This document shows positions 1 to 64,000 of a stretch of DNA of 64,000 nucleotides, piece by piece (the first letter of the stretch is position 1; every line of letters starts with the position of its first letter). Below the pieces are notes generated by a model that was not told the origin of the DNA, did not search any database, and saw only the letters and a program-made list of their open reading frames with translations. Location of the stretch: NCBI GenBank assembly GCA_009729775.1, contig GCA_009729775.1_4081.1. The stretch is one strand, 5' to 3'. Made by a program: the position numbers and the translations under genes. This DNA comes from Escherichia coli. GTDB taxonomy: Bacteria > Pseudomonadota > Gammaproteobacteria > Enterobacterales > Enterobacteriaceae.

Positions 1-497
1 TCAATATCAATGTATTTCCTTGCGATATCTGCGTTTATGGACAAATACAAACTACCACCTGTCCTCTGACTCAGGATTCCATCTATCTGCGATATAGGAT
101 GGTTGTTATTGAGGATAAGCATTATTGTACTTATCTTGTGTGCTAATAACTCTATCTCATTCATAATTTACCTTATGGATTCGGGTGCAATAAATGATCT
201 TGATAACTTAAATGCTCTTGTGATATTGCACTTAAATAATAACTAAAATTTTCAATACCACCCTTTAAATGTATATTGTAATACAACTTAATACTTACTA
301 ATAAAGAATCATTTAAATCATTTATTGCTTTTGTATTAACCACTTTCATTAATGTTCTTCTCTTAAAAATCGTTTGATAGCATAATCTAAATAAAATTCA
401 TAACACATGCTATCTCTGTTCTTTATCCATATTTTGTAATCGGATTTTATATTACTTAACAAATAATTTGTATTAATTGTGTAATAATCTAATCGCC

Positions 498-887
498 CTA
501 ATCGTGCCATTTAATAGGATACTCCTTTCCTTGTACTACATAAGATATAATCCATCCGTAATGAATAGGACTATTCTTTTCTCCTTTAGGAATAAAATAT
601 AAAGATGTACTAGGATTATAACTGAATAAATCATTATTGTCAAATGTAAAATGAGATAACGTTATCTTCCTTGTACTTGGACTAATAACATTCTTAACAC
701 CAAACACGGTATCTTGATATTTCTCTGAAAATTCAAACAATGCATCTGTAATTAAATCATTGAATTCTATACATAATGGTTTAAAAGAACCATCATTATC
801 TTTGAATTCCTTATATAAAGAGCTTCTTGTATTCAAAAGAAATATTACTTTTTTAAGATCCTGAACTATTTCTGGATTCATATTCAT
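498..887 (-). CDS. hypothetical protein (129 aa)
   Basis: ORF-track minus ORF at the distal end of the paralog operon; start may be an internal Met. Confidence 0.5.
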   Translation of the reverse strand: MNMNPEIVQDLKKVIFLLNTRSSLYKEFKDNDGSFKPLCIEFNDLITDALFEFSEKYQDTVFGVKNVISPSTRKITLSHFTFDNNDLFSYNPSTSLYFIPKGEKNSPIHYGWIISYVVQGKEYPIKWHD

Positions 888-1119
888 TTATCTCATTCTG
901 TATCTTAAGCATCAAAATTTGCATATTAATTTTTTGTACAAGGTGCTTGATAAATTTCTGTGCCATTTCTTCTTGTTCTTTTGTACCAAGATAAAATAAC
1001 AGATTAAATTCTGATAATCGCAAAGAAAAATCTTCATCACCACCCTTTAAACAAAAATCCCTGTACTTTGTAGCGTACAAATATTGGTTTACCTTTTTAT
1101 AATACCCTGTGTTTTGCAT
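853..1119 (-). CDS. family-A small paralog (88 aa)
   Basis: Contains FYLGTKEQEE variant of the LGTNYQE family motif; packed end-to-end with neighbours. Confidence 0.55.
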   Translation of the reverse strand: MQNTGYYKKVNQYLYATKYRDFCLKGGDEDFSLRLSEFNLLFYLGTKEQEEMAQKFIKHLVQKINMQILMLKIQNEINEYESRNSSGS

Positions 1120-1307
1120 ACTATCTCCGTTCGCAACGAATTTATATAATAATGAACAAATTGTTCTTGTGAACGTGTTCCAAGAAAAATAAACATATCA
1201 AACTCTGTTGTTTTTAAATTCAATGCATCTTTTGTAAAATTCCTGTTGAATTCCCTGTACTTTTGGGTCTTCCATTCTTGATTAATTGTCTTGTATATCG
1301 ATTTCAA
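1089..1307 (-). CDS. family-A small paralog (72 aa)
   Basis: IFLGTRSQEQ motif; overlaps neighbours by a few nt. Confidence 0.55.
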   Translation of the reverse strand: MKSIYKTINQEWKTQKYREFNRNFTKDALNLKTTEFDMFIFLGTRSQEQFVHYYINSLRTEIVCKTQGIIKR

Positions 1308-1608
1308 TGATTCTCCCTGACATACCTTGTATTAGCTTATCATACATATCGAGCATCACTTTTTGAATATTAATTAGTACTGGCATCGTGCAAATATCAA
1401 TGTCGTATACTAAGCTGTACTGGAATAATTCATCTTCCTGCATTTGTACTAAATTAGGTAAAGGATAATTGTCTGCCTCTTCATCCTGATACTTGAAATG
1501 CATAACACCATCCTTTTTGTACAAAAGAATGTCAATATCACCTAACTCTTCTGCATAACCAAAAATACATATACTCGATGTTTTTGCTATATTAAATTTC
1601 ATATACAT
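1282..1608 (-). CDS. family-B protein (108 aa), ELFQYSLVYD motif
   Basis: Shares the acidic-FQYSLVHD motif with 1611, 2230, 2582, 41600, 57592 and 63199. Confidence 0.55.
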   Translation of the reverse strand: MYMKFNIAKTSSICIFGYAEELGDIDILLYKKDGVMHFKYQDEEADNYPLPNLVQMQEDELFQYSLVYDIDICTMPVLINIQKVMLDMYDKLIQGMSGRIIEIDIQDN

Positions 1609-1610
1609 CC

Positions 1611-1925
1611 TTATACATAAATTTGATAGACATTTTGAACAAAATACTTTGGAAGACTACTATATGATATCATCTGCCTTTGTACTTCCTTCATCTCTTC
1701 CAATGTCAATCCCAAAGAATCATCGTGTACTATCATGTACTGAAACTCGTCTTCTTCAGAGATATCAAATAAATTCGGTACTGCAATTATATCAATACCT
1801 ACCATCCAAAAAAAAGAATTATTACTTTTTCTGTACTCAAAAAAATTCAAAGAAGAACCACTCTGTAAATCAGATACCATAATGGAACATTCATCGTTAC
1901 GTACAATACAATTGAATTTACGCAT
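1611..1925 (-). CDS. family-B protein (about 104 aa), DEFQYMIVHD motif
   Basis: Start adjusted to internal Met (MRKFN...) that abuts the stop of the upstream gene (TAATG overlap). Confidence 0.5.
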   Translation of the reverse strand: MRKFNCIVRNDECSIMVSDLQSGSSLNFFEYRKSNNSFFWMVGIDIIAVPNLFDISEEDEFQYMIVHDDSLGLTLEEMKEVQRQMISYSSLPKYFVQNVYQIYV

Positions 1926-2170
1926 TATCTCCACCTCTCTCCGTCTGTACAAGAGTACTGGTACGTTGTCGTTAGGGTAGGGACCATGTTTGTAATGGGC
2001 ATGTTGTTAACAATAACCGTAACAGGCATAAGAATCGTCTCTTCTCTACTCTGTCCTGTCCTTGTGCAATTCATCTTTTGCATTTCATCTGAATCCATGA
2101 AATACAATACAAATGGTGCAATCCCAAGAACAATACACAAGACGATAAGGAAATTTAAAAAATTTAACAT
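1925..2170 (-). CDS. small membrane protein (81 aa)
   Basis: Hydrophobic N-terminal helix MLNFLNFLIVLCIVLGIAPFVLYF. Confidence 0.5.
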   Translation of the reverse strand: MLNFLNFLIVLCIVLGIAPFVLYFMDSDEMQKMNCTRTGQSREETILMPVTVIVNNMPITNMVPTLTTTYQYSCTDGERWR

Positions 2171-2229
2171 AATTTTTACCCTATGATTAACGTTAGTGTA
2201 CTATATCAGTAATGAAAAGTACTATCAAG

Positions 2230-2616
2230 CTAGTATTGCACTGTTCTAATGAAAGTGCCTGAACTCATGGATTTAAGCTTATGAACCTCTTCCTGTATAC
2301 CCTTGATTAACCCTAAAGGTATAGGTACATCATGTACTAAGCTGTACTGAAAGTATTCTTCTTCAGATAAAGTACTAACATCTGGAACTCCAATTTTAGT
2401 TAGATAATCTTGATGTGTTGACCAATAAATTATATCTTCAGTAGAATTGTACTCCCCATATACTGAACAATATTGATGAATATCTTTCCTGTACCCTTGA
2501 GCAATAAAGAACTTATCTACTGCATTACCAGCATTAATAGAATTCACTTCGATTGTCACAGTACTTGAGCTTGTATAACTCTTAATACTCAACTGTGTGT
2601 TCTTCATAATCACCAT
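2230..2616 (-). CDS. family-B protein (128 aa), EEYFQYSLVHD motif
   Basis: ORF-track minus ORF; family motif present. Confidence 0.55.
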   Translation of the reverse strand: MVIMKNTQLSIKSYTSSSTVTIEVNSINAGNAVDKFFIAQGYRKDIHQYCSVYGEYNSTEDIIYWSTHQDYLTKIGVPDVSTLSEEEYFQYSLVHDVPIPLGLIKGIQEEVHKLKSMSSGTFIRTVQY

Positions 2617-2926
2617 TAGGCTCCTGTTTAGATTCTTTCATTAGTACTATCATCTTATGTACTAATGGCATAGGGAACTCTAAATCCCATACTAATGATT
2701 CCTGGAAGTATTCCTCTGGTGATAAAGTACTTAAATCTTTAATATCAACGTGCTTGTATATTTTATTTTCGTAATTAACAAATGATATATATAAATCACT
2801 AACATAAGAATCATAGGTAATTGTGAATGGCTTACCCTTGTAATCCATTACATCTCTACATAGACTACTTTTGATATATGTATGTTCAAATGATTTATAT
2901 ACCTTGAGTTGTATATTAGTTTTCAT
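2582..2926 (-). CDS. family-B protein (114 aa), EEYFQESLVWD motif
   Basis: ORF-track minus ORF; family motif present. Confidence 0.55.
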   Translation of the reverse strand: MKTNIQLKVYKSFEHTYIKSSLCRDVMDYKGKPFTITYDSYVSDLYISFVNYENKIYKHVDIKDLSTLSPEEYFQESLVWDLEFPMPLVHKMIVLMKESKQEPNGDYEEHTVEY

Positions 2927-3191
2927 ATTTCTCTTTATTAGCTTGTTTGGTTTTATAGTGAATTAAATCTATTAATGTAATCAAGTACAACTTCAAAAAG
3001 TACTCTTGATGGTTCGTACCTAATGATACAAAGAATTTATGCTCATAAATTAAAACCTGTTTCACTTCAAAAGGACACTTAATCCTCTGTATAGGTTTAA
3101 GTAAATGGTAGTACTTGTATAATCTATTATGCATTTCTAATTCAGATAGTACTTTCATATTAAACACATACTCCATTAGCTGTAGCATCAC
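2916..3191 (-). CDS. family-A small paralog (91 aa)
   Basis: SLGTNHQEYF motif. Confidence 0.55.
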   Translation of the reverse strand: MMLQLMEYVFNMKVLSELEMHNRLYKYYHLLKPIQRIKCPFEVKQVLIYEHKFFVSLGTNHQEYFLKLYLITLIDLIHYKTKQANKEKYEN

Positions 3192-3381
3192 GTAAAGCTG
3201 TCAAATACTTCTGTACTGCTTGCTCTTGCTTATTTGTACCTAAAAGTATATACATCCATAATTCACTGTAATGTACATCTTGTGTATAAGGGTTGTTGTA
3301 ACTTTTTGATAATATAGCATCAAATTCAGATGCATGAACCCTTGTGAACTTAAGCATATCTTGTTGTGTTATGATTCTCAT
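3160..3381 (-). CDS. family-A small paralog (73 aa)
   Basis: LLGTNKQEQAV motif. Confidence 0.6.
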   Translation of the reverse strand: MRIITQQDMLKFTRVHASEFDAILSKSYNNPYTQDVHYSELWMYILLGTNKQEQAVQKYLTALRDATANGVCV

Positions 3382-3593
3382 ATCTTTTCCTGTATAAGCT
3401 TCTTAAGAATCTCAATATATGAATTAACAGTTCTCTCTTGATGCTGTGTTCCTAAGAGTGTCAGTACTATCATATCTGAACGCAAAAGATTTTTTTCAAG
3501 TTCACTTATATCAGTTCTTGAATCAAGTGCCATATATTTGTGATTATTCTTCCTGAATAGTGCCAAGTACTCTTGATTTGATATTTCCTTCAT
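3378..3593 (-). CDS. family-A small paralog (71 aa)
   Basis: LLGTQHQERTV motif; ATGA-type overlap with neighbour. Confidence 0.6.
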   Translation of the reverse strand: MKEISNQEYLALFRKNNHKYMALDSRTDISELEKNLLRSDMIVLTLLGTQHQERTVNSYIEILKKLIQEKI

Positions 3594-3817
3594 AGTCTAT
3601 CCTTGATGCCATTTAAAAGTGCTCTAATATGCTCATTGACAAAACGCTCTTGGGAATCTGTGTTTAGAGTGAGAAGCATTCTTAAATCTGAACTTTTTAT
3701 ATGATATTCTAAATCATTCTTTGATTCTCGCATAAGTTTCTGAAAGGATGAGAAGTGTAATCCCATGAGTTCAATGTATTCTGCTGTTCCTAGGGGTTTG
3801 TGTATATGTTTGTGCAT
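3590..3817 (-). CDS. family-A small paralog (75 aa)
   Basis: LNTDSQERFV motif. Confidence 0.6.
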   Translation of the reverse strand: MHKHIHKPLGTAEYIELMGLHFSSFQKLMRESKNDLEYHIKSSDLRMLLTLNTDSQERFVNEHIRALLNGIKDRL

Positions 3818-4029
3818 TTTAATTGTATTACCCTTTTGAGTGTATTAATGTAATTATACACATTGGCTTCTTGATAGTTAGTTCCTAGAGTAGCTTGAAC
3901 GTAGATTTCATTTAACTTAATGATTTTATCAGTATCTGGTAGTTTTGATGTGTTAATGGCAAATAACTTCAAAAACAGTCCATTTATGATTGTTAGGTAT
4001 TCTTCTTCTGTAATGATTTTCATTTGCAT
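3790..4029 (-). CDS. family-A small paralog (79 aa)
   Basis: LGTNYQEANV motif. Confidence 0.6.
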   Translation of the reverse strand: MQMKIITEEEYLTIINGLFLKLFAINTSKLPDTDKIIKLNEIYVQATLGTNYQEANVYNYINTLKRVIQLKCTNIYTNP

Positions 4030-4235
4030 TTTCTCAGTACTGATTCTTTAAGTTCATTGATGTAGTCCTCAATGTATTGCTCTTGTAAGTTAGTTCCAAC
4101 ATATAAAAGAACTCTTAAATCGGCTCTAAGTACTTCTTTGTCATCATCATCTATATCAGACAGTGTTATGTTTAAGAATTTACTTGCATTCTCTATAAGT
4201 AATATTACTGAATCACCTTCGCTTAAAATTTTCAT
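4020..4235 (-). CDS. family-A small paralog (71 aa)
   Basis: VGTNLQEQYI motif. Confidence 0.6.
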   Translation of the reverse strand: MKILSEGDSVILLIENASKFLNITLSDIDDDDKEVLRADLRVLLYVGTNLQEQYIEDYINELKESVLRKCK

Positions 4236-4443
4236 AATCTCTTTTTGCTTTCCTCGCCAAAAGGTACATATACGATTCTTCGTATTGTGCTTGATAGTTT
4301 GTGTTTAAGAGTCGAAACAACTTCTGTTCTGCTAGAACGAGTTGCTTATCTTCATAACAACGATAGCGTATCAACTTTTTGTATTCGATGTTGATTACAT
4401 CCATTACTATAAGCCCATGTTCATCATCTGTCAAGTGTTTCAT
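4213..4443 (-). CDS. family-A small paralog (76 aa)
   Basis: LNTNYQAQYE motif. Confidence 0.6.
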   Translation of the reverse strand: MKHLTDDEHGLIVMDVINIEYKKLIRYRCYEDKQLVLAEQKLFRLLNTNYQAQYEESYMYLLARKAKRDYENFKRR

Positions 4444-4669
4444 GTATCTTTTCCTTAATAGTGATTTTAAGAGATTTAATTATACGTTCAACGTGATACT
4501 CCTGTCTATCAGTTCCAAGAAGGTATGGTAGTGCTTGGAATAGAGCTTCCGCATTCTTTTCCTCTGGGGTTTGGTTTGGATCATTAGGAAGTTGATTGGC
4601 ATATCTCTTGGCACTAACTAATCTCTCGACGTATTCATTATATGTTAAGTATATCATTTCATTTTGCAT
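4424..4669 (-). CDS. family-A small paralog (81 aa), near-duplicate of 4659-4895
   Basis: LLGTDRQEYHVERIIKSLKITIKEK; close protein and DNA identity to the next gene. Confidence 0.6.
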   Translation of the reverse strand: MQNEMIYLTYNEYVERLVSAKRYANQLPNDPNQTPEEKNAEALFQALPYLLGTDRQEYHVERIIKSLKITIKEKIHETLDR

Positions 4670-4895
4670 TTACTTTTTCCTTAATAGTAATTTTAAGATA
4701 TTTAATTATACGTTCAATGTGATACTCTTGCCTATCAGTTCCAAGAAGGTATGGTAATCTTTGGAATAAAACTTCTGCACTCCTTTCTGCTGGGGTTTGG
4801 TTTGTGTTGTGAGGAAGTTTATTTGTAAGTCTTTTGGATTTATCTAGTCTTTCTGTTAACTCATCATGTGTTAAGTATATCATTTCCTTTTGCAT
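4659..4895 (-). CDS. family-A small paralog (78 aa), near-duplicate of 4424-4669
   Basis: LLGTDRQEYHIERIIKYLKITIKEK. Confidence 0.6.
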   Translation of the reverse strand: MQKEMIYLTHDELTERLDKSKRLTNKLPHNTNQTPAERSAEVLFQRLPYLLGTDRQEYHIERIIKYLKITIKEKVNAK

Positions 4896-5122
4896 TTAAT
4901 GTTCCTTACGTAAATTGTCTGGATTAAACAATCAATCCACGTTTGAATATATTGGTTTTGATACTGTGTGCCTAAAAGACTCTGCATTTTAAACTCTGCT
5001 TCAAGTTCATATCTCTTTTCTATAGAAAAGCTTAAATGACCATATTCCCTATCGTATCTTCTATGAGCTTCGCCAAGTCTATCAAATCTTTCTGATAATC
5101 TGATGTTATTAATTTTATTCAT
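4880..5122 (-). CDS. family-A small paralog (80 aa)
   Basis: LLGTQYQNQYI motif. Confidence 0.6.
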   Translation of the reverse strand: MNKINNIRLSERFDRLGEAHRRYDREYGHLSFSIEKRYELEAEFKMQSLLGTQYQNQYIQTWIDCLIQTIYVRNIKCKRK

Positions 5123-5409
5123 CGCTCAGTACACCTTAGTGGACGGGTCATTTGATAAAAGTACAGCTTACCTCTGATTTCCATTAGTAATTCATTTAAT
5201 ACGCGTTCTACCTCTTGTTCTTGATAGTTCGTGCCTAACAATGCACCCATCTTTAACTCACGCATCATAATCATCTTCTTACTGTGTTGAATTTCTGGGT
5301 TGTGATAGATTGTATTACGTTTAAGAGTAATTTTTGCCATACGCTCGGTATATTCATCTTTACTTAAATTAATCATTTTCATGTTAATTACCCTTACATT
5401 TATTTTCAA
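5119..5409 (-). CDS. family-A small paralog (ORF 96 aa; likely start at internal Met near 5382)
   Basis: LLGTNYQEQEV motif; internal MKMINLSKDEY matches the family N-terminus. Confidence 0.6.
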   Translation of the reverse strand: MKINVRVINMKMINLSKDEYTERMAKITLKRNTIYHNPEIQHSKKMIMMRELKMGALLGTNYQEQEVERVLNELLMEIRGKLYFYQMTRPLRCTER

Positions 5410-5614
5410 TACTATTCATGAGTTCTATAAGATAGTTTTCTACCTTACCTTCCTGATAGTTAGTCCCTAGGAAGTTGCACAACACGGCTTCTATAATTTT
5501 GATTTTCCTGATATCCGACTTCAATCTTTTGTTATTGAATATTTGAATCCTTATATCTCTGGATGCATTTAAACGTTTTTGATAGTCATGGTAAGTTAAA
5601 TGAATCATTTTCAT
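5384..5614 (-). CDS. family-A small paralog (76 aa)
   Basis: FLGTNYQEGKV motif. Confidence 0.6.
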   Translation of the reverse strand: MKMIHLTYHDYQKRLNASRDIRIQIFNNKRLKSDIRKIKIIEAVLCNFLGTNYQEGKVENYLIELMNSIENKCKGN

Positions 5615-5829
5615 TTACGTTTAACCTCTCGCTGGAGGGCATCAATTAACATTAGTACAGCATTCTCTTGATAGTTTGTTCCTAAGACTGAAAGCATCTT
5701 TATCTCATTTACTAAAATCAACTTCTTTGAGGGTTCAATAATGTGACTATCATAAACGGCCTTACGTGCTGGATAAGTTTTCGCCAGTATAACATAAAAT
5801 TCGTCTTTACTTAAATTAATCATTTGCAT
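5611..5829 (-). CDS. family-A small paralog (72 aa)
   Basis: VLGTNYQENAV motif. Confidence 0.6.
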   Translation of the reverse strand: MQMINLSKDEFYVILAKTYPARKAVYDSHIIEPSKKLILVNEIKMLSVLGTNYQENAVLMLIDALQREVKRK

Positions 5830-6038
5830 TTACTTTTAACCTCTTTCTGTAGAGCGTCAATCCATAGATCTACATACATTTGTTGATAGTTTGTGTCTAT
5901 TAGTGCACCTACATAGAGTTCAGCTACCATTGCGTGCTTTATGTCAATAGGGATGCTCTTATCAGATTGAATCTTTCTCCTTCTGCTTCCACATGTTTTC
6001 AGGAGCCTGATGTATTCAAAACCTTGTAAATTTCTCAT
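5820..6038 (-). CDS. family-A small paralog (72 aa)
   Basis: LIDTNYQQMYV motif. Confidence 0.6.
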   Translation of the reverse strand: MRNLQGFEYIRLLKTCGSRRRKIQSDKSIPIDIKHAMVAELYVGALIDTNYQQMYVDLWIDALQKEVKSKCK

Positions 6039-6250
6039 ATTTTGGATACCACCTTGTTACGTAAGGAACTTAATAATACGTCAGTGTAGATGTTTTGATA
6101 GTTTGTTCCTACGAATGCACCCAACTTCATTTCAGCTATTATAACACATTTGTCCTCTTGTGCAATAGACTTGTCTAAAGAAATACTAACAACTTTCCCT
6201 CTTATAGTTTGTAACCTCCAATGATACTGATACTCATTAAGGATTATCAT
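6035..6250 (-). CDS. family-A small paralog (71 aa)
   Basis: FVGTNYQNIYT motif. Confidence 0.6.
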   Translation of the reverse strand: MIILNEYQYHWRLQTIRGKVVSISLDKSIAQEDKCVIIAEMKLGAFVGTNYQNIYTDVLLSSLRNKVVSKI

Positions 6251-6497
6251 TCTCTCGTCTCCAGATTTCGGTTCTCATGTGTTGGCAGTGTGCATCAATA
6301 TATTGCTCTATCGATCTGGCGATTGCTGTTTTATCAGTGCCTGTCATCAGTACAAGCATCTCTGCCTCACTATGAATTAAACGCATGATATCATAGGGTA
6401 ATATTTCAGATACTGTATCATAGTGTTTGTGTGTCAGTGTCTGCAATAGTTTACAATACATTTTGTGATTTAGTCTTTGTCGCATTGTTTCTTCCAT
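6237..6497 (-). CDS. divergent family-A-like small protein (86 aa)
   Basis: LMTGTDKTAIARSIEQYI in the family motif position. Confidence 0.5.
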   Translation of the reverse strand: MEETMRQRLNHKMYCKLLQTLTHKHYDTVSEILPYDIMRLIHSEAEMLVLMTGTDKTAIARSIEQYIDAHCQHMRTEIWRRENDNP

Positions 6498-6742
6498 TCT
6501 CTTCTGGCTTGACGGGTTTTTTCTGATATTTCGTTTCTCAATGCAGAGATATATCGTAGAGTGAACAGTTCTTGATAGTTAGTCCCTATGAATTTATTAA
6601 GATATACATCAGCGTTGACGATATCAGCTTCACGGGAATTATAAAGTTTATTGTTCGTGCGAAGGGTGTTTAGAAGAGAGAAGAGGGCAGTCTGATACTC
6701 AGTGCTTGATAAAGTTTTCATATTTTTCCACAATTCGTTCAT
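6470..6742 (-). CDS. family-A small paralog (90 aa; start may be internal)
   Basis: FIGTNYQELFT motif. Confidence 0.55.
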   Translation of the reverse strand: MNELWKNMKTLSSTEYQTALFSLLNTLRTNNKLYNSREADIVNADVYLNKFIGTNYQELFTLRYISALRNEISEKTRQARREWKKQCDKD

Positions 6743-6956
6743 TTAGTTTTATCTGTATAAGATCCATTAGTTGTTCAAGATAATCGGTACAATATTTCTC
6801 TTGATATTGGGTTCCCACAAAGTACAGCAACCATAGCTCATGAACTTTAACTTTCATCTCGTTCCATGAAAGTGCATCGTCATCGTAGATTACTCTTGCT
6901 TCTGGGGTGAGCTTTCTAACTCTAATTGAATATTCATCGTCAGTTAAGTGTTTCAT
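6699..6956 (-). CDS. family-A small paralog (85 aa)
   Basis: FVGTQYQEKYC motif. Confidence 0.6.
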   Translation of the reverse strand: MKHLTDDEYSIRVRKLTPEARVIYDDDALSWNEMKVKVHELWLLYFVGTQYQEKYCTDYLEQLMDLIQIKLNERIVEKYENFIKH

Positions 6957-7171
6957 TTACATTTATCCCTTATTAGATTTGTGAGGGCAACTATGTGTGC
7001 AACAACATACTCTTCCTGAAAGTTCGTCCCCAGTACAGCCATCATGCGTATATCGGTGGTGTTTATCCTGTGTTCCCTTACACATAAACCTTCTTTGTGA
7101 GGAAGTGTAAAATATTTGTTTATTGCAGCAATGACAATTTTATTCTTCTCGGTGATACTTAAATGTTTCAT
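6953..7171 (-). CDS. family-A small paralog (72 aa)
   Basis: VLGTNFQEEYV motif. Confidence 0.6.
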   Translation of the reverse strand: MKHLSITEKNKIVIAAINKYFTLPHKEGLCVREHRINTTDIRMMAVLGTNFQEEYVVAHIVALTNLIRDKCK

Positions 7172-7380
7172 AGTTTACTCCTGATATAATTCTGAAGTGC
7201 AATTAAGTATTCCCCTACATAATACACCTGAAAGTCTGTATCAAGGAATGCACCCATAAGTAAATCTTTTTCTAATACCCTTGATAAGTTAAGGTCTGCA
7301 TTTGAAAGGTATATAAGTAAGATTTCACCCTGTGCGGAATTGAAACGTTTCTTATATTCTTCTGGTGTTAAAAAAATCAT
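7168..7380 (-). CDS. family-A small paralog (70 aa)
   Basis: FLDTDFQVYYV motif; close paralog of 7377-7592. Confidence 0.6.
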   Translation of the reverse strand: MIFLTPEEYKKRFNSAQGEILLIYLSNADLNLSRVLEKDLLMGAFLDTDFQVYYVGEYLIALQNYIRSKL

Positions 7381-7592
7381 AATTTGCTCCTGATATATTT
7401 CTCAAGAGATGACAAATACTTTTCCTCATAATACTTCTGATAGTCTGTTCCTAAGAATGCACCCAATAGTATATCATTTTCCAATACCTCGGCTAAGTTT
7501 AAATCAGAAGTCTCTTCGTATATTATGAGGATTTCAAGTTGTCTGGCAGCGATGCGTTCAGTATATTGATATGAGTTTTCTATAATAATCAT
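7377..7592 (-). CDS. family-A small paralog (71 aa)
   Basis: FLGTDYQKYYE motif. Confidence 0.6.
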   Translation of the reverse strand: MIIIENSYQYTERIAARQLEILIIYEETSDLNLAEVLENDILLGAFLGTDYQKYYEEKYLSSLEKYIRSKL

Positions 7593-7798
7593 AATTTACT
7601 CTTTATATCTTCTATTAAAAATCGAATCCATTCTTCAACATAATCTTCCTGATGGTTTGTGTTCAGTACAGCCAACATGCGGATCTCTGCTCTTGCAACT
7701 TCAATTTCAGTTTTAGGAAGGTCTTTGCTGATATCCACCATTAAGTCCATGTATTTCAAGATAAGTCCGAATGATTGGGTTCGTGTTATAGTTTTCAT
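7589..7798 (-). CDS. family-A small paralog (69 aa)
   Basis: VLNTNHQEDYV motif. Confidence 0.6.
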   Translation of the reverse strand: MKTITRTQSFGLILKYMDLMVDISKDLPKTEIEVARAEIRMLAVLNTNHQEDYVEEWIRFLIEDIKSKL

Positions 7799-7995
7799 TG
7801 TTTCCTCGTGGACAATGTTTTATTTTTCAATGTATCCACATATTTCGTTACCCATGCATCCTGATAGTTAGTTCCCAATGTAATCAAAAGGTATAACTCC
7901 ATTCGTTCTACGTGTGAGTCTGTATTATAAATCTTTGTGAAGTTTTTACGTAACAGTGCTTGATATTCTTTTTCGGTTAATTTACGCATTTTCAT
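7795..7995 (-). CDS. family-A small paralog (66 aa)
   Basis: TLGTNYQDAWV motif. Confidence 0.6.
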   Translation of the reverse strand: MKMRKLTEKEYQALLRKNFTKIYNTDSHVERMELYLLITLGTNYQDAWVTKYVDTLKNKTLSTRKQ

Positions 7996-8189
7996 AGTTT
8001 ACTCGTTACATCTTCAATTAAATACCAAATCCAATCGTTGACATACCTTTCCTGAAAGTTAGTTCCAATGAATAGTGCCATAATTAATTCACGCTTATAG
8101 GCAATACCACGGTCATGGGACTTATACATTATCATAGCCATGTTATTGATAAGTCTTTCGTGGTGTTCTGCTTGAGTTAAAATACGCAT
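7992..8189 (-). CDS. family-A small paralog, first gene of the array (about 65 aa)
   Basis: IGTNFQERYV motif; start adjusted to MRILTQ... preceded by AAGGGAG RBS. Confidence 0.6.
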   Translation of the reverse strand: MRILTQAEHHERLINNMAMIMYKSHDRGIAYKRELIMALFIGTNFQERYVNDWIWYLIEDVTSKL

Positions 8190-8438
8190 AGGGACTCCCT
8201 TAAAATTAATATCAATCATATTTTATACGATTTGTATAAAAAGTCAATAACATTTTATTCGTAATACCCCTTTATCGAAGTCGCTAAGGTTACCCGCCCT
8301 TTAGCCCCCTACGCATTTTGCCATAGTCCAATCCCTTTTATTTCAAAAAAGTCAAGGGATTACCTATGCATTTTTTTAACGCATAATTTTAAAAACGCCT
8401 TGACTTTTTTCTGAATCAGTACTAGATCCCTTTACGCA
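8190..8438 (-). promoter_or_regulatory. non-coding leader upstream of the family-A operon with hairpins
   Basis: No ORF; inverted repeat AATCCCTT...AAGGGATT and several TTGAC-like boxes on the minus strand. Confidence 0.3.
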
Positions 8439-8648
8439 TTAATCCTTCGTTACGCTAACGATTATCTGTGTATCCCCGTAGTCCTGCCATACTTCCACGC
8501 CATCCGTCGCCCTGGTTAGTCGTGCTGTCATCTGCTTAACAGTCTTAGGCTTTAGTGGAACCTGTTGCAGTACTGTACGCATAGCATCACTGACGTTATC
8601 ATGTACGCCAGCAATAGTACCTAGAACGCTGTATACTGTATAGAACAT
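8439..8648 (-). CDS. hypothetical protein (69 aa)
   Basis: ATG preceded by AGGAGGG RBS on minus strand. Confidence 0.6.
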   Translation of the reverse strand: MFYTVYSVLGTIAGVHDNVSDAMRTVLQQVPLKPKTVKQMTARLTRATDGVEVWQDYGDTQIIVSVTKD

Positions 8649-8716
8649 ATGTATGCCCTCCTGATATAGTTAAGGCCGCTAGAGAGCGGCCTATGATGTT
8701 TGGTGATGTGTAATGC

Positions 8717-9118
8717 TTATAGTCCTAAGATAGTGCGTGCTTCGTTACGTTCCGTCCATAGCTGCATGATGTGAGCAAGTAAGTCCTTACTAATGTATCC
8801 GGTGTTCATAGCTTCACGGATAGATACATCATAAGCACCGAACCCCGTGCGAACGATACGCACATCATTTAGGTTAGTGTTATAGATACCGCCAAGATCA
8901 ACGGCTTCGAATACTGCATCAACTGAATACTCATTGTTACCATCGTTGAAGTTTTCTAGTGCAATAGTATTGGATACCGCCCAACGTTTGCAGTTTCCAA
9001 TGATGCGGCATTGTTCCGGTTGGAGAGTGCCATTACTTACAGCGTACTCCAGTGCATCTTTACCAAAAGTCCGAGCCAGTACTAAAACGTCAGCGAAGGA
9101 AGTGATTGAGAAGGTCAT
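8717..9118 (-). CDS. hypothetical early protein (133 aa)
   Basis: Start adjusted to MTFSITSF... with AAGGAG RBS; upstream part of the track ORF is the hairpin leader. Confidence 0.65.
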   Translation of the reverse strand: MTFSITSFADVLVLARTFGKDALEYAVSNGTLQPEQCRIIGNCKRWAVSNTIALENFNDGNNEYSVDAVFEAVDLGGIYNTNLNDVRIVRTGFGAYDVSIREAMNTGYISKDLLAHIMQLWTERNEARTILGL

Positions 9119-9172
9119 GATAAAACTCCTTAATTTAGGAGGGAGAACCATTTCCCCCTCTCTATGTAAAAC

Positions 9173-9200
9173 ATTATACTTGATTCTAAGTACTATGCAA
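9173..9200 (-). promoter_or_regulatory. sigma70-type early promoter (minus strand)
   Basis: Minus strand reads TTGCAT-N16-TATAAT, followed by leader hairpin and the gene at 9118. Confidence 0.55.
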
Positions 9201-9207
9201 GTACTTT

Positions 9208-9534
9208 TTACATTTTAATACCTGGATTCAGGTAGCGGTGAGATCCGTATTCTGGATCTGTTTCGGTCCAGTACTGTAAATCTATAGTACCCTTTGCGTT
9301 AATCTTGTCTACTAGCTTATTCATCTTAGTGTAGACTACTTCGCTAGGGATGTAGTGTAATCCTTTATTATAGAAGTAGTGGTTAGCTTCACTATCGTTT
9401 AAGATATAGCGTGCACCGTTTGCGGTTTGTGCAACAATGAAAGAGTATTCTACTTCCCGATCATTACCATCAACAGTAATGCGGTCGAAATTGGTACGGA
9501 TGAAAGCTTTAACGATAGCGATTGAAGTACTCAT
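9208..9534 (-). CDS. hypothetical early protein (108 aa)
   Basis: TAGGAGA RBS upstream of ATG. Confidence 0.65.
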   Translation of the reverse strand: MSTSIAIVKAFIRTNFDRITVDGNDREVEYSFIVAQTANGARYILNDSEANHYFYNKGLHYIPSEVVYTKMNKLVDKINAKGTIDLQYWTETDPEYGSHRYLNPGIKM

Positions 9535-9684
9535 GGTGAATCTCCTAACTTTGTGGGCCGTCGCACCATTGCCGCCCTACGAGATACATTATTGCAGTAC
9601 TGATATACTTTGTCAATACTTTTTTTGAAATAGTTTTGAGTACTGGAATTACATCCACCAGCAGATAGTTACTCACCGTTATGA

Positions 9685-9712
9685 ACTATCTTACAGATAC
9701 TTCTCTGCACCC
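9685..9712 (+). repeat. conserved 28-bp intergenic motif AGATAC...TGCACCCTGTGGGCTAG (copy 1)
   Basis: Read directly; same core in at least 8 intergenic sites. Confidence 0.7.
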
Positions 9713-9739
9713 TGTGGGCTAGTTTTTGTCTATGCGTAT

Positions 9740-9779
9740 ATAATAGCAAAGGGACTGACCGGAGTCAATCCCTTTTTTT
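9740..9779. terminator. stem-loop cassette GGGACTGACCGGAGTCAATCCC with flanking T-run; TTGACT box inside the stem
   Basis: Hairpin 9751-9772, T7 run on plus side; on minus strand TTGACT-N17-TATTAT promoter geometry. Confidence 0.55.
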
Positions 9780-9790
9780 ATTCTTTTTTG

Positions 9791-9991
9791 TTAGATGATT
9801 CTCCAATCTTCTACCAGGATTTTAATATACCGTACCAGTGATTCGAGTGATTCCACTTCCCGATAATCGGTAGCCGTTTGCACGGAACAAGTACAGCCGA
9901 TCAAGCCATTGCCAAGCTCTTTGATCTGTACATCGATGCAGTTGGCTTTTGCTTCATTCAGTACTGCAACCAATTCGTTAGCGATTGACAT
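9791..9991 (-). CDS. hypothetical early protein (66 aa)
   Basis: AGGAG RBS; ORF track. Confidence 0.6.
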   Translation of the reverse strand: MSIANELVAVLNEAKANCIDVQIKELGNGLIGCTCSVQTATDYREVESLESLVRYIKILVEDWRII

Positions 9992-10079
9992 AATGTTTTA
10001 CTCCTAAAGGTGCGGGAGAACTATTCCCCCGCTCTATGTAAAACATTATACATTATCTTGTAGTACTGTCAAATAGTTT

Positions 10080-10337
10080 TTATGAGATATCTTCGATATA
10101 GTCGGCCCATGTCATTTGTTCAGTACTATCGAGTGCACCAGGATTATTTGGATCAAACCATTCGCCATCCCCTAAGTACATTGCAGCGGATACCGCTTTA
10201 TAGCCATTATAGGCGTTATTCCACTGCATAGCACGATAGATATGGCCTTTAATTGGTGTTAGTACTGGTAACGTTTTATGGTCTTCTACGTAGGCTGTAG
10301 CGATTGGATTTACCCGATACGTTTTGAACTGTTCCAT
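10080..10337 (-). CDS. hypothetical early protein (85 aa)
   Basis: AAGGGGA RBS; ORF track. Confidence 0.6.
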   Translation of the reverse strand: MEQFKTYRVNPIATAYVEDHKTLPVLTPIKGHIYRAMQWNNAYNGYKAVSAAMYLGDGEWFDPNNPGALDSTEQMTWADYIEDIS

Positions 10338-10411
10338 GATGTTTCCCCTTTAGTTAGTAAAGTTAATACAACAGTACTATCACGCATTGTCAATAGTACT
10401 GAAATAAAACT

Positions 10412-10636
10412 TTAGATTAGATTATTGATGCCGTTGATGGTAGACTCGCTTTCTTCTTTCTCCCATTGGCGGTAATACTTCCATGCTTCATGATAGGTGG
10501 CGATCAGTTCATCTTTTTGATCCTGAGTACATGCCAGTACTGAATCACTGTAAGCGGTGTTATAGATAGAATCAAATGATTTCTTCTCTTCTGCCAGGGT
10601 AGCTACTTCCCGCATCAGTTCATCAAAGTTAGCCAT
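10412..10636 (-). CDS. hypothetical early protein (74 aa)
   Basis: Start adjusted to MANFDELM...; track ORF N-terminus is leader. Confidence 0.6.
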   Translation of the reverse strand: MANFDELMREVATLAEEKKSFDSIYNTAYSDSVLACTQDQKDELIATYHEAWKYYRQWEKEESESTINGINNLI

Positions 10637-10719
10637 TTTAGTACTCCTTATTAGTGGGGGAGGATATCTCCCCCTATGCAAAACATTATACTTTGTTTTA
10701 CTTACAATGCAAGTACTTT

Positions 10720-10911
10720 TTAAATTTTATTTCCGATATAGTCCGGCCTGTTCTTTTCGGTCATACGCTTAAGCATTTTTTGCATATGGCTTATTGCTTG
10801 TAGTGTATCCTCTTCCAGCGATGAATCAAGATAATCAGGATCATTCTTCACCTTACAATGATTATGATAGCGTAGTACTGCCAGTACTTTTTTAACTTCT
10901 TCAACTGTCAT
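10720..10911 (-). CDS. hypothetical early protein (63 aa)
   Basis: ATGA start-stop overlap with upstream gene (translational coupling). Confidence 0.55.
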   Translation of the reverse strand: MTVEEVKKVLAVLRYHNHCKVKNDPDYLDSSLEEDTLQAISHMQKMLKRMTEKNRPDYIGNKI

Positions 10912-11180
10912 AATAAGTATTCCACTTCGTTTGCTTTCAGGTTAGTATCAATCATCAGTGGCTTTTTGTAGTCCACAAAACGATTAGTTTTTTCGATAGC
11001 GAAGCCCATATAATCCAGCTTGCTTACCGTGCATTCATTCTTAAAAACTTCTTTCGCTGCATTGATGGCTGATTGCAATGTTAACCGACCATCTAAGTTA
11101 ATGTTTCCAAATGATCCACCAGCAGAAGTAGGATTACCGTTCATATCTTTAATGATCATAGTTGCGGAGTAGCTAGACAT
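10908..11180 (-). CDS. hypothetical early protein (90 aa)
   Basis: AAAGGA RBS; ORF track. Confidence 0.6.
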   Translation of the reverse strand: MSSYSATMIIKDMNGNPTSAGGSFGNINLDGRLTLQSAINAAKEVFKNECTVSKLDYMGFAIEKTNRFVDYKKPLMIDTNLKANEVEYLL

Positions 11181-11233
11181 AATTTTGTTTCCTTTTAGTA
11201 TCGGGGAGAACTATTCTCCCCTTGATGTAAACT

Positions 11234-11261
11234 ATTATACAGTACTGATATACTTTGTCAA
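11234..11261 (-). promoter_or_regulatory. sigma70-type early promoter (minus strand)
   Basis: Minus strand reads TTGACA-N16-TATAAT with CAGTACTG abutting the -10. Confidence 0.6.
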
Positions 11262-11264
11262 TAC

Positions 11265-11486
11265 TTAATTACGTTTAAAATGATATGTACCTTTATCATC
11301 CTGTACGCCCCATACTGATTTACCATCAACGCCAGTGAAGCCGGATTGCAATTCAATATGGAAACCATTATTATCAACTACAAAAACTTTTTTATTTTCA
11401 TCCCGATAACATTGATATTCTGAATCAACATTAAAGGCCGCATCATTCAGAAGATTGGAAGCGTAAATGCAAGTCATTGTAGTCAT
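11265..11486 (-). CDS. hypothetical early protein (73 aa)
   Basis: Start adjusted to MTTMTCIY... Confidence 0.6.
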   Translation of the reverse strand: MTTMTCIYASNLLNDAAFNVDSEYQCYRDENKKVFVVDNNGFHIELQSGFTGVDGKSVWGVQDDKGTYHFKRN

Positions 11487-11612
11487 GATTTTATTCCTTA
11501 TTCTTTGAGGGAGAACCATTTCCCCCTCTCGATATAAAACATTATACTTGATTCTAAGTACAATGCAAGTACTTTTTTAAAAATAGTTTTCAGTACTGAA
11601 TACTTATATAAT

Positions 11613-11640
11613 AGATACACTTCCGCACCCTATGGGTCAG
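11613..11640 (+). repeat. conserved 28-bp intergenic motif (copy 2)
   Basis: AGATACACTTCCGCACCCTATGGGTCAG. Confidence 0.7.
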
Positions 11641-11673
11641 TGAGTTATCTCTCAATGAATATATAATAGCAAA

Positions 11674-11701
11674 GGGACTGACTGGAGTCAATCCCTTTTT
11701 T
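11674..11701. terminator. stem-loop cassette GGGACTGACTGGAGTCAATCCC plus T-run
   Basis: Same cassette as 9740-9779. Confidence 0.55.
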
Positions 11702-11709
11702 AATCTTTT

Positions 11710-12294
11710 TTATCGTGTTATAGTTATCGCGTTAACATCACGTTTTTTATAGTACTGATTCCAGATATTGCGGGTTAAACCGTAATCAAGTACTTTAATC
11801 AAGCCGTTGCGATCCTGGCCGATATTCTGTTTTCTGATATCTCTTATCGTTAGTGTGGATAATGTATCATCAACGTGATTGAGAGCATCAGCGAAATGGT
11901 GATGGCGTTCAATAGTGTTACGTTTAATATTGTACTTTAACTCATTACATGCGGTTACGTGCTTTACACTGCCTTTGCTTGCAGTACTCAAACGATCCAT
12001 AACAATAAACAGATTATCAGGATCGCATAAATGCATATGCACCTTGGCAAAGAACTGTTTAAGGTGCGGACGGTCATAATCTAAAAAATTCCATACCTTA
12101 CATTCAGTTTCATTTTGTTCTACACCCGCATCACAATTCGCGACCTTAATCACTAACCGATCATTTAAAGCGAATACAATACGGGAAGAACCCGCACCGA
12201 CGATCTCCAGTCCAGCTAACCGACAAGCTGAAAGGATCTCTTTGTTGGTTTCCATTGCATGAAGTGAACGGATGAATTTAGTATAGTTACGCAT
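11710..12294 (-). CDS. putative protein-kinase-like protein (about 194 aa)
   Basis: Start adjusted to MRNYTKF... with AAGGAG RBS; GAGSSRIVF glycine-loop-like, VIKV lysine, DIRKQNIG catalytic-loop-like and LDYG (DFG-like) motifs. Confidence 0.4.
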   Translation of the reverse strand: MRNYTKFIRSLHAMETNKEILSACRLAGLEIVGAGSSRIVFALNDRLVIKVANCDAGVEQNETECKVWNFLDYDRPHLKQFFAKVHMHLCDPDNLFIVMDRLSTASKGSVKHVTACNELKYNIKRNTIERHHHFADALNHVDDTLSTLTIRDIRKQNIGQDRNGLIKVLDYGLTRNIWNQYYKKRDVNAITITR

Positions 12295-12325
12295 TGTGTT
12301 GACTCCTTGAGTTAATGAAACTATA

Positions 12326-12568
12326 TTACAGTACTTTACTATCAATGGCAACTACTTTTTTTACTTGAACTGCGTGGAATACTTCACGCGTATTTTTAGT
12401 ACTGAATACTTTTGCCGTACCTTGTTCGACCGCAATACGATAGCGACCGTTAACGTCCACCATGTTGATAAAGTCCGGTGTACTGAATGGAGTTACCCGG
12501 CATTTAAGAACGGTTAACAGTTCCACCAGCGTGGTAGTCTCTTTGATACGTTTTTCTAAAGTAATCAT
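12326..12568 (-). CDS. hypothetical early protein (80 aa)
   Basis: Start adjusted to MITLEKR...; TTGACA-N17-TACTAT promoter just upstream. Confidence 0.55.
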   Translation of the reverse strand: MITLEKRIKETTTLVELLTVLKCRVTPFSTPDFINMVDVNGRYRIAVEQGTAKVFSTKNTREVFHAVQVKKVVAIDSKVL

Positions 12569-12625
12569 TTTGTTTTCCCCGTGTTGGTATGCATTCATAG
12601 TACTAAAACATTTGAGTACTGTCAA

Positions 12626-12844
12626 TTAGATAATAGAATATTTCTTTAGTGATAATGCGTCTTCTGTCGGTTGATATTCTACACCGTTCCCGTTATCAAC
12701 CTTAGTGAGTAAACCTTTATCAATGAGTTTTTTGATGGTACGGTTTCCCTGTTGAAAACTAGTGAAGTGTGAATCATTACGAAAGGTATAACCGTGCTTC
12801 ACTGCTTCATCAATAGTTTTCTTTTCGATTTTAGATAATTTCAT
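12626..12844 (-). CDS. hypothetical early protein (72 aa)
   Basis: ORF track; purine-rich RBS. Confidence 0.55.
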   Translation of the reverse strand: MKLSKIEKKTIDEAVKHGYTFRNDSHFTSFQQGNRTIKKLIDKGLLTKVDNGNGVEYQPTEDALSLKKYSII

Positions 12845-12902
12845 TTTGTTTCTCTCTCTCTGTGTTGGTATAGATACATAATACTAAAACATTTGAGTAC
12901 TG

Positions 12903-13157
12903 TCAACGTGATATTAGTTTTATTTTTTTATTGTATTGTTGGTGTTCATATAGATTAATTTTTCCAGTACTCTCGATCACTATTCTATTGTTAGTGTCTA
13001 CATCGATAACACGTAGTTTCCCGTTGCTTAACTTCCTAGGCAATAGACTACCATTAATAAACTCATTAGCAAGCTGTACGGCCTTTGTGATGATTCTCTG
13101 TGGTGCTTTATAGTGTACCCGCAAGATATTATCTTTAGATAGTTGTACCTTCATCAT
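12903..13157 (-). CDS. hypothetical early protein (84 aa)
   Basis: AGGATA RBS. Confidence 0.55.
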   Translation of the reverse strand: MMKVQLSKDNILRVHYKAPQRIITKAVQLANEFINGSLLPRKLSNGKLRVIDVDTNNRIVIESTGKINLYEHQQYNKKIKLISR

Positions 13158-13172
13158 TTTAGTTTATCCTAT

Positions 13173-13197
13173 AAAAAAGGCGGGAACTGAACCCGCC
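13173..13197 (-). terminator. rho-independent terminator
   Basis: GGCGGGTTCAGTTCCCGCC hairpin followed by U-run on the minus strand, just after the stop of 13221-13616. Confidence 0.7.
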
Positions 13198-13220
13198 GTG
13201 TTGTTAGTACTGCAAAGTTA

Positions 13221-13616
13221 TTAGATAACCTGGCGGCGTTTACTGTATACTGTTACACGGTTTCCTTTACGGTCATGACGGATCTCTTTCTGGTTACGAA
13301 TCAGTTCACTTGGACGCTTAAGGTTTGCCAGGTGATCCGCGTGAGTCCATGCATTACTATTCACTTGTACTTGAATATCAGAACCTTCCAAGAAGTCATC
13401 TTGAGCGTTCAGTACTTCAGCCAGTTCTTGAGCTTTCTTCAGTTCTGCTTCAGTAAGTACTGGTTCAGGTGAATTCACAATATCAGAGATCTCTTTGAAC
13501 TGTACCGCCCAGCGTTGTCCTTTCGGTGCATCTTTGCCCATGTCTTTAAATGTTTCACCTTCTTCACGGGCAACGATGCGAGCTTGTTCACGGGTAGCGA
13601 AGAATTTAGTAATCAT
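13221..13616 (-). CDS. hypothetical protein (131 aa), paralog of 25412-25678
   Basis: Shared FATRE-AR-G-TFKDMG and IKHDRKGNRVTVYS blocks. Confidence 0.65.
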   Translation of the reverse strand: MITKFFATREQARIVAREEGETFKDMGKDAPKGQRWAVQFKEISDIVNSPEPVLTEAELKKAQELAEVLNAQDDFLEGSDIQVQVNSNAWTHADHLANLKRPSELIRNQKEIRHDRKGNRVTVYSKRRQVI

Positions 13617-13715
13617 GGTGTACATCCTATTAGTTAAGTTAATTAGTACTACAAGTTAGAGTCTATTATAAAGTACTATCTGGGTAATGTCAAATAGTAC
13701 TTTAAATGGATTCTA

Positions 13716-14039
13716 TTACATGTCTTTCTTACGTTTTACATCGTAGTAACGAACTGTAATTTCTTTGTTGATCTCTTCCTCAATTCTGTGTAGTACTTTC
13801 TCTTTCGGGTTGAAACCTATTACAGTTTCTTTAATGATCTCCAAGCCCGTGTATTCGCCTTGTGTACCGTAACCGTAAGTAAAGGTTTCATGTCCCAGGT
13901 CTTCCCAGCGGTCACCAATCAATGCAGACACGTAGCATGAGTGGTAAGTATTGCCGTGGCTATCAGTCCACCGATTAACTTTAATGTCAAAGGAAGTTAC
14001 AATTTTCATTTCTACTTTCTGGGTAAGGATCATAGCCAT
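13716..14039 (-). CDS. hypothetical protein (107 aa), paralog of 20340-20684
   Basis: Shared GNTY, YGYG and C-terminal VKRKKD motifs. Confidence 0.65.
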   Translation of the reverse strand: MAMILTQKVEMKIVTSFDIKVNRWTDSHGNTYHSCYVSALIGDRWEDLGHETFTYGYGTQGEYTGLEIIKETVIGFNPKEKVLHRIEEEINKEITVRYYDVKRKKDM

Positions 14040-14095
14040 TTTAATTTCTCTCTTTTAGTTAGGAGGGGAACCATTCCCCTGCCTTGATGTAAACT

Positions 14096-14123
14096 ATTAT
14101 ACAGTACTAAGATACTTTGTCAA
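14096..14123 (-). promoter_or_regulatory. sigma70-type early promoter (minus strand)
   Basis: TTGACA-N16-TATAAT on minus strand. Confidence 0.6.
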
Positions 14124-14126
14124 TAC

Positions 14127-14261
14127 TTATTTGTTTTCTTTTCGTAATTTCTTTTCAGCTTCAACTACATTCTTATTTGTGCAAACTACTTCATCGGATA
14201 AATCTAACTTCCATCCAGACAGGGGTTTGGTTTGTTTCTTTGCTGCTTTGTTCGCTTTCAT
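14127..14261 (-). CDS. small Lys-rich protein (44 aa), not in ORF track
   Basis: Hand translation MKANKAAKKQTKPLSGWKLDLSDEVVCTNKNVVEAEKKLRKENK; AAAGGA RBS; own promoter at 14292-14319. Confidence 0.5.
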   Translation of the reverse strand: MKANKAAKKQTKPLSGWKLDLSDEVVCTNKNVVEAEKKLRKENK

Positions 14262-14291
14262 GATGTTTCCTTTTTAATTAAGATGTAAACT

Positions 14292-14319
14292 ATTATACAG
14301 TACTAAGATACTTTGTCAA
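14292..14319 (-). promoter_or_regulatory. sigma70-type early promoter (minus strand)
   Basis: TTGACA-N16-TATAAT, identical cassette to 14096-14123. Confidence 0.6.
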
Positions 14320-14328
14320 TCTATTTTA

Positions 14329-14529
14329 TTAGATAGTTTCCCATTTCATGTTACCCGCTTTACGCTGTGAAACAGGAATAAACATGTTATTAATGTTACT
14401 AATATAACCGACCTGTAAGTCACGCTGTGAACCATATGCCCGACTTGCTGCATTTTTAGCACCGCGTTCTGATTTATAAACGCCGCTGGATACTGTAAAG
14501 CCTACTACACCGAAAGTAAAATGTTTCAT
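14329..14529 (-). CDS. hypothetical early protein (66 aa)
   Basis: AGAGGA RBS; ORF track. Confidence 0.6.
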   Translation of the reverse strand: MKHFTFGVVGFTVSSGVYKSERGAKNAASRAYGSQRDLQVGYISNINNMFIPVSQRKAGNMKWETI

Positions 14530-14595
14530 TTTGTATTCCTCTTTGTGGTTGATGTAAGTATTATACTCGTTTACTTTCTATTGTCAATCTTTTTT

Positions 14596-14668
14596 ATCAG
14601 GGGAGTTTTTCGTATGTCTTACTCCTGGACTACTTAACGGGGTTACTTGTTTCGTTCCCCGTCCTGAT
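14596..14668 (-). promoter_or_regulatory. two-hairpin leader element between tandem promoters (copy 1)
   Basis: CAGGGGAG...CTCCTGG and AACGGGG...CCCCGTC stems; near-identical copy at 25181-25256. Confidence 0.5.
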
Positions 14669-14723
14669 GTAAAACATTATACTTGATTCTAAGTACAATG
14701 CAAGTACTTTTTAAAAATAGTTT

Positions 14724-14888
14724 TCACTTACTCATATTAACAGGCTTAAACGGTGGCAATGTAAGATCATGCGGGGTTAAACTGTCATGCTTTGCCCACA
14801 TACCAGAATCCCTACGGAATAATACCTTATTGTTTTTTATACGATAAAAGTTACCATTATCAGTGTTTTTATACCATACCATTTTCAT
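14724..14888 (-). CDS. small protein (54 aa), not in ORF track
   Basis: Hand translation MKMVWYKNTDNGNFYRIKNNKVLFRRDSGMWAKHDSLTPHDLTLPPFKPVNMSK; AGGAG RBS. Confidence 0.45.
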   Translation of the reverse strand: MKMVWYKNTDNGNFYRIKNNKVLFRRDSGMWAKHDSLTPHDLTLPPFKPVNMSK

Positions 14889-14976
14889 TTACTCCTGGTT
14901 ATGTCGTTATTAAACATTATACGGGGTTATAGATAGTTTGCAATTAGTTTTTCAGTACTAGCCACCAGCATATAAT

Positions 14977-15004
14977 AGATACATTTATGCACCCTGTGGG
15001 CTGA
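14977..15004 (+). repeat. conserved 28-bp intergenic motif (copy 3)
   Basis: AGATACATTTATGCACCCTGTGGGCTGA. Confidence 0.7.
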
Positions 15005-15032
15005 TTTGTTTCTATGCGTATATAATAGCAAA

Positions 15033-15061
15033 GGGACTGACCGGAGTCAATCCCTTTTTTA
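15033..15061. terminator. stem-loop cassette GGGACTGACCGGAGTCAATCCC plus T-run
   Basis: Same cassette as 9740-9779. Confidence 0.55.
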
Positions 15062-15068
15062 ATTCTTT

Positions 15069-15218
15069 TTAAACTTGTTTTGGGTTGCGATATGTGATAG
15101 CGTTCGGGTACATTTGTTTAATGTTATTCCATGCCTGGTTAACATTGTAACCACTTGAGCGAATCAGTTGGTTACTACCGACACCTTGAAACACTACTTC
15201 GAATAAGAATTCTTTCAT
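15069..15218 (-). CDS. small protein (49 aa), not in ORF track
   Basis: Hand translation MKEFLFEVVFQGVGSNQLIR...; GAGGTGA RBS; ATGA overlap with upstream ORF. Confidence 0.45.
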   Translation of the reverse strand: MKEFLFEVVFQGVGSNQLIRSSGYNVNQAWNNIKQMYPNAITYRNPKQV

Positions 15219-15388
15219 GCTTTCACCTCGCGATCTGCTTTACCTTTACGCCACGCTGTTGCTAATTGTTCGCGTTGCCATAAGTCGAGTGATACGTAAA
15301 GTTTTGCATTATCACCCTTCGGATACTCGCCAGTAGTACCAATCCGATAAAACAGATCTTTCAGTACTGATAATTCCACCTGGATCAT
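15215..15388 (-). CDS. small protein (57 aa), not in ORF track
   Basis: Hand translation MIQVELSVLKDLFYRIGTTGEYPKG...; AGGAG RBS; coupled to flanking ORFs by ATGA overlaps. Confidence 0.45.
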   Translation of the reverse strand: MIQVELSVLKDLFYRIGTTGEYPKGDNAKLYVSLDLWQREQLATAWRKGKADREVKA

Positions 15389-15477
15389 TGTATTACTCCT
15401 GATTGTGTTAGTACTTCTACGATGGCATGAATGATCATAAGTACAGCTAACACAACAATCATCGGATTCATTTGCAT
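15385..15477 (-). CDS. small hydrophobic peptide (30 aa), not in ORF track
   Basis: MQMNPMIVVLAVLMIIHAIVEVLTQSGVIQ; AAGGAG RBS 7 nt upstream. Confidence 0.35.
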   Translation of the reverse strand: MQMNPMIVVLAVLMIIHAIVEVLTQSGVIQ

Positions 15478-15496
15478 AAGCTGTACTCCTTATATA

Positions 15497-15709
15497 TTAA
15501 TCTTTCAGCCAATGATCTTGAATGAATTTTTCACAGAATCCCTGTTTCATAGATTCTAACAGGCGTTCACGGTGAGCGGCGGCATATTGCTCAGTACTAT
15601 GCGTTACGCCAGGTTGATAACGTGAAACACCGTCTGGTCCGATATATTGAACATCCCACGGTTTTTCGTTAGTATCAGACCATTTACGAACGATTAGTTG
15701 ACCTTGCAT
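15497..15709 (-). CDS. hypothetical early protein (70 aa)
   Basis: AGAGGA RBS; ORF track. Confidence 0.6.
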   Translation of the reverse strand: MQGQLIVRKWSDTNEKPWDVQYIGPDGVSRYQPGVTHSTEQYAAAHRERLLESMKQGFCEKFIQDHWLKD

Positions 15710-15792
15710 GTTTCTTTCCTCTTAGTGGGGAGAATCATTTCTCCCCTTCATGTAACTTATTATACAGTACTAGATTACATTGTCAATAGTTT

Positions 15793-16116
15793 TTATTCAC
15801 CTTGTTTGAATATAGTTTTCTCCATTGATTCCATGATTGCAACCAATACAGCATGGATCTCACTTAACGCGGCATCACTAAAAGCATTAATGAATAGGCA
15901 ATCATTCTCGCGAATATTTTTAATGTACTTATCAGCAGTGGTTGCGAATTCATTCAACGGCAGATCAAATGCTTTATCCCATAATGGATGGCGTAACTGT
16001 AACAGTACTGGATTATCACGGTCACCAGGTGAGAAAGTGCCTGTAATGAAACATACACCAGGGATACTTTCGAATTGACAACGAACTTCTTTTGTGATAG
16101 TAGTATGAATATACAT
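15793..16116 (-). CDS. hypothetical early protein (107 aa)
   Basis: AGAGGA RBS; ORF track. Confidence 0.6.
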   Translation of the reverse strand: MYIHTTITKEVRCQFESIPGVCFITGTFSPGDRDNPVLLQLRHPLWDKAFDLPLNEFATTADKYIKNIRENDCLFINAFSDAALSEIHAVLVAIMESMEKTIFKQGE

Positions 16117-16143
16117 TTATTTTTATCCTCTATTAAATTAATA

Positions 16144-16332
16144 TTACAGTTTATGAATCAATTCTTTATCCAAGCGATAGCGAACATTATTGATTGTAAC
16201 TGCATTGTTTTTAATGCTACGCTGTACAGGTCCACCAGCAATAACAAACGTTGCCTTATTGCCCCGAACGATGATAGCACTTCCAGGATTACCGAAATCA
16301 TCTTGTACTAAAATGCTTGATAAGTTTTGCAT
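16144..16332 (-). CDS. hypothetical early protein (62 aa)
   Basis: AAGGAAAG RBS; ORF track. Confidence 0.55.
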   Translation of the reverse strand: MQNLSSILVQDDFGNPGSAIIVRGNKATFVIAGGPVQRSIKNNAVTINNVRYRLDKELIHKL

Positions 16333-16411
16333 TTGTCTTTCCTTGTAGTGGGGAGAACTATTCTCCCCTTCATGTAAACAATTATACAGTACTGAAAACT
16401 AATTGCAAGTA

Positions 16412-16768
16412 CTATGATAAAATCATTATAGGATATTCACTATCAATCAGTACTTCAAAACCAAAACTTTCATACCATTCTTTAAGATTAAATGAGTTAT
16501 CTTCTCCCGTATCGCATTCTAAGATGATACAATCTGAATCATCGGCCGCATCAATAAAGGCATTCATTAATTCAGTACCTTCACCGTTACCGCGATTATC
16601 GGGATCAACATAAAGAGAATCAATAAACGCTACACGATCATAATCAAGATCTGGTGCAACAATGCCACGTTTAACAAACCAGTACTGCAATTGTGCTACT
16701 TTGCCTTGTACTTGATAGCCAGTGATCTCACCATTGTCTGTAGTACGCGTGATATGTTGTATACCCAT
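16412..16768 (-). CDS. GNAT-family N-acetyltransferase-like protein (118 aa)
   Basis: RGNGEGTELMNAF matches the acetyl-CoA-binding motif A pattern R-x-x-G-x-G of GNAT enzymes. Confidence 0.5.
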   Translation of the reverse strand: MGIQHITRTTDNGEITGYQVQGKVAQLQYWFVKRGIVAPDLDYDRVAFIDSLYVDPDNRGNGEGTELMNAFIDAADDSDCIILECDTGEDNSFNLKEWYESFGFEVLIDSEYPIMILS

Positions 16769-16831
16769 GATTTCAATCCTCAGTTAAGATATAAAATATT
16801 ATACACTAACTAACAGTACTGTCAATACTTT

Positions 16832-17089
16832 TTATCTCATAGATCTATGCCAACAATTACGCGGTTGACGTTTAAAAATACTATCATGATCCTCCTGGCA
16901 AGTTATGCAGTACTTACATCCCTTAACGGCCTGGCGACGTTTCTCAGGGATTATATCACCGCAGTCGAGGCAATGTATCAGTGATTCTATTTGTGCGTTA
17001 ATTTGCGTTCTAGCGTGGTTAACAGCGGCCTGAATCACTGCGTTAATCTCGTCTTGCTCGGCCCCATCTTTCGTGAATCCTACAGCCAT
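16832..17089 (-). CDS. TraR/DksA-type C4 zinc-finger protein (85 aa)
   Basis: C-x2-C ... C-x2-C (CLDCGDIIPEKRRQAVKGCKYCITCQ) with RR, characteristic of the TraR/DksA zinc finger. Confidence 0.55.
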   Translation of the reverse strand: MAVGFTKDGAEQDEINAVIQAAVNHARTQINAQIESLIHCLDCGDIIPEKRRQAVKGCKYCITCQEDHDSIFKRQPRNCWHRSMR

Positions 17090-17334
17090 TATTTTAACCT
17101 CATTATAAAAATACTATAGTACTGTAATGCGACAATAATATTACTTGTTCTTACTTTTTCCAATCCACATGATACAACATATTCATCCCCATATGTTCGA
17201 AACGAAACACCATGAAAATTTTTATACACTTGCACTTCTAATCATAACCTTTTGTCTAACCAACTGCGTAGAATTATACTACTTTACGCAAATTGATCAA
17301 GTATTGATCAGATCATTTTTTGATCAATATTATA

Positions 17335-17363
17335 CAGTTACATTTGTGCACCCTATGGGTTAG
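17335..17363 (+). repeat. conserved 28-bp intergenic motif (copy 4, variant)
   Basis: CAGTTACATTTGTGCACCCTATGGGTTAG. Confidence 0.6.
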
Positions 17364-17420
17364 TGCCTTGTGTCCGGCTTATGTACTTATTATACAGTAC
17401 TTGATGATATTGTCAATAGT

Positions 17421-17618
17421 TTATTTTAATTTTTTTCTGTCATTGATTAATGCTTTCAGTACTATACTAATAACTTGCAATGATTCATCAATGACTATAA
17501 AATTATTTTCTTTCATTAGATGATAGTTACCATTGATTGTATATTCTAATGAGTACTGTTTACGTTTAATTTTTGATAATGTATCAATTTGTTTTTGTAC
17601 TGATTTCATGCTAATCAT
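17421..17618 (-). CDS. hypothetical protein (65 aa)
   Basis: ORF track only; weak RBS. Confidence 0.35.
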   Translation of the reverse strand: MISMKSVQKQIDTLSKIKRKQYSLEYTINGNYHLMKENNFIVIDESLQVISIVLKALINDRKKLK

Positions 17619-17723
17619 TGTTAAACGTCCTGTAATGCATTCTAACGAGATAAACGGTTTAGTACTGGCATTGTATAGGGTAAATGATTAAAGCCCACCA
17701 GCGTTAACCAGTGGGCTATAATC

Positions 17724-17867
17724 TTACATCTTGCGGATAATCTTAACAGTATCTTTCACCGATTTACCGTCTTGCTGACATTGTTCGATCATCGCGTATT
17801 GTTCTGCGGTCAGATCCTCGCCAGTTTTTGCCAGTACTGCGTCGATGAATGAATCCAGTGCGATCAT
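17724..17867 (-). CDS. small protein (47 aa), not in ORF track
   Basis: Hand translation MIALDSFIDAVLAKTGEDLTAEQYAMIEQCQQDGKSVKDTVKIIRKM; AGAGAG RBS. Confidence 0.45.
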   Translation of the reverse strand: MIALDSFIDAVLAKTGEDLTAEQYAMIEQCQQDGKSVKDTVKIIRKM

Positions 17868-17966
17868 TTTATTTCTCTCTTAGGTTAAGTTAACTACTGT
17901 TGATAAAAGTTATTATACAGTACTATCAAACATTGTCAATAGATTTAATAGTACTGGTAATATATT

Positions 17967-18146
17967 TTAGCGGTAATCGTCGTATGCTTTATTAACCTGG
18001 CGAATGTAACTTTCAAAGGCTTCGTCTACCGTTTCATACTCCCGAACATAATCACCATAGGAAACTACATACATCCCTTTTTGATCTTCAAACGTCATGA
18101 TGATAGAATCCAGTCCGATGATTTCAGTTTTTGCGATAATAGCCAT
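17967..18146 (-). CDS. hypothetical early protein (59 aa)
   Basis: Start adjusted to MAIIAKTEII... Confidence 0.55.
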   Translation of the reverse strand: MAIIAKTEIIGLDSIIMTFEDQKGMYVVSYGDYVREYETVDEAFESYIRQVNKAYDDYR

Positions 18147-18237
18147 TTTAGTATTCCTTAAATTAATATGCGTTGTCTTGATAAAAGTTATTATGCCAGT
18201 ACTATCAAACGTTGTCAATAGTACTGTGATAATATTT

Positions 18238-18450
18238 TTAGTTAATGATAGTCAGTGTAAAATTGTAATCCCCTGCCTGGTATAGTACTTTATCGCCGAA
18301 CGTGCCAACACGTTTCATATTGCAATAGATACCCATAACATTTTTTACATCTTTGATATTCCGAACGCCAGTGATATCCTTGTTGAAATTTTCATGATCA
18401 GAAAATAAAACTTGTTTTGCATTTTTCAGTACAGTGCAGATATTAGCCAT
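18238..18450 (-). CDS. hypothetical early protein (70 aa)
   Basis: AGAGAG RBS; ORF track. Confidence 0.6.
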   Translation of the reverse strand: MANICTVLKNAKQVLFSDHENFNKDITGVRNIKDVKNVMGIYCNMKRVGTFGDKVLYQAGDYNFTLTIIN

Positions 18451-18550
18451 TTCGATTTCTCTCTGTTAGTAGGGAAGTACTGTTACTTCCCGTGCCTTGA
18501 TGTAAACTATTATACAGTACTATAATCTATTGTCAAACTATTTTTTAATA

Positions 18551-18892
18551 TTATTCAAAATCTTCTGGACCGGACTGATAATCATCCTCACCGTATGCAC
18601 TTTCTAACTTCTCGCCAGTGTAATCATCAGTTAGTGAGTCATCCTCATAGTTCACGTCTACGCCCGTGATGTAAAACTGGCTATCGTCTGGATCATTGAA
18701 ATTAATTTTCTGAATGTTTACAATAACTGTATTGATACCCAGGACACAGCCATCAGCCGTTACAAAGTACTGATATTTTTCACATCCACCACTATTGAAA
18801 CCGTAATTGATTTCGGCCCGACCATCATTTAAACGCAGTGCCTGAGCGATGATTTCGTTTTCAAAGTTAGATTGAGCAATTGCAATAGTCAT
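18551..18892 (-). CDS. hypothetical acidic protein (113 aa)
   Basis: AAGGAAA RBS; acidic C-terminus. Confidence 0.6.
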   Translation of the reverse strand: MTIAIAQSNFENEIIAQALRLNDGRAEINYGFNSGGCEKYQYFVTADGCVLGINTVIVNIQKINFNDPDDSQFYITGVDVNYEDDSLTDDYTGEKLESAYGEDDYQSGPEDFE

Positions 18893-19025
18893 GATTCGTT
18901 TCCTTATTACCAGGGGAAACCGTTTCCCCTTGCGATGTAAAACATTATACGCCTATTGATATAGTTTGCAAGTACTTTTTATCAAATACTTTAAAATAGT
19001 TTTCAGTACTCAATCATTATACAAT

Positions 19026-19053
19026 AGATACACTTATGCACCCTGTGGGCTAG
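19026..19053 (+). repeat. conserved 28-bp intergenic motif (copy 5)
   Basis: AGATACACTTATGCACCCTGTGGGCTAG. Confidence 0.7.
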
Positions 19054-19087
19054 TGAGCTATCTCTCAATGAATACATAATAGCAAAA

Positions 19088-19115
19088 TGGCTGACCGAAG
19101 TCAACCACTTTTTTT
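19088..19115. terminator. stem-loop cassette GGCTGACCGAAGTCAACC plus T-run
   Basis: Variant of the cassette that recurs at 45-60 kb. Confidence 0.55.
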
Positions 19116-19252
19116 CATTTATTTTTAGCTTTTAGAATCGCCGCCTTTCGCGTCATGCCTTGCTTGATGTACTCCTTTACTTTCGCTTTACGTGCTTTCG
19201 CTTTATCTGCTTTCGTTTTAGGAGTACTGTAAATTAAACCGTTAGGATTCAT
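19115..19252 (-). CDS. small Lys/Ala-rich protein (45 aa), not in ORF track
   Basis: Hand translation MNPNGLIYSTPKTKADKAKARKAKVKEYIKQGMTRKAAILKAKNK. Confidence 0.4.
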   Translation of the reverse strand: MNPNGLIYSTPKTKADKAKARKAKVKEYIKQGMTRKAAILKAKNK

Positions 19253-19342
19253 TTAAATCACCATAAAGAATAGATAGGTTACTAACAATGCCGCCAGTAC
19301 TGCACCGACCAGGGCCGAACTATAGTAAGCTAATGATTTCAT
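19253..19342 (-). CDS. small hydrophobic peptide (29 aa), not in ORF track
   Basis: MKSLAYYSSALVGAVLAALLVTYLFFMVI; start overlaps stop of 19339-19491 (ATGA). Confidence 0.3.
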   Translation of the reverse strand: MKSLAYYSSALVGAVLAALLVTYLFFMVI

Positions 19343-19491
19343 TTTTTAGCCTGAAAGTAATGTTTAATTTGTGCGGCGGTCAGTGCACAATTACGCAGGA
19401 AGTTTTCTGTATAACTTTTACGAGTACTGAAAGAGTACTGACCTTTCCCGTTACCGATAGTAACATCAAACCGAGCGTTATATTGTTTCAT
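19339..19491 (-). CDS. hypothetical early protein (50 aa)
   Basis: Start adjusted to MKQYNARFDV... Confidence 0.5.
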   Translation of the reverse strand: MKQYNARFDVTIGNGKGQYSFSTRKSYTENFLRNCALTAAQIKHYFQAKK

Positions 19492-19559
19492 TTTGTTTCT
19501 CCTAGTATCGGGGAGAACCATTCCCCCCCTCTATGTAAACAATTATACAGTACTGAAAA

Positions 19560-19880
19560 CTAATTGCAAGTACTTTCTAAGTAATGTTTATAAGCTGAAT
19601 CAACCACTCTTTCGATAACATACGCTAACGGCACGTATCCAACTACATGACTACAATAAAAAGGACTACGATTAGAATCATCGTATGCAAATACTTTTTC
19701 AGGATCTGCATCAATCACATACATATTAACCTTTAAGATGTCTATCTTATCCTGTACAGTAAGCATATTACGCCGCCTTATCAGTACTGGCAACCGGACG
19801 GATACGGGCCATTTCATGGGCTTGTTCCACACTGTAACGCTCATAAAGGCGGCATTCTTCCGGTGTAGGAACAGCATCAA
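19560..19880 (-). CDS. hypothetical protein (up to 106 aa; start uncertain)
   Basis: Track ORF begins at a TTG; internal ATG at 19766 has a GGCGG-type RBS. Confidence 0.45.
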   Translation of the reverse strand: MMLFLHRKNAAFMSVTVWNKPMKWPVSVRLPVLIRRRNMLTVQDKIDILKVNMYVIDADPEKVFAYDDSNRSPFYCSHVVGYVPLAYVIERVVDSAYKHYLESTCN

Positions 19881-19989
19881 TACGTTTCATTGGTTTAATG
19901 ATGCTTTCAACTTCATTCAGTACTTGATTAACGTTCATGGTATAATCCCCAATATAAGCGGCCTAAATCGACCGCTAACGATGTTTTGA

Positions 19990-20259
19990 TTAATAGGTGT
20001 ATGGTTGACGCTCAAACAATGATTGCACGTTGTACGCCCCGCTAATGGGCTTTGCTGGCAAATCAATTTTATATTGTTCACGCTTAAAAATAATAAAACG
20101 GCAATTGTTTTTAACATCAAAATTGATTGAACGTTCCAATAGCTTTCCTTCGTGTACAAATACAAGATAACCGCTTGCTACTTGTTTTGTAGTACTGGTT
20201 GCAACCATTGACCGACGAACATGAGTACCTGCATCGATTAAAGTACTGATATTTTTCAT
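19990..20259 (-). CDS. hypothetical protein (89 aa)
   Basis: AGAGGA RBS; ORF track. Confidence 0.6.
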   Translation of the reverse strand: MKNISTLIDAGTHVRRSMVATSTTKQVASGYLVFVHEGKLLERSINFDVKNNCRFIIFKREQYKIDLPAKPISGAYNVQSLFERQPYTY

Positions 20260-20339
20260 TTTACTATCCTCTTAATTTGATTTAATTTCTTTCCCCTATG
20301 CAGACACTATATCAAAGTATCTGCATAAAGTAAAGCTAA

Positions 20340-20684
20340 TTAAAGATCTTTTTTGCGTTTAACATCAGTTACCGAACTGTAAACAGTGATATTATTGTCA
20401 CGGCAAAAACGGGAAAGATAAGAACCGCGTAAAAACTCTTTATCTTCCATATTAATAACCTTGCTAAATTCTTCCATTGCTACAGTGTCAAAGTGATCCC
20501 CGTATCCATATTGGAACGGCACGTTTACTACTTCAATAAAATTACCATCAATTTCTACGTCTACACTTAAAGAGAAATAAGTGTTACCATATGAAGCCTG
20601 GAACCAACGCCGAGCGGCAATATGTACAACTTCAACAGAAGACAGGTTGATATTTTGTGCTGAGATAGTGTTGATGTTAGCCAT
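20340..20684 (-). CDS. hypothetical protein (114 aa), paralog of 13716-14039
   Basis: GNTY, YGYG, VKRKKD motifs. Confidence 0.65.
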   Translation of the reverse strand: MANINTISAQNINLSSVEVVHIAARRWFQASYGNTYFSLSVDVEIDGNFIEVVNVPFQYGYGDHFDTVAMEEFSKVINMEDKEFLRGSYLSRFCRDNNITVYSSVTDVKRKKDL

Positions 20685-20770
20685 TTTAATTTCCTCTTAG
20701 TTGTCTTGATAAAATCTATTATGCCAGTACTATCAAACTATGTCAATAGTACTGTGATAATAATTTTACT
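20685..20770 (-). promoter_or_regulatory. 85-bp promoter/RBS cassette, duplicated at 20980-21065
   Basis: Near-identical sequence including TTGACA-type promoter, RBS AGAGGAAA and ATG. Confidence 0.6.
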
Positions 20771-20978
20771 TACTTTGCTTTGATGCTTTATGTTGTGCAA
20801 CTGCCATCACTACATCAGCACGAACAAAGTTAGCAACCGTATCAGTATAATATTTGATTGCATCGTCAATATCTGCGAACATCCGATACATTCCGCACCA
20901 TGATACTTTATAACCCGCTTTCACTTGTTCCAGTTTAACCAGTGAATTGTTTACTTTGATTTTTGTAATGATAGCCAT
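20766..20978 (-). CDS. hypothetical protein (70 aa)
   Basis: AGAGGAAA RBS. Confidence 0.6.
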   Translation of the reverse strand: MAIITKIKVNNSLVKLEQVKAGYKVSWCGMYRMFADIDDAIKYYTDTVANFVRADVVMAVAQHKASKQSK

Positions 20979-20979
20979 T

Positions 20980-21065
20980 TTTGTTTCCTCTTAGTTGTCT
21001 TGATAAAATCTATTATGCCAGTACTATCAATCTATGTCAATAGTACTGTGATAATAATTTTACTT
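20980..21065 (-). promoter_or_regulatory. 85-bp promoter/RBS cassette, second copy
   Basis: Direct repeat of 20685-20770. Confidence 0.6.
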
Positions 21066-21203
21066 ACTTTTTGCTTTCTTTATTGCTTCCACCTGGTCGG
21101 CCCACTCTTTACCCCATACTTGAGCGTTATAGTGATACTGACAAAGAGCAACGCCCCGTTTCAAACCAGTGATAGATTTTTTACCACATTGACAAGTTTT
21201 CAT
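21060..21203 (-). CDS. small Cys-rich protein (47 aa), not in ORF track
   Basis: Hand translation MKTCQCGKKSITGLKRGVALCQYHYNAQVWGKEWADQVEAIKKAKSK; AAGAGGAAA RBS; possible Zn-binding C-x-C...C-x-Y-H. Confidence 0.45.
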   Translation of the reverse strand: MKTCQCGKKSITGLKRGVALCQYHYNAQVWGKEWADQVEAIKKAKSK

Positions 21204-21288
21204 TTTTAGTTTCCTCTTAGTGGGGAGAATCATTTCTCCCCTTGATGTAATGTATTATACTTTATCCGATTTACTTTGCAAGTACTTT

Positions 21289-21516
21289 TTAGTTTAATTC
21301 ATCCAGGCATAAGATACGATCTACGCCGAGATCCGTTAAGCTAATGGTTGGCACTTGATAGGTTTCAATGTATTCTACACTAGCCCACTGACCGAACTCA
21401 TTCACCGCCCAGGTATTCATTGCAAAATGTAATTCCGCACCTTTCTTATTAGTAATTACAGCAACAGTAGAAGAATTGCCAGTAGTACCAGATACGCGAG
21501 TGATTACGATAGCCAT
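21289..21516 (-). CDS. hypothetical protein (75 aa)
   Basis: AGGAA RBS; ORF track. Confidence 0.6.
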   Translation of the reverse strand: MAIVITRVSGTTGNSSTVAVITNKKGAELHFAMNTWAVNEFGQWASVEYIETYQVPTISLTDLGVDRILCLDELN

Positions 21517-21586
21517 TGTTTTGATTCCTATTCAGTAGTTGATGTATGTATTATGTCAGTACTTAAAACTATTGTCAAACTATTTT

Positions 21587-21739
21587 TTAAAGACTATCTA
21601 CGATAGCTGCCGTTTCAATAATAGACTTACCTTTTTTTGAACATGCAATAACTGCTTTAAATTCCTTTGATGACCATTCTTTTTTACTGCATACTAACAT
21701 TACTTGCATAGTGAAACAATCCAGTTCATAAGTATTCAT
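21587..21739 (-). CDS. small protein (50 aa), not in ORF track
   Basis: Hand translation MNTYELDCFTMQVMLVCSKKEWSSKEFKAVIACSKKGKSIIETAAIVDSL; GAGGA RBS. Confidence 0.4.
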   Translation of the reverse strand: MNTYELDCFTMQVMLVCSKKEWSSKEFKAVIACSKKGKSIIETAAIVDSL

Positions 21740-21960
21740 CTTTAAATCCTCAGTTAGTTAAGGTGTCTTGCCTTGATGTAACTAATTATACGCCTTTCTC
21801 TTAATCGTGCAAGTACTTTTTATTACTTTTTGCAAAATACTTTAAACGCTCTCAATCGCATTCTAACGGCCTTAACTCCACCAGCTAGGGCGATGCATCA
21901 GATAATCAGTTTAATGCGTTAGAATCGATTCTATGAGGTGCTGACGGTCTGGAATGCAAT

Positions 21961-21993
21961 AAAAACAAAAAAGCCCACTGCTTATAGTGGGCT
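21961..21993 (-). terminator. rho-independent terminator
   Basis: AGCCCACT-loop-AGTGGGCT hairpin with long U-run on the minus strand, after the stop of 22015-22497. Confidence 0.7.
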
Positions 21994-22014
21994 AGTGATT
22001 CAGTACTTTAAATG

Positions 22015-22497
22015 TTATGCTTCAATTTTGCGGTGAGATTCGATCCATTCCTCGCGAGTCATACCGCTTTCTTTGATAGCATCCAGTACTACCGCAATGC
22101 AGTTACCGCGTACAGGAATCAAATGTTCTTCCCCGTTATCAAGGACAACCGTAACACGTTCTTGAATCCATTTTTTAGGCTTAGATTCCGGCTTATCTTC
22201 ACCGTACTTAACCGCCAGGGCTTTATGTGCCATTTCAATAACCACTTCCAGATCTAAACCAGACACCGCCGCCTGAATACTTTCTATTGTTGCTTGCAGT
22301 TCTGCTTCACGGGCTTTTTTCTGTTCTTCCAGTTCTGCTACCTTTTTGGCTTGTAGTTCTTTCGCTTCACTGTAAGCAATGTTAAAATTGTTGCGTACTG
22401 CTTTCATGGTATCATTATCCAGGTCAGCCAGCAATTCAGCAGCAATCACAGTATCGTTAGAAATCAGTGCTTTCAGAAATGATTTTACATTAGCCAT
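22015..22497 (-). CDS. putative H-NS-like nucleoid-associated protein (160 aa)
   Basis: Start adjusted to MANVKSF... (GAGGA RBS); N-terminal coiled-coil-like region, C-terminus LDNGEEHLIPVRGNCIAVVLDAIKESGMTREEW parallels the H-NS DNA-binding core [34 protein letters not shown]. Confidence 0.4.
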   Translation of the reverse strand: MANVKSFLKALISNDTVIAAELLADLDNDTMKAVRNNFNIAYSEAKELQAKKVAELEEQKKAREAELQATIESIQAAVSGLDLEVVIEMAHKALAVKYGEDKPESKPKKWIQERVTVVLDNGEEHLIPVRGNCIAVVLDAIKESGMTREEWIESHRKIEA

Positions 22498-22684
22498 TTT
22501 ATAAATCCTCAATTAAAGTTTAAGTTAGTTTATCAAAGTTTGTTTGACGTGTCCAGTTTTTCATTCGACTTACTGGCGGTCTACTTAATGTTCCCCGTCT
22601 TGATGTAATACATTCTACGCTTTTCCCTGGTAATGTCAACTACTTTTTTAAAACTATTTTCAAAGTATACCAGTACTACGATAA

Positions 22685-22720
22685 TACAAAAACAAAAAAG
22701 CCCACTGTTTAAGGTGGGCT
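22685..22720 (-). terminator. rho-independent terminator
   Basis: AGCCCAC-loop-GTGGGCT hairpin plus U-run on minus strand after 22738-23037. Confidence 0.7.
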
Positions 22721-22737
22721 AGTGATTCAGTACTAGA

Positions 22738-23037
22738 TTATAAACAGTTAATTACTCCGGTGTGCGTTACTTTCTCAGTATCCATCACAGTGACCGAACC
22801 GCGTTTAGTACTGGCATCATAATAAATTGTTGTGCTACCGTTTTTGTCTTCTTCATGGAACGGGCCGTTTTTAAATGCTTCCGGCTGGATCTCTAAATCC
22901 TTTAATACAATCTCGCCAGTTCTTTCATCGGTCATTGCAACAGTGCACTGAATGAATTTTTCACTACTTACATCTAATGACGCATTAACAGCGAAAGAGG
23001 AAACAGATAAAGCCAGGGCGATGATTGCAATTTTCAT
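22738..23037 (-). CDS. secreted small protein with signal peptide (99 aa)
   Basis: N-terminus MKIAIIALALSVSSFAVNAS; AAGGATA RBS. Confidence 0.6.
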   Translation of the reverse strand: MKIAIIALALSVSSFAVNASLDVSSEKFIQCTVAMTDERTGEIVLKDLEIQPEAFKNGPFHEEDKNGSTTIYYDASTKRGSVTVMDTEKVTHTGVINCL

Positions 23038-23121
23038 TTGATTATCCTTAGTTACCAGGGGGAACCGCTCCCCCTTGCTATGTAAAATATTATACAGTAC
23101 TAAAAACTAATTGCAAGTACT

Positions 23122-23358
23122 TTATGATTTTTTATAAAACATTTCGGCAGTGATATTTTTACCCGTTGGCTGTACTTTATCCAGAATTTTTTGATGCCCT
23201 GGCCGTCCAAATGAATATGATCCGTAAACCGTAAACCAGTAGTTACCCTCAGTGTTTACATGTACAGCACAATAGGGAACGCCCCGCGATTCATCACTAG
23301 TAAAGTGTGCTACCGTTCCCGTTACATTCGAAGTCGTTGATTTGATTTGTTCAAGCAT
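23122..23358 (-). CDS. hypothetical protein (78 aa)
   Basis: AAGGAATA RBS; ORF track. Confidence 0.6.
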   Translation of the reverse strand: MLEQIKSTTSNVTGTVAHFTSDESRGVPYCAVHVNTEGNYWFTVYGSYSFGRPGHQKILDKVQPTGKNITAEMFYKKS

Positions 23359-23466
23359 TTTCTTATTCCTTAGTTACCAGGGGAACCGCTCCCCTATGCA
23401 AAACATTATACGCGTTTAAAAACTATTGTCTAGTATTTTAATAAAAAGTATTTGAAAAATAGTTGT

Positions 23467-23495
23467 TGACAAGTGCATCCAGTACTGGCATAATA
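23467..23495 (+). promoter_or_regulatory. plus-strand sigma70-type promoter driving a short non-coding transcript
   Basis: TTGACA-N17-CATAAT on the plus strand; no plus-strand ORF follows. Confidence 0.45.
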
Positions 23496-23519
23496 CTTAC
23501 ATAAAGACGAGATAGTCAC

Positions 23520-23548
23520 TAACCCACAGGGTGCATAGATCCGTCTAT
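23520..23548 (-). repeat. conserved 28-bp intergenic motif (copy 6, inverted orientation)
   Basis: Plus strand reads CTAACCCACAGGGTGCATAGATCCGTCTA, reverse complement of the core. Confidence 0.65.
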
Positions 23549-23565
23549 TAAATGATTCAGTACTG

Positions 23566-23593
23566 CAAAATAAAGGGGATCAATTGATCCCCT
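23566..23593 (-). terminator. rho-independent terminator
   Basis: Perfect palindrome GGGGATCAATTGATCCCC followed by U-run on minus strand after 23599-23820. Confidence 0.7.
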
Positions 23594-23598
23594 CTGTA

Positions 23599-23820
23599 TT
23601 ACTTAGTAAGGTATAAACAGAAGTCACCTTTATTTGCTACGCCGCCAGTGTAACGCGATGAATAGTTAGAAACGTCCTGGACTTCTGCTATTACCAGTGT
23701 ATCATCATTCAATTCGTCGCAGAAGCAAACGGCTGGATCTTTTACGCCGATATTGTCGGCATGTTCCCGCATAGATTTAACCAGTGCTTCAAGTTGGGAA
23801 AGAGTAGTGATATTAGCCAT
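23599..23820 (-). CDS. hypothetical protein (73 aa)
   Basis: Start adjusted to MANITTLSQ...; GAGGAAAA RBS. Confidence 0.6.
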   Translation of the reverse strand: MANITTLSQLEALVKSMREHADNIGVKDPAVCFCDELNDDTLVIAEVQDVSNYSSRYTGGVANKGDFCLYLTK

Positions 23821-23907
23821 TTTATTTTCCTCATTACCAGGGAGAACCATTTTCTCCCCTCTATGTAAACCATTATACAGTACTAAAAACTAATTGCAAG
23901 TACTTTT

Positions 23908-24111
23908 TTAATTTAATTGCTTTAAAACATACTCAAAGACACCACGCACATCATTGATCATCGCCTGGCGGTTAGCAGGTAACGCATCAGGATCGCCACT
24001 ATCCCAGGCATTGATAAAACTCCCCAAATCATGATAGATTTTATTCTGTAAGCCGATCAACTGCAATTCTTTTTCTTCAAGCTCTTTGATACGTTCAATT
24101 AAATCACTCAT
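23908..24111 (-). CDS. hypothetical protein (67 aa)
   Basis: Start adjusted to MSDLIERIKELEEK...; AAGGA RBS. Confidence 0.55.
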   Translation of the reverse strand: MSDLIERIKELEEKELQLIGLQNKIYHDLGSFINAWDSGDPDALPANRQAMINDVRGVFEYVLKQLN

Positions 24112-24128
24112 TATATAATCCTTAGTAC

Positions 24129-24410
24129 TTAATTGTAAGATCCGCAACGGTCGCAGTAGTGCCCCTCGTCATCGTCAACGAATTGACCAACGAAATTATC
24201 TACTTTCGCTTTCAGGTTATTATAATCGTTTTCTACTTCCTTTAAACGCTTCTGGTAGTATTCCAGTGCTTTAAGATATGCCGCATCAGTAGTTTTCTCC
24301 TGCATAGCTAAATTCATGCCACGCGTTTCATCATAAAGCCAATAACCATCAGTACATTGGCTAATAGACAATGACTTGCTTAACACTGTATAGTTAATTA
24401 CTTTGCTCAT
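24129..24410 (-). CDS. hypothetical protein (93 aa)
   Basis: Start adjusted to MSKVINYTVL... Confidence 0.55.
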   Translation of the reverse strand: MSKVINYTVLSKSLSISQCTDGYWLYDETRGMNLAMQEKTTDAAYLKALEYYQKRLKEVENDYNNLKAKVDNFVGQFVDDDEGHYCDRCGSYN

Positions 24411-24500
24411 TAGATAACCCTCAGTAAAGGCGGGAACCACTCCCCGCCTCGATATAAAGTATTATACGCTTTTAAACTTAGTATGCAAGTACTTTTTAAA

Positions 24501-25112
24501 TTAATATGCGATAGATTCTACTACATCGTCGATAACGTTAAATTGATATTCGTTACCCTCAATCAGTCCTACAATGTTTTCAGTAGTAAACTGGTCTTCA
24601 TAAGCATTTTCTAAATCACGGTACAGCTTACAAGATAATTCTCGGATAGTATCAGTCAGTAAGTTTTCCAGATCCTCAGCTAATGCAGCCTGTTTTACAG
24701 TTAAATCAGTGTAGCGAGTATCAACGCAACCGCCTACCGTGTTTTCGTGAGCGTAGCGTGATTGGGAACGTTCTACACTCATTTCCAAATCATCTTCGTT
24801 CAACAGGTGACGGATGGAACGATATTTCGTTAACGCCTTAACCTTGCGTAAAAACTTCTCAGCGTCAACGTGGTCAGTACTGATTGATGCACCGTCACCT
24901 TGCGACCAAAAACCACTGTATTGCAATTCAGCTTCATCTATGCCGTATTCTGGCAGTACTGTTTCTTTATAGTATTCCAGTACTGATTCAGCAAAGAAAT
25001 TATCCTCACTTGCACGTTCCCGATCCCGAACCAGTTCGATAGCCGCCGCTTGTTGTTCTGCGTTCAGTTCAGAAAAATCCATAACGAAAGTAGTAGTAGT
25101 GATAGTTTTCAT
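24501..25112 (-). CDS. hypothetical acidic protein (203 aa)
   Basis: GAGGG RBS; ORF track. Confidence 0.65.
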   Translation of the reverse strand: MKTITTTTFVMDFSELNAEQQAAAIELVRDRERASEDNFFAESVLEYYKETVLPEYGIDEAELQYSGFWSQGDGASISTDHVDAEKFLRKVKALTKYRSIRHLLNEDDLEMSVERSQSRYAHENTVGGCVDTRYTDLTVKQAALAEDLENLLTDTIRELSCKLYRDLENAYEDQFTTENIVGLIEGNEYQFNVIDDVVESIAY

Positions 25113-25180
25113 TTTGTAACCCTCATTCAGTAGTTGATGTAAGTATTATACGCTTTTAAAAACAATTGTCAAACTATTTT

Positions 25181-25256
25181 ATCAGGGGAGTTTTTCGTGT
25201 GCCTTACTCCTGGGCTACTTAACGGGAAGTTACTTATTTCGTTCCCCGTCCTGATG
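25181..25256 (-). promoter_or_regulatory. two-hairpin leader element between tandem promoters (copy 2)
   Basis: Near-identical to 14596-14668. Confidence 0.5.
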
Positions 25257-25325
25257 TAAAACATTATACGCCTTTAAACATAGTTTGCAAGTACTTTTTG
25301 AAAATAGTTTTTATCTCTTTCATAT

Positions 25326-25353
25326 AGATACATTCCCGCACCCTATGGGCTAT
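25326..25353 (+). repeat. conserved 28-bp intergenic motif (copy 7)
   Basis: AGATACATTCCCGCACCCTATGGGCTAT. Confidence 0.65.
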
Positions 25354-25411
25354 CGCCTTGTGTCCGGCTTGTAAGTATTATCTCACTAAGCCGGATAACG
25401 GTCAAGTACTT

Positions 25412-25678
25412 TTATTCAAGTACTGCAATCTTTTTAGTACTGTATACAGTAACGCGGTTGCCCTTTCGGTCGTGCTTTATTTCTACCACTCGACGCGATA
25501 CACTATCAGGACTTTTTAAAACCGATCTCCAGTACTGAATTGATCGGGCTGTACTTTGCTTTACTACGGCCCAACGTTTACCACGTTCAGAATGTACGCC
25601 CATATCTTTAAACGTCGCCCCGTCCTGGCGTGCGGCAATCCGAGCAAGTTCACGCGTTGCAAAGTATATAATATTCAT
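25412..25678 (-). CDS. hypothetical protein (88 aa), paralog of 13221-13616
   Basis: Start adjusted to MNIIYFATRELARI...; shared IKHDRKGNRVTVYS block. Confidence 0.6.
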   Translation of the reverse strand: MNIIYFATRELARIAARQDGATFKDMGVHSERGKRWAVVKQSTARSIQYWRSVLKSPDSVSRRVVEIKHDRKGNRVTVYSTKKIAVLE

Positions 25679-25760
25679 GCTGTTACCCCTATCGTTGTTG
25701 TATAAAAGAAATCTATTATAAAGTACTATCACCGTGCAATAGTACTTTTAATCTATTCTC

Positions 25761-26000
25761 TTACATTCCAACCATCGCCGCACGGATCGCAGTAGTGCTA
25801 TACTTAAAGCCGTCCGGTGTTTTATCTTGTCCAGTCTGTTCTAAAAATAGCATCATATGACGGGCCGCATCATTACGATTAGTGTTAGCGGCAATAAAGT
25901 CCTGGGCCAACCGGTATAATGATTCGTCGTTATTAATCCAAAGGCTTACATTCCATTGAGTTTTGTTTTTGTGACCTAAGAACATTTTTGATTTAGCCAT
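25761..26000 (-). CDS. hypothetical protein (79 aa)
   Basis: Start adjusted to MAKSKMFLGHKN...; AGAGGA RBS. Confidence 0.55.
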   Translation of the reverse strand: MAKSKMFLGHKNKTQWNVSLWINNDESLYRLAQDFIAANTNRNDAARHMMLFLEQTGQDKTPDGFKYSTTAIRAAMVGM

Positions 26001-26093
26001 TTTTTTAATCCTCTTATATAGTGGGGAACTATTCCCCACCTGATGTAAAACATTATACGCTTTTAAACTTAGTTTGCAAGTACTTTATTAAAC

Positions 26094-26456
26094 TTATTCG
26101 TAAATCTTTCCACTATCAGCCCATACCAGGAAACGAGGCATATTATCCCATGCATCTTGTTTTAAATTTAAACCGTGTAATACTTCTGTACTTTCCATTC
26201 CTGGTACTGGTTTACTATACACCGCGAACATTTCGCCCATGTACTGATAAGCCATCGTTAAATCACTGGCGATCATCTTATGAATCATCGCATCAAGCAT
26301 CACGGTAGCGGCGTATTGTTCACGCTTAAGCGGTAACATTGCAATAAGTTCCCGATAAGCTGAAATGTGAATTTTTACCGTTTCAGCCGGAAGATCTTTC
26401 ATCTCTTCACGGAAGTTAACCAGGTTAGCAATAATTTTAGTGATTTGAGTAGCCAT
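26094..26456 (-). CDS. hypothetical protein (120 aa)
   Basis: Start adjusted to MATQITKIIANLV...; AGAGAG RBS. Confidence 0.6.
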   Translation of the reverse strand: MATQITKIIANLVNFREEMKDLPAETVKIHISAYRELIAMLPLKREQYAATVMLDAMIHKMIASDLTMAYQYMGEMFAVYSKPVPGMESTEVLHGLNLKQDAWDNMPRFLVWADSGKIYE

Positions 26457-26762
26457 CGTTTTAATCTCTCTTAAAGTGTAGCGGGAAGTGTTCCCGCTCT
26501 CGATGTAAAACATTATACGCCTATCGGGATAGTATGCAAGTACTTTCTACTAATACTTTTAAAATAGTTTTCTTTCTATATAGGAGTACTATCATTCAGT
26601 ACTGAATCAACCAAATCACTACTATACCCCATAAAACGGCCTCAGCCGCTTTCTAACGCATTAATACACCTAAGCTATACATTTGCACCGCCACCAGCTA
26701 ACCAGGGCTTTATAGGCCGTTTAAGGGCGTTAAATTATTTTCAATTATTTTGTTTTTAGCTA

Positions 26763-26790
26763 TTGACTCAGTACAAAAAAAGCGTATAAT
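26763..26790 (+). promoter_or_regulatory. plus-strand sigma70-type promoter in non-coding hub
   Basis: TTGACT-N16-TATAAT; no ORF downstream. Confidence 0.45.
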
Positions 26791-26977
26791 TACTACATAG
26801 ACGCGAGAAAGCGGATACCCCAGGGGGTGGGAAGATCCGTCCAAAATTCATATAATTTAAAAAGGATACACTCCCGCACCTTAGCAGGTCATAGCACTTT
26901 CTCAGTACTGAATCATAGTACCATAGTACGCCCCTGGATGGCAAGCAAATTAATTAAAACTTTTTACATCCAGGGTA

Positions 26978-27005
26978 TTGCTTTATTTTTCCAGTACTGT
27001 ATAAT
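26978..27005 (+). promoter_or_regulatory. plus-strand promoter-like element in non-coding hub
   Basis: TTGCTT-N16-TATAAT followed by motif copy 8. Confidence 0.35.
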
Positions 27006-27029
27006 AGTTTCATCAAGTCGAGAAAGACT

Positions 27030-27057
27030 CAAGCCCACCGGGTGCATAGTTGTATCT
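27030..27057 (-). repeat. conserved 28-bp intergenic motif (copy 8, inverted orientation)
   Basis: Plus strand reads CAAGCCCACCGGGTGCATAGTTGTATCT. Confidence 0.65.
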
Positions 27058-27102
27058 AAAATTCAGTACTGAATTATTTTTTAAAAATATCCATCCAGGC
27101 GG

Positions 27103-27131
27103 TTGACATATCCATCAAAAAGATAGATAAT
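27103..27131 (+). promoter_or_regulatory. plus-strand sigma70-type promoter reading into the iteron block
   Basis: TTGACA-N17-GATAAT; followed by GGGGAAACCATCCCC hairpin. Confidence 0.45.
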
Positions 27132-27224
27132 GATTCCAGATTCAGAAAAATCTAACTCCAGATACTGCGGGGAAACCATCCCCACGCGGTAGGGGAACTA
27201 TTGGAAAAAACAAAATAAAAATTT

Positions 27225-27400
27225 TGATTTAGCCGTCTGTACTTCCAGACGTGTAACCATCTAGCCGTTTAGCCGTCCAAACGTCTAGCCATCCAGCCGC
27301 CTAGAGGGATAGCCATCTTTACTTCCAGACTTCTGGAGGGCTAGACATATCTACGTCCAAAATCCACCCAGGGTAACTACGCCCAAAATCCGTCAGTACT
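27225..27400. repeat. iteron-like cluster of short direct repeats
   Basis: TAGCCGT/TAGCCAT repeated at least 5 times, ACTTCCAGAC twice, CCAAAATCC twice, within about 180 bp of non-coding DNA. Confidence 0.6.
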
Positions 27401-27942
27401 ATACTATAGATCTATCTTTTGAAAGGGAGTATTCAGTACTGCCACAATAGCCCTCACTGTTACTGTAGGAGGATGAAGACTATCATGTAGTACTGAATAC
27501 TGTTAGAGGGAATCCACCAGCTTGTGCTGGTGGCATAATGCATTAGATTAAAATCAGTACTGACACCATTCTGTTAATATCAGTACTGTTTATATTACGA
27601 AAAAAGAGGTTATAAAAAGATGTACCACCCATAGGAGGAACTATCCTTTCAGTACTGTCTCACGACAGGAGGTAGAGTGAATGAATTGTTTGCGGCAACT
27701 CATCTCTCTATGTAGAACATTATACAGTACTGAATCATAATGTCAATAGCTTTCTTTCATTATTCAGTACTGAAATCGTATAATCTGTATCGCTACAAAA
27801 CTCATTATATCCCACAAATCCTATATGTCCCAACGTAAATTTCAACTTTCGAAGATCCAACTTTTATTTCATAGGTACTCCAAATTTTTTACGATCCAGA
27901 TTTAGGATGGAGTACTAACCAACTTTTTGCTGGAGCCTCAAG

Positions 27943-27990
27943 GGGTAATTGAATTTTACCCCGAATGGTAAAGGGGTAATTGAAATTAAG
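27943..27990. repeat. GGGGTAATTGAA direct repeat with embedded hairpin
   Basis: GGGGTAATTGAATTTTACCCC inverted repeat followed by a second GGGGTAATTGAA. Confidence 0.5.
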
Positions 27991-28009
27991 GTGAAAGTAA
28001 TAATTCAGT

Positions 28010-28260
28010 ACTAATCATTGCGTGATTACTTTTGATTACATTTGATGTAATTTGCAAAATGGAAAAGGAGCTTGGAAACTACAAAGTACGGCAGACTTCC
28101 TCTGCCTACTTAGTGGCATATCAGTACTGCTACGTTCTTGATTAAACGTGAACATTCCTGTACTCTAGTACTCACTACTGATCACTACAGTGATTATAAA
28201 TGATTACTTAAATGTTTATATATGATTACTTATGACTACCTATGATTACGGGGTTTAGCC
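28010..28260. repeat. cluster of TGATTAC heptamer repeats
   Basis: At least 7 copies of TGATTAC (or TGACTAC) in about 250 bp of non-coding DNA. Confidence 0.55.
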
Positions 28261-28363
28261 TGGGGAGAATCCTAGTGATCGCATTTGTCCAGGCTGAATT
28301 TTAACAATTCGCCTGTACATAAAGGTTGTTCACTAGGAGCTTCCCCTGTCTACTTGTGTTTAA

Positions 28364-28555
28364 TTACTTCCTATATATAAGCATTAAGATATAGTAGTAC
28401 TGATTATACTGTACATTCTCTTTAATATTATAAGGGTCTATCGCAATCTCGGTACATCTGTTAAATGCATATCTATTAAATGCCAGTGGAATTATAGATC
28501 TAATCCATACTTGTTCATTTTCTTTTAGTTTACTTATATAGAAGTTTTTATACAT
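28364..28555 (-). CDS. family-C small paralog (63 aa)
   Basis: One of about 10 tandem about 65-aa ORFs; MYKNFY start, C-terminal LIYRK. Confidence 0.5.
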   Translation of the reverse strand: MYKNFYISKLKENEQVWIRSIIPLAFNRYAFNRCTEIAIDPYNIKENVQYNQYYYILMLIYRK

Positions 28556-28570
28556 AGTATTCTCTATTAA

Positions 28571-28753
28571 TTAATATGATAGTACTAGTGTTAGTACTGA
28601 GCACAATTGTTCTTTATAGTTCTTAGGGTATATAGAATCTTTTATGCACTCATTGAAGTGCCATAGGTATAATCTTGGGTCGCATTCTTTATATATTCTT
28701 ACGGGGACGAATGTTAGTTTTCGTATATAGAATTCTTTATGTTCTTTATTCAT
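28571..28753 (-). CDS. family-C small paralog (about 60 aa)
   Basis: Start adjusted to MNKEHKEFY... Confidence 0.5.
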   Translation of the reverse strand: MNKEHKEFYIRKLTFVPVRIYKECDPRLYLWHFNECIKDSIYPKNYKEQLCSVLTLVLSY

Positions 28754-28754
28754 A

Positions 28755-28943
28755 TTAGTACCTGAATATAAGTAGGATAGTGTTATATAGCTGGTCATAT
28801 GTACTACTATTTTCTATACTTCGTTCTATGCAGTTATTGAATCCCAGTACTGCCAAATCGTTATCCAGGGGGACTTTGTATCTGGCGTAGTGTTCAAAAA
28901 TGCTGGGGAGAAATTGTTTGTAGTATTCTTTGTGGTTATTCAT
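28755..28943 (-). CDS. family-C small paralog (62 aa)
   Basis: MNNHKEYY start. Confidence 0.55.
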   Translation of the reverse strand: MNNHKEYYKQFLPSIFEHYARYKVPLDNDLAVLGFNNCIERSIENSSTYDQLYNTILLIFRY

Positions 28944-28944
28944 A

Positions 28945-29127
28945 TTAGTACCTGAATGTTAGCATTACTACGTAGTACAGCATATATGGATTATCATCGT
29001 ATATGAGCGTGTACTTAGTACATTGTTGGAACATTATCTTTGCGTGATCTTTTATTCCTATTGGTTCTGTTGGTATATGGTGCTGGAGATGCATAGGGAT
29101 TTTATCCCTGTAGTATTCTTTATGCAT
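28945..29127 (-). CDS. family-C small paralog (about 60 aa)
   Basis: Start adjusted to MHKEYYRDK... Confidence 0.5.
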   Translation of the reverse strand: MHKEYYRDKIPMHLQHHIPTEPIGIKDHAKIMFQQCTKYTLIYDDNPYMLYYVVMLTFRY

Positions 29128-29779
29128 AGTTTGTAATATACGTAATGAGGTGATGCATTTTCTTATTAGTACTGATAAGTTCCTGTACATGTTTTGTTAG
29201 TTTGTACGCGTTTTTATAGAGTCCTGGATTATCGATTACAGTACTGTACATGAATTCTTCTTCTGGTGTTAATTCTTTGTTTTGTAGTTCTTTTAGGAAT
29301 TGCAGTACTGTATCAGTTTCGTTAGTACGTTGCTTTTGGAAGAAGTGCATGTTATCGTGTATTTTTTCTGAACCCATGCAGTACATATCGCCGATTTGGA
29401 ATTGTGCAGTACTGATATCATGGGTGCTATTACAATTCCCGAAGAAGTATACATTCCCGAAAGATAGAATTATAGTGCACGGGATATTATCCATGTGTAT
29501 ATAGATAGATGCATTCTTTAGTGCTTTTGTGCTGGTATTAGTACTCAATACTTTTAAATCAGTATTATAGATATTAATAAAAGCAAGAGCTATATTATTT
29601 TTCTTCAAGTACGATTTGAGGTTCTTAGATACGAGAACATTTCTGGATTTTTTCTTTTTATTTCGTTTCTTTAGTACATTTGGGTGATACATATATGCAG
29701 ATGTAATAGATTCTGCTTGAATACTGTTGAGGTACTTAAAGTGCTTAAGGTATTGTTTGCTGTGTGCATTAAGTTTCAT
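29120..29779 (-). CDS. hypothetical protein (219 aa) embedded in family-C array
   Basis: ORF track; no recognisable motif. Confidence 0.55.
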   Translation of the reverse strand: MKLNAHSKQYLKHFKYLNSIQAESITSAYMYHPNVLKKRNKKKKSRNVLVSKNLKSYLKKNNIALAFINIYNTDLKVLSTNTSTKALKNASIYIHMDNIPCTIILSFGNVYFFGNCNSTHDISTAQFQIGDMYCMGSEKIHDNMHFFQKQRTNETDTVLQFLKELQNKELTPEEEFMYSTVIDNPGLYKNAYKLTKHVQELISTNKKMHHLITYITNYA

Positions 29780-29977
29780 TTGGTTTCCTTTATACAGATG
29801 CCAGGGCGAGGATTTCCCTGTAGGGATTATCTTGTGTTAGTACAGCATAAATGCAGCTATTGAGATTAATATTTTTAGTACTTTTTGTTCCTAGGTTGTA
29901 GTACTTCACGAAGGTGTCGTACATGAAACGGTCGTTAATGCTTATTCTTTCTATATAGTATTCTTGCATAGTGTACC

Positions 29978-30160
29978 TTAAATAGCGATTAGTTTCATTA
30001 CTTCTCTGTATGTATACTTTTCGTTTTGTGCATCTCTTGTGACGACATATAGGAAGGTGTGTTTATCTTTTTTGTTCCCGCAATTGTAGAAAATATTGAA
30101 CTTATTGAAGTTGAATCTTTCGGCGTGTTGTAGTTTAGTTAAATAGAATTCTATGTTCAT
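29978..30160 (-). CDS. family-C small paralog (60 aa)
   Basis: MNIEFY start; KYTYREVMKLIAI C-terminus like 30169-30354. Confidence 0.5.
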   Translation of the reverse strand: MNIEFYLTKLQHAERFNFNKFNIFYNCGNKKDKHTFLYVVTRDAQNEKYTYREVMKLIAI

Positions 30161-30168
30161 TTTATTCC

Positions 30169-30354
30169 TTACATTTCAATAAGTTTCAGTACTGCTCGGT
30201 ACGTGTACTTAGTTGTCAGTGCTTCTTTAATAGAAATACAGAAGTAATGTTGTTTGTCTCTTATACTGCCGCGTTTGTAGTACCACACATGGGAGTTGTG
30301 ACTGTACTTGTCTCTGTCGGATAGTTGTTGGTAGTAGTAGCTTATATGATTCAT
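30169..30354 (-). CDS. family-C small paralog (61 aa)
   Basis: KYTYRAVLKLIEM C-terminus. Confidence 0.5.
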   Translation of the reverse strand: MNHISYYYQQLSDRDKYSHNSHVWYYKRGSIRDKQHYFCISIKEALTTKYTYRAVLKLIEM

Positions 30355-30406
30355 TGTAATGCAATTATCCTTACTATATTAAAGTACTCGATCCTTGGTG
30401 TACTTT

Positions 30407-30601
30407 TTAGAACTTAAAGATGAGGTTCAGGATAGAGCGGTACTTAGTTGCAGGGAACGTATGTTCTATTGCATCACGTGTCTCCATCCTGAAATCGTAA
30501 TTGTAATATAGATTATTCTTTCTCATAGGTCGTGCTAAAGAGAATGATAGCTGTTCTTGCTTGTGTAGTTTACTACAATAGAAATCTTTATGATTATTCA
30601 T
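30407..30601 (-). CDS. family-C small paralog (64 aa)
   Basis: MNNHKDFY start. Confidence 0.55.
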   Translation of the reverse strand: MNNHKDFYCSKLHKQEQLSFSLARPMRKNNLYYNYDFRMETRDAIEHTFPATKYRSILNLIFKF

Positions 30602-30803
30602 AGAAGTAGATTAGTCCTATTAAACCTGAGTACATAATATTTTTGTTATTGCATTCGATTGCTTCTAGAGTACTACGTATACAATTATTAAAGCAATCTC
30701 TACCGAAGTGAGTATTGGTACTTACAGGTGATACACTCCTTAGAAACAATTGTTCTTCGTTGCTAAGGTATTTGGTGTAGAATTCTTTATGTTCAGTATT
30801 CAT
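30594..30803 (-). CDS. family-C small paralog (69 aa)
   Basis: MNTEHKEFY start. Confidence 0.55.
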   Translation of the reverse strand: MNTEHKEFYTKYLSNEEQLFLRSVSPVSTNTHFGRDCFNNCIRSTLEAIECNNKNIMYSGLIGLIYFYE

Positions 30804-30804
30804 A

Positions 30805-31008
30805 TTAGTGCTCGATTAATAGGGTCAGGATATAATAGTATTGCATACTTTCTGCCCCTTGTAAAGCATTTCTTATTTTATTATTCCTGTACGAGTTCAG
30901 GAGTTTAGGACAACGTTTGTAGTCTATAAAAGTATTTTGTGTATACAGTAGGCTTTCTCGTAGACCTTTTGTTGGTAGTGCATCGATGTAGTACTGTTCA
31001 ATGTTCAT
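30805..31008 (-). CDS. family-C small paralog (67 aa)
   Basis: MNIEQYY start. Confidence 0.5.
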   Translation of the reverse strand: MNIEQYYIDALPTKGLRESLLYTQNTFIDYKRCPKLLNSYRNNKIRNALQGAESMQYYYILTLLIEH

Positions 31009-31232
31009 ATAGATAGCAGTACTAAGATTTTTGATAATTGTTTATTGCTATCCCCGCAGATGTTGCTGTGTAAAATACTCACAATGAGGGTATCAATTGC
31101 ATTGTTCATCATAAGGGTGCATCCTGGACTATTATAATTTTTTAGCTCAATTAGCCACGAACTATCCGCGAGAAATTCCCCGTACTCTAGTTCATTTAGA
31201 GTATTGAGGTAGTACTTAAGAGTATTTGTCAT
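31005..31232 (-). CDS. family-C-like small protein (75 aa)
   Basis: ORF track; first gene of the minus-strand array, divergent from the RCC1 block. Confidence 0.5.
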   Translation of the reverse strand: MTNTLKYYLNTLNELEYGEFLADSSWLIELKNYNSPGCTLMMNNAIDTLIVSILHSNICGDSNKQLSKILVLLSI

Positions 31233-31334
31233 GTGTAGTTCTCCTTATATTCCTTCTATAGTACACCAGTACTGAAAGGATGTCAAGGGTTTTCTTTATG
31301 GGGTAAATATGATATAATGAATAAGGAGGGATTT

Positions 31335-32483
31335 ATGTTACCTTTTGCAAGAATGATGAATTACGGGAATATTGCCCCTGGTGATGATGGACGTTTTAAA
31401 ATATATTCCAGTGATTCCATGTATCTTCATGATACTTATACTGATAAGTTGTATGCATCTTCTGCGACGAATTGGGGTACTGGAACAGGTGTAGCATCGA
31501 GTAAATTTATTCTTTGTGCGGAGAATGTTAAACGAGTTCTATTGGAAGATAACAGTAGTGATTGTCAATTGTACGAAGAGAAAGGTACGGGAAAAGTTTT
31601 TATCACTGGCAACACGAAGGCATTCACTGGTGTAACTGATAGAAAAACTTTGTGGACGGAATGTACTACGTGGATAACATCAGGTGGTATTAATGTTTCT
31701 GATATAAAATACATGAGTAGTTTTAATGATATGAAGGTAAATTTGATAACAAACGATGGTACATTGTATTGTTGTGGAGCTAACAATAACTCTAACCTAT
31801 CATCATTTGGTGATGGTACAAACATTAATTCTTTTAACACATTCAAAAGGGTAGATACTATAACTTCGGTTAAAAAGGCAGTTGGTAACATATACCTAAA
31901 AGAAGATAATACTTTATGGGGTTGTGGTTTTAACTATTACTATCAGTTAGGTACAGGCAATCAAACTTCTATTACTGGGGTGACGATGATTGCTTCGGAT
32001 GTTATAGATTTTGATGTAAGTTATCAGAGTACATTTTTTATTAAATCAGATAATAATTTGTACGCATGTGGTAAACAGTTCGGTGCACAATACGGGAACG
32101 AATTTGGCACAGGTGGTACTTCTTCATCTACAGATATACAATACAAAACTCCAACATTATTGAGTTCAGGAGTTTATACTTTATATACTTGTGTTAGTAA
32201 CATGGCATCTCATATTGTCAAAAAAGATGAAGTTATGTATGCATCTGGTTCGAATGGGTTTGGTCAATTAGGTGTTGGTAATAATATTAATCAGTACTCC
32301 TATACTCCTTCGTATACTTCTTTTAATAGTTCGTGTGATTTGGTACGCAGTCCATCTGGATCACTTATACTTACGGATACTGGAAAATTATATTATTGTG
32401 GCCCTGCAATATTAGTAATGGGGGGAATTGCTGGACAAAACATTCTTAGTTATACAGAAGTAGATATGTCATTTATACAATGA
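31335..32483 (+). CDS. RCC1-like beta-propeller repeat protein, paralog 1 (382 aa)
   Basis: Start at MLPFARM with AAGGAGGG RBS; repeated G-x-N-x-x-GQLG-x-G type motifs. Confidence 0.75.
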   Translation: MLPFARMMNYGNIAPGDDGRFKIYSSDSMYLHDTYTDKLYASSATNWGTGTGVASSKFILCAENVKRVLLEDNSSDCQLYEEKGTGKVFITGNTKAFTGVTDRKTLWTECTTWITSGGINVSDIKYMSSFNDMKVNLITNDGTLYCCGANNNSNLSSFGDGTNINSFNTFKRVDTITSVKKAVGNIYLKEDNTLWGCGFNYYYQLGTGNQTSITGVTMIASDVIDFDVSYQSTFFIKSDNNLYACGKQFGAQYGNEFGTGGTSSSTDIQYKTPTLLSSGVYTLYTCVSNMASHIVKKDEVMYASGSNGFGQLGVGNNINQYSYTPSYTSFNSSCDLVRSPSGSLILTDTGKLYYCGPAILVMGGIAGQNILSYTEVDMSFIQ

Positions 32484-32491
32484 ATTAATAT

Positions 32492-32520
32492 GCCAGTACT
32501 TGATACTGGCTTTTCTTATT
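32492..32520 (+). terminator. rho-independent terminator of RCC1 cassette
   Basis: GCCAGTActtgaTACTGGC hairpin followed by T-run; repeated after every paralog. Confidence 0.7.
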
Positions 32521-32533
32521 GTATTAAATATAG

Positions 32534-32556
32534 TATAATGAATAAAGGAGGGAATT
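32534..32556 (+). promoter_or_regulatory. conserved cassette promoter/RBS (TATTAAATATAGTATAATGAATAAAGGAGG)
   Basis: TATAAT box and AAGGAGG RBS conserved upstream of each RCC1-like gene; promoter class not resolved. Confidence 0.5.
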
Positions 32557-33666
32557 ATGTTACCTTTTGCAAGGATGGTTAAGTACGGAAATATTGTACC
32601 TGGTCCTAAAAATATAATTAAAGTTGGTGCTTCTACACAAGGACAATTCTTATTGACTGATTCACATGATTTATATTACATAGGTAGAAATCAAGGTGGT
32701 GAATCTGGAAATGGTAATACCAACACGGTATCTTCATGGATATTAGTAAGTGCAGATGTTTCTAATTTTTTCGTGGGTGATCGTACACTTGTTATTATTA
32801 AAAATGATAATACGATATGGACATCAGGTCAAACGTACTGGTTCTCATCTTCTACAACTACTTCTTACAGTACTGTATTAGTTGAAAGAACTAATTGGTT
32901 TACCAATGCTATACCAGTAAGTGAAATTGCTAATATTGTATGTACAAATGGTTTAATATTTGTACTTAGCACTAATTCAGTACTCTATGGTGCAGGAGAT
33001 AATGGATATCGTGGTTCTTTGGGTATTGGTTCCTCATCAATTTACACATTAACTCAATGTGCTACGAACGTTCGTAAAGTAATGACCAATGCGAATGATA
33101 GTATGTATCTTACATTAGATAATAAGCTATATAGTTCTGGATGGAATAGTAGTGGGCAGCATGGTACGGGGAACCAAACACAAATTAACACTTGGGGATT
33201 GCGTAGTTCTGGTGTAATCGATGCAGCCATTGGTGGTAATGCATTAAATTACTATAATGGTACATCATATTTCGTATGTGGTCAAACTCCAAACTTTCTT
33301 AGTTCAGGTACGACTACATTCCGTGCAGTTCCTGTAAGTACCTTGCCTAATAGTTCTCCATTGTTTATGACGAATTCACCTGCCTTAAATACTGCTACAC
33401 AAATGGTAATTACTAGTACATATCAGAAGGGTGTTGGGGCGAACCGTGGTTTGGGATTAAACAATTCCCAAACTGGTGCTATATATAGTGCTACCAATTT
33501 ACAATTACCCGTTGAAGTTAGTGAGATTAGGGATGTTCTTTTTAGTGATGGTTTGACATCGTTATTAACCAAAAATGGAGATGTGTATAGTACTGGATCG
33601 TATTACGCCATTCCAGGTGCAATCGAGGATGTTGCAGTCTTTACTAAAATTGATTTACCAAAATAA
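32557..33666 (+). CDS. RCC1-like beta-propeller repeat protein, paralog 2 (369 aa)
   Basis: MLPFARMVKYGNIVP start; SGWNSSGQHGTGN and similar repeats. Confidence 0.75.
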   Translation: MLPFARMVKYGNIVPGPKNIIKVGASTQGQFLLTDSHDLYYIGRNQGGESGNGNTNTVSSWILVSADVSNFFVGDRTLVIIKNDNTIWTSGQTYWFSSSTTTSYSTVLVERTNWFTNAIPVSEIANIVCTNGLIFVLSTNSVLYGAGDNGYRGSLGIGSSSIYTLTQCATNVRKVMTNANDSMYLTLDNKLYSSGWNSSGQHGTGNQTQINTWGLRSSGVIDAAIGGNALNYYNGTSYFVCGQTPNFLSSGTTTFRAVPVSTLPNSSPLFMTNSPALNTATQMVITSTYQKGVGANRGLGLNNSQTGAIYSATNLQLPVEVSEIRDVLFSDGLTSLLTKNGDVYSTGSYYAIPGAIEDVAVFTKIDLPK

Positions 33667-33673
33667 CATAATG

Positions 33674-33704
33674 CCAGTACTTGATACTGGCTTTTATTTT
33701 TTGA
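33674..33704 (+). terminator. rho-independent terminator of RCC1 cassette
   Basis: GCCAGTACTTGATACTGGC plus T-run. Confidence 0.7.
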
Positions 33705-33736
33705 TTAAATATAGTATAATGAATAAAGGAGGAATT

Positions 33737-43723: not shown

Positions 43724-44061
43724 TAGTACCTCGCATCAGGAACTTTAGCACGTAACTTATGAACGACTGGGAACAACAACAAACTTACATATGCAATAGT
43801 TGAACCCCAATAGAATACTAATACAATTGGTTCACCATTAGAACGGAAACCTCTACTAATCATTGAGTAGTGAATAATAGGCATAATCATCGCCATACCA
43901 AACCATGCGTGTAATTTTAATTGCAGCATGTTATCAGCGATGAATACTGAAATTGGTCGTTTGAAGAACCACATCAGAAAGTAGAATCCAGCACTAATAA
44001 TATAGTACATGGTACTAACTTTCATATACCACGGCAGTAAGTGTAAAAAATATTCCATCAT
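43723..44061 (-). CDS. small membrane protein paralog (112 aa)
   Basis: WFFKRP motif after first helix. Confidence 0.6.
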   Translation of the reverse strand: MMEYFLHLLPWYMKVSTMYYIISAGFYFLMWFFKRPISVFIADNMLQLKLHAWFGMAMIMPIIHYSMISRGFRSNGEPIVLVFYWGSTIAYVSLLLFPVVHKLRAKVPDARY

Positions 44062-44405
44062 TCCTCCGGTATCTTGTTTCGAAGGTCAATCATAACACAA
44101 CAAAGTTTAATGATCAAGTGAAAAACTACACATATCATACCAATTGTTCCATAAACGACTGAAAAAGCAGGTAGTGCTTTTCCGGCTAGAACAGCCACAA
44201 TACATGCAATCAATGTTGATGCAAACAACGATTGATTAATGAAAGAATTCATAAAATCTTCACCATTACGCTTATAGAATTGTCGTTTAAAATACCATCC
44301 TAGAAACATAACTACCCAAAATGTTACATAACCTGTTAGAATAATCCCTGCAATTGAATGTGCAACTGGACTACTCCTTAAAAACTCAAGATAAGCTTCA
44401 AACAT
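44058..44405 (-). CDS. small membrane protein paralog (115 aa)
   Basis: WYFKRQFYKRNGEDF motif. Confidence 0.6.
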   Translation of the reverse strand: MFEAYLEFLRSSPVAHSIAGIILTGYVTFWVVMFLGWYFKRQFYKRNGEDFMNSFINQSLFASTLIACIVAVLAGKALPAFSVVYGTIGMICVVFHLIIKLCCVMIDLRNKIPEE

Positions 44406-44743
44406 TAGAAGTCTCCGCGAATTTTATCTCTACCATGAATAATGAGATGGATTAAGTATACAACTAACCAAATGAACAACCCAAAGAATACAATATATTG
44501 TGAGATTGAGTTCAAGTGAGGATTGGCACAATAAATTAAGTGTGCCATAAGACCAACAATTGCAAACAAACCTTGAACAAGTGTGTAAAGAACTAGTGAT
44601 GAATTCCTCACTGGATACAGTTTAAAAACAATTTTCTTTTTAAAATACCACAGTACTACAACCAGTGCATGATAAAAGAAAAAACCAAAAAGATAAATCA
44701 AAGTAATACTAAGCATTGTATCTGACTTAAAGAATGTTAACAT
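44405..44743 (-). CDS. small membrane protein paralog (112 aa)
   Basis: Close paralog of 44743-45084 (WYFKKKIVFKLY, C-terminal RDKIRGDF). Confidence 0.65.
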   Translation of the reverse strand: MLTFFKSDTMLSITLIYLFGFFFYHALVVVLWYFKKKIVFKLYPVRNSSLVLYTLVQGLFAIVGLMAHLIYCANPHLNSISQYIVFFGLFIWLVVYLIHLIIHGRDKIRGDF

Positions 44744-45084
44744 TAGAAATCCCCTTTAATTCTATCACGAGCTTTAATAATAAAGTATATGCTACATACC
44801 AACAACCACACCATTAGACCTGAAAACACAAGATATTGTGTAATGTGTGGTGTATTATCAATTTGTAACATGTAAATCGCATATGTCATCACACCAAATA
44901 AAATAAACCCACCTTGGATAATACTATATAAAACTAAGACTACATTATCATCCGAATACAATTTAAAAACAATTTTCCTTTTAAAATACCACAGACTAAT
45001 TACAATTGAATGATAACACAAAAATACAAACATGTAAATTAGCGTGATACCAAGCATTGTATCTGAATTAAAAAACTCAAGCAT
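44743..45084 (-). CDS. small membrane protein paralog (113 aa)
   Basis: WYFKRKIVFKLY, C-terminal RDRIKGDF. Confidence 0.65.
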   Translation of the reverse strand: MLEFFNSDTMLGITLIYMFVFLCYHSIVISLWYFKRKIVFKLYSDDNVVLVLYSIIQGGFILFGVMTYAIYMLQIDNTPHITQYLVFSGLMVWLLVCSIYFIIKARDRIKGDF

Positions 45085-45151
45085 ATCGTATCTCCGGTGG
45101 TGAATATTAAGTTATAGTACTACACGTTGTTAGTACTGTCAATACATGTAA

Positions 45152-45925
45152 TTAAATTTTCTCAAGGAACATATTATCTGCCATTGACTCCCAATCGTAT
45201 GGGAATTTATTATACAGACCAGCGATAAGTACTGGCATACGCAGAGAAGGTGAACGCAGCTTTTCTTCGTTGTTCAGCATCCAGTTTAAGATAGCTTTAC
45301 AACCATTTTTATTAACCCCATTGTTCTCAAGAATATTAGTCTTGTTCATGATGTTCTCAATGTGAATCATAACTTCTTCGTTAGTGAACAGTTGAAGATC
45401 AACAAAGATACTACGAGTAATCAGTGCATCAATGTGTGGTGCTAAACTGCTTTTACCTTTAGCAATCTGTGACAGGTTTTTGTTCGTCAGGAAGATTACC
45501 TTCCCACGGAATTCAAACTGCTTAGGAATACCCTGCTGTTCCAGGTACTTCCCAGAAGTTGCATAAGATACAACCCGCTTCTCTGAAGTATCCAGTACTG
45601 CTTTGAGCAAGTCAATGTTGGTTTCATCGCTGAAGATATCAACGTCATCAAGTAACAGTACTGATGCGGCATGACGTGAACGATACAGTGCTTCGTACAG
45701 ACCCATAGTGGTTACTTTACCGCTGATCTTTTTATAGTCGATTTCAAAGTTATCATCAGCTTTCTGTAAACGCTGGTCAACGTTATAAGTTTTACCAACG
45801 CCACCTTTACCAGATACAATCAGGGAATTGATTGAATTAGCTTGGGTATCAAGTAAACATTCCAAAGCTGCCATCATACTGTTGAAGTTCTTTTCGATTT
45901 GGATTGCTTTCTCTGTACGGGTCAT
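45152..45925 (-). CDS. P-loop NTPase (257 aa), deviant Walker A KGGVGKT
   Basis: SGKGGVGKTY Walker A, LLLDDVD Walker B-like, FLTN sensor-like; ParA/MinD-like or AAA-like, exact family not resolved. Confidence 0.55.
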   Translation of the reverse strand: MTRTEKAIQIEKNFNSMMAALECLLDTQANSINSLIVSGKGGVGKTYNVDQRLQKADDNFEIDYKKISGKVTTMGLYEALYRSRHAASVLLLDDVDIFSDETNIDLLKAVLDTSEKRVVSYATSGKYLEQQGIPKQFEFRGKVIFLTNKNLSQIAKGKSSLAPHIDALITRSIFVDLQLFTNEEVMIHIENIMNKTNILENNGVNKNGCKAILNWMLNNEEKLRSPSLRMPVLIAGLYNKFPYDWESMADNMFLEKI

Positions 45926-45953
45926 GTCTTTATCCTCTTGAGTTGATGAAATG

Positions 45954-45990
45954 ATTATAGCAAAAAAGGCCGACTAGTGTCAACCCTTTT
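45954..45990 (-). terminator. dual terminator/promoter stem-loop cassette
   Basis: On minus strand: hairpin GGGTTGACactaGTCGGCC plus U-run; TTGACA inside the stem and TATAAT 18 nt downstream. Confidence 0.6.
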
Positions 45991-46131
45991 GTTTAGCTAT
46001 TTGGTCACCAACTCACCAGTACATTGATACTCATATGTGACTTGTGTTTGTACACATCCTAATGGTCGTTGATCTGAACACGTAGTCGTTGAGCCGCCGA
46101 AAATCTCGGCTCCTTCATATCCCCATTTCTG

Positions 46132-46326
46132 TCAACGTTTAACTGCACTATTCAATCCTTGATTTAAATCAATTACTGGAATTTCGGAACGTTGGTCAAA
46201 TGCGTATCCTAATCTGATTACACCATCAGCTTTACTCCCACCAACTGGATATAAATCTTTTTTTACTGTACATCCAGACATAATTGTCACACCTACTAAT
46301 ACTAAAATGGATAACATCTTTTTCAT
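46132..46326 (-). CDS. small lipoprotein (64 aa)
   Basis: Signal peptide with lipobox-like VTIMSGC. Confidence 0.55.
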   Translation of the reverse strand: MKKMLSILVLVGVTIMSGCTVKKDLYPVGGSKADGVIRLGYAFDQRSEIPVIDLNQGLNSAVKR

Positions 46327-46341
46327 TATGATTCCTCATTT

Positions 46342-47481
46342 TTATAAAATGACTTCACCAAAAATACCATTGATATCACGTTCAATGATGTATTCACCTT
46401 CATGTTCAGCTAAGAACTTTTTAATGGCTTCGTTAACTTTAGGACGATGAATGTTGTTGAATGTTTCAGTGCAACCATCTCCCTTTTCATAATAACCTTT
46501 ATTATATAGTTTACCACATAACGCAATTGTATGTATTATTATTTCCAATTCTCTAGCAAGTTTCCCACCCACATTCTTATGAAATAAAATGGAAATTTCA
46601 TTACTCCAAAAATTATCTACTTTATATATTTTTTTATAAGATAAGTTTTGTGGACTTAATCTTGCTTTAATAGTTTTGTTTGTAATACCAGCTTTATCCG
46701 AATTTTTTGCATAATCATTGTGAATATAAAATCTTCCAGGCTTGGAAGTTTTAAATCCTTTTACTGCACACGTGGGACAACCAGAACCAGACAGATGTGA
46801 ATTTGGTGTTTGTTGAAATTCACCATGTTCTTTGCATATTATAATAGAGGTTACTTGGTTGTTAATGTAGTCATATAAAGAATAATCATACTTATTTCCG
46901 TGTATAAGATGTGATTTTTTTATAAATTCACCTAAAGTTTGTTTTAAAGTTTGTTTCGTGCATTCTTGACAACCAATTTTACCAGTAGCTAAGTCAGTAA
47001 TTGTGGGTTTTTTTATATCACCACAATCATTACATACTACTTCAATTTTAGTTCTACTAGGAAGTCTAGAGTTAAACGAAGTTATTCCACTATAAGTAAA
47101 TTTATCATAACCATATTTTTTGTTGATGACACTAATATGATTAATGGTGTAATATGGAATATTAATAATATTGTAAAAAATCTTACCATTAAATCCCTGC
47201 CTAATAAAATTCGTGCAGGTGGCTCCAATAACTAACATACCATCGTTATTCACTACAAGTTTGGTTTTTGATTTAGATATATAATCTTGTGATCTATTGA
47301 TATAGAATCCAAGAACTCTTGGATCATTTATTTCACCCATAATACTAATAGGATCTTGAGCAATGTTGGATTTTTTTACAAAATTTATATCTTCGGCTTT
47401 CATCCACTCAAAAAGCATTCCATGCTCTTCATAAAAATAAACTTTTTCACCATCTTCATTAAAATAGTACTGTTCAAACAT
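46342..47481 (-). CDS. Zn-ribbon protein with GIY-YIG-like segment, possible nuclease / homing-endonuclease-like (379 aa)
   Basis: Duplicated KYxYD...C-x2-C / GCPTC cysteine motifs and GRFYI-x10-AGIT-x6-R resembling GIY-YIG; function tentative. Confidence 0.35.
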   Translation of the reverse strand: MFEQYYFNEDGEKVYFYEEHGMLFEWMKAEDINFVKKSNIAQDPISIMGEINDPRVLGFYINRSQDYISKSKTKLVVNNDGMLVIGATCTNFIRQGFNGKIFYNIINIPYYTINHISVINKKYGYDKFTYSGITSFNSRLPSRTKIEVVCNDCGDIKKPTITDLATGKIGCQECTKQTLKQTLGEFIKKSHLIHGNKYDYSLYDYINNQVTSIIICKEHGEFQQTPNSHLSGSGCPTCAVKGFKTSKPGRFYIHNDYAKNSDKAGITNKTIKARLSPQNLSYKKIYKVDNFWSNEISILFHKNVGGKLARELEIIIHTIALCGKLYNKGYYEKGDGCTETFNNIHRPKVNEAIKKFLAEHEGEYIIERDINGIFGEVIL

Positions 47482-47710
47482 TACTTAAAACTCCTTTCCA
47501 GTACTGAACCCGTCCAGCACCATTAATCTTAGCCTGAATCTTATCTTTTTCGACAAGACCTTCTTTGTAATCGATGGAAGTATTATCGCACTTAATTACA
47601 TCCAAGTCAAGTACTTCTTGGGTAGTTAATGATGTATTATCTGCGATTTGTTGTAGAGTAATTACATCAGTACCGAAGTATTCTGCTAAACGTATAAAAG
47701 ATAGTTTCAT
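47474..47710 (-). CDS. small HTH-like protein (78 aa)
   Basis: ITLQQIADNTSLTTQEVLDL resembles a helix-turn-helix; overlaps start of the 379-aa ORF. Confidence 0.4.
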   Translation of the reverse strand: MKLSFIRLAEYFGTDVITLQQIADNTSLTTQEVLDLDVIKCDNTSIDYKEGLVEKDKIQAKINGAGRVQYWKGVLSNV

Positions 47711-47734
47711 GTATTACCTCTCGTTTCGATAAAA

Positions 47735-47767
47735 TAATTATAGCAAAAAGGGCTGACCGAAGTCAAC
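47735..47767 (-). terminator. dual terminator/promoter stem-loop cassette
   Basis: GGGTTGACttcgGTCAGCCC with UUCG loop, U-run, TTGACT in stem and TATAAT 18 nt downstream (minus strand). Confidence 0.6.
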
Positions 47768-47775
47768 CCTTTATG

Positions 47776-48135
47776 TTATTCTAAGTCACTCATAGTACTA
47801 ATAGTTAATCCCATTTCTTCTGCAATGTTGCATAGCAAACCAACAGCATTACGAAGAATATCAGTGTTGTCCACCGAGAATGATGAGTTTTCATTTACAG
47901 TTGAAGACTCAATGTAGTACTCAAAATAACGAGAAGTTGAACGCACAACTTTAACACCTTCATACTTCTGTAGTTCAGAGTTGACACGTTCGATGAGTAA
48001 ATCTTCCAGTGCTCGATAGTCACCATTCATTCCACGTTTCCACCCATCAGCAGGACGGAAATAAAAAGTTTTTGTACGTTGAATTGTTGAGATTGTTAGT
48101 GGGTTGTATTCCGCGATTTCACTTAAAGATGTCAT
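47776..48135 (-). CDS. hypothetical protein (119 aa)
   Basis: ORF track. Confidence 0.6.
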   Translation of the reverse strand: MTSLSEIAEYNPLTISTIQRTKTFYFRPADGWKRGMNGDYRALEDLLIERVNSELQKYEGVKVVRSTSRYFEYYIESSTVNENSSFSVDNTDILRNAVGLLCNIAEEMGLTISTMSDLE

Positions 48136-48241
48136 GTTGTATTCCTCATTTGGTGATGTACATAATACAGAAATATAGAACAGGTGTCAATGTTTATACC
48201 TCAAATATCCAAATACTTTGGTGTAGCACATACTACATCAA

Positions 48242-48436
48242 CTAATCCTCGCTGAAGACAACAATAAGGAATGACACGAACAATGCCGCATAACAAGGAG
48301 CTATCTTCATGTACCACGGGACTTCATAATACCATGTACCCAATTCATCCCACGAAAAGAGTATACTCAAACCGAAGCCGATTAGCGATAGTACAATAAA
48401 AGAAATCCAGAAACGCTTTGAATATACTAATAACAT
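48242..48436 (-). CDS. small membrane protein (64 aa)
   Basis: Two hydrophobic helices. Confidence 0.5.
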   Translation of the reverse strand: MLLVYSKRFWISFIVLSLIGFGLSILFSWDELGTWYYEVPWYMKIAPCYAALFVSFLIVVFSED

Positions 48437-48474
48437 ATTATGTTCCTTTGTGTGACCGAAGTCAATCCTTTCCT

Positions 48475-48990
48475 TTAATAATTATTCATTTCATCTTTGA
48501 TTTGTTCTTCAATTTCGTCAAACATATCAGTACTAGATTCTATATTACTACTTACGTTCTGCATATCTTTAACGTACTGTGGACATTCAACATCAGTAAA
48601 CTTATACCACGTAGGCTTCATCTGGAGCTTCTCAATCAAACGATCACGAGACATTTTAATCTCTGACTCCGTTGGTACGTAGTCATTACAAAACTCAGCA
48701 GGGAAGCCGCTAATGTCGTTTACTTCAGTGTTTTGAATCTTCATACCACGACGCAGACATTCGTTGACAATATCAATATGACGCTTCTGTAAGTACAGTA
48801 ACTTGTCGTAGAAAAATGTTACATGACCTGAACCTAACAGATAAGTACTGTTAATTTTGAAATCACGTACACGCTTACGTGCTTGAACGTGTTTTTGTAC
48901 AGCACCAAATACACGTGGGAGTTCACGATATTCAGCCATCAGATGTTGGTCAGCAAGTTCTTTAACGTGTACTAAGTTAATGCGTGTCAT
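48475..48990 (-). CDS. denV: endonuclease V (pyrimidine-dimer DNA glycosylase/AP lyase), T4 DenV homolog (171 aa)
   Basis: N-terminus [31 protein letters not shown]...KRVRDFKI...[10 protein letters not shown]...PTWYK is near-identical in pattern to T4 endonuclease V. Confidence 0.9.
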
Positions 48991-49018
48991 GTATTCATCC
49001 TCTCGTTTCGATGAAATG

Positions 49019-49051
49019 ATTATAGCAAAAAGGGCCGACTGAAGTCAACCC
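49019..49051 (-). terminator. dual terminator/promoter stem-loop cassette
   Basis: Hairpin GGGTTGACttcaGTCGGCCC, U-run, TTGACT-N18-TATAAT on minus strand, upstream of denV. Confidence 0.6.
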
Positions 49052-49144
49052 TTTTTTTCTTTCAATCAAACATAGTCTACCAGAATGTACCATGCGATGG
49101 TGATTAGAACAAAGAATCATACACTTCTTCATTGTTTAATCCAT

Positions 49145-49414
49145 TTATTCAACAATCCCCAACTTCACAATCTCATACCCGTCCAGATAGCCGTAGGAAC
49201 ACTCAGGTGTTTCATAAGATGAACCATCATGGATGCCTTGGCATTGACTTTTGGAATTCTCAAGCAATCGTTGCAGTACTGATACGTCATCAAGAACGTA
49301 ATACAAGTTAGCATATAGGTCCGTTACAATACAGTACTCCAACATATCAAATGTATCAATCGAAATTTCAACCTTAGCAAATCGTTTCTTTTCTTTATTA
49401 TACAGTGCGTACAT
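49145..49414 (-). CDS. hypothetical protein (about 89 aa)
   Basis: Start adjusted to MYALYNKEKKRF... abutting the stop of the upstream gene. Confidence 0.5.
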   Translation of the reverse strand: MYALYNKEKKRFAKVEISIDTFDMLEYCIVTDLYANLYYVLDDVSVLQRLLENSKSQCQGIHDGSSYETPECSYGYLDGYEIVKLGIVE

Positions 49415-49415
49415 A

Positions 49416-49787
49416 TTAATCTCCATAATCAAGTTTAACTAACTTACCACCCAGATACCCAAAGTTTTCTGGCTTCGCATCTGAATAGAAGAAGTCAGTA
49501 CTTAACTCTGAATTCAATGCTAAAGCACACAACTCCACCCAAAATAAACCCCTATGTTGTACTGGCTTACAACGTTTCTGTACAGTTACTAGTCCAGTAC
49601 ATGATGACCACAACGTAGGGCAGATACTACTATCACTACGATTGGAGTACTGCATCCACGAACGTTCATTGAGGTTAGCTATCATCCCTGTTAAGAATAG
49701 CTTCCAACTTTTAAAGGTTGGAATCTTGATAGCATATTCCCCAATGAGGATAACAGTTCGGGTTGCACCTTTCAAATCTATATTCAT
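49416..49787 (-). CDS. putative kinase-like protein, truncated form (123 aa)
   Basis: EYAIKIP lysine motif, SDAKPEN catalytic-loop-like and KLDYG DFG-like motif at the very C-terminus. Confidence 0.35.
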   Translation of the reverse strand: MNIDLKGATRTVILIGEYAIKIPTFKSWKLFLTGMIANLNERSWMQYSNRSDSSICPTLWSSCTGLVTVQKRCKPVQHRGLFWVELCALALNSELSTDFFYSDAKPENFGYLGGKLVKLDYGD

Positions 49788-49791
49788 AATG

Positions 49792-49968
49792 TTAGTACGA
49801 ATCAGATTCCCAGTACTCGATTGCTTCTTTCAGCAATTCTTTAGCACGTTGTTTTGCAATGCGAGCGGGGAACTGATATGTGTACATTAACTGACGCTTC
49901 ACTTCATTCAGTGAAAGCTGTTCATGGTACAGTGCATCCATCAGTCGATTACGAGTACGTAGTTTCAT
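49792..49968 (-). CDS. small basic protein (58 aa), not in ORF track
   Basis: Hand translation MKLRTRNRLMDALYHEQLSLNEVKRQLMYTYQFPARIAKQRAKELLKEAIEYWESDSY; AAGGATA RBS. Confidence 0.45.
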   Translation of the reverse strand: MKLRTRNRLMDALYHEQLSLNEVKRQLMYTYQFPARIAKQRAKELLKEAIEYWESDSY

Positions 49969-49979
49969 ATAAGTTATCC

Positions 49980-50534
49980 TTATTTCAAAGAATCATAGTA
50001 AGCAGTGTCAAAGATTGGAGTCATAATAACATAGTCAATACGGTCAATGTAAGTTGAACTCCACATTTCTGGTTTGTCATATAACTGACGCTCGCGTTCA
50101 TTCATACGAGTCAGTACTTCTTCCAATTTACTACGTGAATCCATCAATGTATTACTCGAACCATAAGTGAAGTACTCAGTCCAATGATATTCATATTCAG
50201 TACTGATAGATTGAATAGTACCATCTTTGAAATGAGCTAAGGCATAACCTTTCTCTACAAAGTTATCAGGTGGAAGAACACCATCTGGATTAGTTTTCAA
50301 TGCTTGTGCTAACTTTTCTTTAATTTCAGTTAACGTGCATACTGAACGAATGTTCTTCAGGTTTGATACTTGAAAATCACTGTACTTTCCAAAGAAAAAG
50401 ACACGCCAATCTTTAGGTTCATTATCAGATACGTTAGCATCAGGGTGATAGGCGAGTAAACGAAGAAGGCCAGCTTTGTGACCGTTAATGTAGATTTCAT
50501 GGATGTGGTTAGCAGTTTTCTTAAAAGTAATCAT
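49980..50534 (-). CDS. hypothetical protein (184 aa)
   Basis: ORF track. Confidence 0.65.
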   Translation of the reverse strand: MITFKKTANHIHEIYINGHKAGLLRLLAYHPDANVSDNEPKDWRVFFFGKYSDFQVSNLKNIRSVCTLTEIKEKLAQALKTNPDGVLPPDNFVEKGYALAHFKDGTIQSISTEYEYHWTEYFTYGSSNTLMDSRSKLEEVLTRMNERERQLYDKPEMWSSTYIDRIDYVIMTPIFDTAYYDSLK

Positions 50535-50610
50535 GGTAGTTCCTCGATTGTAGGGATGAGAAGTTCATCCCCTTGATAAGCATTATACAGTACTGAATGT
50601 GTTTGTCAAC

Positions 50611-51006
50611 TCAAAATAAATTCATTTCATGTGCGTATTGTGGTTCAAGATAAGATAAGTTTTTGAAACTGTCTTTCAATTCTGCATCATCTACGTACAC
50701 AGTACCAGGTACATTCCCCATAGTGAAGCCAACCCAAACAGTCATGTTTCCAGTTCCTAAGCGGGGCATTGATAGCGTCCCGTCAGGTGAAACATCAAAC
50801 GCTACACTAAAGTCATTCGTTACAACTTCCGACCCATTTTCCAGAATAATACAACCACGTTCTTTAAGCTTCTGAATGTGGATAGCAGCCTCTACAGCAC
50901 GTTTAAAGTTATAATAAGACTCTTTATCCTCGAACATTGATTGTTTAACCAGACGCTTGTTTAGCTCGGTTACTTTGTGCATTTGACGCATTACTTCAAC
51001 TCCCAC
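50611..51006 (-). CDS. hypothetical protein (131 aa)
   Basis: ORF track. Confidence 0.6.
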   Translation of the reverse strand: MGVEVMRQMHKVTELNKRLVKQSMFEDKESYYNFKRAVEAAIHIQKLKERGCIILENGSEVVTNDFSVAFDVSPDGTLSMPRLGTGNMTVWVGFTMGNVPGTVYVDDAELKDSFKNLSYLEPQYAHEMNLF

Positions 51007-51245
51007 AGTTGTAGAATTTCATAAGAGCCTGGTGGTGCTGGATTGATAATCTCAGGGTATTCAGTACTGTTAGGATTACCACCAGCATTGAACTCAGCAA
51101 GTAATAATTCGAGTTCATTCCTATCATGTACAACAAACACGCAATATCCAGTTCCTTCTTCAAGAACTGTAGTTGACCCCGCACAATCCCATACGGTATC
51201 AATACATAATAATTCTTTAGTGTTTTTATTACGCAACGCAAACAT
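50991..51245 (-). CDS. hypothetical protein (84 aa)
   Basis: Preferred over the overlapping 50996-51298 frame because of protein-like composition. Confidence 0.45.
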   Translation of the reverse strand: MFALRNKNTKELLCIDTVWDCAGSTTVLEEGTGYCVFVVHDRNELELLLAEFNAGGNPNSTEYPEIINPAPPGSYEILQLWELK

Positions 51246-51254
51246 ATATGTCTC

Positions 51255-51599
51255 CTATCGATTCGGCATATTCTTTCGTAGTCGCAAGAGAAATTCAACC
51301 ACTGACCATGTTGTAATGAAGGCTATATAAGTTGCAAGGAATCCAGTAAGAATAAATGCAACCAGCGTACTACCATTTGGGGAATCAGTTTTAATGCCGA
51401 TGACACCATCGGCTACAGTGAAACATGTAGCCATTAATGTGTAACCTACGTACAACACAAAGAAAAACTCATTCTCCATTGAAGGATAGAAACGGTTAAA
51501 CACTTTATAAAATTTAAAGTACAGTAGGATTATACCAACAAAGGCATAGAATGTAAACAGTGTTGTTATAATATATGAGATTAGGTTCAAATTATACAT
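51255..51599 (-). CDS. small membrane protein paralog (about 114 aa)
   Basis: LYFKFYKVFNRFYP motif; C-terminal LRLRKNMPNR. Confidence 0.6.
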   Translation of the reverse strand: MYNLNLISYIITTLFTFYAFVGIILLYFKFYKVFNRFYPSMENEFFFVLYVGYTLMATCFTVADGVIGIKTDSPNGSTLVAFILTGFLATYIAFITTWSVVEFLLRLRKNMPNR

Positions 51600-51600
51600 A

Positions 51601-51948
51601 TCAACGCTCCGGTAGATTATCACGTAATGTTTTAATTCGATGATACATTTTCATACCAATATTACCAAAGATACCATATCCAAGTACTAAAATGTATGCA
51701 ATAAGCATAGTAATAATTACTATAGTGCCAAAACTATAATGTACACTACTGATACCCATTGTAGTTTCAACGATTATTTGAGAAACTGAAAGAATCAAAA
51801 GTACAACTACAATTGGATGATTTGGGTACATTCGGTTGAACAACGTTTTGTACTTAAAGAAGCACAGTACTCCACCGAATAAGAAGTACACAATGTAAAT
51901 GCAAGCAACAGCATAGGCAAACATGTTAGTGTAATAAATCATTACCAA
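51601..51948 (-). CDS. small membrane protein paralog (115 aa)
   Basis: CFFKYKTLFNRMYP; C-terminal LRDNLPER. Confidence 0.6.
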   Translation of the reverse strand: MVMIYYTNMFAYAVACIYIVYFLFGGVLCFFKYKTLFNRMYPNHPIVVVLLILSVSQIIVETTMGISSVHYSFGTIVIITMLIAYILVLGYGIFGNIGMKMYHRIKTLRDNLPER

Positions 51949-51951
51949 TCC

Positions 51952-52290
51952 TTACTTTTCAGGGATATTAGAACGCCATATATCAATGCGATGAACTAGT
52001 CCAAAGAACAACCATACTGGAACGGCAGCTATCATAACAAAAAATGAAAACCCAGTCAACACCGATACCAGATTTAATTCATCAGTACTATACCCACATA
52101 TCAGTACTTCTAATATTCCCCACGTACATGCACAAAACATCAAGAATGAAATTGGGGCATCATAGTAGATACGTTCATATAAAGTAGTGTATCGGAAGAA
52201 TGCAATAATGTAGCAAAACATATAATACACCCAAACCAAAGATACTACATAAAATGATACTTTGTTTATTAATTCAAAATATTGTTCCAT
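51952..52290 (-). CDS. small membrane protein paralog (112 aa)
   Basis: AFFRYTTLYERIYY; C-terminal WRSNIPEK. Confidence 0.6.
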   Translation of the reverse strand: MEQYFELINKVSFYVVSLVWVYYMFCYIIAFFRYTTLYERIYYDAPISFLMFCACTWGILEVLICGYSTDELNLVSVLTGFSFFVMIAAVPVWLFFGLVHRIDIWRSNIPEK

Positions 52291-52292
52291 TT

Positions 52293-52574
52293 TTACCCCA
52301 ATATATATTCAGAGAGTAATGTATTAGCTTCATCTTTGTTCTTAAGGTAATACATGTAATATAGATTCGGTTCACCATCTTTAGAACTCAAATCGAAGTA
52401 CTTTAAACTATGTACTTTCATAGTAAAAACAAATAATGACTTAAAACCAATCTCACCGTACTTAATAAACAGTTCATCCAAATGAATGTAACTTTTTGAT
52501 TGTGATAGTTCTTTCACATCGGCTTCAATTTCATCTAAACGAATCTTGCCAATTAAGTTTTTAAATGAACGCAT
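52293..52574 (-). CDS. hypothetical protein (93 aa)
   Basis: ORF track. Confidence 0.55.
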   Translation of the reverse strand: MRSFKNLIGKIRLDEIEADVKELSQSKSYIHLDELFIKYGEIGFKSLFVFTMKVHSLKYFDLSSKDGEPNLYYMYYLKNKDEANTLLSEYILG

Positions 52575-52578
52575 TATT

Positions 52579-52992
52579 TTATCCTTTTACACAATTTGTC
52601 ATAATGTAAACACGTTTAATAAAAGAACTTTCATACACGTACTTCAACTTGCCATTCTCACGTAAGCGGTGGAAAACATCACCTTTGTTAGTACTCCATG
52701 TGGAACCAGTACTAGCATCGACATTAGCCATCGACCCACTGGTTACATTAATACCGTACTTAAAACTAAAAGTATCCCCGTCTTCAACTAATGTCACAGG
52801 TGCACTACGTTCATGTTCAAATACAAGTTTAGAACCAATCATCTCATATGATTTCAATTTACACTTCATTACACCCATTTCATCTTGAGTGGGGAGATTT
52901 CTTTCAAATATATCAGACACTTCGTTTGCAGAAGCAAATGAACTCATTGTCATTAATACAATACTAGTTACAATTAAAATAATATTTTTCAT
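52579..52992 (-). CDS. secreted protein with signal peptide (137 aa), paralog of 53761-54180
   Basis: Signal peptide MKNIILIVTSIVLMTMSSFASA; shared GD-FSF-Y ... VF-R-RE-G-LKYVYES block. Confidence 0.65.
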   Translation of the reverse strand: MKNIILIVTSIVLMTMSSFASANEVSDIFERNLPTQDEMGVMKCKLKSYEMIGSKLVFEHERSAPVTLVEDGDTFSFKYGINVTSGSMANVDASTGSTWSTNKGDVFHRLRENGKLKYVYESSFIKRVYIMTNCVKG

Positions 52993-53049
52993 AGTGTATT
53001 TGTCTCTTTGTTTATGGTTTATTAAGAATACACCAGAACATCAGTTCTG

Positions 53050-53691
53050 TCAATAAAAAACTGGATCTTCTTCAGTAATTGGTATTTCTCTACGCACATC
53101 ACACGAAAGAGGATCAGTAATGAATACATTCCCATCTTTATCCATCATCACATTACTTGAATGAATGTCTGGTACAAAACGCCCGTGAAATTCTTTCATG
53201 ATGTTAGCAGCGACCGTTGCAATAGCAATCTCTTCAGAATTTCCACGCATATCATTCACTGAAGTTGCGTACTGACCAGCATGTGCATACGAATACAAAT
53301 CACCAATTTTAGTACTAACAAAGTCATCATAATTATTTTTTTGTTTAATTATAGGATAGTACTTGTCCATCTCATACCATCCAAAGTTTCCTTGTTCGTT
53401 TGCACTGTAGATCACTGGAAGAAACTTGGTTCCTGCGTTTTCAATGCAGTACTTTGCATAAGCACGAAAACCATCCCAGCGTGAAGTGGTTACTTTAAAT
53501 GCACGCCCAGGATAGTTTTTATGTTCAACTACTACAGAGTACATCCCCATTCCAAGCAAAGTAAGTTCAGCAGCTTTAACTTGTGGAAAGATTACGCGTT
53601 CAGCATAAGGAATATCAAACTCCATCGCACAACGAGTTTTTGATGGACGCAAAATGTCAATTAAAGTTTTGAATATTTCTTGCTTAGTCAT
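53050..53691 (-). CDS. putative kinase-like protein (about 213 aa)
   Basis: Start adjusted to MTKQEIFK...; FVPDIHSSNVMMDKDGNVFITDP resembles the catalytic loop and metal-binding D of small-molecule/atypical kinases. Confidence 0.35.
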   Translation of the reverse strand: MTKQEIFKTLIDILRPSKTRCAMEFDIPYAERVIFPQVKAAELTLLGMGMYSVVVEHKNYPGRAFKVTTSRWDGFRAYAKYCIENAGTKFLPVIYSANEQGNFGWYEMDKYYPIIKQKNNYDDFVSTKIGDLYSYAHAGQYATSVNDMRGNSEEIAIATVAANIMKEFHGRFVPDIHSSNVMMDKDGNVFITDPLSCDVRREIPITEEDPVFY

Positions 53692-53719
53692 TACTTTATC
53701 CTCTGTAGTTAATATCAAC

Positions 53720-53753
53720 ATCATAACAAAAAAGGCTGACCGAAGTCAACCCT
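53720..53753 (-). terminator. dual terminator/promoter stem-loop cassette
   Basis: GGTTGACttcgGTCAGCC hairpin, U-run, TTGACT-N18-TATGAT on minus strand. Confidence 0.55.
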
Positions 53754-53760
53754 TTTATTA

Positions 53761-54180
53761 TCATTTACAGTTTTCTATAACTATTGCACGTTTTAGTATT
53801 TTACTTTCATAAACATACTTAAGATGACCTTCTTCACGAATACGATTGAACACATATCCTAGTTTATCTTTTAGTACTGAAGCGGTATCAATGTCAAGAT
53901 TAACTTCAACCCCTCCTGTTAATTTAACTTTATATGTAAAGCTAAAAGCATCACCAGATTCAACCAATGGGACTACTTGTTCATACGTATTCAACATAAC
54001 TCGTTCATCATCAACTAAATTATATATTACTATATCACAAGTTTTTACCCCAATTTCCTCTAAGGTAGGAGCATTGTCTACTATAACATCTTTTACTGTA
54101 TTTGCAACCTGTTTAGCATCTGCTGCATATACATTAAAACTAAAAAGTACTAAAATAATACTTAAAAAAATCTTTTTCAT
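53761..54180 (-). CDS. secreted protein with signal peptide (139 aa), paralog of 52579-52992
   Basis: Signal peptide MKKIFLSIILVLFSFNVYA. Confidence 0.65.
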   Translation of the reverse strand: MKKIFLSIILVLFSFNVYAADAKQVANTVKDVIVDNAPTLEEIGVKTCDIVIYNLVDDERVMLNTYEQVVPLVESGDAFSFTYKVKLTGGVEVNLDIDTASVLKDKLGYVFNRIREEGHLKYVYESKILKRAIVIENCK

Positions 54181-54189
54181 TATATATCC

Positions 54190-54519
54190 TTATTTTATTT
54201 TACACGTCATATCGGGTTGTGCTGGTTTATTATTTTTAAACGGATTAGGTTTTTTATCTTTCTTTTTATCTTTTAAAGGTTTTTTGTCTTCTTTTTTATC
54301 TTTATCTTTGTCTTTTTTATTGTTATCAGGTTCGGTTGGAGTATTACATTGTGCTGGTGATGGGTTCGTCGGGTTACAGCTATTGTCGGGTGGGAGTTTT
54401 ACTTCTTTACAATTGTAAAATAGTAAACTTTTATTTGTGGTTAAATTATGAAAACGATAGTTACGTTCATTATTATAATAAATTTTTTTAGTACTTTCAA
54501 TGTCATTACACATTGCCAC
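54190..54519 (-). CDS. Lys/Asp-rich low-complexity protein (109 aa)
   Basis: KKDKDKDKKEDKKPLKDKKKDKKP run. Confidence 0.45.
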   Translation of the reverse strand: MAMCNDIESTKKIYYNNERNYRFHNLTTNKSLLFYNCKEVKLPPDNSCNPTNPSPAQCNTPTEPDNNKKDKDKDKKEDKKPLKDKKKDKKPNPFKNNKPAQPDMTCKIK

Positions 54520-54523
54520 GGAA

Positions 54524-54775
54524 TCACCGAAACTCTTTTTCTATTCCGAGTACATCCGTCTTACGCTCAGATAGTATACCTGAAGTATATGAATCTTTGT
54601 TGTCAAACGCATTAAATCCAATAGTTCTGTCGGTGTCGTGTATTATTCCTTTTGTGTATGAGGTAGTATAGAACTCCCCATTTCTGAAATCCTGCCTTGC
54701 TACGGAGCAATGATAATCTGCACCATAAGCAGTACTGGAAAATAATACAATTCCAAATATAATATATTTTTTCAT
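54524..54775 (-). CDS. secreted small protein with signal peptide (83 aa)
   Basis: MKKYIIFGIVLFSSTAYGA. Confidence 0.6.
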   Translation of the reverse strand: MKKYIIFGIVLFSSTAYGADYHCSVARQDFRNGEFYTTSYTKGIIHDTDRTIGFNAFDNKDSYTSGILSERKTDVLGIEKEFR

Positions 54776-54802
54776 TGTAATCCTCTTCTTAATTCCTCTT
54801 TT

Positions 54803-54834
54803 GTATTTACAAAAAAAGGCTGACCGAAGTCAAC
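54803..54834 (-). terminator. dual terminator/promoter stem-loop cassette
   Basis: GGTTGACttcgGTCAGCC hairpin plus U-run; TTGACT in stem. Confidence 0.55.
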
Positions 54835-54845
54835 CTTTAGTTTTA

Positions 54846-56390
54846 TCATTTACCGTATTTGCTCATGATGTCCTTTTCCCAATGAGTTACGTTACCGTTA
54901 TCGTAATCTTTAAAGGAATTATCAAGAGTAGTTAATGCATATTCGTATGCTTCAGGTGATTCAATGTCAACATCATCAGCACCATTTACTAAATCAGTCC
55001 ATGCTTTTTGTAGTTTACGAGCATTTTTACCAACATTACTTTTAATCCAACTAATGTTTTTGTTGATACTCTTATTATCAGCACCAGCTTTTTTACCAAT
55101 ATCGGATATCCACATCATTAGCTTTTGGAGTTCATGAATGGAGTTGTCGTTCATTTCACGATCTTTAGCCAATTCTGCTTCCATGCCATCAGTATCAGTA
55201 CCATCTTTAGAACCTACATCAATTCCATGTTTAGCTAATAGTTTACCAAGTTCAAAGAATGCTGCCTCAGCAGGGAAGTCATAACCTTTGTCTTTGTAGT
55301 TGTTCCATGCACTATCAAACTCATCTACAAATCGGTTGGCATAATCTGGATTGTCCACGAGAGCTTTGTACACTGCCATTGCATGTTCAAATCCTTCTTT
55401 GTCAGAACCAAACTCTCCCATTTCTGGACGATGAATGTAACCATCCATATCAACAGTATCAGGTAAATCATCATGAGATGTTTCAGCATCTTTCTGGTCA
55501 ACTGCACCTTCTTCATCTGCACGAACTAAGTAACCATCTTTTGATACTTTCTCACCATGTTCAGCTTCATACTTTTTCATAGTATTGAATGCAGAATTCA
55601 TAACAGTGATGAATCGAGACTTCTCACCTGGTGAGTAAGAATCTAATGCTGCTTTAATAGCATCATGTACTAATTGAATCTTATCATCTTTGCCTTCAAG
55701 ACGATTTTCTAACTTAGCAAGAACATTCTTAACTTGCTGGGCGTTAGCACGGTCTTCTTTACCTATACGGTTAACAGTATGGAGGATGCTTTCAAGACTT
55801 GCTTCTTCAGCAGTCGCTTCTTCTTGACCTTCAAGTGCACGCATGATAGTACTGAATACTTCAGTTGGTTCAGTACTGGTATTTCCACTCATTGCATCAA
55901 GTACAGCTTGTGCTTTGACTTTTAATTCTTCTTTAGGTACAGATTGCAATTCTTTCACAATACCTTGGATAAGTTGTGGTTTATTAGCAAAAATCTTACC
56001 TAACTTATCAGACAATTCTTTGACAGGGTTAACCGCCTTTGGTGCTTCTTGTTTTGGTTCTTCTTTCGCAGGAGCAGACTTTTCTTTTTCTTCACGTTCC
56101 ATATCAGCTAGGCGTTGTTTTTGTGTAGCATTAAGAAGTCCCAATGAATTAACATAACGTAGCTTTTCTAGCTCAGTCATGTTCTCAGTACTCTTAACTT
56201 CACCTGCTTCTGCGTTTGCTTTACCAGCTAGACCAGTTCCTTGGTTACGTGATCCACGTGAACCTTGACCTGCTTGATAACTATTTGGTCGGCGGTTGCG
56301 TTCACTCCATTTATCAGAGTGACCAGCCATGTTACCACCATTTTTATCAGTAAAATTACTTGGCATTTGATTTCTCTCCATAGATTTCAT
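54846..56390 (-). CDS. large charged protein (514 aa), function unknown
   Basis: ORF track; N-terminal LEKLRYVNSLGLLNATQKQRL block shared with 56636-57019. Confidence 0.7.
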   Translation of the reverse strand: MKSMERNQMPSNFTDKNGGNMAGHSDKWSERNRRPNSYQAGQGSRGSRNQGTGLAGKANAEAGEVKSTENMTELEKLRYVNSLGLLNATQKQRLADMEREEKEKSAPAKEEPKQEAPKAVNPVKELSDKLGKIFANKPQLIQGIVKELQSVPKEELKVKAQAVLDAMSGNTSTEPTEVFSTIMRALEGQEEATAEEASLESILHTVNRIGKEDRANAQQVKNVLAKLENRLEGKDDKIQLVHDAIKAALDSYSPGEKSRFITVMNSAFNTMKKYEAEHGEKVSKDGYLVRADEEGAVDQKDAETSHDDLPDTVDMDGYIHRPEMGEFGSDKEGFEHAMAVYKALVDNPDYANRFVDEFDSAWNNYKDKGYDFPAEAAFFELGKLLAKHGIDVGSKDGTDTDGMEAELAKDREMNDNSIHELQKLMMWISDIGKKAGADNKSINKNISWIKSNVGKNARKLQKAWTDLVNGADDVDIESPEAYEYALTTLDNSFKDYDNGNVTHWEKDIMSKYGK

Positions 56391-56413
56391 TTTTTCTCTA
56401 TGTCTATATTTAT

Positions 56414-56444
56414 AGTATAAAGAAAAGGCTGACCGAAGTCAACC
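56414..56444 (-). terminator. dual terminator/promoter stem-loop cassette
   Basis: GGTTGACttcgGTCAGCC hairpin; TTGACT-N17-TATACT on minus strand. Confidence 0.55.
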
Positions 56445-56452
56445 TTATTTTG

Positions 56453-56566
56453 TTACTTAGATTGTTCTTGTGCAGGTGGATTTACTTTTTGATCCACTAC
56501 ATAGAATACACCACCAACCAGAACTGCGGCGATGAGTGCAGCAACTACAAATTTCAAACCTTGCAT
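56453..56566 (-). CDS. small membrane peptide (37 aa), not in ORF track
   Basis: Hand translation MQGLKFVVAALIAAVLVGGVFYVVDQKVNPPAQEQSK; GAGGT RBS; sits between two cassettes. Confidence 0.5.
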   Translation of the reverse strand: MQGLKFVVAALIAAVLVGGVFYVVDQKVNPPAQEQSK

Positions 56567-56595
56567 ATATGATACCTCAGTTATATTGAGAAGTT

Positions 56596-56629
56596 ATGAT
56601 ACAACAAAGGGCTGACCTTAGTCAACCCC
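56596..56629 (-). terminator. dual terminator/promoter stem-loop cassette (variant loop)
   Basis: GGGGTTGACtaagGTCAGCCC hairpin; T-run on plus side, TTGACT-N18-TATCAT on minus. Confidence 0.5.
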
Positions 56630-56635
56630 TTTTTA

Positions 56636-57019
56636 TTACTTCTTGAACTTATGTTTTTCACTTTCGATTGCATTCACGATTTCATCATGAATTTTACGAA
56701 GATTGTGAGTTTTCTTGAGAGAATCATGCAATGCACGGAATGCAGAGTGTACAGTTGCTTTAAAGTGCTCTTTAGGAGTTACTTTAAGTTTCTCGATAAT
56801 ATCACGTACATAGATTGGGTGATCCTCAAACACACGATTAAGCTCATGACCTAGTGATTCTAGGCTAAATGCTTTTTCACGGGATGGACGATCATGTGCA
56901 AGACTTTGGTCTGGTTTTAGAAGACCTAGTGAATCTAGATACTTGTGCTTATGTGCATTGTCTAGACCAGAAATATCAACATCATGTGATGGATCTTTCT
57001 TATTCCATTTATCAACCAT
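56636..57019 (-). CDS. hypothetical protein (127 aa)
   Basis: HKHKYLDSLGLLKPDQ block similar to N-terminus of the 514-aa protein. Confidence 0.6.
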   Translation of the reverse strand: MVDKWNKKDPSHDVDISGLDNAHKHKYLDSLGLLKPDQSLAHDRPSREKAFSLESLGHELNRVFEDHPIYVRDIIEKLKVTPKEHFKATVHSAFRALHDSLKKTHNLRKIHDEIVNAIESEKHKFKK

Positions 57020-57134
57020 TTTTATAACTCCTATAAGAGATAAATTTTACTATAATATTTATAGTTCCGTTGTCATTTATATCGAATGACATAAAACATT
57101 ATATCATAATAAGAATGGTTGTCCCAAAGTTAAA

Positions 57135-57578
57135 TTAGTACTGATCAAGTTCAGATGTAAAAATGAATGCATCCATGTCTTCCAACGTAAGTTTTAAGTC
57201 TGGTACATACTTAAGAATAACGCACTCTGGCTTCTTAATAGCAGCTTGATAAGCAGCAATGGCAAGGGATTCCAACTGCTGTGCTGTATAATTTTTACGT
57301 TCTGCATTAAAAACTTTGTTTTTGATATCACCACCTGGGAGTTTTTCAAACTCACGCATAACTGCGGTAAGAACATCGTCAGCAGTGTTACTATATACCC
57401 ATTGGGGTAATTGCATTACATTATAAATCACACCACTATCATCCATCAAAGAGATCCATTTGTACCCATCACTAGCACTGAACAAACGCCCTTTTAGTAC
57501 TGTGTTATTAGTTAAATTTACAAATGCAAAAATATCTTGTTCGTTAAGTTCAATACTATTAACATTTACCCAACTCAT
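57135..57578 (-). CDS. hypothetical protein (about 147 aa)
   Basis: Start adjusted to MSWVNVNSIEL... Confidence 0.55.
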   Translation of the reverse strand: MSWVNVNSIELNEQDIFAFVNLTNNTVLKGRLFSASDGYKWISLMDDSGVIYNVMQLPQWVYSNTADDVLTAVMREFEKLPGGDIKNKVFNAERKNYTAQQLESLAIAAYQAAIKKPECVILKYVPDLKLTLEDMDAFIFTSELDQY

Positions 57579-57591
57579 TACGATTCCCCAT

Positions 57592-58188
57592 TCATAAATC
57601 ACGAACAATATTCATTAAACACAATTTAGGTTTTATAGCATTCAACACCCATATGCATTCTTTGTAAGTAGCTATTATATCATCTAAATGCTCAGTTACA
57701 ATGCTTTCTTGAAAATATTCTTCATCATTGAGCTTTGCTAATTTAGTAACATCACACGTAGGCACTATAGGTCTGGATTGTACACCCATTCCATTATTGA
57801 TATTAGTGAAATGTACAAAATGGTACTTCACAACACCTTTATCTAGATTTATTATACATGACAAATTTTCCAACTCAGTTAGCTTTTTATTACAAGTAAC
57901 ATTAATGAAACCAGCATTATAGGCTCTATAATCATCTACTGATATCTCAAGATCATTACGCTCAAATATAAGTGAGATGAGTTGGTCGAGTGGTTTGACA
58001 TTCATATATTTTAATGAATTTACGTATGATACTTCAATCTTAGATGAAATTATCTTTTTACTAAGTGCAGTTAAATCTTTGTTAGATTTAACTGTTAAAA
58101 CAATAGGTTTAAACCTAGAACTTTTGTTCTTTTTTGATACTTTAAAACGACCTTTACGATTCATAATTTCCTCAATTAATAATTTCAC
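57592..58188 (-). CDS. family-B-like protein (198 aa), EEYFQESIV motif
   Basis: ORF track; family motif. Confidence 0.6.
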   Translation of the reverse strand: MKLLIEEIMNRKGRFKVSKKNKSSRFKPIVLTVKSNKDLTALSKKIISSKIEVSYVNSLKYMNVKPLDQLISLIFERNDLEISVDDYRAYNAGFINVTCNKKLTELENLSCIINLDKGVVKYHFVHFTNINNGMGVQSRPIVPTCDVTKLAKLNDEEYFQESIVTEHLDDIIATYKECIWVLNAIKPKLCLMNIVRDL

Positions 58189-58393
58189 ATTTAACGTGTG
58201 GTTTATATAGCATAATTAACCCATTTTTAAGTACAATGATTGTTGCTCTGTTAGTAATCGAAACGTTTTTAATTATACTTTTTTTATATGTTTCAACATA
58301 TTTCTCTTCATAATTTATACATTTAACATATTCTTTTTGTTTAGCACTTACAACAGTACTGAATAATATCAGTACAAGTACTATATATTTCAT
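58172..58393 (-). CDS. secreted small protein with signal peptide (73 aa)
   Basis: MKYIVLVLILFSTVVSA. Confidence 0.55.
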   Translation of the reverse strand: MKYIVLVLILFSTVVSAKQKEYVKCINYEEKYVETYKKSIIKNVSITNRATIIVLKNGLIMLYKPHVKCEIIN

Positions 58394-58445
58394 TACTATA
58401 CCTTATAAACAAAAAGGAATTCATTTAAGAATTCCTATTTTACAA

Positions 58446-58739
58446 TCATTTATCTAACATACCATTGTGCAAACGTTCATATACTTCAGTTCGACGCAAA
58501 TTAACAATATCTTCTGCGTATTTTAATGTAAATGCCCATGCTTTTGGATGTACGTTAAGCTTCATACGAATTCGATTTTTCATCAACTCTCCACTTAAAC
58601 GAATAAATTCGTGTACACCACGACTACCGTATTCAGTAATTAAATCATTAATGTACATATCACGAAGAGTTTCATCTGCACATTCTTTAACCATTTCTAC
58701 GTCAGCGACGATGCTTTCATTAACTGAAGTACTGATCAT
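58446..58739 (-). CDS. hypothetical protein (97 aa)
   Basis: ORF track. Confidence 0.55.
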   Translation of the reverse strand: MISTSVNESIVADVEMVKECADETLRDMYINDLITEYGSRGVHEFIRLSGELMKNRIRMKLNVHPKAWAFTLKYAEDIVNLRRTEVYERLHNGMLDK

Positions 58740-58751
58740 TTTTAATTTACC

Positions 58752-59018
58752 TTATTTAAATTCGACTGTAATTTTATCACCTTCAACTACGAACTTACAG
58801 TTGTAGCGACGTGCCATATCCATGTACATATGCTCAGAGTACCAAGGAACATCAATAATCGGATGCTCTGCATATTGTAGAACTTCACGGTCGCCCACTG
58901 TAGTAATGATGAAAGGAATGTTCATCTCTCGTAAAAACAGTTCAGCACCAGGAGAACGATTAATAAATTCAGTATCATTACGTAAAGTAAATCCATTATA
59001 TTGTAATTTAAGCTTCAT
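58752..59018 (-). CDS. hypothetical protein (88 aa)
   Basis: ORF track. Confidence 0.55.
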   Translation of the reverse strand: MKLKLQYNGFTLRNDTEFINRSPGAELFLREMNIPFIITTVGDREVLQYAEHPIIDVPWYSEHMYMDMARRYNCKFVVEGDKITVEFK

Positions 59019-59032
59019 ATGTTATCCTCTAT

Positions 59033-59377
59033 TCAATACCATTCTTTAAAACCATTAAGTTCGGCTACGTGAGTGATTATAACACATATAACATTCAGGT
59101 CAAGTATAATTTGATCATAATTTAATTTTATACGATCATCATTATATGCTCTAAAAACTACATCGTAATCAAAGAAATTTGCGTTTTCATCATTCATTGA
59201 AACGATTCGGTATCTACGTCTTCCATCTGTATTGAATATAGTTAAACACTGTTGAAACTTTCTCATTAACTGTTTAGATAGGATATTATAATATTCAATA
59301 TCTTTTTGTGAATTACGTGGGTCATCAGGAAGATAGAATGAAACAAATTTCTTTAATTCTATTTGAGTTTTATCCAT
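59033..59377 (-). CDS. hypothetical protein (114 aa)
   Basis: ORF track. Confidence 0.55.
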   Translation of the reverse strand: MDKTQIELKKFVSFYLPDDPRNSQKDIEYYNILSKQLMRKFQQCLTIFNTDGRRRYRIVSMNDENANFFDYDVVFRAYNDDRIKLNYDQIILDLNVICVIITHVAELNGFKEWY

Positions 59378-59810
59378 ATATTACCTCATTTGTTTCTCTT
59401 TTACTTTGTCGGAACTCATCCTTTGCTTCCTTAACTGACATGATACGAACTAATTTAGCACTACCGCAATAGTACTGAACCTGATTACGACCAATGTCTA
59501 CATGGTGGTCTGGAACTTCATATACAGATATAGCAAACCCAGCACGATGCAATTTACCCAAGTCCATAGTGAAGAATCTGAACAAATCTTTCAAACTTTG
59601 ACAGCCAAATACCCATCCACTTTTGATTGAATAGATCCCATCCTCAGTTGGTTCAGGTTGGAATTGAGAAGGTGTAGTCATAAGCAAACGGTCAAATCCA
59701 TTTTTAGTACTGTATCTGGTTGAATACCGTGCAAACGGACCTACAGTTCGTGCAGGATCTAAGTTAGGTTCAATGTAACTAAATTTAAGTTCAAAACGAT
59801 ATACATACAT
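59370..59810 (-). CDS. hypothetical protein (146 aa)
   Basis: ORF track. Confidence 0.6.
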   Translation of the reverse strand: MYVYRFELKFSYIEPNLDPARTVGPFARYSTRYSTKNGFDRLLMTTPSQFQPEPTEDGIYSIKSGWVFGCQSLKDLFRFFTMDLGKLHRAGFAISVYEVPDHHVDIGRNQVQYYCGSAKLVRIMSVKEAKDEFRQSKRETNEVIYG

Positions 59811-59838
59811 AATTAAAATCCTCTAATTTATTAAGAGA

Positions 59839-59870
59839 ATTATAACAAAAAAGGCTGACCGAAGTCAACC
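59839..59870 (-). terminator. dual terminator/promoter stem-loop cassette
   Basis: GGTTGACttcgGTCAGCC hairpin; TTGACT-N18-TATAAT on minus; stop codon of upstream gene lies in the stem. Confidence 0.55.
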
Positions 59871-60056
59871 TTTGTTTTGAAGTTCTTGAACTAATTGTCG
59901 TACTTCGTTAATATTTTTACACTGCTTTACAGTGAAGTAATCATACTTACGACCATAGGTTCTTGGGTCATCACCTTCCATATACTGCTGCACATCAAAG
60001 ATTTGTAAGTAGGGATGCTGCATAACACGAATATTACCACCTTGATAAATCAACAT
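59865..60056 (-). CDS. hypothetical protein (about 63 aa)
   Basis: Start adjusted to MLIYQGGNIRV... Confidence 0.45.
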   Translation of the reverse strand: MLIYQGGNIRVMQHPYLQIFDVQQYMEGDDPRTYGRKYDYFTVKQCKNINEVRQLVQELQNKG

Positions 60057-60060
60057 AATA

Positions 60061-60411
60061 TCAATCCTTATATTTACACAAGCCACCAAAACTAGTTTCT
60101 TTAGCACCACGACGCATCATAACTAATTTAGCATATTGTGTACCATTACTATCTTCATATACATCTACTTCAATAAACGCTAAGAAGTTAGGATCTGTGT
60201 CGTTAGAAAACTCAGTGAAGCTAATGTCGCCCACTGTATGCTCTTTAACAAACGTATATGATTGTCCATCAATATATACAATATCTCGATCGTCACTATC
60301 ACCTTGATAGATATGTTTAATATTACCATCTGTACAAACTAAACCTTCCAATGGTTCAGCATATGACAATCCACACATTAACATACATACAAAAAATAAA
60401 ATAATTTTCAT
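60061..60411 (-). CDS. secreted protein with signal peptide (116 aa), paralog of 60802-61161
   Basis: MKIILFFVCMLMCGLSYA signal; shared central block. Confidence 0.6.
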   Translation of the reverse strand: MKIILFFVCMLMCGLSYAEPLEGLVCTDGNIKHIYQGDSDDRDIVYIDGQSYTFVKEHTVGDISFTEFSNDTDPNFLAFIEVDVYEDSNGTQYAKLVMMRRGAKETSFGGLCKYKD

Positions 60412-60413
60412 GA

Positions 60414-60791
60414 TTATTTTCCTCCAACGTTAAGTGATTTCTTGTACTGATATTCTTTATAAGTACTATACCATATATCACCAACGTAAATCAAGTACCA
60501 CGTAGCAGGATAAAGAGCCAATCCAGTACTGATGTATACGAACTTTTGGTCAAGGACATCAAATACATACAGAAGGAAAGTTACTCCCATAATGCAAGAA
60601 CAAATTAACCACAAGTTATAAGCAATCGAATCGCAAGCAAAAATAGAATCAAGCTTAGAAATTAGGACATATTTGTTTGTTAACATGAAATGAATTACTG
60701 CAACTAAACAATATCCTGCCATAAAAATAGAAATTAAAAAAGACAGAATAATTGGAATATTCAACAACAAAAGTAAAATAGTGTTTACCAT
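60414..60791 (-). CDS. multi-pass membrane protein (125 aa)
   Basis: Hydrophobic helices. Confidence 0.6.
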   Translation of the reverse strand: MVNTILLLLLNIPIILSFLISIFMAGYCLVAVIHFMLTNKYVLISKLDSIFACDSIAYNLWLICSCIMGVTFLLYVFDVLDQKFVYISTGLALYPATWYLIYVGDIWYSTYKEYQYKKSLNVGGK

Positions 60792-60801
60792 TTTTTAAGT
60801 C

Positions 60802-61161
60802 CTATATTTCACAGTGTAAGTTCAATTTATCTATATCTAGGTCACGGCGTACCGATGAGTCCAAGTAAATTACTATATAGATATCACCATTACCAGTTCT
60901 TGGGTCTACAATTAATATTACGTTTGCTAATGTACCAGAATCATCTCTATAAGTCGAGATTTTTTTATTACCGATAATACTTTCTACTTTAAAACGATAA
61001 ATCACACCATCAACAACTATATTTTTACCATTTCTAGGGTCGTTAGTCAATACATGCCACGTTCCCTTAGTACTACGACAATATGTTTCTGCTGGTGCAC
61101 CATAACTAAAACATGAAAATAATGCACACACAAGTGCTATTAATTTTATATAACTCTTCAT
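60802..61161 (-). CDS. secreted protein with signal peptide (119 aa)
   Basis: MKSYIKLIALVCALFSCFSYGA signal. Confidence 0.6.
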   Translation of the reverse strand: MKSYIKLIALVCALFSCFSYGAPAETYCRSTKGTWHVLTNDPRNGKNIVVDGVIYRFKVESIIGNKKISTYRDDSGTLANVILIVDPRTGNGDIYIVIYLDSSVRRDLDIDKLNLHCEI

Positions 61162-61239
61162 AACAAACCTCTAACGAGAAATACTTCTGTACTATATATA
61201 TGTACAGAAGTATTTAATACTATAGAGATATTTTCACTG

Positions 61240-61566
61240 TTACATCTTATTCGTGAACTTGAATTTGATAATATCAATCCAAATTTTAACATTTCCTGCA
61301 AATAGTGCTTTGATTAGCCACATAATTGCAACAAAGTTCTCAACTAAATCCAAAGTTTTAACTACTGCACCGAGTGGGAAGATAAAACTCAAAACCCATA
61401 CAATTACTGAAACCACAACGACTGTATAGAAAATACGCACAATCGGTGAATCAAGCATAAACAACTCAGAGAACTCTTTTTTATCATTATCATCAGTAAT
61501 AAAGCATTCGTAAACCAGAAGCCAAATCAGAATTAAAGACGGAATTGAAATTAGTACTGATAGCAT
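61240..61566 (-). CDS. membrane protein (108 aa)
   Basis: Hydrophobic helices. Confidence 0.55.
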   Translation of the reverse strand: MLSVLISIPSLILIWLLVYECFITDDNDKKEFSELFMLDSPIVRIFYTVVVVSVIVWVLSFIFPLGAVVKTLDLVENFVAIMWLIKALFAGNVKIWIDIIKFKFTNKM

Positions 61567-61623
61567 ATTTTTTACCTCAAGTTTAAGTGTTAAGTTTCAG
61601 ACTACAGGAACCATTATACAGTA

Positions 61624-61866
61624 CTACGAACGTTTGTCAACATTTGTTTCTTCAATAAGCATAAGATAACTTAACACGAAGAGTAATACCGAAATAATAT
61701 CAATAACTGTAAAGCTCACTGGAATGATAATAGACACCAGTACTAATGCCACGTTTAGCAAGAATACAGTAGTGAGATCTACCATCGTTCGTCTAGTGGC
61801 TAATGCCACTAGTGTAGGATAGAACATAAACAATAGTGCGACAACAAAACTTAGTACTAGATACAT
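61624..61866 (-). CDS. small membrane protein (80 aa)
   Basis: Two to three hydrophobic helices. Confidence 0.55.
   Translation of the reverse strand: MYLVLSFVVALLFMFYPTLVALATRRTMVDLTTVFLLNVALVLVSIIIPVSFTVIDIISVLLFVLSYLMLIEETNVDKRS

Positions 61867-64000: not shown

Follow-up and report, generated by a model that had tools for sequence, protein, structure and literature searches.

A probable non-coding control region that borders a putative 20-kb terminal repeat on its right-hand side in an Asteriusvirus jumbo coliphage, with a predicted MetJ-binding array

A gene-free hub at the edge of a probable long repeat

In phage T5 the boundary of the long terminal repeat (position 10139) lies within Repeat Region 3, an untranslated stretch of 1.2 kb (9194-10409) that overruns the boundary by 270 bp and holds the injection-stop signal, the core of which Davison assigns to DnaA boxes. 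Repeat Region 3 is rich in repeats and palindromes, and one repeat family occurs on both sides of the boundary. The left end of T7, reportedly described by Dunn and Studier in 1983 and in later entry studies, is said to have short repeats by the terminal repeat followed by promoters A1-A3, strong E. coli promoters that are said to drive DNA entry. Among the Rak2-like jumbo phages, direct terminal repeats have been mapped for CBB (22,456 bp), G17 (about 20 kb), fEgEco12 (20,993 bp), Sharanji (20,668 bp) and Muenster (20,030 bp), where the ends of fEgEco12 were set by PhageTerm together with digests with 10 restriction enzymes (PMC13070987), the Sharanji repeat was determined by PhageTerm and that of G17 was deduced from coverage (PMC13070987, PMC6563267, PMC11895373). 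The papers on these repeats report their existence and length, and those consulted do not describe the non-coding boundary region, promoters or arrays.

The DNA considered here is a 64-kb stretch (the window), which sequence matching assigns to an Asteriusvirus jumbo coliphage of the 121Q/PBECO4/G17 group, as 46 Asteriusvirus-type records match it at 87-92%. Its hub is a segment of 1.9 kb (26457-28363) that is dense in promoters, palindromes and repeats and has no conserved ORF, and it lies between the ATG (26456) of a 120-aa gene on the minus strand and the stop codon (28364) of a 63-aa gene. The initial annotation had reported a region without credible ORF or tRNA-like sequence that holds plus-strand promoters, leader-type hairpins and three repeat clusters, and this observation stands as a whole. 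The same gap is left without annotation in 121Q, PBECO4 and G17, and the longest ORF within it fails a conservation test. ARAGORN finds no tRNA or tmRNA anywhere in the window, and a search of the whole window against Rfam gives no match at the gathering score, while in 26300-28500 there is no match even at E≤1. The hub is retained over at least 80% of its length in 35 records, compared with one record for the adjoining 1.85 kb of genes, and parts of the hub are preserved also in Alcyoneus-, Mimas- and Eneladusvirus.

The position of the hub becomes clear from relatives. In the G17 record, 1-20668 is 100% identical to 350150-370817, a repeat of 20,668 bp, and on alignment its first and last bases fall on window positions 8287 and 28110, respectively. 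The last and first bases of fEgEco12 fall on the same two positions, and the first 300 nt of that genome are 96.7% identical to window 28110->27811. The roughly 20-kb repeat of G17, fEgEco12 and Sharanji thus corresponds to window 8287-28110, which makes the hub the boundary region of the repeat. By transfer of these mapped ends, those of the window's own phage probably lie at the same nucleotides, such that 1.65 kb of the hub are within the repeat, the terminus is at 28110/28111 and 253 bp are unique DNA; beyond 28110/28111 conservation drops and insertions appear. The genome architecture is the same as in Rak2-like jumbo phages with mapped repeats, and in the Asteriusviruses among them the boundaries are nucleotides identical to those of the hub. 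A role at a packaging site or terminus, one of the candidates of the initial annotation, is supported by these termini, which map to window 28110 to the nucleotide. Against this placement stands UE-S1, a relative that was published with a different repeat of 8.3 kb, although a later paper judged that repeat to be mis-assigned.

Near the reported ends, AAGTC at +13 to +17 is common across genera and, together with T at +3, is found in Asteriusvirus, Muenster, CBB, XbC2 and BF; the CBB, XbC2 and BF records all begin with TATCYNTYCCTGAAGTC. The terminus-proximal module (27860-28110) includes a hairpin GGGGTAA/TTACCCC (27942-27962), two copies of TGATTAC (28023-28039) and a hairpin GGCAGA-CTTCC-TCTGCC (28090-28106). 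The latter was rejected as a conserved feature on account of its absence from CBB, XbC2 and BF. Local alignment of ±300 nt around the two repeat boundaries, in both orientations, scored no better than shuffles, and with no significant similarity between the boundaries no common cleavage signal was found.

The hub resembles T5 Repeat Region 3 in several respects. Both are untranslated, straddle the inner boundary of a long repeat and overrun into unique DNA, by 253 bp in the hub (26457-28363, boundary 28110) and 270 bp in T5. The hub has more than 1 kb of untranslated DNA across the boundary with direct and inverted repeats and palindromes, as in T5, it is better conserved than the neighboring repeat ORFs, and it holds motifs for the binding of host proteins, which in the hub are predicted. 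The two differ in that the hub has strong promoters and that every gene encoded in the repeat runs in one direction. No sequence homology to T5 itself is detectable, and among 62 ORFs Pfam gives no A1/A2-type domains, a weak negative. DnaA boxes (TTWTNCACA), which in T5 stand in pairs within inverted-repeat modules, are absent from the hub (26457-28363) at up to one mismatch, and window-wide their number is 27 where 28 are expected. Like the left end of T7, the hub is a gene-free stretch at a DNA end where short repeat arrays precede inward promoters of host-type consensus, but the terminal repeat of T7 is only 160 bp and T7 has no trio of outward promoters.

Promoters, repeats and hairpins of the hub

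The features of the hub are listed in Table 1. The plus-strand sigma70-type promoters proposed at 26763, 26978 and 27103 (P1-P3) are borne out by conservation, as their hexamers and spacing are unchanged in nine Asteriusviruses, apart from the unverified CMSTMSU record with deletions in P1 and P3. The spacer sequences vary, with two variants for P1 and three for P3. Relatives from Alcyoneus- and Mimasvirus likewise have P1 and P2, and the 7t3 group has P1; P2 is below the -35 threshold of the promoter scan. In total, promoter-like sites in the hub region are not above chance (11 observed, 10.9 expected), and it is the high-scoring sites alone that stand out. One of these, the minus-strand promoter 27746->27719, lies some 400 bp inside the terminus and is conserved in the genus; inward promoters are found at similar distances in Muenster (271 bp, 12/12), BF (269 bp) and fEgEco12 (366 bp).

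Table 1. Features in and around the hub, in window coordinates
Feature	Coordinates	Strand	Details
Putative direct terminal repeat	8287..28110 (19,824 bp)	.	inferred from G17 and fEgEco12 ends
Promoter of first repeat-encoded gene	26512..26540	-	sigma70-type TTGCAT-17-TATAAT; kept in 9 genomes
P1, outward	26763..26790	+	TTGACT-16-TATAAT, 11/12, found by scan
P1 transcribed leader, candidate structured ncRNA	26797..26905	+	ACAUAGACGCGAGAAAGCGG...GGGUG...CACCC
P2, outward	26978..27005	+	TTGCTT-16-TATAAT; CAGTACTG abuts -10 hexamer
P3, outward	27103..27131	+	TTGACA-17-GATAAT, 11/12, found by scan; followed by hairpin at 27163-27191
Tandem array, sixteen 8-bp units	27231..27358	.	match to MetJ metbox AGACGTCT
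(C)AGTACT(G) palindrome cluster	27394..27772	.	two strong inverted repeats
Perfect consensus promoter, inward	27719..27746	-	TTGACA-16-TATAAT, 12/12; CAGTACTG in spacer
Terminus-proximal module	27860..28110	.	cross-genus motifs AAATTTTGGAGTACC, ATCCTAAATCTSGA
Putative physical genome terminus and repeat boundary	28110..28111	.	...CTCTGCCTACT / TAGTGGC...
Second TGATTAC cluster, 10-bp spacing	28190..28249	+	unique DNA, 80-140 bp past boundary
Long hairpin, 23-nt arms	28256..28352	-	inverted repeat I7; directly 3' of 63-aa gene

Three repeat clusters had been claimed, and three are present: an array with periods of 8 and 16 bp (27231-27358), a pair of AAGGGGTAATTGAA (at 27940 and 27971), and TGATTAC with 10-bp spacing (28023-28046 and 28190-28249). 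This third cluster contains five of the nine plus-strand copies of TGATTAC in the 64-kb window, and its part at 28190-28249 is kept across the genus except in EJP2. Because TGATTAC is absent from EJP2 and from other genera it is lineage-specific, and it was rejected as a clade-wide element for the same reason. The repeat CAGTACTG has 11 copies in 26597-28122 and 58 in the window, where 0.8 are expected, and the 28-bp motif of the initial annotation is probably the repeat centered on it (families D2-D4). We found nothing relevant in the literature on enrichment of AGTACT or CAGTACTG.

The leader-type hairpins are real in that folding is stronger than that of shuffled sequences, with z-scores of -2.9 (plus strand, 26797-26990, and likewise the stretch downstream of P3 that bears the hairpin), -5.4 (minus strand, 27600->27500) and -4.2 (minus strand, 28360->28250). 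Within the palindrome cluster (27394-27772) are an inverted repeat at 27515-27534 (CCACCAGC/GCTGGTGG) and another at 27555-27588, the arms of which end in CAGTACTG. The cluster is terminator-like on the minus strand, and the G17 annotation has an ARNOLD terminator there. The long hairpin at 28256-28352 is a candidate terminator or insulator that would keep transcription of the unique region out of the repeat.

An array of metbox-type units

The array at 27231-27358 was scored by the published metbox matrix under the published rules, by which each unit must reach at least one quarter of the consensus score, at least two units must be adjacent and in register, and the total must be at least that of the consensus, 12.58 bits (PMC3228920). 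It scores 50.5 bits in a core of seven adjacent boxes (27247-27302), with further in-register boxes at 27231, 27311, 27327 and 27343; five of the sixteen units are under the box threshold, and the period given by TRF is 16. It is the sole predicted MetJ site in the 64 kb. Shuffled sequences reach at most 21.4 bits with runs of at most four boxes, and in a control of 16 kb of E. coli DNA the procedure recovered exactly the metJ/metB and metF operators, with four boxes each and 31 and 25 bits, so that the predicted array scores above these authentic operators. The host gene, E. coli metJ, is at NC_000913 4128078-4128395.

The likeness to MetJ operators extends to details. The array repeats the 8-bp unit of the E. 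coli operators in exact tandem and shares their major and minor base preferences: across 143 units from nine phages the preferences correlate with the MetJ matrix with r = 0.96 over 16 cells, and the minor ones also agree (at position 3 A over C and never T, at position 4 C over T). The number of boxes differs, four in each of the two controls as opposed to 7-28 adjacent ones in the phage arrays, and so does the setting, which is viral, off-promoter and without a met gene downstream, and the binding is a prediction. The distance to the array is about 93 nt from the P3 start site and about 340 nt from that of the minus-strand promoter, in both cases in the downstream direction; the array overlaps or adjoins no promoter of a regulated gene, and no gene follows it. 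Its copy number differs between relatives, with indels mostly in steps of 8 bp. The units are near-palindromic, and the orientation of the array with respect to the terminus is therefore uninformative. From these sequence properties we infer that MetJ binds the array; we found no published description of metboxes in phages.

Similar arrays are present near the ends of other phages. In the T5-like PR1 an array occupies 9624-9691 of the 10,461-bp repeat, in the equivalent of Repeat Region 3, and an array of 28 boxes is in the equivalent region of AhSzq-1. This metbox-type array in the equivalent regions of the Demerecviridae PR1, AhSzq-1 and Quinn could be convergent. The record of the T7-like PGT2 has the array 38-109 bp inside its left end, and in CBB, BF and five Asteriusviruses it is 670-916 bp from the record starts. 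The metbox-type unit is common to arrays of Rak2-like myoviruses, Demerecviridae and one autographivirid. These arrays lie 0.04-0.9 kb from the record start or annotated repeat boundary in those records of Rak2-like, T5-like and T7-like phages that were examined. Of the array-bearing phage records, 95 of 96 have hosts whose genera belong to MetJ-containing orders (PMC3228920), the exception being a phage whose listed host is Xanthomonas, which does not belong to these orders. The metbox array is absent from the Alcyoneusviruses, the 7t3 group and T5, which have Fur-box-like palindromes in the equivalent regions instead, and MetJ sites are therefore not essential to the architecture. The hub has no Fur boxes.

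Proposed mechanism and alternatives

Based on the observed anatomy and conservation of the hub, its homology to mapped termini and the statistical metbox match, we propose that the hub is a non-coding region that exerts control in cis where a direct terminal repeat of about 20 kb (8287-28110) has its right-hand boundary, with a MetJ-coated barrier, a reading to which we give a probability of roughly 0.7. Each virion would have the hub twice, once on the inner border of one of the repeat copies and once at the extreme end of the DNA. The cross-genus terminal motif and the flanking TGATTAC phased at 10 bp may be the elements that are recognized in end formation or packaging. The perfect sigma70 promoter, about 400 bp inside the end, would read into the small early genes of the repeat, which number roughly 50, while the three conserved promoters would fire outward to the array and the terminus to give non-coding transcripts. 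The 16-unit array is predicted to take host MetJ cooperatively as a long protein coat, and as host proteins alone are on hand when the DNA enters, a row of host-repressor sites could be read prior to phage gene expression. We propose that the MetJ-coated array, located between convergent promoters and 0.75-0.9 kb from the boundary, would form a position-specific barrier or pause that acts on DNA entry or on transcription at the repeat boundary, with titration of MetJ as a possible side effect. By analogy, this putative barrier function is the role assigned to the T5 injection-stop region. Several points argue against it. The array is off-promoter, unlike authentic met operators, and the hub lacks the DnaA boxes that are the core of the T5 stop signal according to Davison. 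Moreover, the genes encoded in the repeat all read away from the hub, and a T7-like entry with the hub end first fits equally.

The placement of the hub at a terminal-repeat boundary is ordinary and useful, and the metbox array is the less ordinary part. The boundary accounts for the conserved 2 kb that look 'empty' in about 45 jumbo-phage genomes, and it shows where the linear genome correctly begins in records submitted in circularly permuted form or with a collapsed repeat. If MetJ binds, a host metabolic repressor would be part of the end-proximal architecture in three unrelated groups of terminal-repeat phages and would be a testable candidate for the reader of the T5-like injection-stop region, for which Davison proposes DnaA. 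The array would then also exemplify, in nature, how a very long tandem row of transcription-factor sites can serve as a roadblock or in titration. A more speculative extension by analogy, which we do not expect to hold, is that long arrays of sites for abundant host repressors signal, in a sequence-specific way, where delivery of phage DNA stops or pauses. The sites would be MetJ metboxes here and in several T5- and T7-like phages, Fur-like boxes in T5 and the Alcyoneusviruses, and DnaA boxes in phages of the T5 type, and on this view the 350-kb genomes of Rak2-like phages enter in two steps like that of T5. The first-step DNA would then be the 20-kb repeat with its approximately 25 consensus promoters and approximately 50 host-takeover genes.

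Alternatively, the main product of the hub could be one or more stable non-coding RNAs from P1-P3 and a similar module at 23466, for example antisense to early transcripts. P1-P3 and the 23466 module make up four of the seven plus-strand promoter-like sites in a scan of the 64 kb and are the sole four within the block of minus-strand early genes; the hexamers are fixed where the spacers vary, and folding exceeds that of shuffles. The P1 transcript is kept across genera: 26797-26905 has 70-77% identity to its counterparts from other genera and, over 51 nt, 92% identity to those of the Salmonella phages 7t3 and SE_PL, and its arms GGGTG/CACCC are invariant in eight sequences. The module downstream of P2 (26990-27071) has a counterpart elsewhere on the plus strand (23478-23565), with 76% identity. 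Rfam, on the other hand, is empty even at E≤1, and only one of 13 predicted pairs in the P1 leader covaries, not enough for a structured RNA to be called. A terminator scan of the hub found none on the plus strand, and one candidate P1 terminator hairpin (26932-26975) was rejected since it is not kept in the G17 alignment. A main role for such RNAs is thus possible, with somewhat less than an even chance, and is compatible with our main reading and not an alternative to it. The interpretation in the initial annotation stands in part: the packaging site or terminus is supported and an ncRNA locus is plausible from the conserved hexamers and the conservation of 26797-26905, with the lack of an Rfam family, of terminators and of much covariation against it, whereas the parallel drawn with the stable RNAs of T4 has no support.

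The array might instead be mainly a decoy in trans, which soaks up MetJ as the phage DNA replicates and so derepresses methionine and SAM synthesis, its location near an end being incidental. MetJ controls metK and the methionine biosynthesis genes (PMC3228920), each phage genome has two arrays, these are longer and stronger than authentic operators, their copies expand and contract among relatives, and no promoter is overlapped. Yet any site in a 350-kb genome would serve this purpose, and the arrays are found at 0.04-0.9 kb from ends or boundaries; a single infecting genome would also have too few boxes to matter early. The Fur-like boxes at the same place in sister lineages point to a positional role, and we consider a decoy as the main function unlikely.

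Binding of the array by a phage protein, such as a small ribbon-helix-helix (RHH) protein or the small terminase subunit, with a metbox likeness that is only apparent, appears doubtful as well. Tandem short repeats are typical binding sites of RHH partition and packaging proteins, and most of the roughly 50 proteins encoded in the repeat are without known function. Pfam, though, finds no RHH or MetJ domain among the 62 phage ORFs beside the hub. The one unit is used across Rak2-like myoviruses, Demerecviridae and an autographivirid, for which no common phage DNA-binding protein has been identified (the proteins of these families were not compared). In addition, its preferences follow the MetJ matrix position by position, and the host range of the array-bearing phages coincides with the MetJ orders (PMC3228920).

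That the hub is a replication origin, either promoter-primed as in T4 and T7 or based on iterons, was also suggested by the initial annotation, and we regard it as quite improbable. The cumulative GC-skew has its minimum at 27.5-28.5 kb, and its sign flips even though the genes on either side are on the minus strand; short tandem repeats, strong promoters and AT-rich stretches are present. However, the change in skew coincides with a compositionally odd family of 60-aa paralogues followed by plus-strand genes, DnaA boxes are absent, the main array fits a host repressor operator and not iterons, and the analogous region of T5 is not its origin. Least credible, and dismissed here, is an overlooked small protein gene, the 81-aa ORF at 26827-27072 on the plus strand, since, despite a frame open in eight of nine genomes and ORFs called in the hub by some annotators, it has a GTG start, shifts frame near residue 47 in six of eight relatives (with unrelated C-termini, and broken in one of these, CMSTMSU), is just as open on the reverse strand, contains P2 and has no Pfam match.

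The initial annotation overlooked the terminal-repeat context, the inward-facing consensus promoter and the nature of the 8-bp array. It also overlooked the minus-strand promoter 26540->26512, which is followed by a 5' leader hairpin (26498-26479) and the true start codon of the gene at 26456, and modules homologous to this promoter and leader are found at eight other sites in the repeat.

The gene-free hub and the terminal repeat

A total of 46 phage records match window 26400-28500 at 87-92% identity, and those inspected are Asteriusvirus jumbo phages of E. coli and Salmonella (121Q, PBECO4, G17, phAPEC6, fEgEco12, and others). The gene-free, element-rich hub described in the initial annotation is real: the corresponding gap also exists in 121Q, PBECO4, and G17, where it carries no annotation, no ORF within it holds up across eight relatives, and, again as first stated, tRNAs were not found, nor were Rfam matches to the hub even at E ≤ 1. 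The longest ORF (81 aa, 26827-27072) was rejected as a gene: six of the eight relatives have a changed frame, one of these with a break as well, the opposite strand is open to an equal extent, and a Pfam match is absent.

The linear record of G17 has a 20,668-bp direct terminal repeat, both copies of which are 100% identical, and the first and last bases of the record align to window positions 8287 and 28110. In fEgEco12, the ends of which were determined by PhageTerm and confirmed by ten restriction enzymes (PMC13070987), start and end are exactly these two nucleotides in reversed orientation. PhageTerm also gave a repeat length of 20,668 bp for Sharanji, and a 22.5-kb repeat in CBB was deduced from coverage and PFGE. 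AAGTC stands at +13 to +17 in the ends reported for five lineages, namely Asteriusvirus, Muenster (Alcyoneusvirus), CBB and XbC2 (Mimasvirus), and BF (Eneladusvirus). These ends have further motifs in common across the next ~250 bp and are therefore homologous between genera. The hub array lies 808-916 bp from the first base in five further Asteriusvirus records. By homology, the repeat in the window would span 8287-28110 (19,824 bp) and the hub would be its right-hand boundary region, with 1.65 kb within the repeat, the terminus at 28110/28111, and 253 bp of unique sequence. Up to this cut and for ~10 nt past it, conservation is high; it then falls and insertions begin. It is this terminal-repeat context, which the initial annotation lacked, that explains the hub in outline.

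In 35 records, 80% or more of the hub is retained, whereas only one retains the adjoining 1.85 kb of early genes, a mosaic in common with rV5- and phAPEC8-like phages. T5 likewise conserves its untranslated repeat regions better than its repeat-encoded ORFs (Davison). The three repeat clusters first noted also proved real, and five of the nine plus-strand TGATTAC copies in the window are in the hub. The long hairpin in the unique DNA resembles an insulator that would keep transcription from reading through into the repeat.

Features of the hub and its flanks (window coordinates)
Feature	Position	Strand	Remarks
120-aa gene	true start codon 26456	minus	one flank of the gene-free gap
Promoter of first early gene	26540->26512	minus	leader hairpin follows; overlooked in the initial annotation
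Outward promoters P1, P2, P3	26763, 26978, 27103	plus	structured leaders; between array and first early gene
8-bp array	27231-27358		between palindrome cluster and outward promoters
CAGTACTG palindrome cluster and two very stable hairpins	between inward promoter and array		fold z = -5.4
Perfect promoter (12/12)	27746->27719	minus	reads inward, ~400 bp from terminus; overlooked in the initial annotation
GC hairpin	28090-28106		terminus-proximal
TGATTAC repeats	either side of the 28110/28111 cut		10-bp spacing
Terminus module	near the cut		kept across genera
63-aa gene	stop 28364		other flank of the gene-free gap
Long hairpin	unique side, directly after 63-aa gene		fold z = -4.2

The three outward promoters exist, as had been claimed. 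Their hexamers and spacing are constant in nine genomes (the unverified CMSTMSU record, which has deletions, excepted), while the P1 and P3 spacers have diverged, as would be expected if the promoters work. Phages of other genera also have P1 and P2. Counterparts of the inward promoter lie similarly far in from the end in Muenster (271 bp, 12/12), BF (269 bp), and fEgEco12 (366 bp). A window-wide scan placed ~25 near-consensus minus-strand sigma70 promoters at 8.3-28.1 kb, that is, within the inferred repeat (8287-28110), 14 of them perfect TTGACA-16-TATAAT; a leader hairpin typically comes next, and the promoter-plus-leader modules are copies of one another. Only four strong promoters within the early-gene block face the opposite way, three being P1-P3 of the hub and the fourth a related module at 23466. 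This last (TTGACA-17-CATAAT, plus strand, window 23466-23600) stands alone among minus-strand genes, the 88 nt downstream have 76% identity to the P2 module, and the module ends at a GC hairpin (AGGGGATCAATTGATCCCCT). It is a candidate small antisense RNA of ~60-100 nt.

The metbox-type array

A BLAST search for distant matches to the hub unexpectedly led to T5-like phages of Aeromonas and Vibrio, where the matches fall in non-coding regions made up of many consecutive 8-bp units. When the units are read in register, they prove to be variants of AGACGTCT, the metbox of the host methionine repressor MetJ. In E. coli, one MetJ dimer binds per box and the boxes function only as adjacent tandem copies (PMC3228920). 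With the matrix and thresholds of that study, the sole predicted MetJ site in the window is 27247-27302, with seven adjacent boxes scoring 50.5 bits, and four more boxes follow in register. The maximum in 100 shuffles was 21.4 bits and the longest run four boxes. In a positive-control run on E. coli K-12 sequence (16 kb), the script returned exactly the metJ/metB (31 bits) and metF (25 bits) operators, of four boxes each, and nothing more. Moreover, in a set of 143 units taken from nine phages, symmetrised base frequencies correlate with the MetJ matrix at r = 0.96, minor preferences included, and array length among Asteriusviruses changes mostly by 8-bp steps. Judged by its units, the array is a metbox array, and MetJ would be predicted to bind it.

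Comparable arrays are found in EJP2 (11+5+3 boxes), AhSzq-1 (28 boxes, 221 bits), PR1 (9), Quinn (8+4), and PGT2 (9), as well as in XbC2, CBB, and BF. Their positions are near ends or repeat boundaries: that of PR1 (9624-9691; repeat of 10,461 bp) is in the equivalent of T5 Repeat Region 3, that of PGT2 is at 38-109 of the record, and those of CBB, BF, and Erwinia phages lie 670-810 bp from the first base. Such arrays occur in 96 phage records, all but one from host orders having MetJ (PMC3228920), the host genera being Escherichia, Vibrio, Erwinia, Aeromonas, Salmonella, Providencia, Pectobacterium, Cronobacter, and Serratia; the exception has Xanthomonas as its listed host. Among the 62 phage ORFs adjoining the hub, neither a MetJ nor an RHH domain was detected, and we found no published description of metboxes in phage genomes. 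Of all the parts of the hub, it is the predicted MetJ array that merits follow-up.

In three T5-like loci (L011, 3480-3540; L022, 1-30; L023, 1480-1500), a conserved AGGCGCAGGAGGG motif immediately precedes the metbox array, and the Quinn record begins exactly at this motif. It has GCGC in common with the annotated major nick of T5 at 7.9% (9661-9668, beside palindrome J), and may mark an equivalent nick or boundary in T5-like phages.

Proposed role at the repeat boundary

Repeat Region 3 of T5 is 1.2 kb, untranslated, and extends 270 bp past the repeat boundary; it has dense repeats and palindromes, with one repeat family flanking the boundary on both sides, and is thought to hold a cis-acting injection stop signal. 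The hub has the same layout and has its metbox array in common with Demerecviridae other than T5. However, it lacks sequence similarity to T5 itself and the DnaA-box pairs that Davison deems central in T5. In Alcyoneusviruses, the 7t3 group, and T5, the equivalent regions have no metboxes and instead contain clustered Fur-box-like palindromes, AAATGAGAATCATTATCATT, at 5-9 sites per locus versus ~0.3 expected, matching 14-16 of the 19 positions of the E. coli Fur-box consensus. These cluster at Muenster 1-1500, in RaK2, in 7t3, and at T5 9470-9640; T5 has three in Repeat Region 3 and eight in its first 12 kb, and the AAATGAGAATCATTATCATT unit makes up its 'direct repeat C' as well as palindromes E-I. 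Hence, different host-repressor sites occupy the same position, by lineage.

In outline, the hub is the control region at the terminal-repeat boundary, conserved and bearing promoters and a metbox-type array. The sites for a host protein and their recurrent position near repeat boundaries in unrelated phages argue for a cis-acting role before phage proteins exist. We propose that the MetJ-coated array would form a barrier or pause element at the boundary, for DNA entry or early transcription, as proposed likewise for the T5 stop region. All repeat genes point away from the hub, a direction with which T7-like, transcription-assisted entry, hub end first, would be equally compatible. The array as a pure decoy for MetJ is less likely, as titration would not need a terminal position. 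For a packaging role, one of the functions initially suggested for the hub, phage proteins would be the more natural choice, although the TGATTAC repeats and terminal motif could serve in packaging. A replication origin, also suggested, may fit the GC-skew minimum at ~28 kb but finds no specific support.

Other features of the window

In window 8080-8450, the other repeat boundary, 8286/8287, lies within an ordinary ~250-bp intergenic spacer and showed no significant similarity to the hub boundary. The first 150 bp of the repeat beside it have three ACGCAT copies and one ATGCAT variant, and a minus-strand TTGACT-17-TATAAA promoter is directly outside.

Beyond the hub, window 28364-31232 (minus) encodes a tandem family of about a dozen ~60-aa, tyrosine-rich paralogues (C-termini such as YTYREVMKLI), whose GC skew runs counter to that of the same-strand repeat genes, so the skew flips at the repeat boundary. 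Window 31317-41203 (plus) encodes eight tandem paralogues of 358-449 aa, with similar terminator-like spacers between them, that are annotated in relatives as 'putative DNA condensation protein' or 'regulator of chromosome condensation'. The repeat gene set is of host-takeover style, and small repeat ORFs (window 8442-26513) gave single matches to a DksA/TraR zinc finger, ParE-like toxin, GNAT acetyltransferase, DUF7249, and DUF7247. The 203-aa ORF at 24501-25112 equals in length (612 bp), and resembles in position, a gene for which the Muenster annotation gives a YeeU-like antitoxin. Segments of window 24650-26500 have 68-81% identity to rV5-like and phAPEC8-like myoviruses of 137-150 kb, a mosaic indicating that early genes are swapped frequently between unrelated coliphages.

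AGTACT is the commonest hexamer in the window (260 copies), followed by CAGTAC (151), which belongs to the same palindrome; among unrelated hexamers TTTTTA (123) ranks first, and several other 6-bp palindromes have zero copies. The top octamer is CAGTACTG (58 versus 0.8 expected). Across the whole window (1-64000) and loci L001-L010, L014-L021, L025, and L026, palindrome density in Rak2-like loci (Asterius-, Alcyoneus-, Mimas-, and Eneladusvirus and the 7t3 group) is 2.7-9.5/kb, mostly 5-9, versus 0-0.9/kb in T5- and T7-like loci. We found no literature on this enrichment. Within long ORFs the palindrome occurs in all three frames (38:14:29), and selection is therefore on DNA. Some copies are held in early-promoter spacers (TTGACA-N8-CAGTACTG-TATAAT), and most are elsewhere.

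Follow-up and report, generated by a model that had tools for sequence, protein, structure and literature searches.

A tandem array of putative host MetJ operator boxes near the terminus of an Asteriusvirus-like jumbo phage genome

What is the function of a cluster of short direct repeats located close to the physical end of a jumbo coliphage genome? The question was raised by a 64-kb stretch of DNA (hereafter the window), which we find to be an Asteriusvirus-like jumbo phage, and in which a first-pass annotation had noted iteron-like repeats directly downstream of a plus-strand promoter and suggested a replication origin or a partition/packaging site. We report that the repeats form one gap-free array of sixteen 8-bp units, that the majority consensus of these units, AGACGTCT, is the operator box ("metbox") of the Escherichia coli methionine repressor MetJ, and that similar arrays are present in the terminal regions of several unrelated phages. 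Our data thus raise the possibility that phages exploit a host metabolic repressor in a way not described in the literature that could be searched; binding of MetJ is inferred from sequence alone.

The repeats described by the first-pass annotation are real. TAGCCGT is present at 27230, 27262 and 27270, and TAGCCAT at 27286 and 27310, with a CAGCCGC variant at 27294, while ACTTCCAGAC at 27241 and 27321 and CCAAAATCC at 27357 and 27383 are unique to this spot in the window. Whether the repeats exceed chance expectation had been set as a test beforehand, and the clustering is far beyond chance: TAGCCRT occurs 22 times on the plus strand of the window and five of these fall within 87 bp. Most of the other TAGCCAT copies are the reverse complement of ATGGCTA start codons of minus-strand ORFs, e.g. 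the ORF ends 14039, 18450, 20684, 20978 and 21516 each equal a TAGCCAT start plus 6. The repeats were, however, under-described. The spacings are 32, 8, 16, 8 and 16 bp, all multiples of 8, and every copy is in one register of the array. The period-8 self-match is the highest in the whole window (0.54 against a mean of 0.27, sd 0.05), and Tandem Repeats Finder reports period 16 with the consensus TCCAGACGTCTAGCCA. The two ACTTCCAGAC copies are 80 bp (10 units) apart and belong to the array, whereas the CCAAAATCC copies belong to an 18-nt direct repeat at its distal edge. The plus-strand promoter is also present, as a prediction. The features of the region are collected in Table 1.

Table 1. 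Coordinates (window positions) of the array and of associated features, with the data on which each assignment is based
Position	Strand	Feature	Basis
27072..27131	+	Predicted sigma70-type promoter P_out, directed toward the array and the genome end: A/T tract (27072-27089), -35 TTGACA (27103-27108), 17-bp spacer, -10 GATAAT (27126-27131)	Consensus scan, 11 of 12 matches; promoter with A/T-rich upstream tract at the same position in Asterius-, Eneladus- and Mimasvirus relatives (alignment); function inferred
27156..27206	+	Conserved leader: predicted hairpin CTGCGGGGAAACCATCCCCACGCGG (27165-27189) with outer stem 27156-27159/27192-27195, followed by the near-invariant AGGGGARCTAWTGGAA (27191-27206)	RNAalifold on 7 phages from 3 genera predicts 14 pairs, four with compensatory changes; G-U pairs allowed only on the + strand; columns invariant in the alignment
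27207..27230	.	A/T-rich spacer (AAAACAAAATAAAAATTTTGATT) between leader and array	Read from the sequence; in Serratia phage BF the equivalent tract plus the first two boxes reads as a terminator-like hairpin with a T-run on the minus strand
27231..27358	+	Array of sixteen contiguous 8-bp units in one register, majority consensus AGACGTCT; eleven units score 4.7-10.7 bits, five weaker units (-0.3 to 1.6 bits) are interspersed	Unit scores and periodicity; position-frequency matrix correlates with the published MetJ matrix at r = 0.92 (seven other registers, r <= 0.03)
27247..27302	+	Core of the array: seven contiguous boxes all passing the published MetJ site criteria (50.5 bits)	Only site in the window under the published matrix and thresholds
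27348..27391	+	Two copies of an 18-nt direct repeat (27348-27365, TATCTACGTCCAAAATCC; 27374-27391, TAACTACGCCCAAAATCC) containing CCAAAATCC	Repeat search; an ACNCCCAAAAT motif also follows the array in Eneladus- and Mimasviruses
27719..27746	-	Predicted sigma70-type promoter (TTGACA-16-TATAAT, CAGTACTG filling the spacer), directed back toward the array	12 of 12 matches; comparable minus-strand promoter-like sites about 400 bp beyond the array in phages CBB and BF; function inferred
28090..28110	.	Position corresponding to the physical left end of the packaged genome (about 28110), next to the hairpin GGCAGACTTCCTCTGCC (28090-28106)	Base 1 of fEgEco12 aligns with window 28110; fEgEco12 termini determined by PhageTerm and confirmed by restriction digests (PMC13070987)
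8290..28110	.	Direct terminal repeat (DTR) of about 20 kb, present once (collapsed) in the window and containing the array; left coordinate approximate	fEgEco12 DTR is 1-20,993 and its inner boundary maps to about 8290; DTRs of 20.7-22.5 kb are reported for Sharanji, vB_Ec-M-J and CBB

To identify a candidate binder, the window was scanned with the published MetJ weight matrix and thresholds (Augustus and Spicer 2011; PMC3228920), i.e., at least two adjacent boxes, each scoring at least 1/4 of the consensus, and a whole site scoring at least one consensus box (12.58 bits). Four further strong in-register boxes flank the seven-box core. The best of 40 dinucleotide shuffles scores 20.3 bits, and the same scan recovers the E. 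coli metJ/B operator (31.2 bits) and metF operator (24.9 bits) and nothing else in 7 kb. The pooled matrix of 128 boxes from 9 phages correlates with that of MetJ at r = 0.91, and the second-choice bases (R at position 5, Y at position 8 and C at position 3) are also the second choices of MetJ. The length differences among five Asteriusviruses are 0, 8, 24, 24 and 32 bp, always whole units. As in natural MetJ operators, the units are 8 bp, head to tail and without spacing, with R at position 5, Y at position 8 and a Y-R step at the box junctions. On the other hand, natural operators have 2-5 boxes, overlap a promoter and lie at methionine genes, while this array has sixteen, starts about 93 bp downstream of the predicted transcription start of a phage promoter (about 93-220 bp downstream of the promoter overall) and lies in the terminal repeat of a virulent phage; no methionine-pathway gene was detected among the 10 flanking ORFs and 136 small ORFs (<=140 aa) that were scanned, larger ORFs being left out. 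The boxes are also systematically asymmetric, with AGCC left half-sites: in the 128 boxes the right half-site is consensus (T6, the mirror of position 3, 89%; C7 83%) but position 3 is C in 47%, against 10% in real metboxes, and A3 is a directly contacted base in the MetJ-operator crystal structure. A long perfectly symmetric array would be one long palindrome, which may explain the asymmetry, although this is inference only. Moreover, variation among orthologous boxes does not track MetJ information content significantly (rho = -0.44, p = 0.28).

Arrays of 7-28 boxes are present in the terminal regions of Rak2-like jumbo phages (Asterius-, Eneladus- and Mimasviruses), several Demerecviridae and a T7-like coliphage (Autographiviridae). 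Examples are PR1 (9 near-perfect AGACGTCY boxes, 88.5 bits), AhSzq-1 (28 boxes, 221 bits), Pontus (15 boxes) and PGT2. The promoter, leader hairpin and array are conserved as a module in three jumbo-phage genera. The lineages are not fully independent witnesses, since the 20-nt string CATTTAGCCGTCTAAACGTCTA is shared by PGT2 and Mimasviruses, which suggests horizontal transfer. Of 96 phage records hit by the array, 95 have hosts in Enterobacterales, Vibrionales or Aeromonadales, and MetJ exists only in these orders plus Pasteurellales and Alteromonadales; relatives of the present phage infect E. coli and Salmonella. The exception among reported hosts is that of XbC2, which carries an intact array but is reported to infect Xanthomonas, which lacks MetJ. 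The array is absent from T5 and from two related jumbo phages, Klebsiella phage fENko-Kae01 and Xanthomonas phage XaC1, as would suit an accessory host-interaction element.

We also searched for a phage-encoded binder. tblastn of E. coli MetJ against the window (best E = 0.26) and against 50,697 phage records returned only host-DNA contaminants. A regex search for RHH (ribbon-helix-helix) proteins gave nothing, Pfam detected no RHH, MetJ, Arc, CopG or ParG family member among the 136 small ORFs, and phmmer with ParD, Arc, omega, RelE, ParE and an RHH-like protein from Kocuria marina (see below) gave nothing; these searches covered only 64 kb of a genome of about 350 kb. PGT2 gp03 and the window ORF 25761-26039 (DUF7249), the one protein shared near the arrays of PGT2 and Asteriusviruses, are 73-80% identical and lie 1-2 kb from the arrays, but this family is widespread in phages without arrays and absent near the Eneladus-, Mimas- and Demerecviridae arrays, and was therefore rejected as a linked binder; no shared linked gene tracks the array. 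BLAST of the array against 72,556 plasmids (PLSDB) and against E. coli genomes gave no match, ARAGORN and Rfam at gathering thresholds find no tRNA or known RNA family in the window, and Fur boxes are not enriched in it. To test taxon specificity, 100,044 bacterial genomes were scanned for four strict boxes, which returned 63 loci, nearly all perfect (AGCCGTCC)n or (AGCCATCC)n microsatellites in MetJ-less bacteria. Natural operators are too degenerate to match this pattern and the scan is therefore uninformative about MetJ, but it does show that this 8-mer family occurs without MetJ; the same strict pattern in IMG/VR found only PR1 and three metagenome contigs. The scan also revealed that Kocuria marina, a MetJ-less actinobacterium, has a 9-box AGACGTCT/AGACATCT array directly after an RHH-like ORF (RLTIRLPQETYKQLQRATVEM...), on three contigs. 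No paper linking metboxes or MetJ sites with phage DNA was found within the limits of the literature accessible to us.

Taken together, we favor, as somewhat more likely than not, that the array is a "super-operator" for host MetJ, an RHH dimer that binds one box per dimer, binds cooperatively to adjacent boxes and requires S-adenosylmethionine (SAM) as co-repressor. The analysis establishes the exact 8-bp register and its match to the MetJ matrix, its uniqueness in the window, the conservation of the module, its recurrence in the terminal regions of unrelated terminal-repeat phages and its position 0.76-0.88 kb inside the left end between convergent promoter sequences of the sigma70 type. SAM-dependent binding of MetJ, and all that would follow from it, is inferred: in a SAM-replete cell 11-16 MetJ dimers would coat about 128 bp as one cooperative filament. 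Such a filament might act as a SAM-dependent roadblock or insulator between the outward and inward promoters. In addition, since each genome carries two copies and the array is far longer than any natural operator, replicating phage DNA might act as a high-capacity sink for the MetJ of the cell, which would de-repress methionine and SAM synthesis, including metK, a member of the MetJ regulon. These phages encode several SAM-dependent DNA methyltransferases; Sharanji, a close relative, encodes three DNA methyltransferases, and PGT2 has an early SAM-dependent methyltransferase about 2.6 kb from its array. Each of these two consequences taken alone is less likely than MetJ binding itself and remains doubtful; T5-type phages degrade host DNA early, and a repressor sink would be pointless for the Demerecviridae that carry arrays. 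The concept of a clustered locus lowering the free concentration of a regulator is illustrated by datA, but datA is a host locus with five DnaA boxes plus IHF, whereas here the putative sink is carried by an invading genome and amplified by its replication.

The first-pass interpretation was only partly supported: the repeats are of the kind that proteins bind, lie directly downstream of a predicted promoter and are close to the end where the genome is cut for packaging, but the specific readings as origin iterons, partition site or pac site are not supported. An origin, with the array as iterons, the adjacent 24-bp A/T tract as unwinding element and the promoter providing transcriptional activation or an R-loop primer, as at lambda ori or T4 oriF and oriG, agrees with the order of these elements in a non-coding, repeat-rich region and with a local minimum of the cumulative GC skew near 28000. 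However, the units are contiguous 8-mers and not 17-22-bp iterons spaced by helical turns, there are no DnaA boxes in 26000-28500, no Rep or other initiator was detected in the flanking or small ORFs, the A/T tract is not conserved next to arrays in other lineages, and most of the skew change coincides with a switch in gene orientation at 31.3 kb, only the minus-strand genes at 28.4-31.0 kb remaining unexplained. We consider an origin very unlikely, and likewise a packaging or terminus signal (a terminase recognition site or a signal for duplication of the terminal repeat, analogous to the heptamer arrays next to the terminal repeat of T7), although the array lies 760-880 bp from the position of the mapped terminus and arrays lie within about 0.04-1 kb of a physical end in CBB, BF, XbC2, PGT2 and PR1 (in PR1 counting the copy in the right-hand repeat). 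Its absence from fENko-Kae01, XaC1 and T5, which share the genome type, and its presence in Autographiviridae, Demerecviridae and Rak2-like myoviruses argue against a core replication or packaging signal (terminases themselves were not part of this comparison). The orientation of the array relative to the nearest end differs between PR1 and Asteriusvirus or PGT2, and a separate cluster of TGATTAC repeats straddling the cut site is a better candidate. The short-repeat arrays (SRL/SRR, CCTAAAG-type) next to the T7 terminal repeats, of long-puzzling function (Dunn and Studier 1983), are reportedly also within a few hundred bp of the ends, upstream of or among the early host-RNA-polymerase promoters, but differ in sequence, are irregularly spaced (about 12-15 bp) and do not resemble a host operator.

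Another protein reading the same 8-bp code, phage-encoded, virion-borne or an unrecognised host protein and most plausibly RHH, is possible but less likely than MetJ; the resemblance to metboxes would then reflect shared RHH chemistry, and the function could be centromere-like, end-binding or regulatory. The AGCC asymmetry is unexpected for a symmetric MetJ dimer, and the Kocuria array and XbC2 are in keeping with this view. RHH centromere binders such as ParG of TP228 (parH) and omega of pSM19035 use contiguous 7-8-bp periodic arrays of 7-12 units, each bound by one dimer, forming a protein helix around the DNA, the same physical principle as expected here. Yet no ParA, ParB or ParG hit was found in the flanking ORFs or among the small ORFs, no plasmid stage is known for this virulent phage, and phages of three families that share few genes would each need the same binder. 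Finally, MetJ boxes might serve as an injection-stop-like brake or anchor, where host proteins halt or ratchet the incoming DNA, as Davison proposed for the DnaA boxes of the T5 iss region (bioRxiv 10.1101/866236), which is annotated at 9140-10149 of a 10,219-bp repeat. Both regions are large, untranslated, repeat- and palindrome-rich stretches inside a long terminal repeat carrying small early-type genes, with clustered (here putative) binding sites for a host DNA-binding protein; the 20-kb repeat resembles the first-step-transfer DNA of T5. In the Demerecviridae PR1, AhSzq-1, D254 and Pontus the arrays lie 100-250 bp from perfect DnaA boxes, and in PR1 the array is at the inner edge of the left repeat, the iss-equivalent position. 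Here it is at the outer edge, which would be iss-like only if the right end enters first, the terminal region lacks DnaA boxes, and T5 has DnaA boxes but no array. This reading presupposes two-step injection in jumbo phages, still needs MetJ or another binder and hence overlaps with our main explanation; we regard it as unlikely.

A broader and speculative reading, which we consider unlikely though not excluded, is that virulent terminal-repeat phages of enterobacteria, vibrios and aeromonads carry long arrays of MetJ operator boxes in the terminal regions of their genomes, either as a decoy that strips the cell of free MetJ, switching on methionine and SAM supply for the phage methyltransferases and protein synthesis, or as a SAM-sensing gate on early or terminal transcription or on DNA entry. 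Together with the DnaA boxes, and possibly Fur-like boxes, seen in the terminal regions of other phages, this would point to a general and unrecognised strategy in which phage genome ends act as landing pads for host regulators. If MetJ coats these arrays, it would be an unusual case of a virulent phage carrying the operator of a host metabolic repressor as a long array in its terminal repeat, the co-factor of that repressor, SAM, being the methyl donor for the methyltransferases these phages encode. It would offer a concrete, testable handle on two old puzzles: what the conserved untranslated repeat blocks near the ends of T5-, T7- and jumbo-type genomes do, and whether phages manipulate host regulons by titrating transcription factors. 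If the binder is instead an unknown protein, the arrays still define a conserved, mobile, terminus-associated DNA element shared across phage families.

Bases 26000-29000 of the window are 88-93% identical to Escherichia phages 121Q, PBECO4, SP27, G17 and Sharanji, which belong to the genus Asteriusvirus (350-kb Rak2-like jumbo myoviruses). The repeats are located in a stretch of about 1.5-1.8 kb without any credible ORF, flanked on both sides by small minus-strand genes, and no tRNA and no Rfam family is present. The repeat words listed in the first-pass annotation were all recovered at their reported positions and the cluster is not due to chance, i.e. the observation holds. However, the structure is tighter than the 8-16 bp spacing that had been described, since all TAGCC starts are equal modulo 8 and the sequence, when read in 8-mers from 27231, is one uninterrupted array of sixteen units: AGCCGTCT GTACTTCC AGACGTGT AACCATCT AGCCGTTT AGCCGTCC AAACGTCT AGCCATCC AGCCGCCT AGAGGGAT AGCCATCT TTACTTCC AGACTTCT GGAGGGCT AGACATAT CTACGTCC. 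The period-8 self-match at this position is the maximum of the whole window, about 5 sd above the mean, and Tandem Repeats Finder gives a 16-bp consensus, TCCAGACGTCTAGCCA. The two ACTTCCAGAC copies correspond to units 2-3 and 12-13 of the array, while the CCAAAATCC copies belong to an 18-nt direct repeat at its distal edge. Outside the array TAGCCAT, which is strongly strand-biased in the window (17 on the + strand and 1 on the minus strand), is mostly the reverse complement of ATGGCTA, that is the start codon plus Ala of minus-strand genes in the terminal repeat.

The majority consensus of the sixteen units is AGACGTCT, which is the "metbox", the 8-bp operator unit of the E. coli methionine repressor MetJ. 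MetJ binds one dimer per box and binds cooperatively to tandem boxes. The published information-weight matrix and site criteria (Augustus and Spicer 2011, Table 3; PMC3228920) were applied unchanged, and the 64-kb window was found to contain exactly one site, which comprises seven contiguous boxes and scores 50.5 bits (a perfect box is 12.58 bits); four more strong boxes are present in the same register. Forty dinucleotide shuffles of the window never exceeded 20.3 bits. In a 7-kb piece of E. coli K-12 the same procedure identified the two known operators and nothing else, metJ/B with 4 boxes and 31.2 bits, and metF with 4 boxes and 24.9 bits. Moreover, stretches of the phage array read like the natural metF operator, cf. 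CATCTTTACATCTGGACGTCTAAACGGATAGATG in metF with CATCTTTACTTCCAGAC and GTCTAAACG...GGATAGCC in the phages.

The array is conserved, with variation, in every Asteriusvirus examined. G17 has 12 contiguous boxes (89 bits), vB_Ec-M-J 14 (105 bits) and fEgEco12 15 (109 bits), while 121Q has 7+4+4, and between fixed flanking anchors the array lengths are 151, 159, 175, 175 and 183 bp such that all differences are whole units. The array is also present in Eneladusvirus (Yersinia fHe-Yen9-04 and Serratia BF), in Mimasvirus (GAP32, CBB and XbC2) and in three metagenomic relatives. BLAST searches using the array also gave hits in phages from other families. Among the Demerecviridae, Aeromonas AhSzq-1 has 28 boxes (221 bits), Vibrio Pontus 15 boxes and Providencia PR1 9 almost perfect AGACGTCY boxes (88.5 bits). 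Vibrio phage D254, which is unclassified in its record but has paired DnaA boxes nearby, has 8 boxes, the T7-like coliphage PGT2 has 9 boxes, and a Vibrio siphovirus was also hit. Pooling 128 boxes from nine phages gave a position-frequency matrix that correlates at r = 0.91 with the MetJ matrix, whereas the seven other registers gave r <= 0.03, and the tolerated alternatives (A or G at position 5, C or T at position 8, C at position 3) are the second-commonest bases in real metboxes.

MetJ exists only in Enterobacterales, Pasteurellales, Vibrionales, Aeromonadales and Alteromonadales. The 96 phage records hit by the array infect Escherichia, Salmonella, Yersinia, Serratia, Cronobacter, Erwinia, Pectobacterium, Providencia, Vibrio and Aeromonas, with one exception, XbC2, which is reported on Xanthomonas vesicatoria and has 37.5% G+C against about 65% for that host. 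The independence of these records is limited, since the lineages number perhaps four and PGT2 and the Mimasviruses share the 20-nt string CATTTAGCCGTCTAAACGTCTA, which suggests that the array moves horizontally. No MetJ homologue is encoded in any phage record, nor in the window.

Many of the hits lie a few hundred bases from record ends or inside annotated direct terminal repeats. The ends of fEgEco12 were defined by PhageTerm and confirmed by restriction digests, giving a 20,993-bp repeat (PMC13070987), and its first base aligns with window position 28110, right after the hairpin GGCAGACTTCCTCTGCC. The window therefore holds one collapsed copy of a direct terminal repeat of about 20 kb, and the array lies 760-880 bp inside the left physical end. 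In PGT2 the array is about 40-110 bp from the left end, and in PR1 it is at the iss-equivalent position of T5-like phages, and about 0.8 kb from the right physical end in the other repeat copy. In the Demerecviridae and in D254 the arrays lie 100-250 bp from perfect DnaA boxes, the feature highlighted by Davison in T5 iss regions in a paper that does not mention MetJ. T5 itself, the Klebsiella jumbo phage fENko-Kae01 (repeat 19,736 bp) and the Xanthomonas jumbo phage XaC1 (repeat 32 kb) have no array anywhere in their repeats. Sequences matching the 19-bp Fur-box consensus at 15-17 of 19 positions were detected in the terminal untranslated region of fENko-Kae01, and also inside the injection-stop region of T5; the enrichment is about sixfold over shuffles in fENko-Kae01, but the consensus is A/T-rich and this is a weak lead.

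Coordinates of the array, its surroundings and related features (window positions unless another record is named)
Feature	Record	Position	Strand
Stretch without credible ORF	window	about 26513/26850 to 28364	
Untranslated terminal block dense in CAGTACTG	window	26597-28122	
Near-consensus sigma70 promoter with A/T tract	window	27072-27131	+
Leader hairpin	window	27165-27189	+
MetJ-type site, seven contiguous boxes	window	27247-27302	
Further strong in-register boxes	window	27231, 27311, 27327, 27343	
TTGACA-16-TATAAT promoter	window	27746-27719	-
Hairpin GGCAGACTTCCTCTGCC and position aligned to the left end of fEgEco12	window	28090-28110	
Collapsed direct terminal repeat (inner boundary approximate)	window	about 8290-28110	
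TGATTAC and close variants	window	28023-28039 and 28191-28249	
TAGCCAT outside the array (examples)	window	14033, 18444, 20678, 20972, 21510, 25994 and others	+
CAGTACTG (examples)	window	11240, 16387, 19548, 27725, 50588 (minus strand), 26992 (plus strand)	
DUF7249 ORF	window	25761-26039	-
Small genes just outside the terminal repeat	window	28364-31008	-
Eight consecutive ORFs of 358-449 aa	window	31317-41203	+
Terminal repeat	CBB	1-22,456	
Array	CBB	679-809	
Terminal repeat	PR1	1-10,461	
Array	PR1	9624-9691	
Fur-box-like sequences	fENko-Kae01	775-799 and 2342-2360	
Fur-box-like sequences	T5	9653-9718	
RHH-like ORF ending inside a 9-box array	Kocuria marina contig (locus L028; also L029 and L030)	175-246	

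Upstream of the array, the predicted + strand promoter is followed by the leader hairpin, which is supported by four compensatory pairs across three genera and has G-U pairs that work only on the + strand, and then by the near-invariant AGGGGARCTAWTGGAA, an A/T spacer and the array. About 360 bp beyond the array a perfect TTGACA-16-TATAAT promoter sequence on the minus strand points back at it, and similar convergent candidates exist in CBB and BF. No ORF of 40 or more codons lies on the + strand between the array and the end. The palindrome CAGTACTG occurs 58 times in the window against fewer than 1 expected (AGTACT occurs 260 times against about 22 expected), and in several near-perfect sigma70-type promoters it fills the spacer right up to the -10 (TTGACA-N9-CAGTACTG-TATAAT); it may be an operator or a promoter element for a phage factor. 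With respect to the wider surroundings, the eight consecutive plus-strand ORFs form a block on the opposite strand to the surrounding small genes, and this block coincides with positive GC skew. The minus-strand small genes just outside the terminal repeat also have positive GC skew on the + strand (+0.13 to +0.17), opposite to the minus-strand genes inside the repeat.

The first-pass annotation had suggested that the repeats resemble iterons of a replication origin or partition/packaging sites, and this interpretation is only partly supported by our data. Presence of the array in phages of different families and its absence from close kin argue that it is an accessory element rather than a core origin or packaging signal. 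TGATTAC and close variants, which are repeated at 10-12-bp spacing on both sides of the terminus position with five exact copies within 227 bp (although the word is not enriched in the window overall), are a better candidate for a terminase or end-recognition signal than the array. Several observations also speak against MetJ as the binder. The left half-sites are mostly AGCC rather than AGAC (C3 is 47% against 10% in real sites) while the mirror position is consensus, for which a symmetric dimer gives no obvious reason; one possible reason, which is inference only, is that a long perfectly symmetric array would be one long palindrome and therefore unstable. Variability among orthologous boxes does not significantly follow MetJ information content, the array does not overlap a promoter, and the reported host of XbC2 lacks MetJ.

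A non-MetJ binder remains a live alternative. A scan of 100,044 bacterial genomes for four strict boxes gave no enterobacterial hits, because natural operators are too degenerate, but 63 loci in MetJ-less bacteria. Most of these are perfect (AGCCGTCC)n or (AGCCATCC)n microsatellites, 4-17 copies long, that recur in Streptomyces, Verrucomicrobia, Gemmatimonadetes, Chlorobi, Lysobacter and others, and several have identical flanks within one genome, which suggests repeated elements. However, in Kocuria marina, an actinobacterium that has no MetJ, an RHH-like ORF (...RLTIRLPQETYKQLQRATVEMDTKVNPVVVAAIERVL...) runs directly into, and ends inside, a 9-box AGACGTCT/AGACATCT array on three contigs, and hence other RHH proteins may read the same code. 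Against this alternative, Pfam and phmmer searches found no RHH protein among 136 small ORFs of the window; single members, at coordinates not resolved by the batch scan, hit a ParE-like toxin domain (3e-10), a DksA/TraR zinc finger (1.6e-10) and GNAT acetyltransferase (8e-10). The one protein shared near the arrays of PGT2 and Asteriusviruses, a small ORF of Pfam family DUF7249 that in the window is 73-80% identical to gp03 of PGT2, does not track the arrays; it has close homologues in rV5-like and many other phages and looks like a promiscuous early gene exchanged between unrelated coliphages. The array also matches nothing in 72,556 plasmids or 5,426 E. coli genomes.

Taken together, the best explanation is a phage-borne super-array of host MetJ operator boxes near the genome end, where the sequence-level identity with MetJ operators is demonstrated by the analysis while binding of MetJ is inferred. 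The metbox is already known as a host operator unit, but in the literature searched we found no paper connecting metboxes with phage DNA, and the prediction is specific, unexpected and cheap to test. We consider it somewhat more likely than not that MetJ is the binder, while each of the downstream roles is considerably less likely. T5-type phages destroy host DNA early, so a repressor sink cannot be the whole story for the Demerecviridae, where an entry- or end-related role is possible. If MetJ-SAM binds as it does at natural operators, 11-16 dimers would coat about 128 bp, which should block RNA polymerase coming from either convergent promoter in a SAM-dependent way. Sharanji encodes three DNA methyltransferases and PGT2 has an early SAM-dependent methyltransferase near its array. 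Since there are two copies of the array per genome, multiplied by replication, the arrays could also soak up the MetJ of the cell and de-repress methionine and SAM synthesis.

Follow-up and report, generated by a model that had tools for sequence, protein, structure and literature searches.

Why should one short heptamer recur so densely in DNA that encodes no protein, and what might such a cluster serve? The question is raised by a 64,000-nt stretch (one strand) of the Escherichia coli assembly GCA_009729775.1, hereafter the window, in which a first-pass annotation had counted TGATTAC or TGACTAC at least seven times between positions 28010 and 28260 and had proposed that the repeats form a multimeric protein-binding site. 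Here, by homology with related phages, we place the heptamers in two arrays, one on each side of the point where the virion chromosome physically ends at the right, which is the right boundary of its direct terminal repeat (DTR), and we weigh the functions that an element of this kind could have.

Heptamer arrays in a region free of reading frames

By sequence similarity the window is Asteriusvirus jumbo coliphage genome, related to 121Q, PBECO4 and G17, and the region considered here is 80-97% identical to its counterparts in the Asteriusvirus phages 121Q, PBECO4, G17, Sharanji and others. The description of the heptamer-bearing DNA as non-coding holds, since an ORF scan of 26514-28363 returned a sole 41-aa ORF with a TTG start and nothing credible as a gene, and the curated G17 record leaves the homologous gap without any CDS. 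A tRNA scan and an Rfam scan of the whole 64-kb window gave zero matches. The same 1.85 kb also holds 18 copies of AGTACT and 11 copies of CAGTACTG. The region and its repeats, with the strand where one applies, are the following:

26514..28363, no strand: ORF-free, repeat-rich region of 1.85 kb that spans the right DTR boundary
27719..27746, minus strand: sigma-70-type promoter, TTGACA-16-TATAAT, 12/12 consensus positions (consensus match only), pointing leftward into the DTR genes
28023..28049, plus strand: array A, within the DTR, units at a period of 10 with T-tracts in phase, TGATTAC ttt TGATTAC att TGATGTA
28112..28207, no strand: hypervariable spacer outside the DTR, with CAGTACTG (28122) and the non-conserved TGATTAA (28139), TGATCAC (28179), TGATTAT (28191) and TGATTAC (28201)
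28179..28249, plus strand: array B, outside the DTR, heptamers beyond the cut
28213..28249, plus strand: conserved core of array B, TGTTTAT ata TGATTAC tta TGACTAC cta TGATTAC, period 10

The clustering noticed at first pass is genuine, although the count has to be corrected. Six exact copies are present, namely TGATTAC at 28023, 28033, 28201, 28223 and 28243 and TGACTAC at 28233, and the number rises to nine when a single mismatch is allowed (TGATTAA at 28139, TGATCAC at 28179 and TGATTAT at 28191). Two further units with two mismatches stand in register (TGATGTA at 28043 and TGTTTAT at 28213), for a total of 11. The copies occupy a single strand, the plus strand, at a spacing of 10-12 nt. 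Tandem Repeats Finder places arrays of period 10 at 28023-28046 and 28191-28249, and self-identity at a lag of 10, measured in 240-nt segments, is higher at 28023 than anywhere else in the 64 kb (0.452 vs 0.277 ± 0.034).

Heptamers with at most one mismatch thus number nine in 250 nt, compared with a mean of 0.66 and with five in the runner-up segment of that length, and 200 first-order Markov simulations gave no count above six. Plus-strand TGATTAC occurs nine times in the window, and five of these copies fall within 28023-28249. Across the whole 64 kb, TGAYTAC was observed 28 times against 24.8 expected, which is the background level, and the signal is therefore purely local. The annotation had suggested that the frequency of the heptamer be compared with the genomic background, and the comparison gives a divided answer: overall frequency equals background while local clustering is highly significant. 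A test of overall frequency is misleading in this case because a background count coexists with a strong local cluster.

The right end of the chromosome

By homology, the right boundary of a DTR of about 20 kb is at 28110|28111 in the window. The DTR, its right end and the inverted repeats at and near the cut have these positions:

8287..28110, plus strand: DTR of 19,824 bp, with its left end at 8287 and its right end at 28110, both placed by homology
28110..28111, no strand: position at which packaged DNA ends on the right, with the cut between ...CCTACT and TAGTGG..., by homology with nine GenBank records
28084..28111, no strand: terminal inverted repeat, AAGTAcGGCAGA-cttcc-TCTGCCTACTT, with the chromosome end at its 3' base
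28262..28346, no strand: conserved long hairpin (inverted repeat) between array B and the stop codon, at 28364, of the first gene of the unique region
27942-27953 and 27973-27984, plus strand: two copies of GGGGTAATTGAA, with a hairpin GGGGTAA/TTACCCC at 27942-27962

Nine DTR-containing GenBank records (G17, CRJP21, E9.1, ELP-22, Ec-M-J, BF17, fEgEco12, WPEC5 and WPEC3) end or start at one and the same nucleotide (...GGCAGACTTCCTCTGCCTACT), which corresponds to 28110|28111, and the 130 nt preceding this right terminus are identical or nearly so across all nine. The G17 record, at 370,817 bp, includes both copies of the DTR (20,668 bp each); its first bases, AGGTTACCCGCCCTTTAGCC, match the window at 8287 and its last bases, ...ggcagacttcctctgcctact, match it at 28110. 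In the Ec-M-J record, 1..21525 is annotated as 'Direct Terminal Repeats'. The left end is base-precise in three records (G17, WPEC5 and fEgEco12), all of which open with AGGTTACCCGCC, equivalent to position 8287. Ends that are precise to the base in nine records at the right and in three at the left are not the permuted or imprecise ends of headful packaging. PhageTerm analyses in the literature give Sharanji a DTR equal in length to the 20,668 bp of G17 (PMC11895373), BF17 one of about 20.5 kb (PMC10059673) and fEgEco12 one of 20,993 bp that restriction digests confirm (PMC13070987).

The position of the Asteriusvirus terminus is already public through GenBank records and PhageTerm reports. 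In the searchable papers on Asteriusvirus termini we found no description of the sequence features located there. We classify the element as a probable site for recognition or processing of a DTR boundary, to which the spacer quantised in 10-bp steps, described below, adds a new detail. The end motifs, ...GGCAGACTTCCTCTGCCTACT at the right and AGGTTACCCGCC... at the left, allow Asteriusvirus records that are circular or arbitrarily opened to be re-oriented, and the conserved end motif supports the published doubt on the 8.3-kb DTR of UE-S1 (PMC13070987). A scan of IMG/VR with the 21-mer of the terminus returned 121Q itself as the only match, and the start of the record of Pectobacterium phage CBB, whose DTR is known from coverage only, showed no recognisable terminus features.

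The left DTR boundary at 8287 sits in an intergenic stretch (8200-8440). When this left terminus was checked for a heptamer array or a significant hairpin, neither was found, which is what a recognition site confined to one boundary would lead one to expect. Just outside the chromosome, CTA is found at both ends when read 5' to 3' inward (GCTA|AGG at the left, ACTA|AGT on the bottom strand at the right). This context would be compatible with one nuclease cutting in both orientations and is suggestive only.

The terminal inverted repeat that ends at the cut has a predicted DNA fold of -7.7 kcal/mol (z -5.6), none of 200 shuffles being as stable, and it is invariant among the relatives compared. 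Terminators predicted at 28090-28109 are matches to this same inverted repeat and have no real T-run, and they were rejected. Beyond array B, the long hairpin at 28262-28346 folds at -19.5 kcal/mol (z -4.6). Three of its pairs show compensatory changes in the JNE01/Turkey5 lineage, and the more distant Klebsiella phage fENko-Kae01 has a stem that resembles it. As a classical terminator this hairpin was ruled out, the T-run being absent.

A less prominent structure lies upstream of array A. The first-pass annotation had joined GGGGTAATTGAA, present twice with an embedded hairpin, to the heptamer cluster. Both copies and the hairpin do exist, but the hairpin at 27942-27962 is weak (-5.6 kcal/mol, z -1.7) and poorly conserved, and the grouping itself fails, GGGGTAATTGAA being the least conserved part of the locus: its segment at 27950-27979 has a column identity of about 0.70 and is deleted in Turkey5 and CMSTMSU. 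The GGGGTAATTGAA repeats are probably accessory and dispensable.

Conservation and helical register across the cut

Conservation was compared by column identity among 15 Asteriusvirus genomes, a comparison which the annotation had named as a check and in which array A and the core of array B proved nearly invariant. Identity is 0.88-0.98 over the segment of ~27990-28116 that holds array A, the hairpin and the cut, and 0.93-1.00 in the array and hairpin themselves; array A is invariant in 10 records and carries one additional unit in Ec-M-J. The core of array B (28210-28249) is present in 15/15 genomes at an identity of 0.93-1.00, and the core together with the sequence up to GTCCAGGCTGAATTTTAAC (~28210-28306) at 0.86-1.00. 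Between these two arms the spacer at 28117-28207 has an identity of 0.64-0.89, with many indels and wholesale replacement of sequence, and the proximal heptamers of array B (28139-28207) are missing from many relatives, such as PBECO4, G17, SHEFM2K and SP27. The last heptamer of array B is split in TH47, UE-S1 and ph0011 by a palindromic insertion of 30 bp (CAAAGAGAAGC-yaaw-GCTTCTCTGTAGAG), homologous in position to 28245|28246, so that not every copy would be needed. This insertion, which may be a mobile hairpin element of small size, keeps the 10-bp register by its length.

In the window, array A starts 88 nt before the cut and spans -88 to -61, while array B extends from about +69 to +139. 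This 88-nt interval between the first base of array A and the cut is kept in 13 of the 15 genomes. TGTTTAT, the conserved unit of array B, follows the cut at a distance of 103, 113, 123, 133, 143, 153 or 243 nt, and these seven length classes are equal modulo 10 in 14 of the 15 genomes; the exception is CMSTMSU, whose record is flagged UNVERIFIED_ORG. The changes that produce the different lengths are of several kinds, including single 10-bp gains, the 30-bp insertion, which is not a repeat, and full replacement of the sequence. One TGATCACTAC unit was gained in 121Q. The longest distance, 243 nt, belongs to slurp01, in which the spacer holds three tandem copies of a 60-bp unit starting CAGTACTGAATCATTC and in which the change amounts to a 10-bp indel plus two extra 60-bp units.

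We take this pattern as evidence that helical phase across the cut is conserved and that the rotational register of the cut and array A relative to array B is under selection. Under such selection the two arms would act jointly, from the same face of the helix. Some of the 10-bp quantisation may stem from slippage of 10-bp units, which counts against the function that we favour below, but 10-bp slippage alone is insufficient because the 30-bp, the 2 x 60-bp and the replacement changes keep the phase too. A multimeric protein-binding site, as first proposed, is consistent with the single orientation of the repeats, their 10-bp period, their near-invariance and their phase; what that proposal had missed is the setting at a chromosome end.

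The distant relative fENko-Kae01 has a DTR of 19,736 bp, determined by PhageTerm and annotated in its record. At the homologous boundary the landmark GATTTAGGATGGAGTACT is kept and is followed by two 10-bp repeats (TAGTACTTTT x2), then by a hairpin of unrelated sequence with a 9-bp stem that ends exactly at the cut, and then by TAG. CTA stands just outside the chromosome at both ends of this phage as well. Outside its DTR no array was seen, and its repeat unit differs from the heptamer. The same order, composed of different sequences, indicates that the succession of phased repeats, hairpin and cut is older than the heptamer sequence.

A probable role in chromosome-end formation, and its alternatives

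On balance, and with confidence only a little better than even, we favour the explanation that the arrays constitute a phased multimeric protein-binding element which organises how the right chromosome end is made, probably by terminase. Judged from sequence, they would most likely be a docking site for the DNA-packaging machinery and not a generic protein-binding site. An oligomeric DNA-binding protein, the likeliest candidate being either the small subunit of terminase or a factor that gives terminase its specificity, may dock on the phased heptamers, on one helix face and on both sides of the cut. The bound protein could bend, wrap or loop the DNA and so present the inverted repeat to the terminase nuclease, which would cut after ...CCTACT and create the right chromosome end. 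Array A would then leave with the packaged DNA, at 61-88 bp from the right terminus, and array B would stay on the concatemer, once per genome, just after the left copy of the DTR. More speculatively, duplication of the DTR may be primed by the terminal inverted repeat folding back on itself, as has been proposed for T7.

Docking of the packaging machinery is opposed by the absence of an outside array and the different repeat unit in fENko-Kae01, and by the proximal heptamers of array B, which are lacking in many relatives, the last heptamer being split in three. A further point against it is that T4-type terminases, to which the terminase of this clade is related, are not known to require a defined site. 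In phages with long exact DTRs (T5, SPO1-like phages and many jumbo phages) the recognition and cutting of the ends and the duplication of a repeat of 10-20 kb are poorly understood. The element described here is a compact candidate cis-element of about 250 bp for these processes, in which the cut, marked by a hairpin, lies between two conserved arms and the spacer may have any sequence but varies in length by 10-bp steps.

By analogy, the architecture is closest to the pac site of P1 and also resembles pacL-pacC-pacR of SPP1. It is a member of neither class, because the ends are exact and not headful and the repeats are without GATC, save for one copy in nine (TGATCAC, 28179). Sternberg and Coulby are said to have described the P1 repeats in a 4 + 3 layout. 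The P1 pac site has seven hexanucleotide repeats (PMC11260489). In both systems short direct repeats (TGATCA/G in P1, TGATTAC here) flank a central region of terminase cleavage, with several repeats per arm that are presumed to be bound by a recognition subunit. P1 differs in its headful packaging and permuted ends, compared with the exact ends and 20-kb DTR of Asteriusvirus, and in that each of its repeats has a GATC and is regulated by Dam methylation. The Asteriusvirus repeats, for their part, are 7-mers with a strict 10-bp period in a larger element (190-330 bp) that has a hairpin at the cut.

In the Bacillus phage SPP1, pac consists of pacL, pacC and pacR and is bound by the small terminase G1P; bent, repeat-bearing binding regions flank the cleavage site and the oligomeric small terminase is thought to join them. 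Two repeat-containing regions on either side of the cut are thus common to SPP1 and the present element, but SPP1 is a headful packager and sequence similarity is absent.

For the biology, again by analogy, the nearest counterparts of the element are the DTR boundaries of T7 and T5. The concatemer junction of T7 and T3 comprises pacB, a right-end hairpin intermediate and short repeats arrayed beside the terminal repeat, and the hairpin or inverted repeat of T7 has been implicated in right-end processing and in duplication of the DTR. T7 is accordingly alike in its exact DTR, in the short repeats near the boundary and in the presence of a hairpin or inverted repeat. However, its DTR is 160 bp long against about 20 kb, its terminase is of another lineage, and in the window the arrays bracket one boundary only.

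An extension of the docking model, which we regard as unlikely, is that the arrays, the 10-bp-quantised spacer and the hairpin together form a scaffold of 190-330 bp for a filament or wrapped complex, with about one subunit per 10 bp, that would bridge the chromosome end and, beyond guiding the cut, could cap the right end or serve as a T5-like stop. If this were true, the scaffold would be a previously undescribed organiser of jumbo-phage termini, the 20-kb DTR could act first during entry of the 350-kb genome, and the strict modulo-10 spacing, as opposed to 10.5, would reflect DNA overwound on a protein surface.

Less probable again is that the locus controls entry in the manner of T5, with a stop in injection such that the DTR and its small early genes would be transferred and expressed ahead of the other parts of the chromosome, or that it is the site of an end-capping protein. 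T5 has a long DTR of small early genes with a short repeat on either side of the boundary and, towards the interior of the chromosome, an extensive repeat-rich stretch at the DTR end that is not translated, and each of these has a counterpart here: the DTR is long and packed with small genes, all pointing to the chromosome end, a strong sigma-70-like promoter stands at its inner end (27746..27719), and the ORF-free region of 26514-28363 runs across the boundary. The LTR end of T5, annotated at 10219 in record AY543070 (9700-10900), is straddled by copies of GTGCAAATCCGAC; we found no discussion in the literature of these boundary repeats as a terminase site. For the T5 iss, paired DnaA boxes have been proposed as the conserved feature, and 131-bp inverted repeats are described (bioRxiv 10.1101/866236), whereas DnaA boxes (TTWTNCACA) are absent from 18784-31067 and such inverted repeats were not found here. 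The T5 repeats are, moreover, dispersed 13-mers that are not phased at 10 bp. A search of the literature found no report of two-step transfer for this clade, and the symmetry with which the arrays surround the cut, together with the phase kept across it, points to cutting and not to a stop within the DTR.

A role in replication, with the heptamers as iterons of an origin or with the hairpin and arrays serving only to duplicate the DTR, is in our view improbable. Direct repeats at the helical period beside AT-rich DNA are typical of iteron origins, and the terminal inverted repeat could prime fold-back synthesis. The cumulative GC skew has its minimum at ~27-28 kb despite genes on both flanks that lie on the minus strand. 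However, the change in skew is confined to a 3-kb run of paralogs of ~60 aa and to the plus-strand genes that come after it, so that composition and transcription, as features of the local gene content, can explain it at least in part. The run at 28364-31232 (minus strand) consists of genes of ~60-80 aa, at least three phrog_11711 paralogs among them. The coding strand of these genes is C-rich and the plus strand accordingly has a GC skew of +0.06 to +0.2, opposite to that of the neighbouring minus-strand genes, which produces the apparent switch at the DTR boundary. An origin is further opposed by the lack of DnaA boxes and of an adjacent initiator-like gene, the genes flanking the region matching only PHROGs without assigned function. 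The heptamers are also far shorter than classical iterons of 17-22 bp, and an origin alone would leave the exact coincidence with the chromosome end unexplained.

We give equally little credence to the repeats having no specific function at all, in which case they would be slippage-prone sequences tolerated at a non-coding junction and their conservation would reflect a short time of divergence. The number of copies does vary, by an array A unit in Ec-M-J and by a TGATCACTAC unit in 121Q, and the genomes compared are close relatives in the region, at the 80-97% identity given above. Yet conservation is uneven inside 250 nt (1.00 vs 0.64), indels that are not slippage (30 bp, 2 x 60 bp and replacement) preserve the phase, and fENko-Kae01, in spite of its distance, keeps the order of repeats, hairpin and cut with different sequences.

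Transcriptional control is the least probable reading: heptamers acting as operators of a phage or host regulator, for leftward early transcription of the DTR or for the end of the leftward operon that runs in from 31 kb, would suit a site between the end of a minus-strand operon (stop 28364, hairpin 28262-28346) and leftward promoters (27746..27719), as would the small palindrome ATTACA-N5-TGTAAT of a dimeric-regulator type in array A, but array A lies ~280 bp from the nearest predicted promoter, sigma-70 promoter prediction found none in 27850-28360, one DTR copy is separated from array B in virion DNA, and a regulator would leave both the coincidence with the cut and the phase across it unexplained.

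Other repeats are also abundant in this DNA. AGTACT has 260 copies in the 64 kb against ~22 expected from base composition, at a density of 6.4 per kb within the DTR versus 3.0 per kb outside, and is densest in 8287-28110 and 26514-28363. The palindrome CAGTACTG has 58 copies where shuffles predict 0.8; it occurs in non-coding DNA as well as in all three frames of long ORFs, and it is frequent too in short stretches of fENko-Kae01 and CBB. Nothing relevant on CAGTACTG or AGTACT was found in the literature on jumbo phages, and a regulator operator, a modification target and a nucleoid-protein site are candidates for the role of CAGTACTG. In sigma-70-like promoters of the form TTGACA-N8-CAGTACTG-TATAAT it fills the spacer up to the -10 element, which suggests an operator inside early promoters. 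The copies of this kind are at:

9595, 11240, 16387, 19548, 27725 and 50588, minus strand: CAGTACTG linked to a promoter of sigma-70-like consensus
23480 and 26992, plus strand: CAGTACTG linked to a promoter of sigma-70-like consensus

A tandem repeat of a 16-bp unit, TCCAGACGTCTAGCCA, lies untranslated inside the DTR at 27244-27304 (and 27227-27338), with 3.8 copies and 71% matches. Outside the DTR, the plus strand of 31317-41203 encodes eight tandem paralogs of 358-449 aa with RCC1-like beta-propeller repeats (Pfam RCC1/RCC1_2/WD40_RLD; phrog_4219).

Follow-up and report, generated by a model that had tools for sequence, protein, structure and literature searches.

A putative free-standing T5orf172-type homing endonuclease gene in an accessory cassette of an Asteriusvirus-type jumbo coliphage

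The 64,000-nucleotide stretch of DNA analysed here (the window), from Escherichia coli assembly GCA_009729775.1, is that of a jumbo E. coli phage of the Asteriusvirus type (PBECO4/121Q-like), and the region under study shares 93% identity with PBECO4 and with other Asteriusvirus genomes. With a probability of about 80%, we conclude that positions 45991-47727 are an accessory cassette of this phage, and that its core is a putative free-standing homing endonuclease gene (HEG) of the 'T5orf172 HEG' class (46342..47481, minus strand, 379 aa). This gene is an unexceptional representative of a class described recently and not a new kind of system, and the ATPase gene and the 78-aa ORF found beside it are its neighbours, not demonstrated partners. 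The three ORFs that an earlier note had reported from the sequence alone do lie at the coordinates it gave, all on the minus strand, and the motifs it named are also where it placed them.

The endonuclease starts with a region (aa 1-105; 47167-47481, minus strand as are all parts of the gene) that has no assigned fold, and the structure model has low confidence over the first ~100 residues. Two zinc modules follow, the first (aa 106-178; 46948-47166) of the form CxxC...CxxC, with CNDC at aa 150-153 and CQEC at 171-174, and the second (aa 179-240; 46762-46947) of the form CxxH...CxxC, with CKEH at 216-219 and CPTC at 235-238. The remainder (aa 241-379; 46345-46761) is a T5orf172/MUG113-like nuclease domain of the GIY-YIG superfamily, which carries GRFYI (249-253) and then KAGIT (263-267). 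For the zinc modules, the match to DUF4379 (E 0.0034) is below the cut-off of that model and the match to DUF723 is weak, while PF05265 is a precomputed assignment on P0001, a protein 99% identical to the endonuclease. Zinc-repeat homologues of the endonuclease number 1308, and both modules align with relatives positive for CapR/DUF723. Two zinc-finger modules of the CapR/DUF723/DUF4379 kind are therefore found N-terminal to the nuclease domain, and published T5orf172 HEGs have this order of domains, zinc-finger repeats and then T5orf172 (Barth, Dunham and Seed 2023, PMC10448857).

The relationship of the nuclease domain to known families was only apparent through remote homologues. None of the Pfam models for T5orf172, MUG113 and GIY-YIG matched the full protein directly, even at E<=1, and neither T5orf172 (PF10544) nor MUG113 (PF13455) matched the nuclease domain alone at E<=0.01; likewise, direct NCBIfam and PDB-sequence searches gave nothing decisive, and a word-indexed search for homologues of the isolated C-terminal domain yielded one protein. 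The step that ties this domain to T5orf172/MUG113 was an exhaustive HMMER search among 1.84 billion representatives, which retrieved 45 remote homologues of aa 240-379. Scanning 41 of them, we found MUG113 in 18 and T5orf172 in 14, in the same protein region and above the Pfam cut-offs. For instance, the region of P0183 aligned to the domain profile scores 29.4 bits with T5orf172 (cut-off 20) and 32.1 with MUG113 (cut-off 22.3), and that of P0195 scores 27.6 bits with T5orf172 (cut-off 20). An hhalign comparison of the nuclease domain with the Pfam-positive domains gave a probability of 98.3% (E 1.5e-14), a test that is not fully independent because these templates had been found with the query's own profile. 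The HMM search proposed in the earlier note for a GIY-YIG nuclease thus has a divided outcome, with transitive and profile homology to T5orf172/MUG113 but without a direct match to a Pfam model.

The catalytic domain has the alpha/beta fold of GIY-YIG nucleases. The tyrosine of the first motif ('GIY') is kept as Y252 in GRFYI, in at least 90% of 41 aligned sequences; the tyrosine of the second motif ('YIG') is absent, and K263-A-G-I-T267 stands in its place, with K, G, I and T near-invariant among the T5orf172-like relatives aligned. R274, which comes after the second motif, E313, in the helix that follows, and E339, within G-x-T-E-x-F, are conserved in at least 90% of the aligned relatives, so that the Tyr, Arg and Glu positions usual in the superfamily are kept. 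From the order of the motifs rather than a residue-level superposition, R274 and E313 may be the equivalents of I-TevI R27 and E75. Fold, profile-profile and transitive Pfam results therefore agree on a protein with zinc ribbons and a GIY-YIG-like domain, as the earlier note had proposed.

Comparison of close relatives indicated that the cassette occupies a polymorphic site at a fixed genomic location. The whole block, 45991..47727 on the minus strand, is missing from SP27 and UE-S1, including the 78-aa gene, as defined by blastn junctions and by nucleotide alignments of both junctions. SD-15_S21 has no HEG but does have the 78-aa gene; taking this phage as a reference, the endonuclease-specific part of the block spans about 45991-47481 (minus strand). 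The junctions of these HEG-less states (SP27, UE-S1 and SD-15_S21) are defined to the nucleotide. Five phages (G17, EcMJ, ELP-22, phAPEC6 and 121Q) carry other endonuclease genes at the site, four of them at the same junction, with 121Q diverging a few bases earlier; in G17, ELP-22, phAPEC6 and the HEG-less SD-15_S21, divergence begins immediately after GTTTTAAGTAA. WPEC5 has a decayed copy, consisting of fragmented remnants. The exact gene was found in only one other phage among 50,697 records, PBECO4, where it is 99.7% identical and adjoins an ATPase allele that is 59% identical at the protein level; the related endonuclease family, in turn, reaches up to 18 matching places per genome among the records listed. 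The endonucleases of G17 and ELP-22 belong to phrog_9084, a PHROGs family different from that of the window gene. An assignment of their C-terminal domains to Vsr/DUF559, considered for an E-x-DG-x-x-H-like motif, was discarded, as Pfam and PDB searches yielded no match. In all, the search for the block in related genomes suggested by the earlier note uncovered absent, HEG-less, replaced and decayed states; together with the fold, profile-profile and transitive Pfam results, this presence/absence and replacement polymorphism bears out its proposal of a mobile insertion of the homing endonuclease type.

The block is bracketed by composite hairpin/sigma70 promoter repeats, similar to the promoter-early stem-loops (PeSL) that T4-type phages carry as mobile regulatory cassettes (Arbiol et al. 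2010, PMC2839356; Comeau et al. 2014, PMC4122927). The upstream copy (47737..47771, minus strand) has the structure AAGGGTTGAC-TTCG-GTCAGCCCTTTTT-GCTATAAT, with a promoter match of 11/12 and a TG extension, and likely drives both the 78-aa gene and the endonuclease. The downstream copy (45954..45988, minus strand) has a promoter match of 12/12; it is predicted to drive the ATPase gene and forms the insertion's right boundary, and all relatives re-align from here onward. The window contains five copies, against none expected by chance, with promoter matches of 11-12/12 and the TG extension, and equivalent hairpins are annotated as terminators in G17. The copies sit exactly at indel boundaries, the upstream one being the left repeat of the SP27/UE-S1 indel. 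As judged from sequence, they are PeSL-type elements, that is, stem-loops over a sigma70 promoter that recur at the edges of cassettes and indels.

These repeats suggest a different explanation, according to which the cassette moves or is lost solely by homologous recombination between them, in the manner of PeSL, and the endonuclease is passive cargo or inactive. The block does lie between two copies that are 66% identical over 76 nt and nearly perfect over a 35-nt core, the empty state of SP27 and UE-S1 contains exactly one copy, and similar PeSL-flanked indels occur in T4-type phages (PMC2839356, PMC4122927). However, we consider this explanation unlikely, since it does not account for the several different endonucleases found at one junction, with the 78-aa gene on one side and the downstream repeat on the other, nor for SD-15_S21, in which the endonuclease alone is missing and the 78-aa gene is kept.

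The 78-aa gene (47474..47710, minus strand) belongs to phrog_34150, an uncharacterised phage family that is its sole match, and was found in 29 phage records, all Asteriusvirus-like and 82-97% identical. Its label as HTH-like in the earlier note found no support, with no HTH profile or structure retrieved from Pfam (E<=10), NCBIfam or PDB sequences; all known homologues are at least 82% identical, so that no useful profile could be built. The translational overlap that had been pointed out is real, the gene covering the start of the endonuclease by 8 nt (47474-47481). There is no strong promoter match directly upstream of the endonuclease gene, whose single sigma70 match (11/12) sits within its own coding sequence (46838-46865), and its ribosome-binding site is a GGAG within the 3' end of the 78-aa gene. 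Because of this lack of a strong upstream promoter, the ATG/stop overlap and the position of the GGAG, the endonuclease is most likely translated by coupling; its transcript would most likely start at the 47737-47771 repeat. The 78-aa gene is a separate accessory gene, and the HEG appears to be translationally coupled to it.

At least five different endonuclease genes are joined via overlapping stop/start codons to one ~96%-identical 78-aa gene. Their C-terminal domain is GIY-YIG-like in some and unrelated in others, and some of them have nothing in common with the window gene beyond the first ~32 codons and a C-terminal tail that is similar. Tentatively, and as a rather unlikely reading, the site could be a hot spot for in-place 'endonuclease exchange', with the 78-aa protein either serving as a platform dedicated to expression or acting as a functional partner, for example in specificity, immunity or regulation. 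If this were true, the nuclease in the slot would depend on the 78-aa protein, and domains would be swapped in situ by recombination within the ORF.

A fourth ORF in the block, which the earlier note did not include, as it did not include the flanking repeats, is a YecR-like lipoprotein gene (45997..46326, minus strand), a piece of cargo that follows the endonuclease and precedes the downstream repeat. Read through its stop, it matches the Pfam YecR model over positions 1-73 of 73 with 70.5 bits (cut-off 27); because it is split by an in-frame TGA (46132-46134), it is probably a pseudogene. We found no YecR-like gene at the equivalent position in PBECO4 or in any other phage record. A recent capture of this fragment from E. 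coli was also contemplated and rejected, since none of 5,426 E. coli genomes has a DNA match to it.

On the other side of the downstream repeat, adjoining the insertion site and outside the mobile block, lies a resident AAA+ ATPase gene (phrog_1250; 45152..45925, minus strand, 257 aa). The earlier note had read its P-loop as a deviant Walker A, and had considered a replication/partition module, in which the ATPase, the zinc-ribbon protein and the small ORF would combine as a ParA-like ATPase and a DNA-binding partner. The P-loop does happen to contain KGGVGKT, in GKGGVGKT at aa 39-46 (45788-45811), and the ATPase has weak sequence matches (E 0.01-0.1) to AAA+ initiator/loader proteins of the ORC/Cdc6, Hda, DnaI and TnsC types. 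Nevertheless, we regard such a module as extremely improbable. The lysine at K40 is not conserved among 33 homologues, in which G42, G44 and K45 never vary, G39 hardly does, and the consensus is GxxGxGKT; D93 and D94, in LLLDDVD (aa 90-96; 45638-45658), are also invariant, as are N148, R171 and R229. Direct Pfam, NCBIfam and PDB-sequence searches gave nothing decisive; among the homologues there were weak Pfam matches to AAA_16 (25/33, below cut-off) and AAA_22 (16/33), and the match to CbiA/ParA comprises the P-loop only (aa 35-46, E 0.55). The AlphaFold2 model (pLDDT 92.8) retrieved 50 Foldseek PDB matches at E<=1e-3, all of them AAA+ proteins and none ParA/MinD, with probability 1.00 versus CbbQ, RuvB, DnaA, Hda, RFC, ClpX and ORC and TM-scores of 0.45-0.57. 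The protein has the alpha/beta core, Walker A, Walker B, sensor 1 and C-terminal helical lid of AAA+ ATPases, and neither a conserved signature lysine nor the fold of ParA/MinD.

Genome comparisons also argue against a partition module. The ATPase gene is present in 11 of 11 related loci, whether or not the endonuclease and the small ORF accompany it, as two allele classes 59% identical that follow neither the presence nor the type of the endonuclease, and the same HEG is found beside both; iteron- or centromere-like repeats were not found. We had also considered this single, highly divergent gene at the site as the target of the endonuclease, and this lack of correlation leaves a target in the ATPase gene without support.

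Our preferred reading, a mobile HEG, suggests how the site is occupied. The protein would probably recognise a long DNA site through its N-terminal region and the two CapR/DUF723-type zinc-finger modules, and would cut it with the divergent GIY-YIG-superfamily domain. In a mixed infection with a HEG-less relative, the empty allele would be cut near the junction of the 78-aa gene and the ATPase promoter, and repair of the break by recombination from the HEG-carrying genome would copy the gene in, along with adjacent DNA such as the YecR-like pseudogene and flanking markers. As suggested by the junctions, homologous recombination between the bracketing repeats may be another way, independent of the nuclease, in which the whole cassette is gained or lost, and the AAA+ ATPase would be a resident phage gene that happens to flank the hot spot. 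Against this reading, both types of empty site are explained equally well by deletion between repeats.

The endonuclease-like gene might instead have ceased to be a selfish homing element and, through co-option, now serve the phage as a nuclease with sequence specificity or a regulator that binds DNA, directed for example at satellites, at competing phages or at elements of the host. There is documented precedent for such reuse of T5orf172 HEG domains, ICP1 Odn and PLE CapR having evolved from parts of such genes (PMC10448857, PMC8263062); besides, the ORF is uninterrupted and its PBECO4 copy is 99.7% identical although the flanks differ, and its catalytic-type residues are conserved. Yet the locus acts as a classic HEG hot spot, with presence/absence, unrelated replacement endonucleases and the decayed WPEC5 copy, and the gene is rare, with one other phage genome, which is unexpected for a broadly useful function; we thus see co-option as improbable.

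These results provide an annotation for genes that appear in public records as 'hypothetical', 'HNH endonuclease', 'exonuclease ABC C subunit', 'thioredoxin' or 'clamp loader', and widen the T5orf172-type class with a divergent subfamily, in jumbo Asteriusvirus phages, that current Pfam models miss. They also define a well-resolved endonuclease hot spot with empty, occupied, replaced and decayed states, at the boundary with AAA+ alleles 59% identical, which could be used as a natural system to study how HEGs turn over and mosaicism arises in phages that are candidates for therapy.

Among known systems, the closest resemblance is to the T5orf172 HEGs of ICP1, T5-like and Vibrio phages (PMC10448857), which share with the window gene the tandem CapR/DUF723/DUF4379 modules followed by a C-terminal T5orf172-like domain, the free-standing position between phage genes at a genetic-exchange boundary, and evidence of endonuclease genes shuffling domains. 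Unlike them, the window protein has an extra N-terminal region of ~100 aa and a nuclease domain too divergent for the Pfam T5orf172/MUG113 models, which differs from its relatives in a ~9-residue insertion between the Arg and Glu motifs and a ~35-residue C-terminal extension; its host is a jumbo Asteriusvirus, although the data set of PMC10448857 may include such phages. Classical GIY-YIG HEGs (I-TevI, T4 SegA-G) and SLX1 differ in that their nuclease domain is N-terminal, whereas it is C-terminal in the window protein, in which the 'YIG' tyrosine is replaced by K-x-G-I-T and DNA binding is predicted via treble-clef zinc fingers instead of NUMOD/HTH modules. As for the repeats, they resemble PeSL in being a composite hairpin/terminator over a sigma70 promoter, repeated upstream of successive small gene cassettes and exactly at indel boundaries of close relatives; unlike PeSL, they have another sequence and reside in an Asteriusvirus jumbo phage, and recombination is read here from the junctions. 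Finally, the ATPase shares with the AAA+ ATPases of the MoxR/CbbQ, RuvB, DnaA/Hda, ORC/Cdc6 and clamp-loader clades the alpha/beta core with helical lid, Walker A GxxGxGKT, the Walker B DD, the sensor-1 Asn N148 and the conserved R171 and R229. Its TM-scores of only about 0.5 fit no one clade and, unlike these ATPases, it is a minimal stand-alone protein of 257 aa without a partner domain.

The site occupied by the endonuclease gene (46342-47481, minus strand; 379 aa) is polymorphic among related phages. The earlier note had put a mobile, GIY-YIG-like homing endonuclease as its first reading, and this is borne out by the architecture and fold of the protein and by the junctions and polymorphism of the site. 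At about 35% G+C the window is AT-rich; the genes in the region of the block are on the minus strand. The segment 44700-48200 matches Escherichia phages assigned to Asteriusvirus, with up to 93–97% identity (matches include PBECO4, 121Q, SP27, G17 and phAPEC6); these are jumbo phages with genomes of about 350 kb. No single phage record covers 80% of the segment, a first hint of mosaicism. The three ORFs first noticed here exist with their motifs in place: GKGGVGKT (residues 39-46) and LLLDDVD (90-96) in the ATPase (45152-45925, minus strand), and CNDC...CQEC, CKEH...CPTC, GRFYI and KAGIT in the endonuclease, whose start has a GGAG ahead and is overlapped by 8 nt by the 78-aa ORF (47474-47710, minus strand). 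The latter product matches uncharacterised phrog_34150 only, and its supposed HTH was not found by profile or PDB-sequence searches.

The endonuclease gene is missing from SP27, UE-S1 and Salmonella phage SD-15_S21, and several other phages have a different occupant at the site. In SP27 and UE-S1 the 119-aa gene leads directly to the ATPase gene, with one repeat copy in between; SD-15_S21 keeps the 78-aa gene, which leads straight into the repeat. Among 50,697 phage records, only PBECO4 has the exact gene of the window, and has it at this site. The occupant in 121Q is a 487-aa protein carrying CapR fingers and a nuclease domain of the same subfamily (C-terminus 61% identical), and in phAPEC6 a 628-aa protein of the same PHROG as the window endonuclease; G17 and EcMJ (372 aa; phrog_9084, scanned on G17 only) and ELP-22 (474 aa; phrog_9084) have proteins with a different C-terminal domain. 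WPEC5 contains five short ORFs of 180-345 bp (locus L010, 3730-5229), which look like a decayed endonuclease gene, the 3' part of the fragments being 62% identical in protein to the C-terminus of the window endonuclease. Both junctions were fixed by nucleotide alignments. At the left, ...GGAAAGGAGTTTTAAGTAA is common to the window, SD-15_S21, G17, ELP-22 and phAPEC6, whose sequences part immediately after it, and in 121Q the divergence begins a few bases before this point, after ...GGAAAGG; at the right, all six aligned genomes (window, SD-15_S21, SP27, PBECO4, G17 and ELP-22) re-converge at AAAAGGGTTGAC of the downstream repeat.

The G17 gene (locus L008, 3730-4848; in EcMJ, by DNA match, L011, 3730-4845) and the window gene have about 95 nt (32 codons) of their 5' end in common (window 47387-47481), reading MFEQYY.NEDGEKVYF.EE.G..FEWMK. 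Their C-terminal tails are also similar, and their central and nuclease domains are unrelated (phrog_9084 versus phrog_681). The common 5' end and similar tail suggest that endonuclease genes at this site have recombined inside their ORFs.

The endonuclease matches phrog_681 'endonuclease' in PHROGs (3.5e-48), and Pfam detects a weak treble-clef zinc finger and nothing else. A homologue search was dominated by proteins with many DUF723/DUF4379 zinc-finger repeats, some of them terminating in Vsr-like (PF04480) or T5orf172/MUG113 domains, and retrieved only three full-length relatives; the wider family reaches 619 phage records, and among the records listed a single genome has as many as 18 matching places. 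With a profile of residues 236-379, an exhaustive HMMER search found 45 representatives in 1.84 billion, seven below 1e-10. MUG113 (18/41) and T5orf172 (14/41) were found among the scanned nuclease-domain relatives, above Pfam cut-offs and in the region aligning to the query. Comparison of the subfamily with five such domains in hhalign gave a probability of 98.3% (E 1.5e-14), in a test that is not fully independent because the templates came from the query's own profile.

The AlphaFold2 model of the endonuclease (41 sequences) is confident from residue ~110 on and poor at residues 29-102. Its only coherent Foldseek matches, which are weak, are to SLX1; other GIY-YIG enzymes gave values of 4.8 (PD-T4-3), 4.7 (EF2693 and I-TevI), 4.6 (UvrC), 4.4 (T4 EndoII) and 4.0 (Eco29kI) against the model. 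Relatives conserve Y252, K263-x-G-I-T267, R274, E313 and G336-x-x-E339; judged by motif order, they correspond to the Tyr, Arg and Glu characteristic of the GIY-YIG superfamily, whose second tyrosine is replaced in the window endonuclease as well as in the aligned T5orf172-like relatives. Fold, profile and residue evidence therefore indicate that 'GIY-YIG-like' is right at superfamily level.

The block (45991-47727, minus strand) lies between two copies of a repeat, at 47737-47771 and 45954-45988 (minus strand). The repeat, AAGGGTTGAC-loop-GTCAGCCCTTTTTGCTATAAT, is a hairpin rich in G+C and bearing a run of T; it overlaps a near-perfect match to an extended-10 sigma70 promoter. Five copies were observed in the window versus none expected by chance, the others being at 49019-49053, 53720-53754 and 59839-59873 (minus strand). 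Copies sit upstream of small gene cassettes, as composites of hairpin/terminator and promoter resembling promoter-early stem-loop (PeSL) elements.

A YecR-like lipoprotein gene (45997-46326, minus strand), split by an in-frame TGA at 46132-46134, lies in the gap between the end of the endonuclease gene and the downstream repeat. Read through this stop, it matches the full Pfam YecR model end to end (70.5 bits), and its product has a signal peptide and a lipobox-like SGC. No other phage record has a YecR-like gene at the site, PBECO4 carrying there a different small ORF of the 121Q type, and the DNA of the YecR-like gene has no match in E. coli genomes. An identical 64-aa ORF, flanked by the same genes, occurs on four public contigs. 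The interrupted gene may be a pseudogene, may be split in two, or may be expressed by readthrough of the stop.

The adjoining ATPase belongs to phrog_1250, a family of unknown function. Its Walker A had been called deviant, a description not upheld by 33 aligned homologues, in which the signature lysine varies and G42, G44 and K45 are invariant, G39 nearly so. Pfam matches in the homologues are weak and sub-threshold (AAA_16, AAA_22, AAA_14 and AAA), and the ParA/CbiA model covers just the P-loop. The AlphaFold2 model is confident (pLDDT 92.8, pTM 0.87; 33 sequences), and its Foldseek PDB matches at E<=1e-3 are all AAA+ proteins, including CbbQ, dynein AAA modules, ClpX, DnaA, RuvB, RFC/Rad24, Hda, ORC and sigma54 activators (TM ~0.45-0.57). 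D93/D94 (Walker B), N148 (sensor 1) and R171/R229 do not vary, in keeping with an AAA+ enzyme that is active and probably oligomeric.

The window is 96.8% identical to PBECO4 over 46312-48195 (endonuclease, 78-aa and 119-aa genes) and 97.3% over 42116-44755, but just 68.6% in the ATPase gene. Throughout the twelve genomes compared, the 119-aa protein and the genes flanking the ATPase are 91-100% identical, and the ATPase forms two classes with 59% protein identity between them: one in the window, WPEC3 and UE-S1, and another in PBECO4, SP27, ELP-22, phAPEC6, 121Q, SD-15_S21, G17, WPEC5 and EcMJ. The class is independent of the presence or type of endonuclease, and the ATPase is therefore neither its partner nor its demonstrated target. 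With an AAA+ fold and alleles that do not track the endonuclease, the alternative of a partition or replication module does not hold. The divergent tract begins at the upstream repeat (~45994) and ends some 200-250 nt beyond the ATPase stop (~44905-44956).

The denV gene (48475-48990, minus strand) likewise falls into two classes, ~78% identical to each other. It encodes a 171-aa pyrimidine dimer DNA glycosylase (Pfam Pyr_excise, 1.2e-14), with an acidic C-terminal extension of ~35 aa beyond residue ~133, where the PHROG profile (139 positions) stops. An annotated 259-aa 'endonuclease' of SD-15_S21 (locus L007, 2656-3435) is an in-frame fusion of the N-terminal part of denV with the 119-aa gene, the intervening region being deleted. 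Tandem paralogue arrays at 42304-45084 and 51255-52290 (minus strand), with overlapping start and stop codons, encode small hydrophobic proteins of 104-141 aa that appear to span the membrane several times; copy number varies between relatives, the copy at 44743-45084, for example, being missing in PBECO4. On the opposite strand, a 401-aa ORF (39998-41203, plus strand) has counterparts in WPEC3 and CRJP21 annotated 'regulator of chromosome condensation', that is, RCC1/ATS1-like repeats.

Domain architecture, fold, catalytic-type residue conservation, exact insertion junctions and flanking repeats are established in the window, and polymorphism, replacement and decay all occur at one site. By analogy with the seg and mob genes of T4 and with T5orf172 homing endonuclease genes (HEGs), the endonuclease would cleave the unoccupied site in the genome of a related phage infecting the same cell. 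As for free-standing HEGs, recombinational repair of the break would then copy its gene into that genome together with neighbouring markers, and its expression would depend on the promoter in the upstream repeat and on translational coupling. Independently of this, recombination between the flanking repeats would offer a way to gain or lose the cassette as a whole.

PeSL elements bracket indels in T4-type phages, and the window repeat is constructed like them (PMC2839356, PMC4122927). Nuclease genes have been observed at boundaries of genetic exchange, which fits the mosaic pattern of the window (PMC10448857). In the T5orf172 HEGs of ICP1, T5-like and other phages, a T5orf172 domain comes after zinc-finger repeats (PMC10448857). 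The window endonuclease has exactly this architecture; it is a new, divergent representative of an established class, in a kind of context already known.
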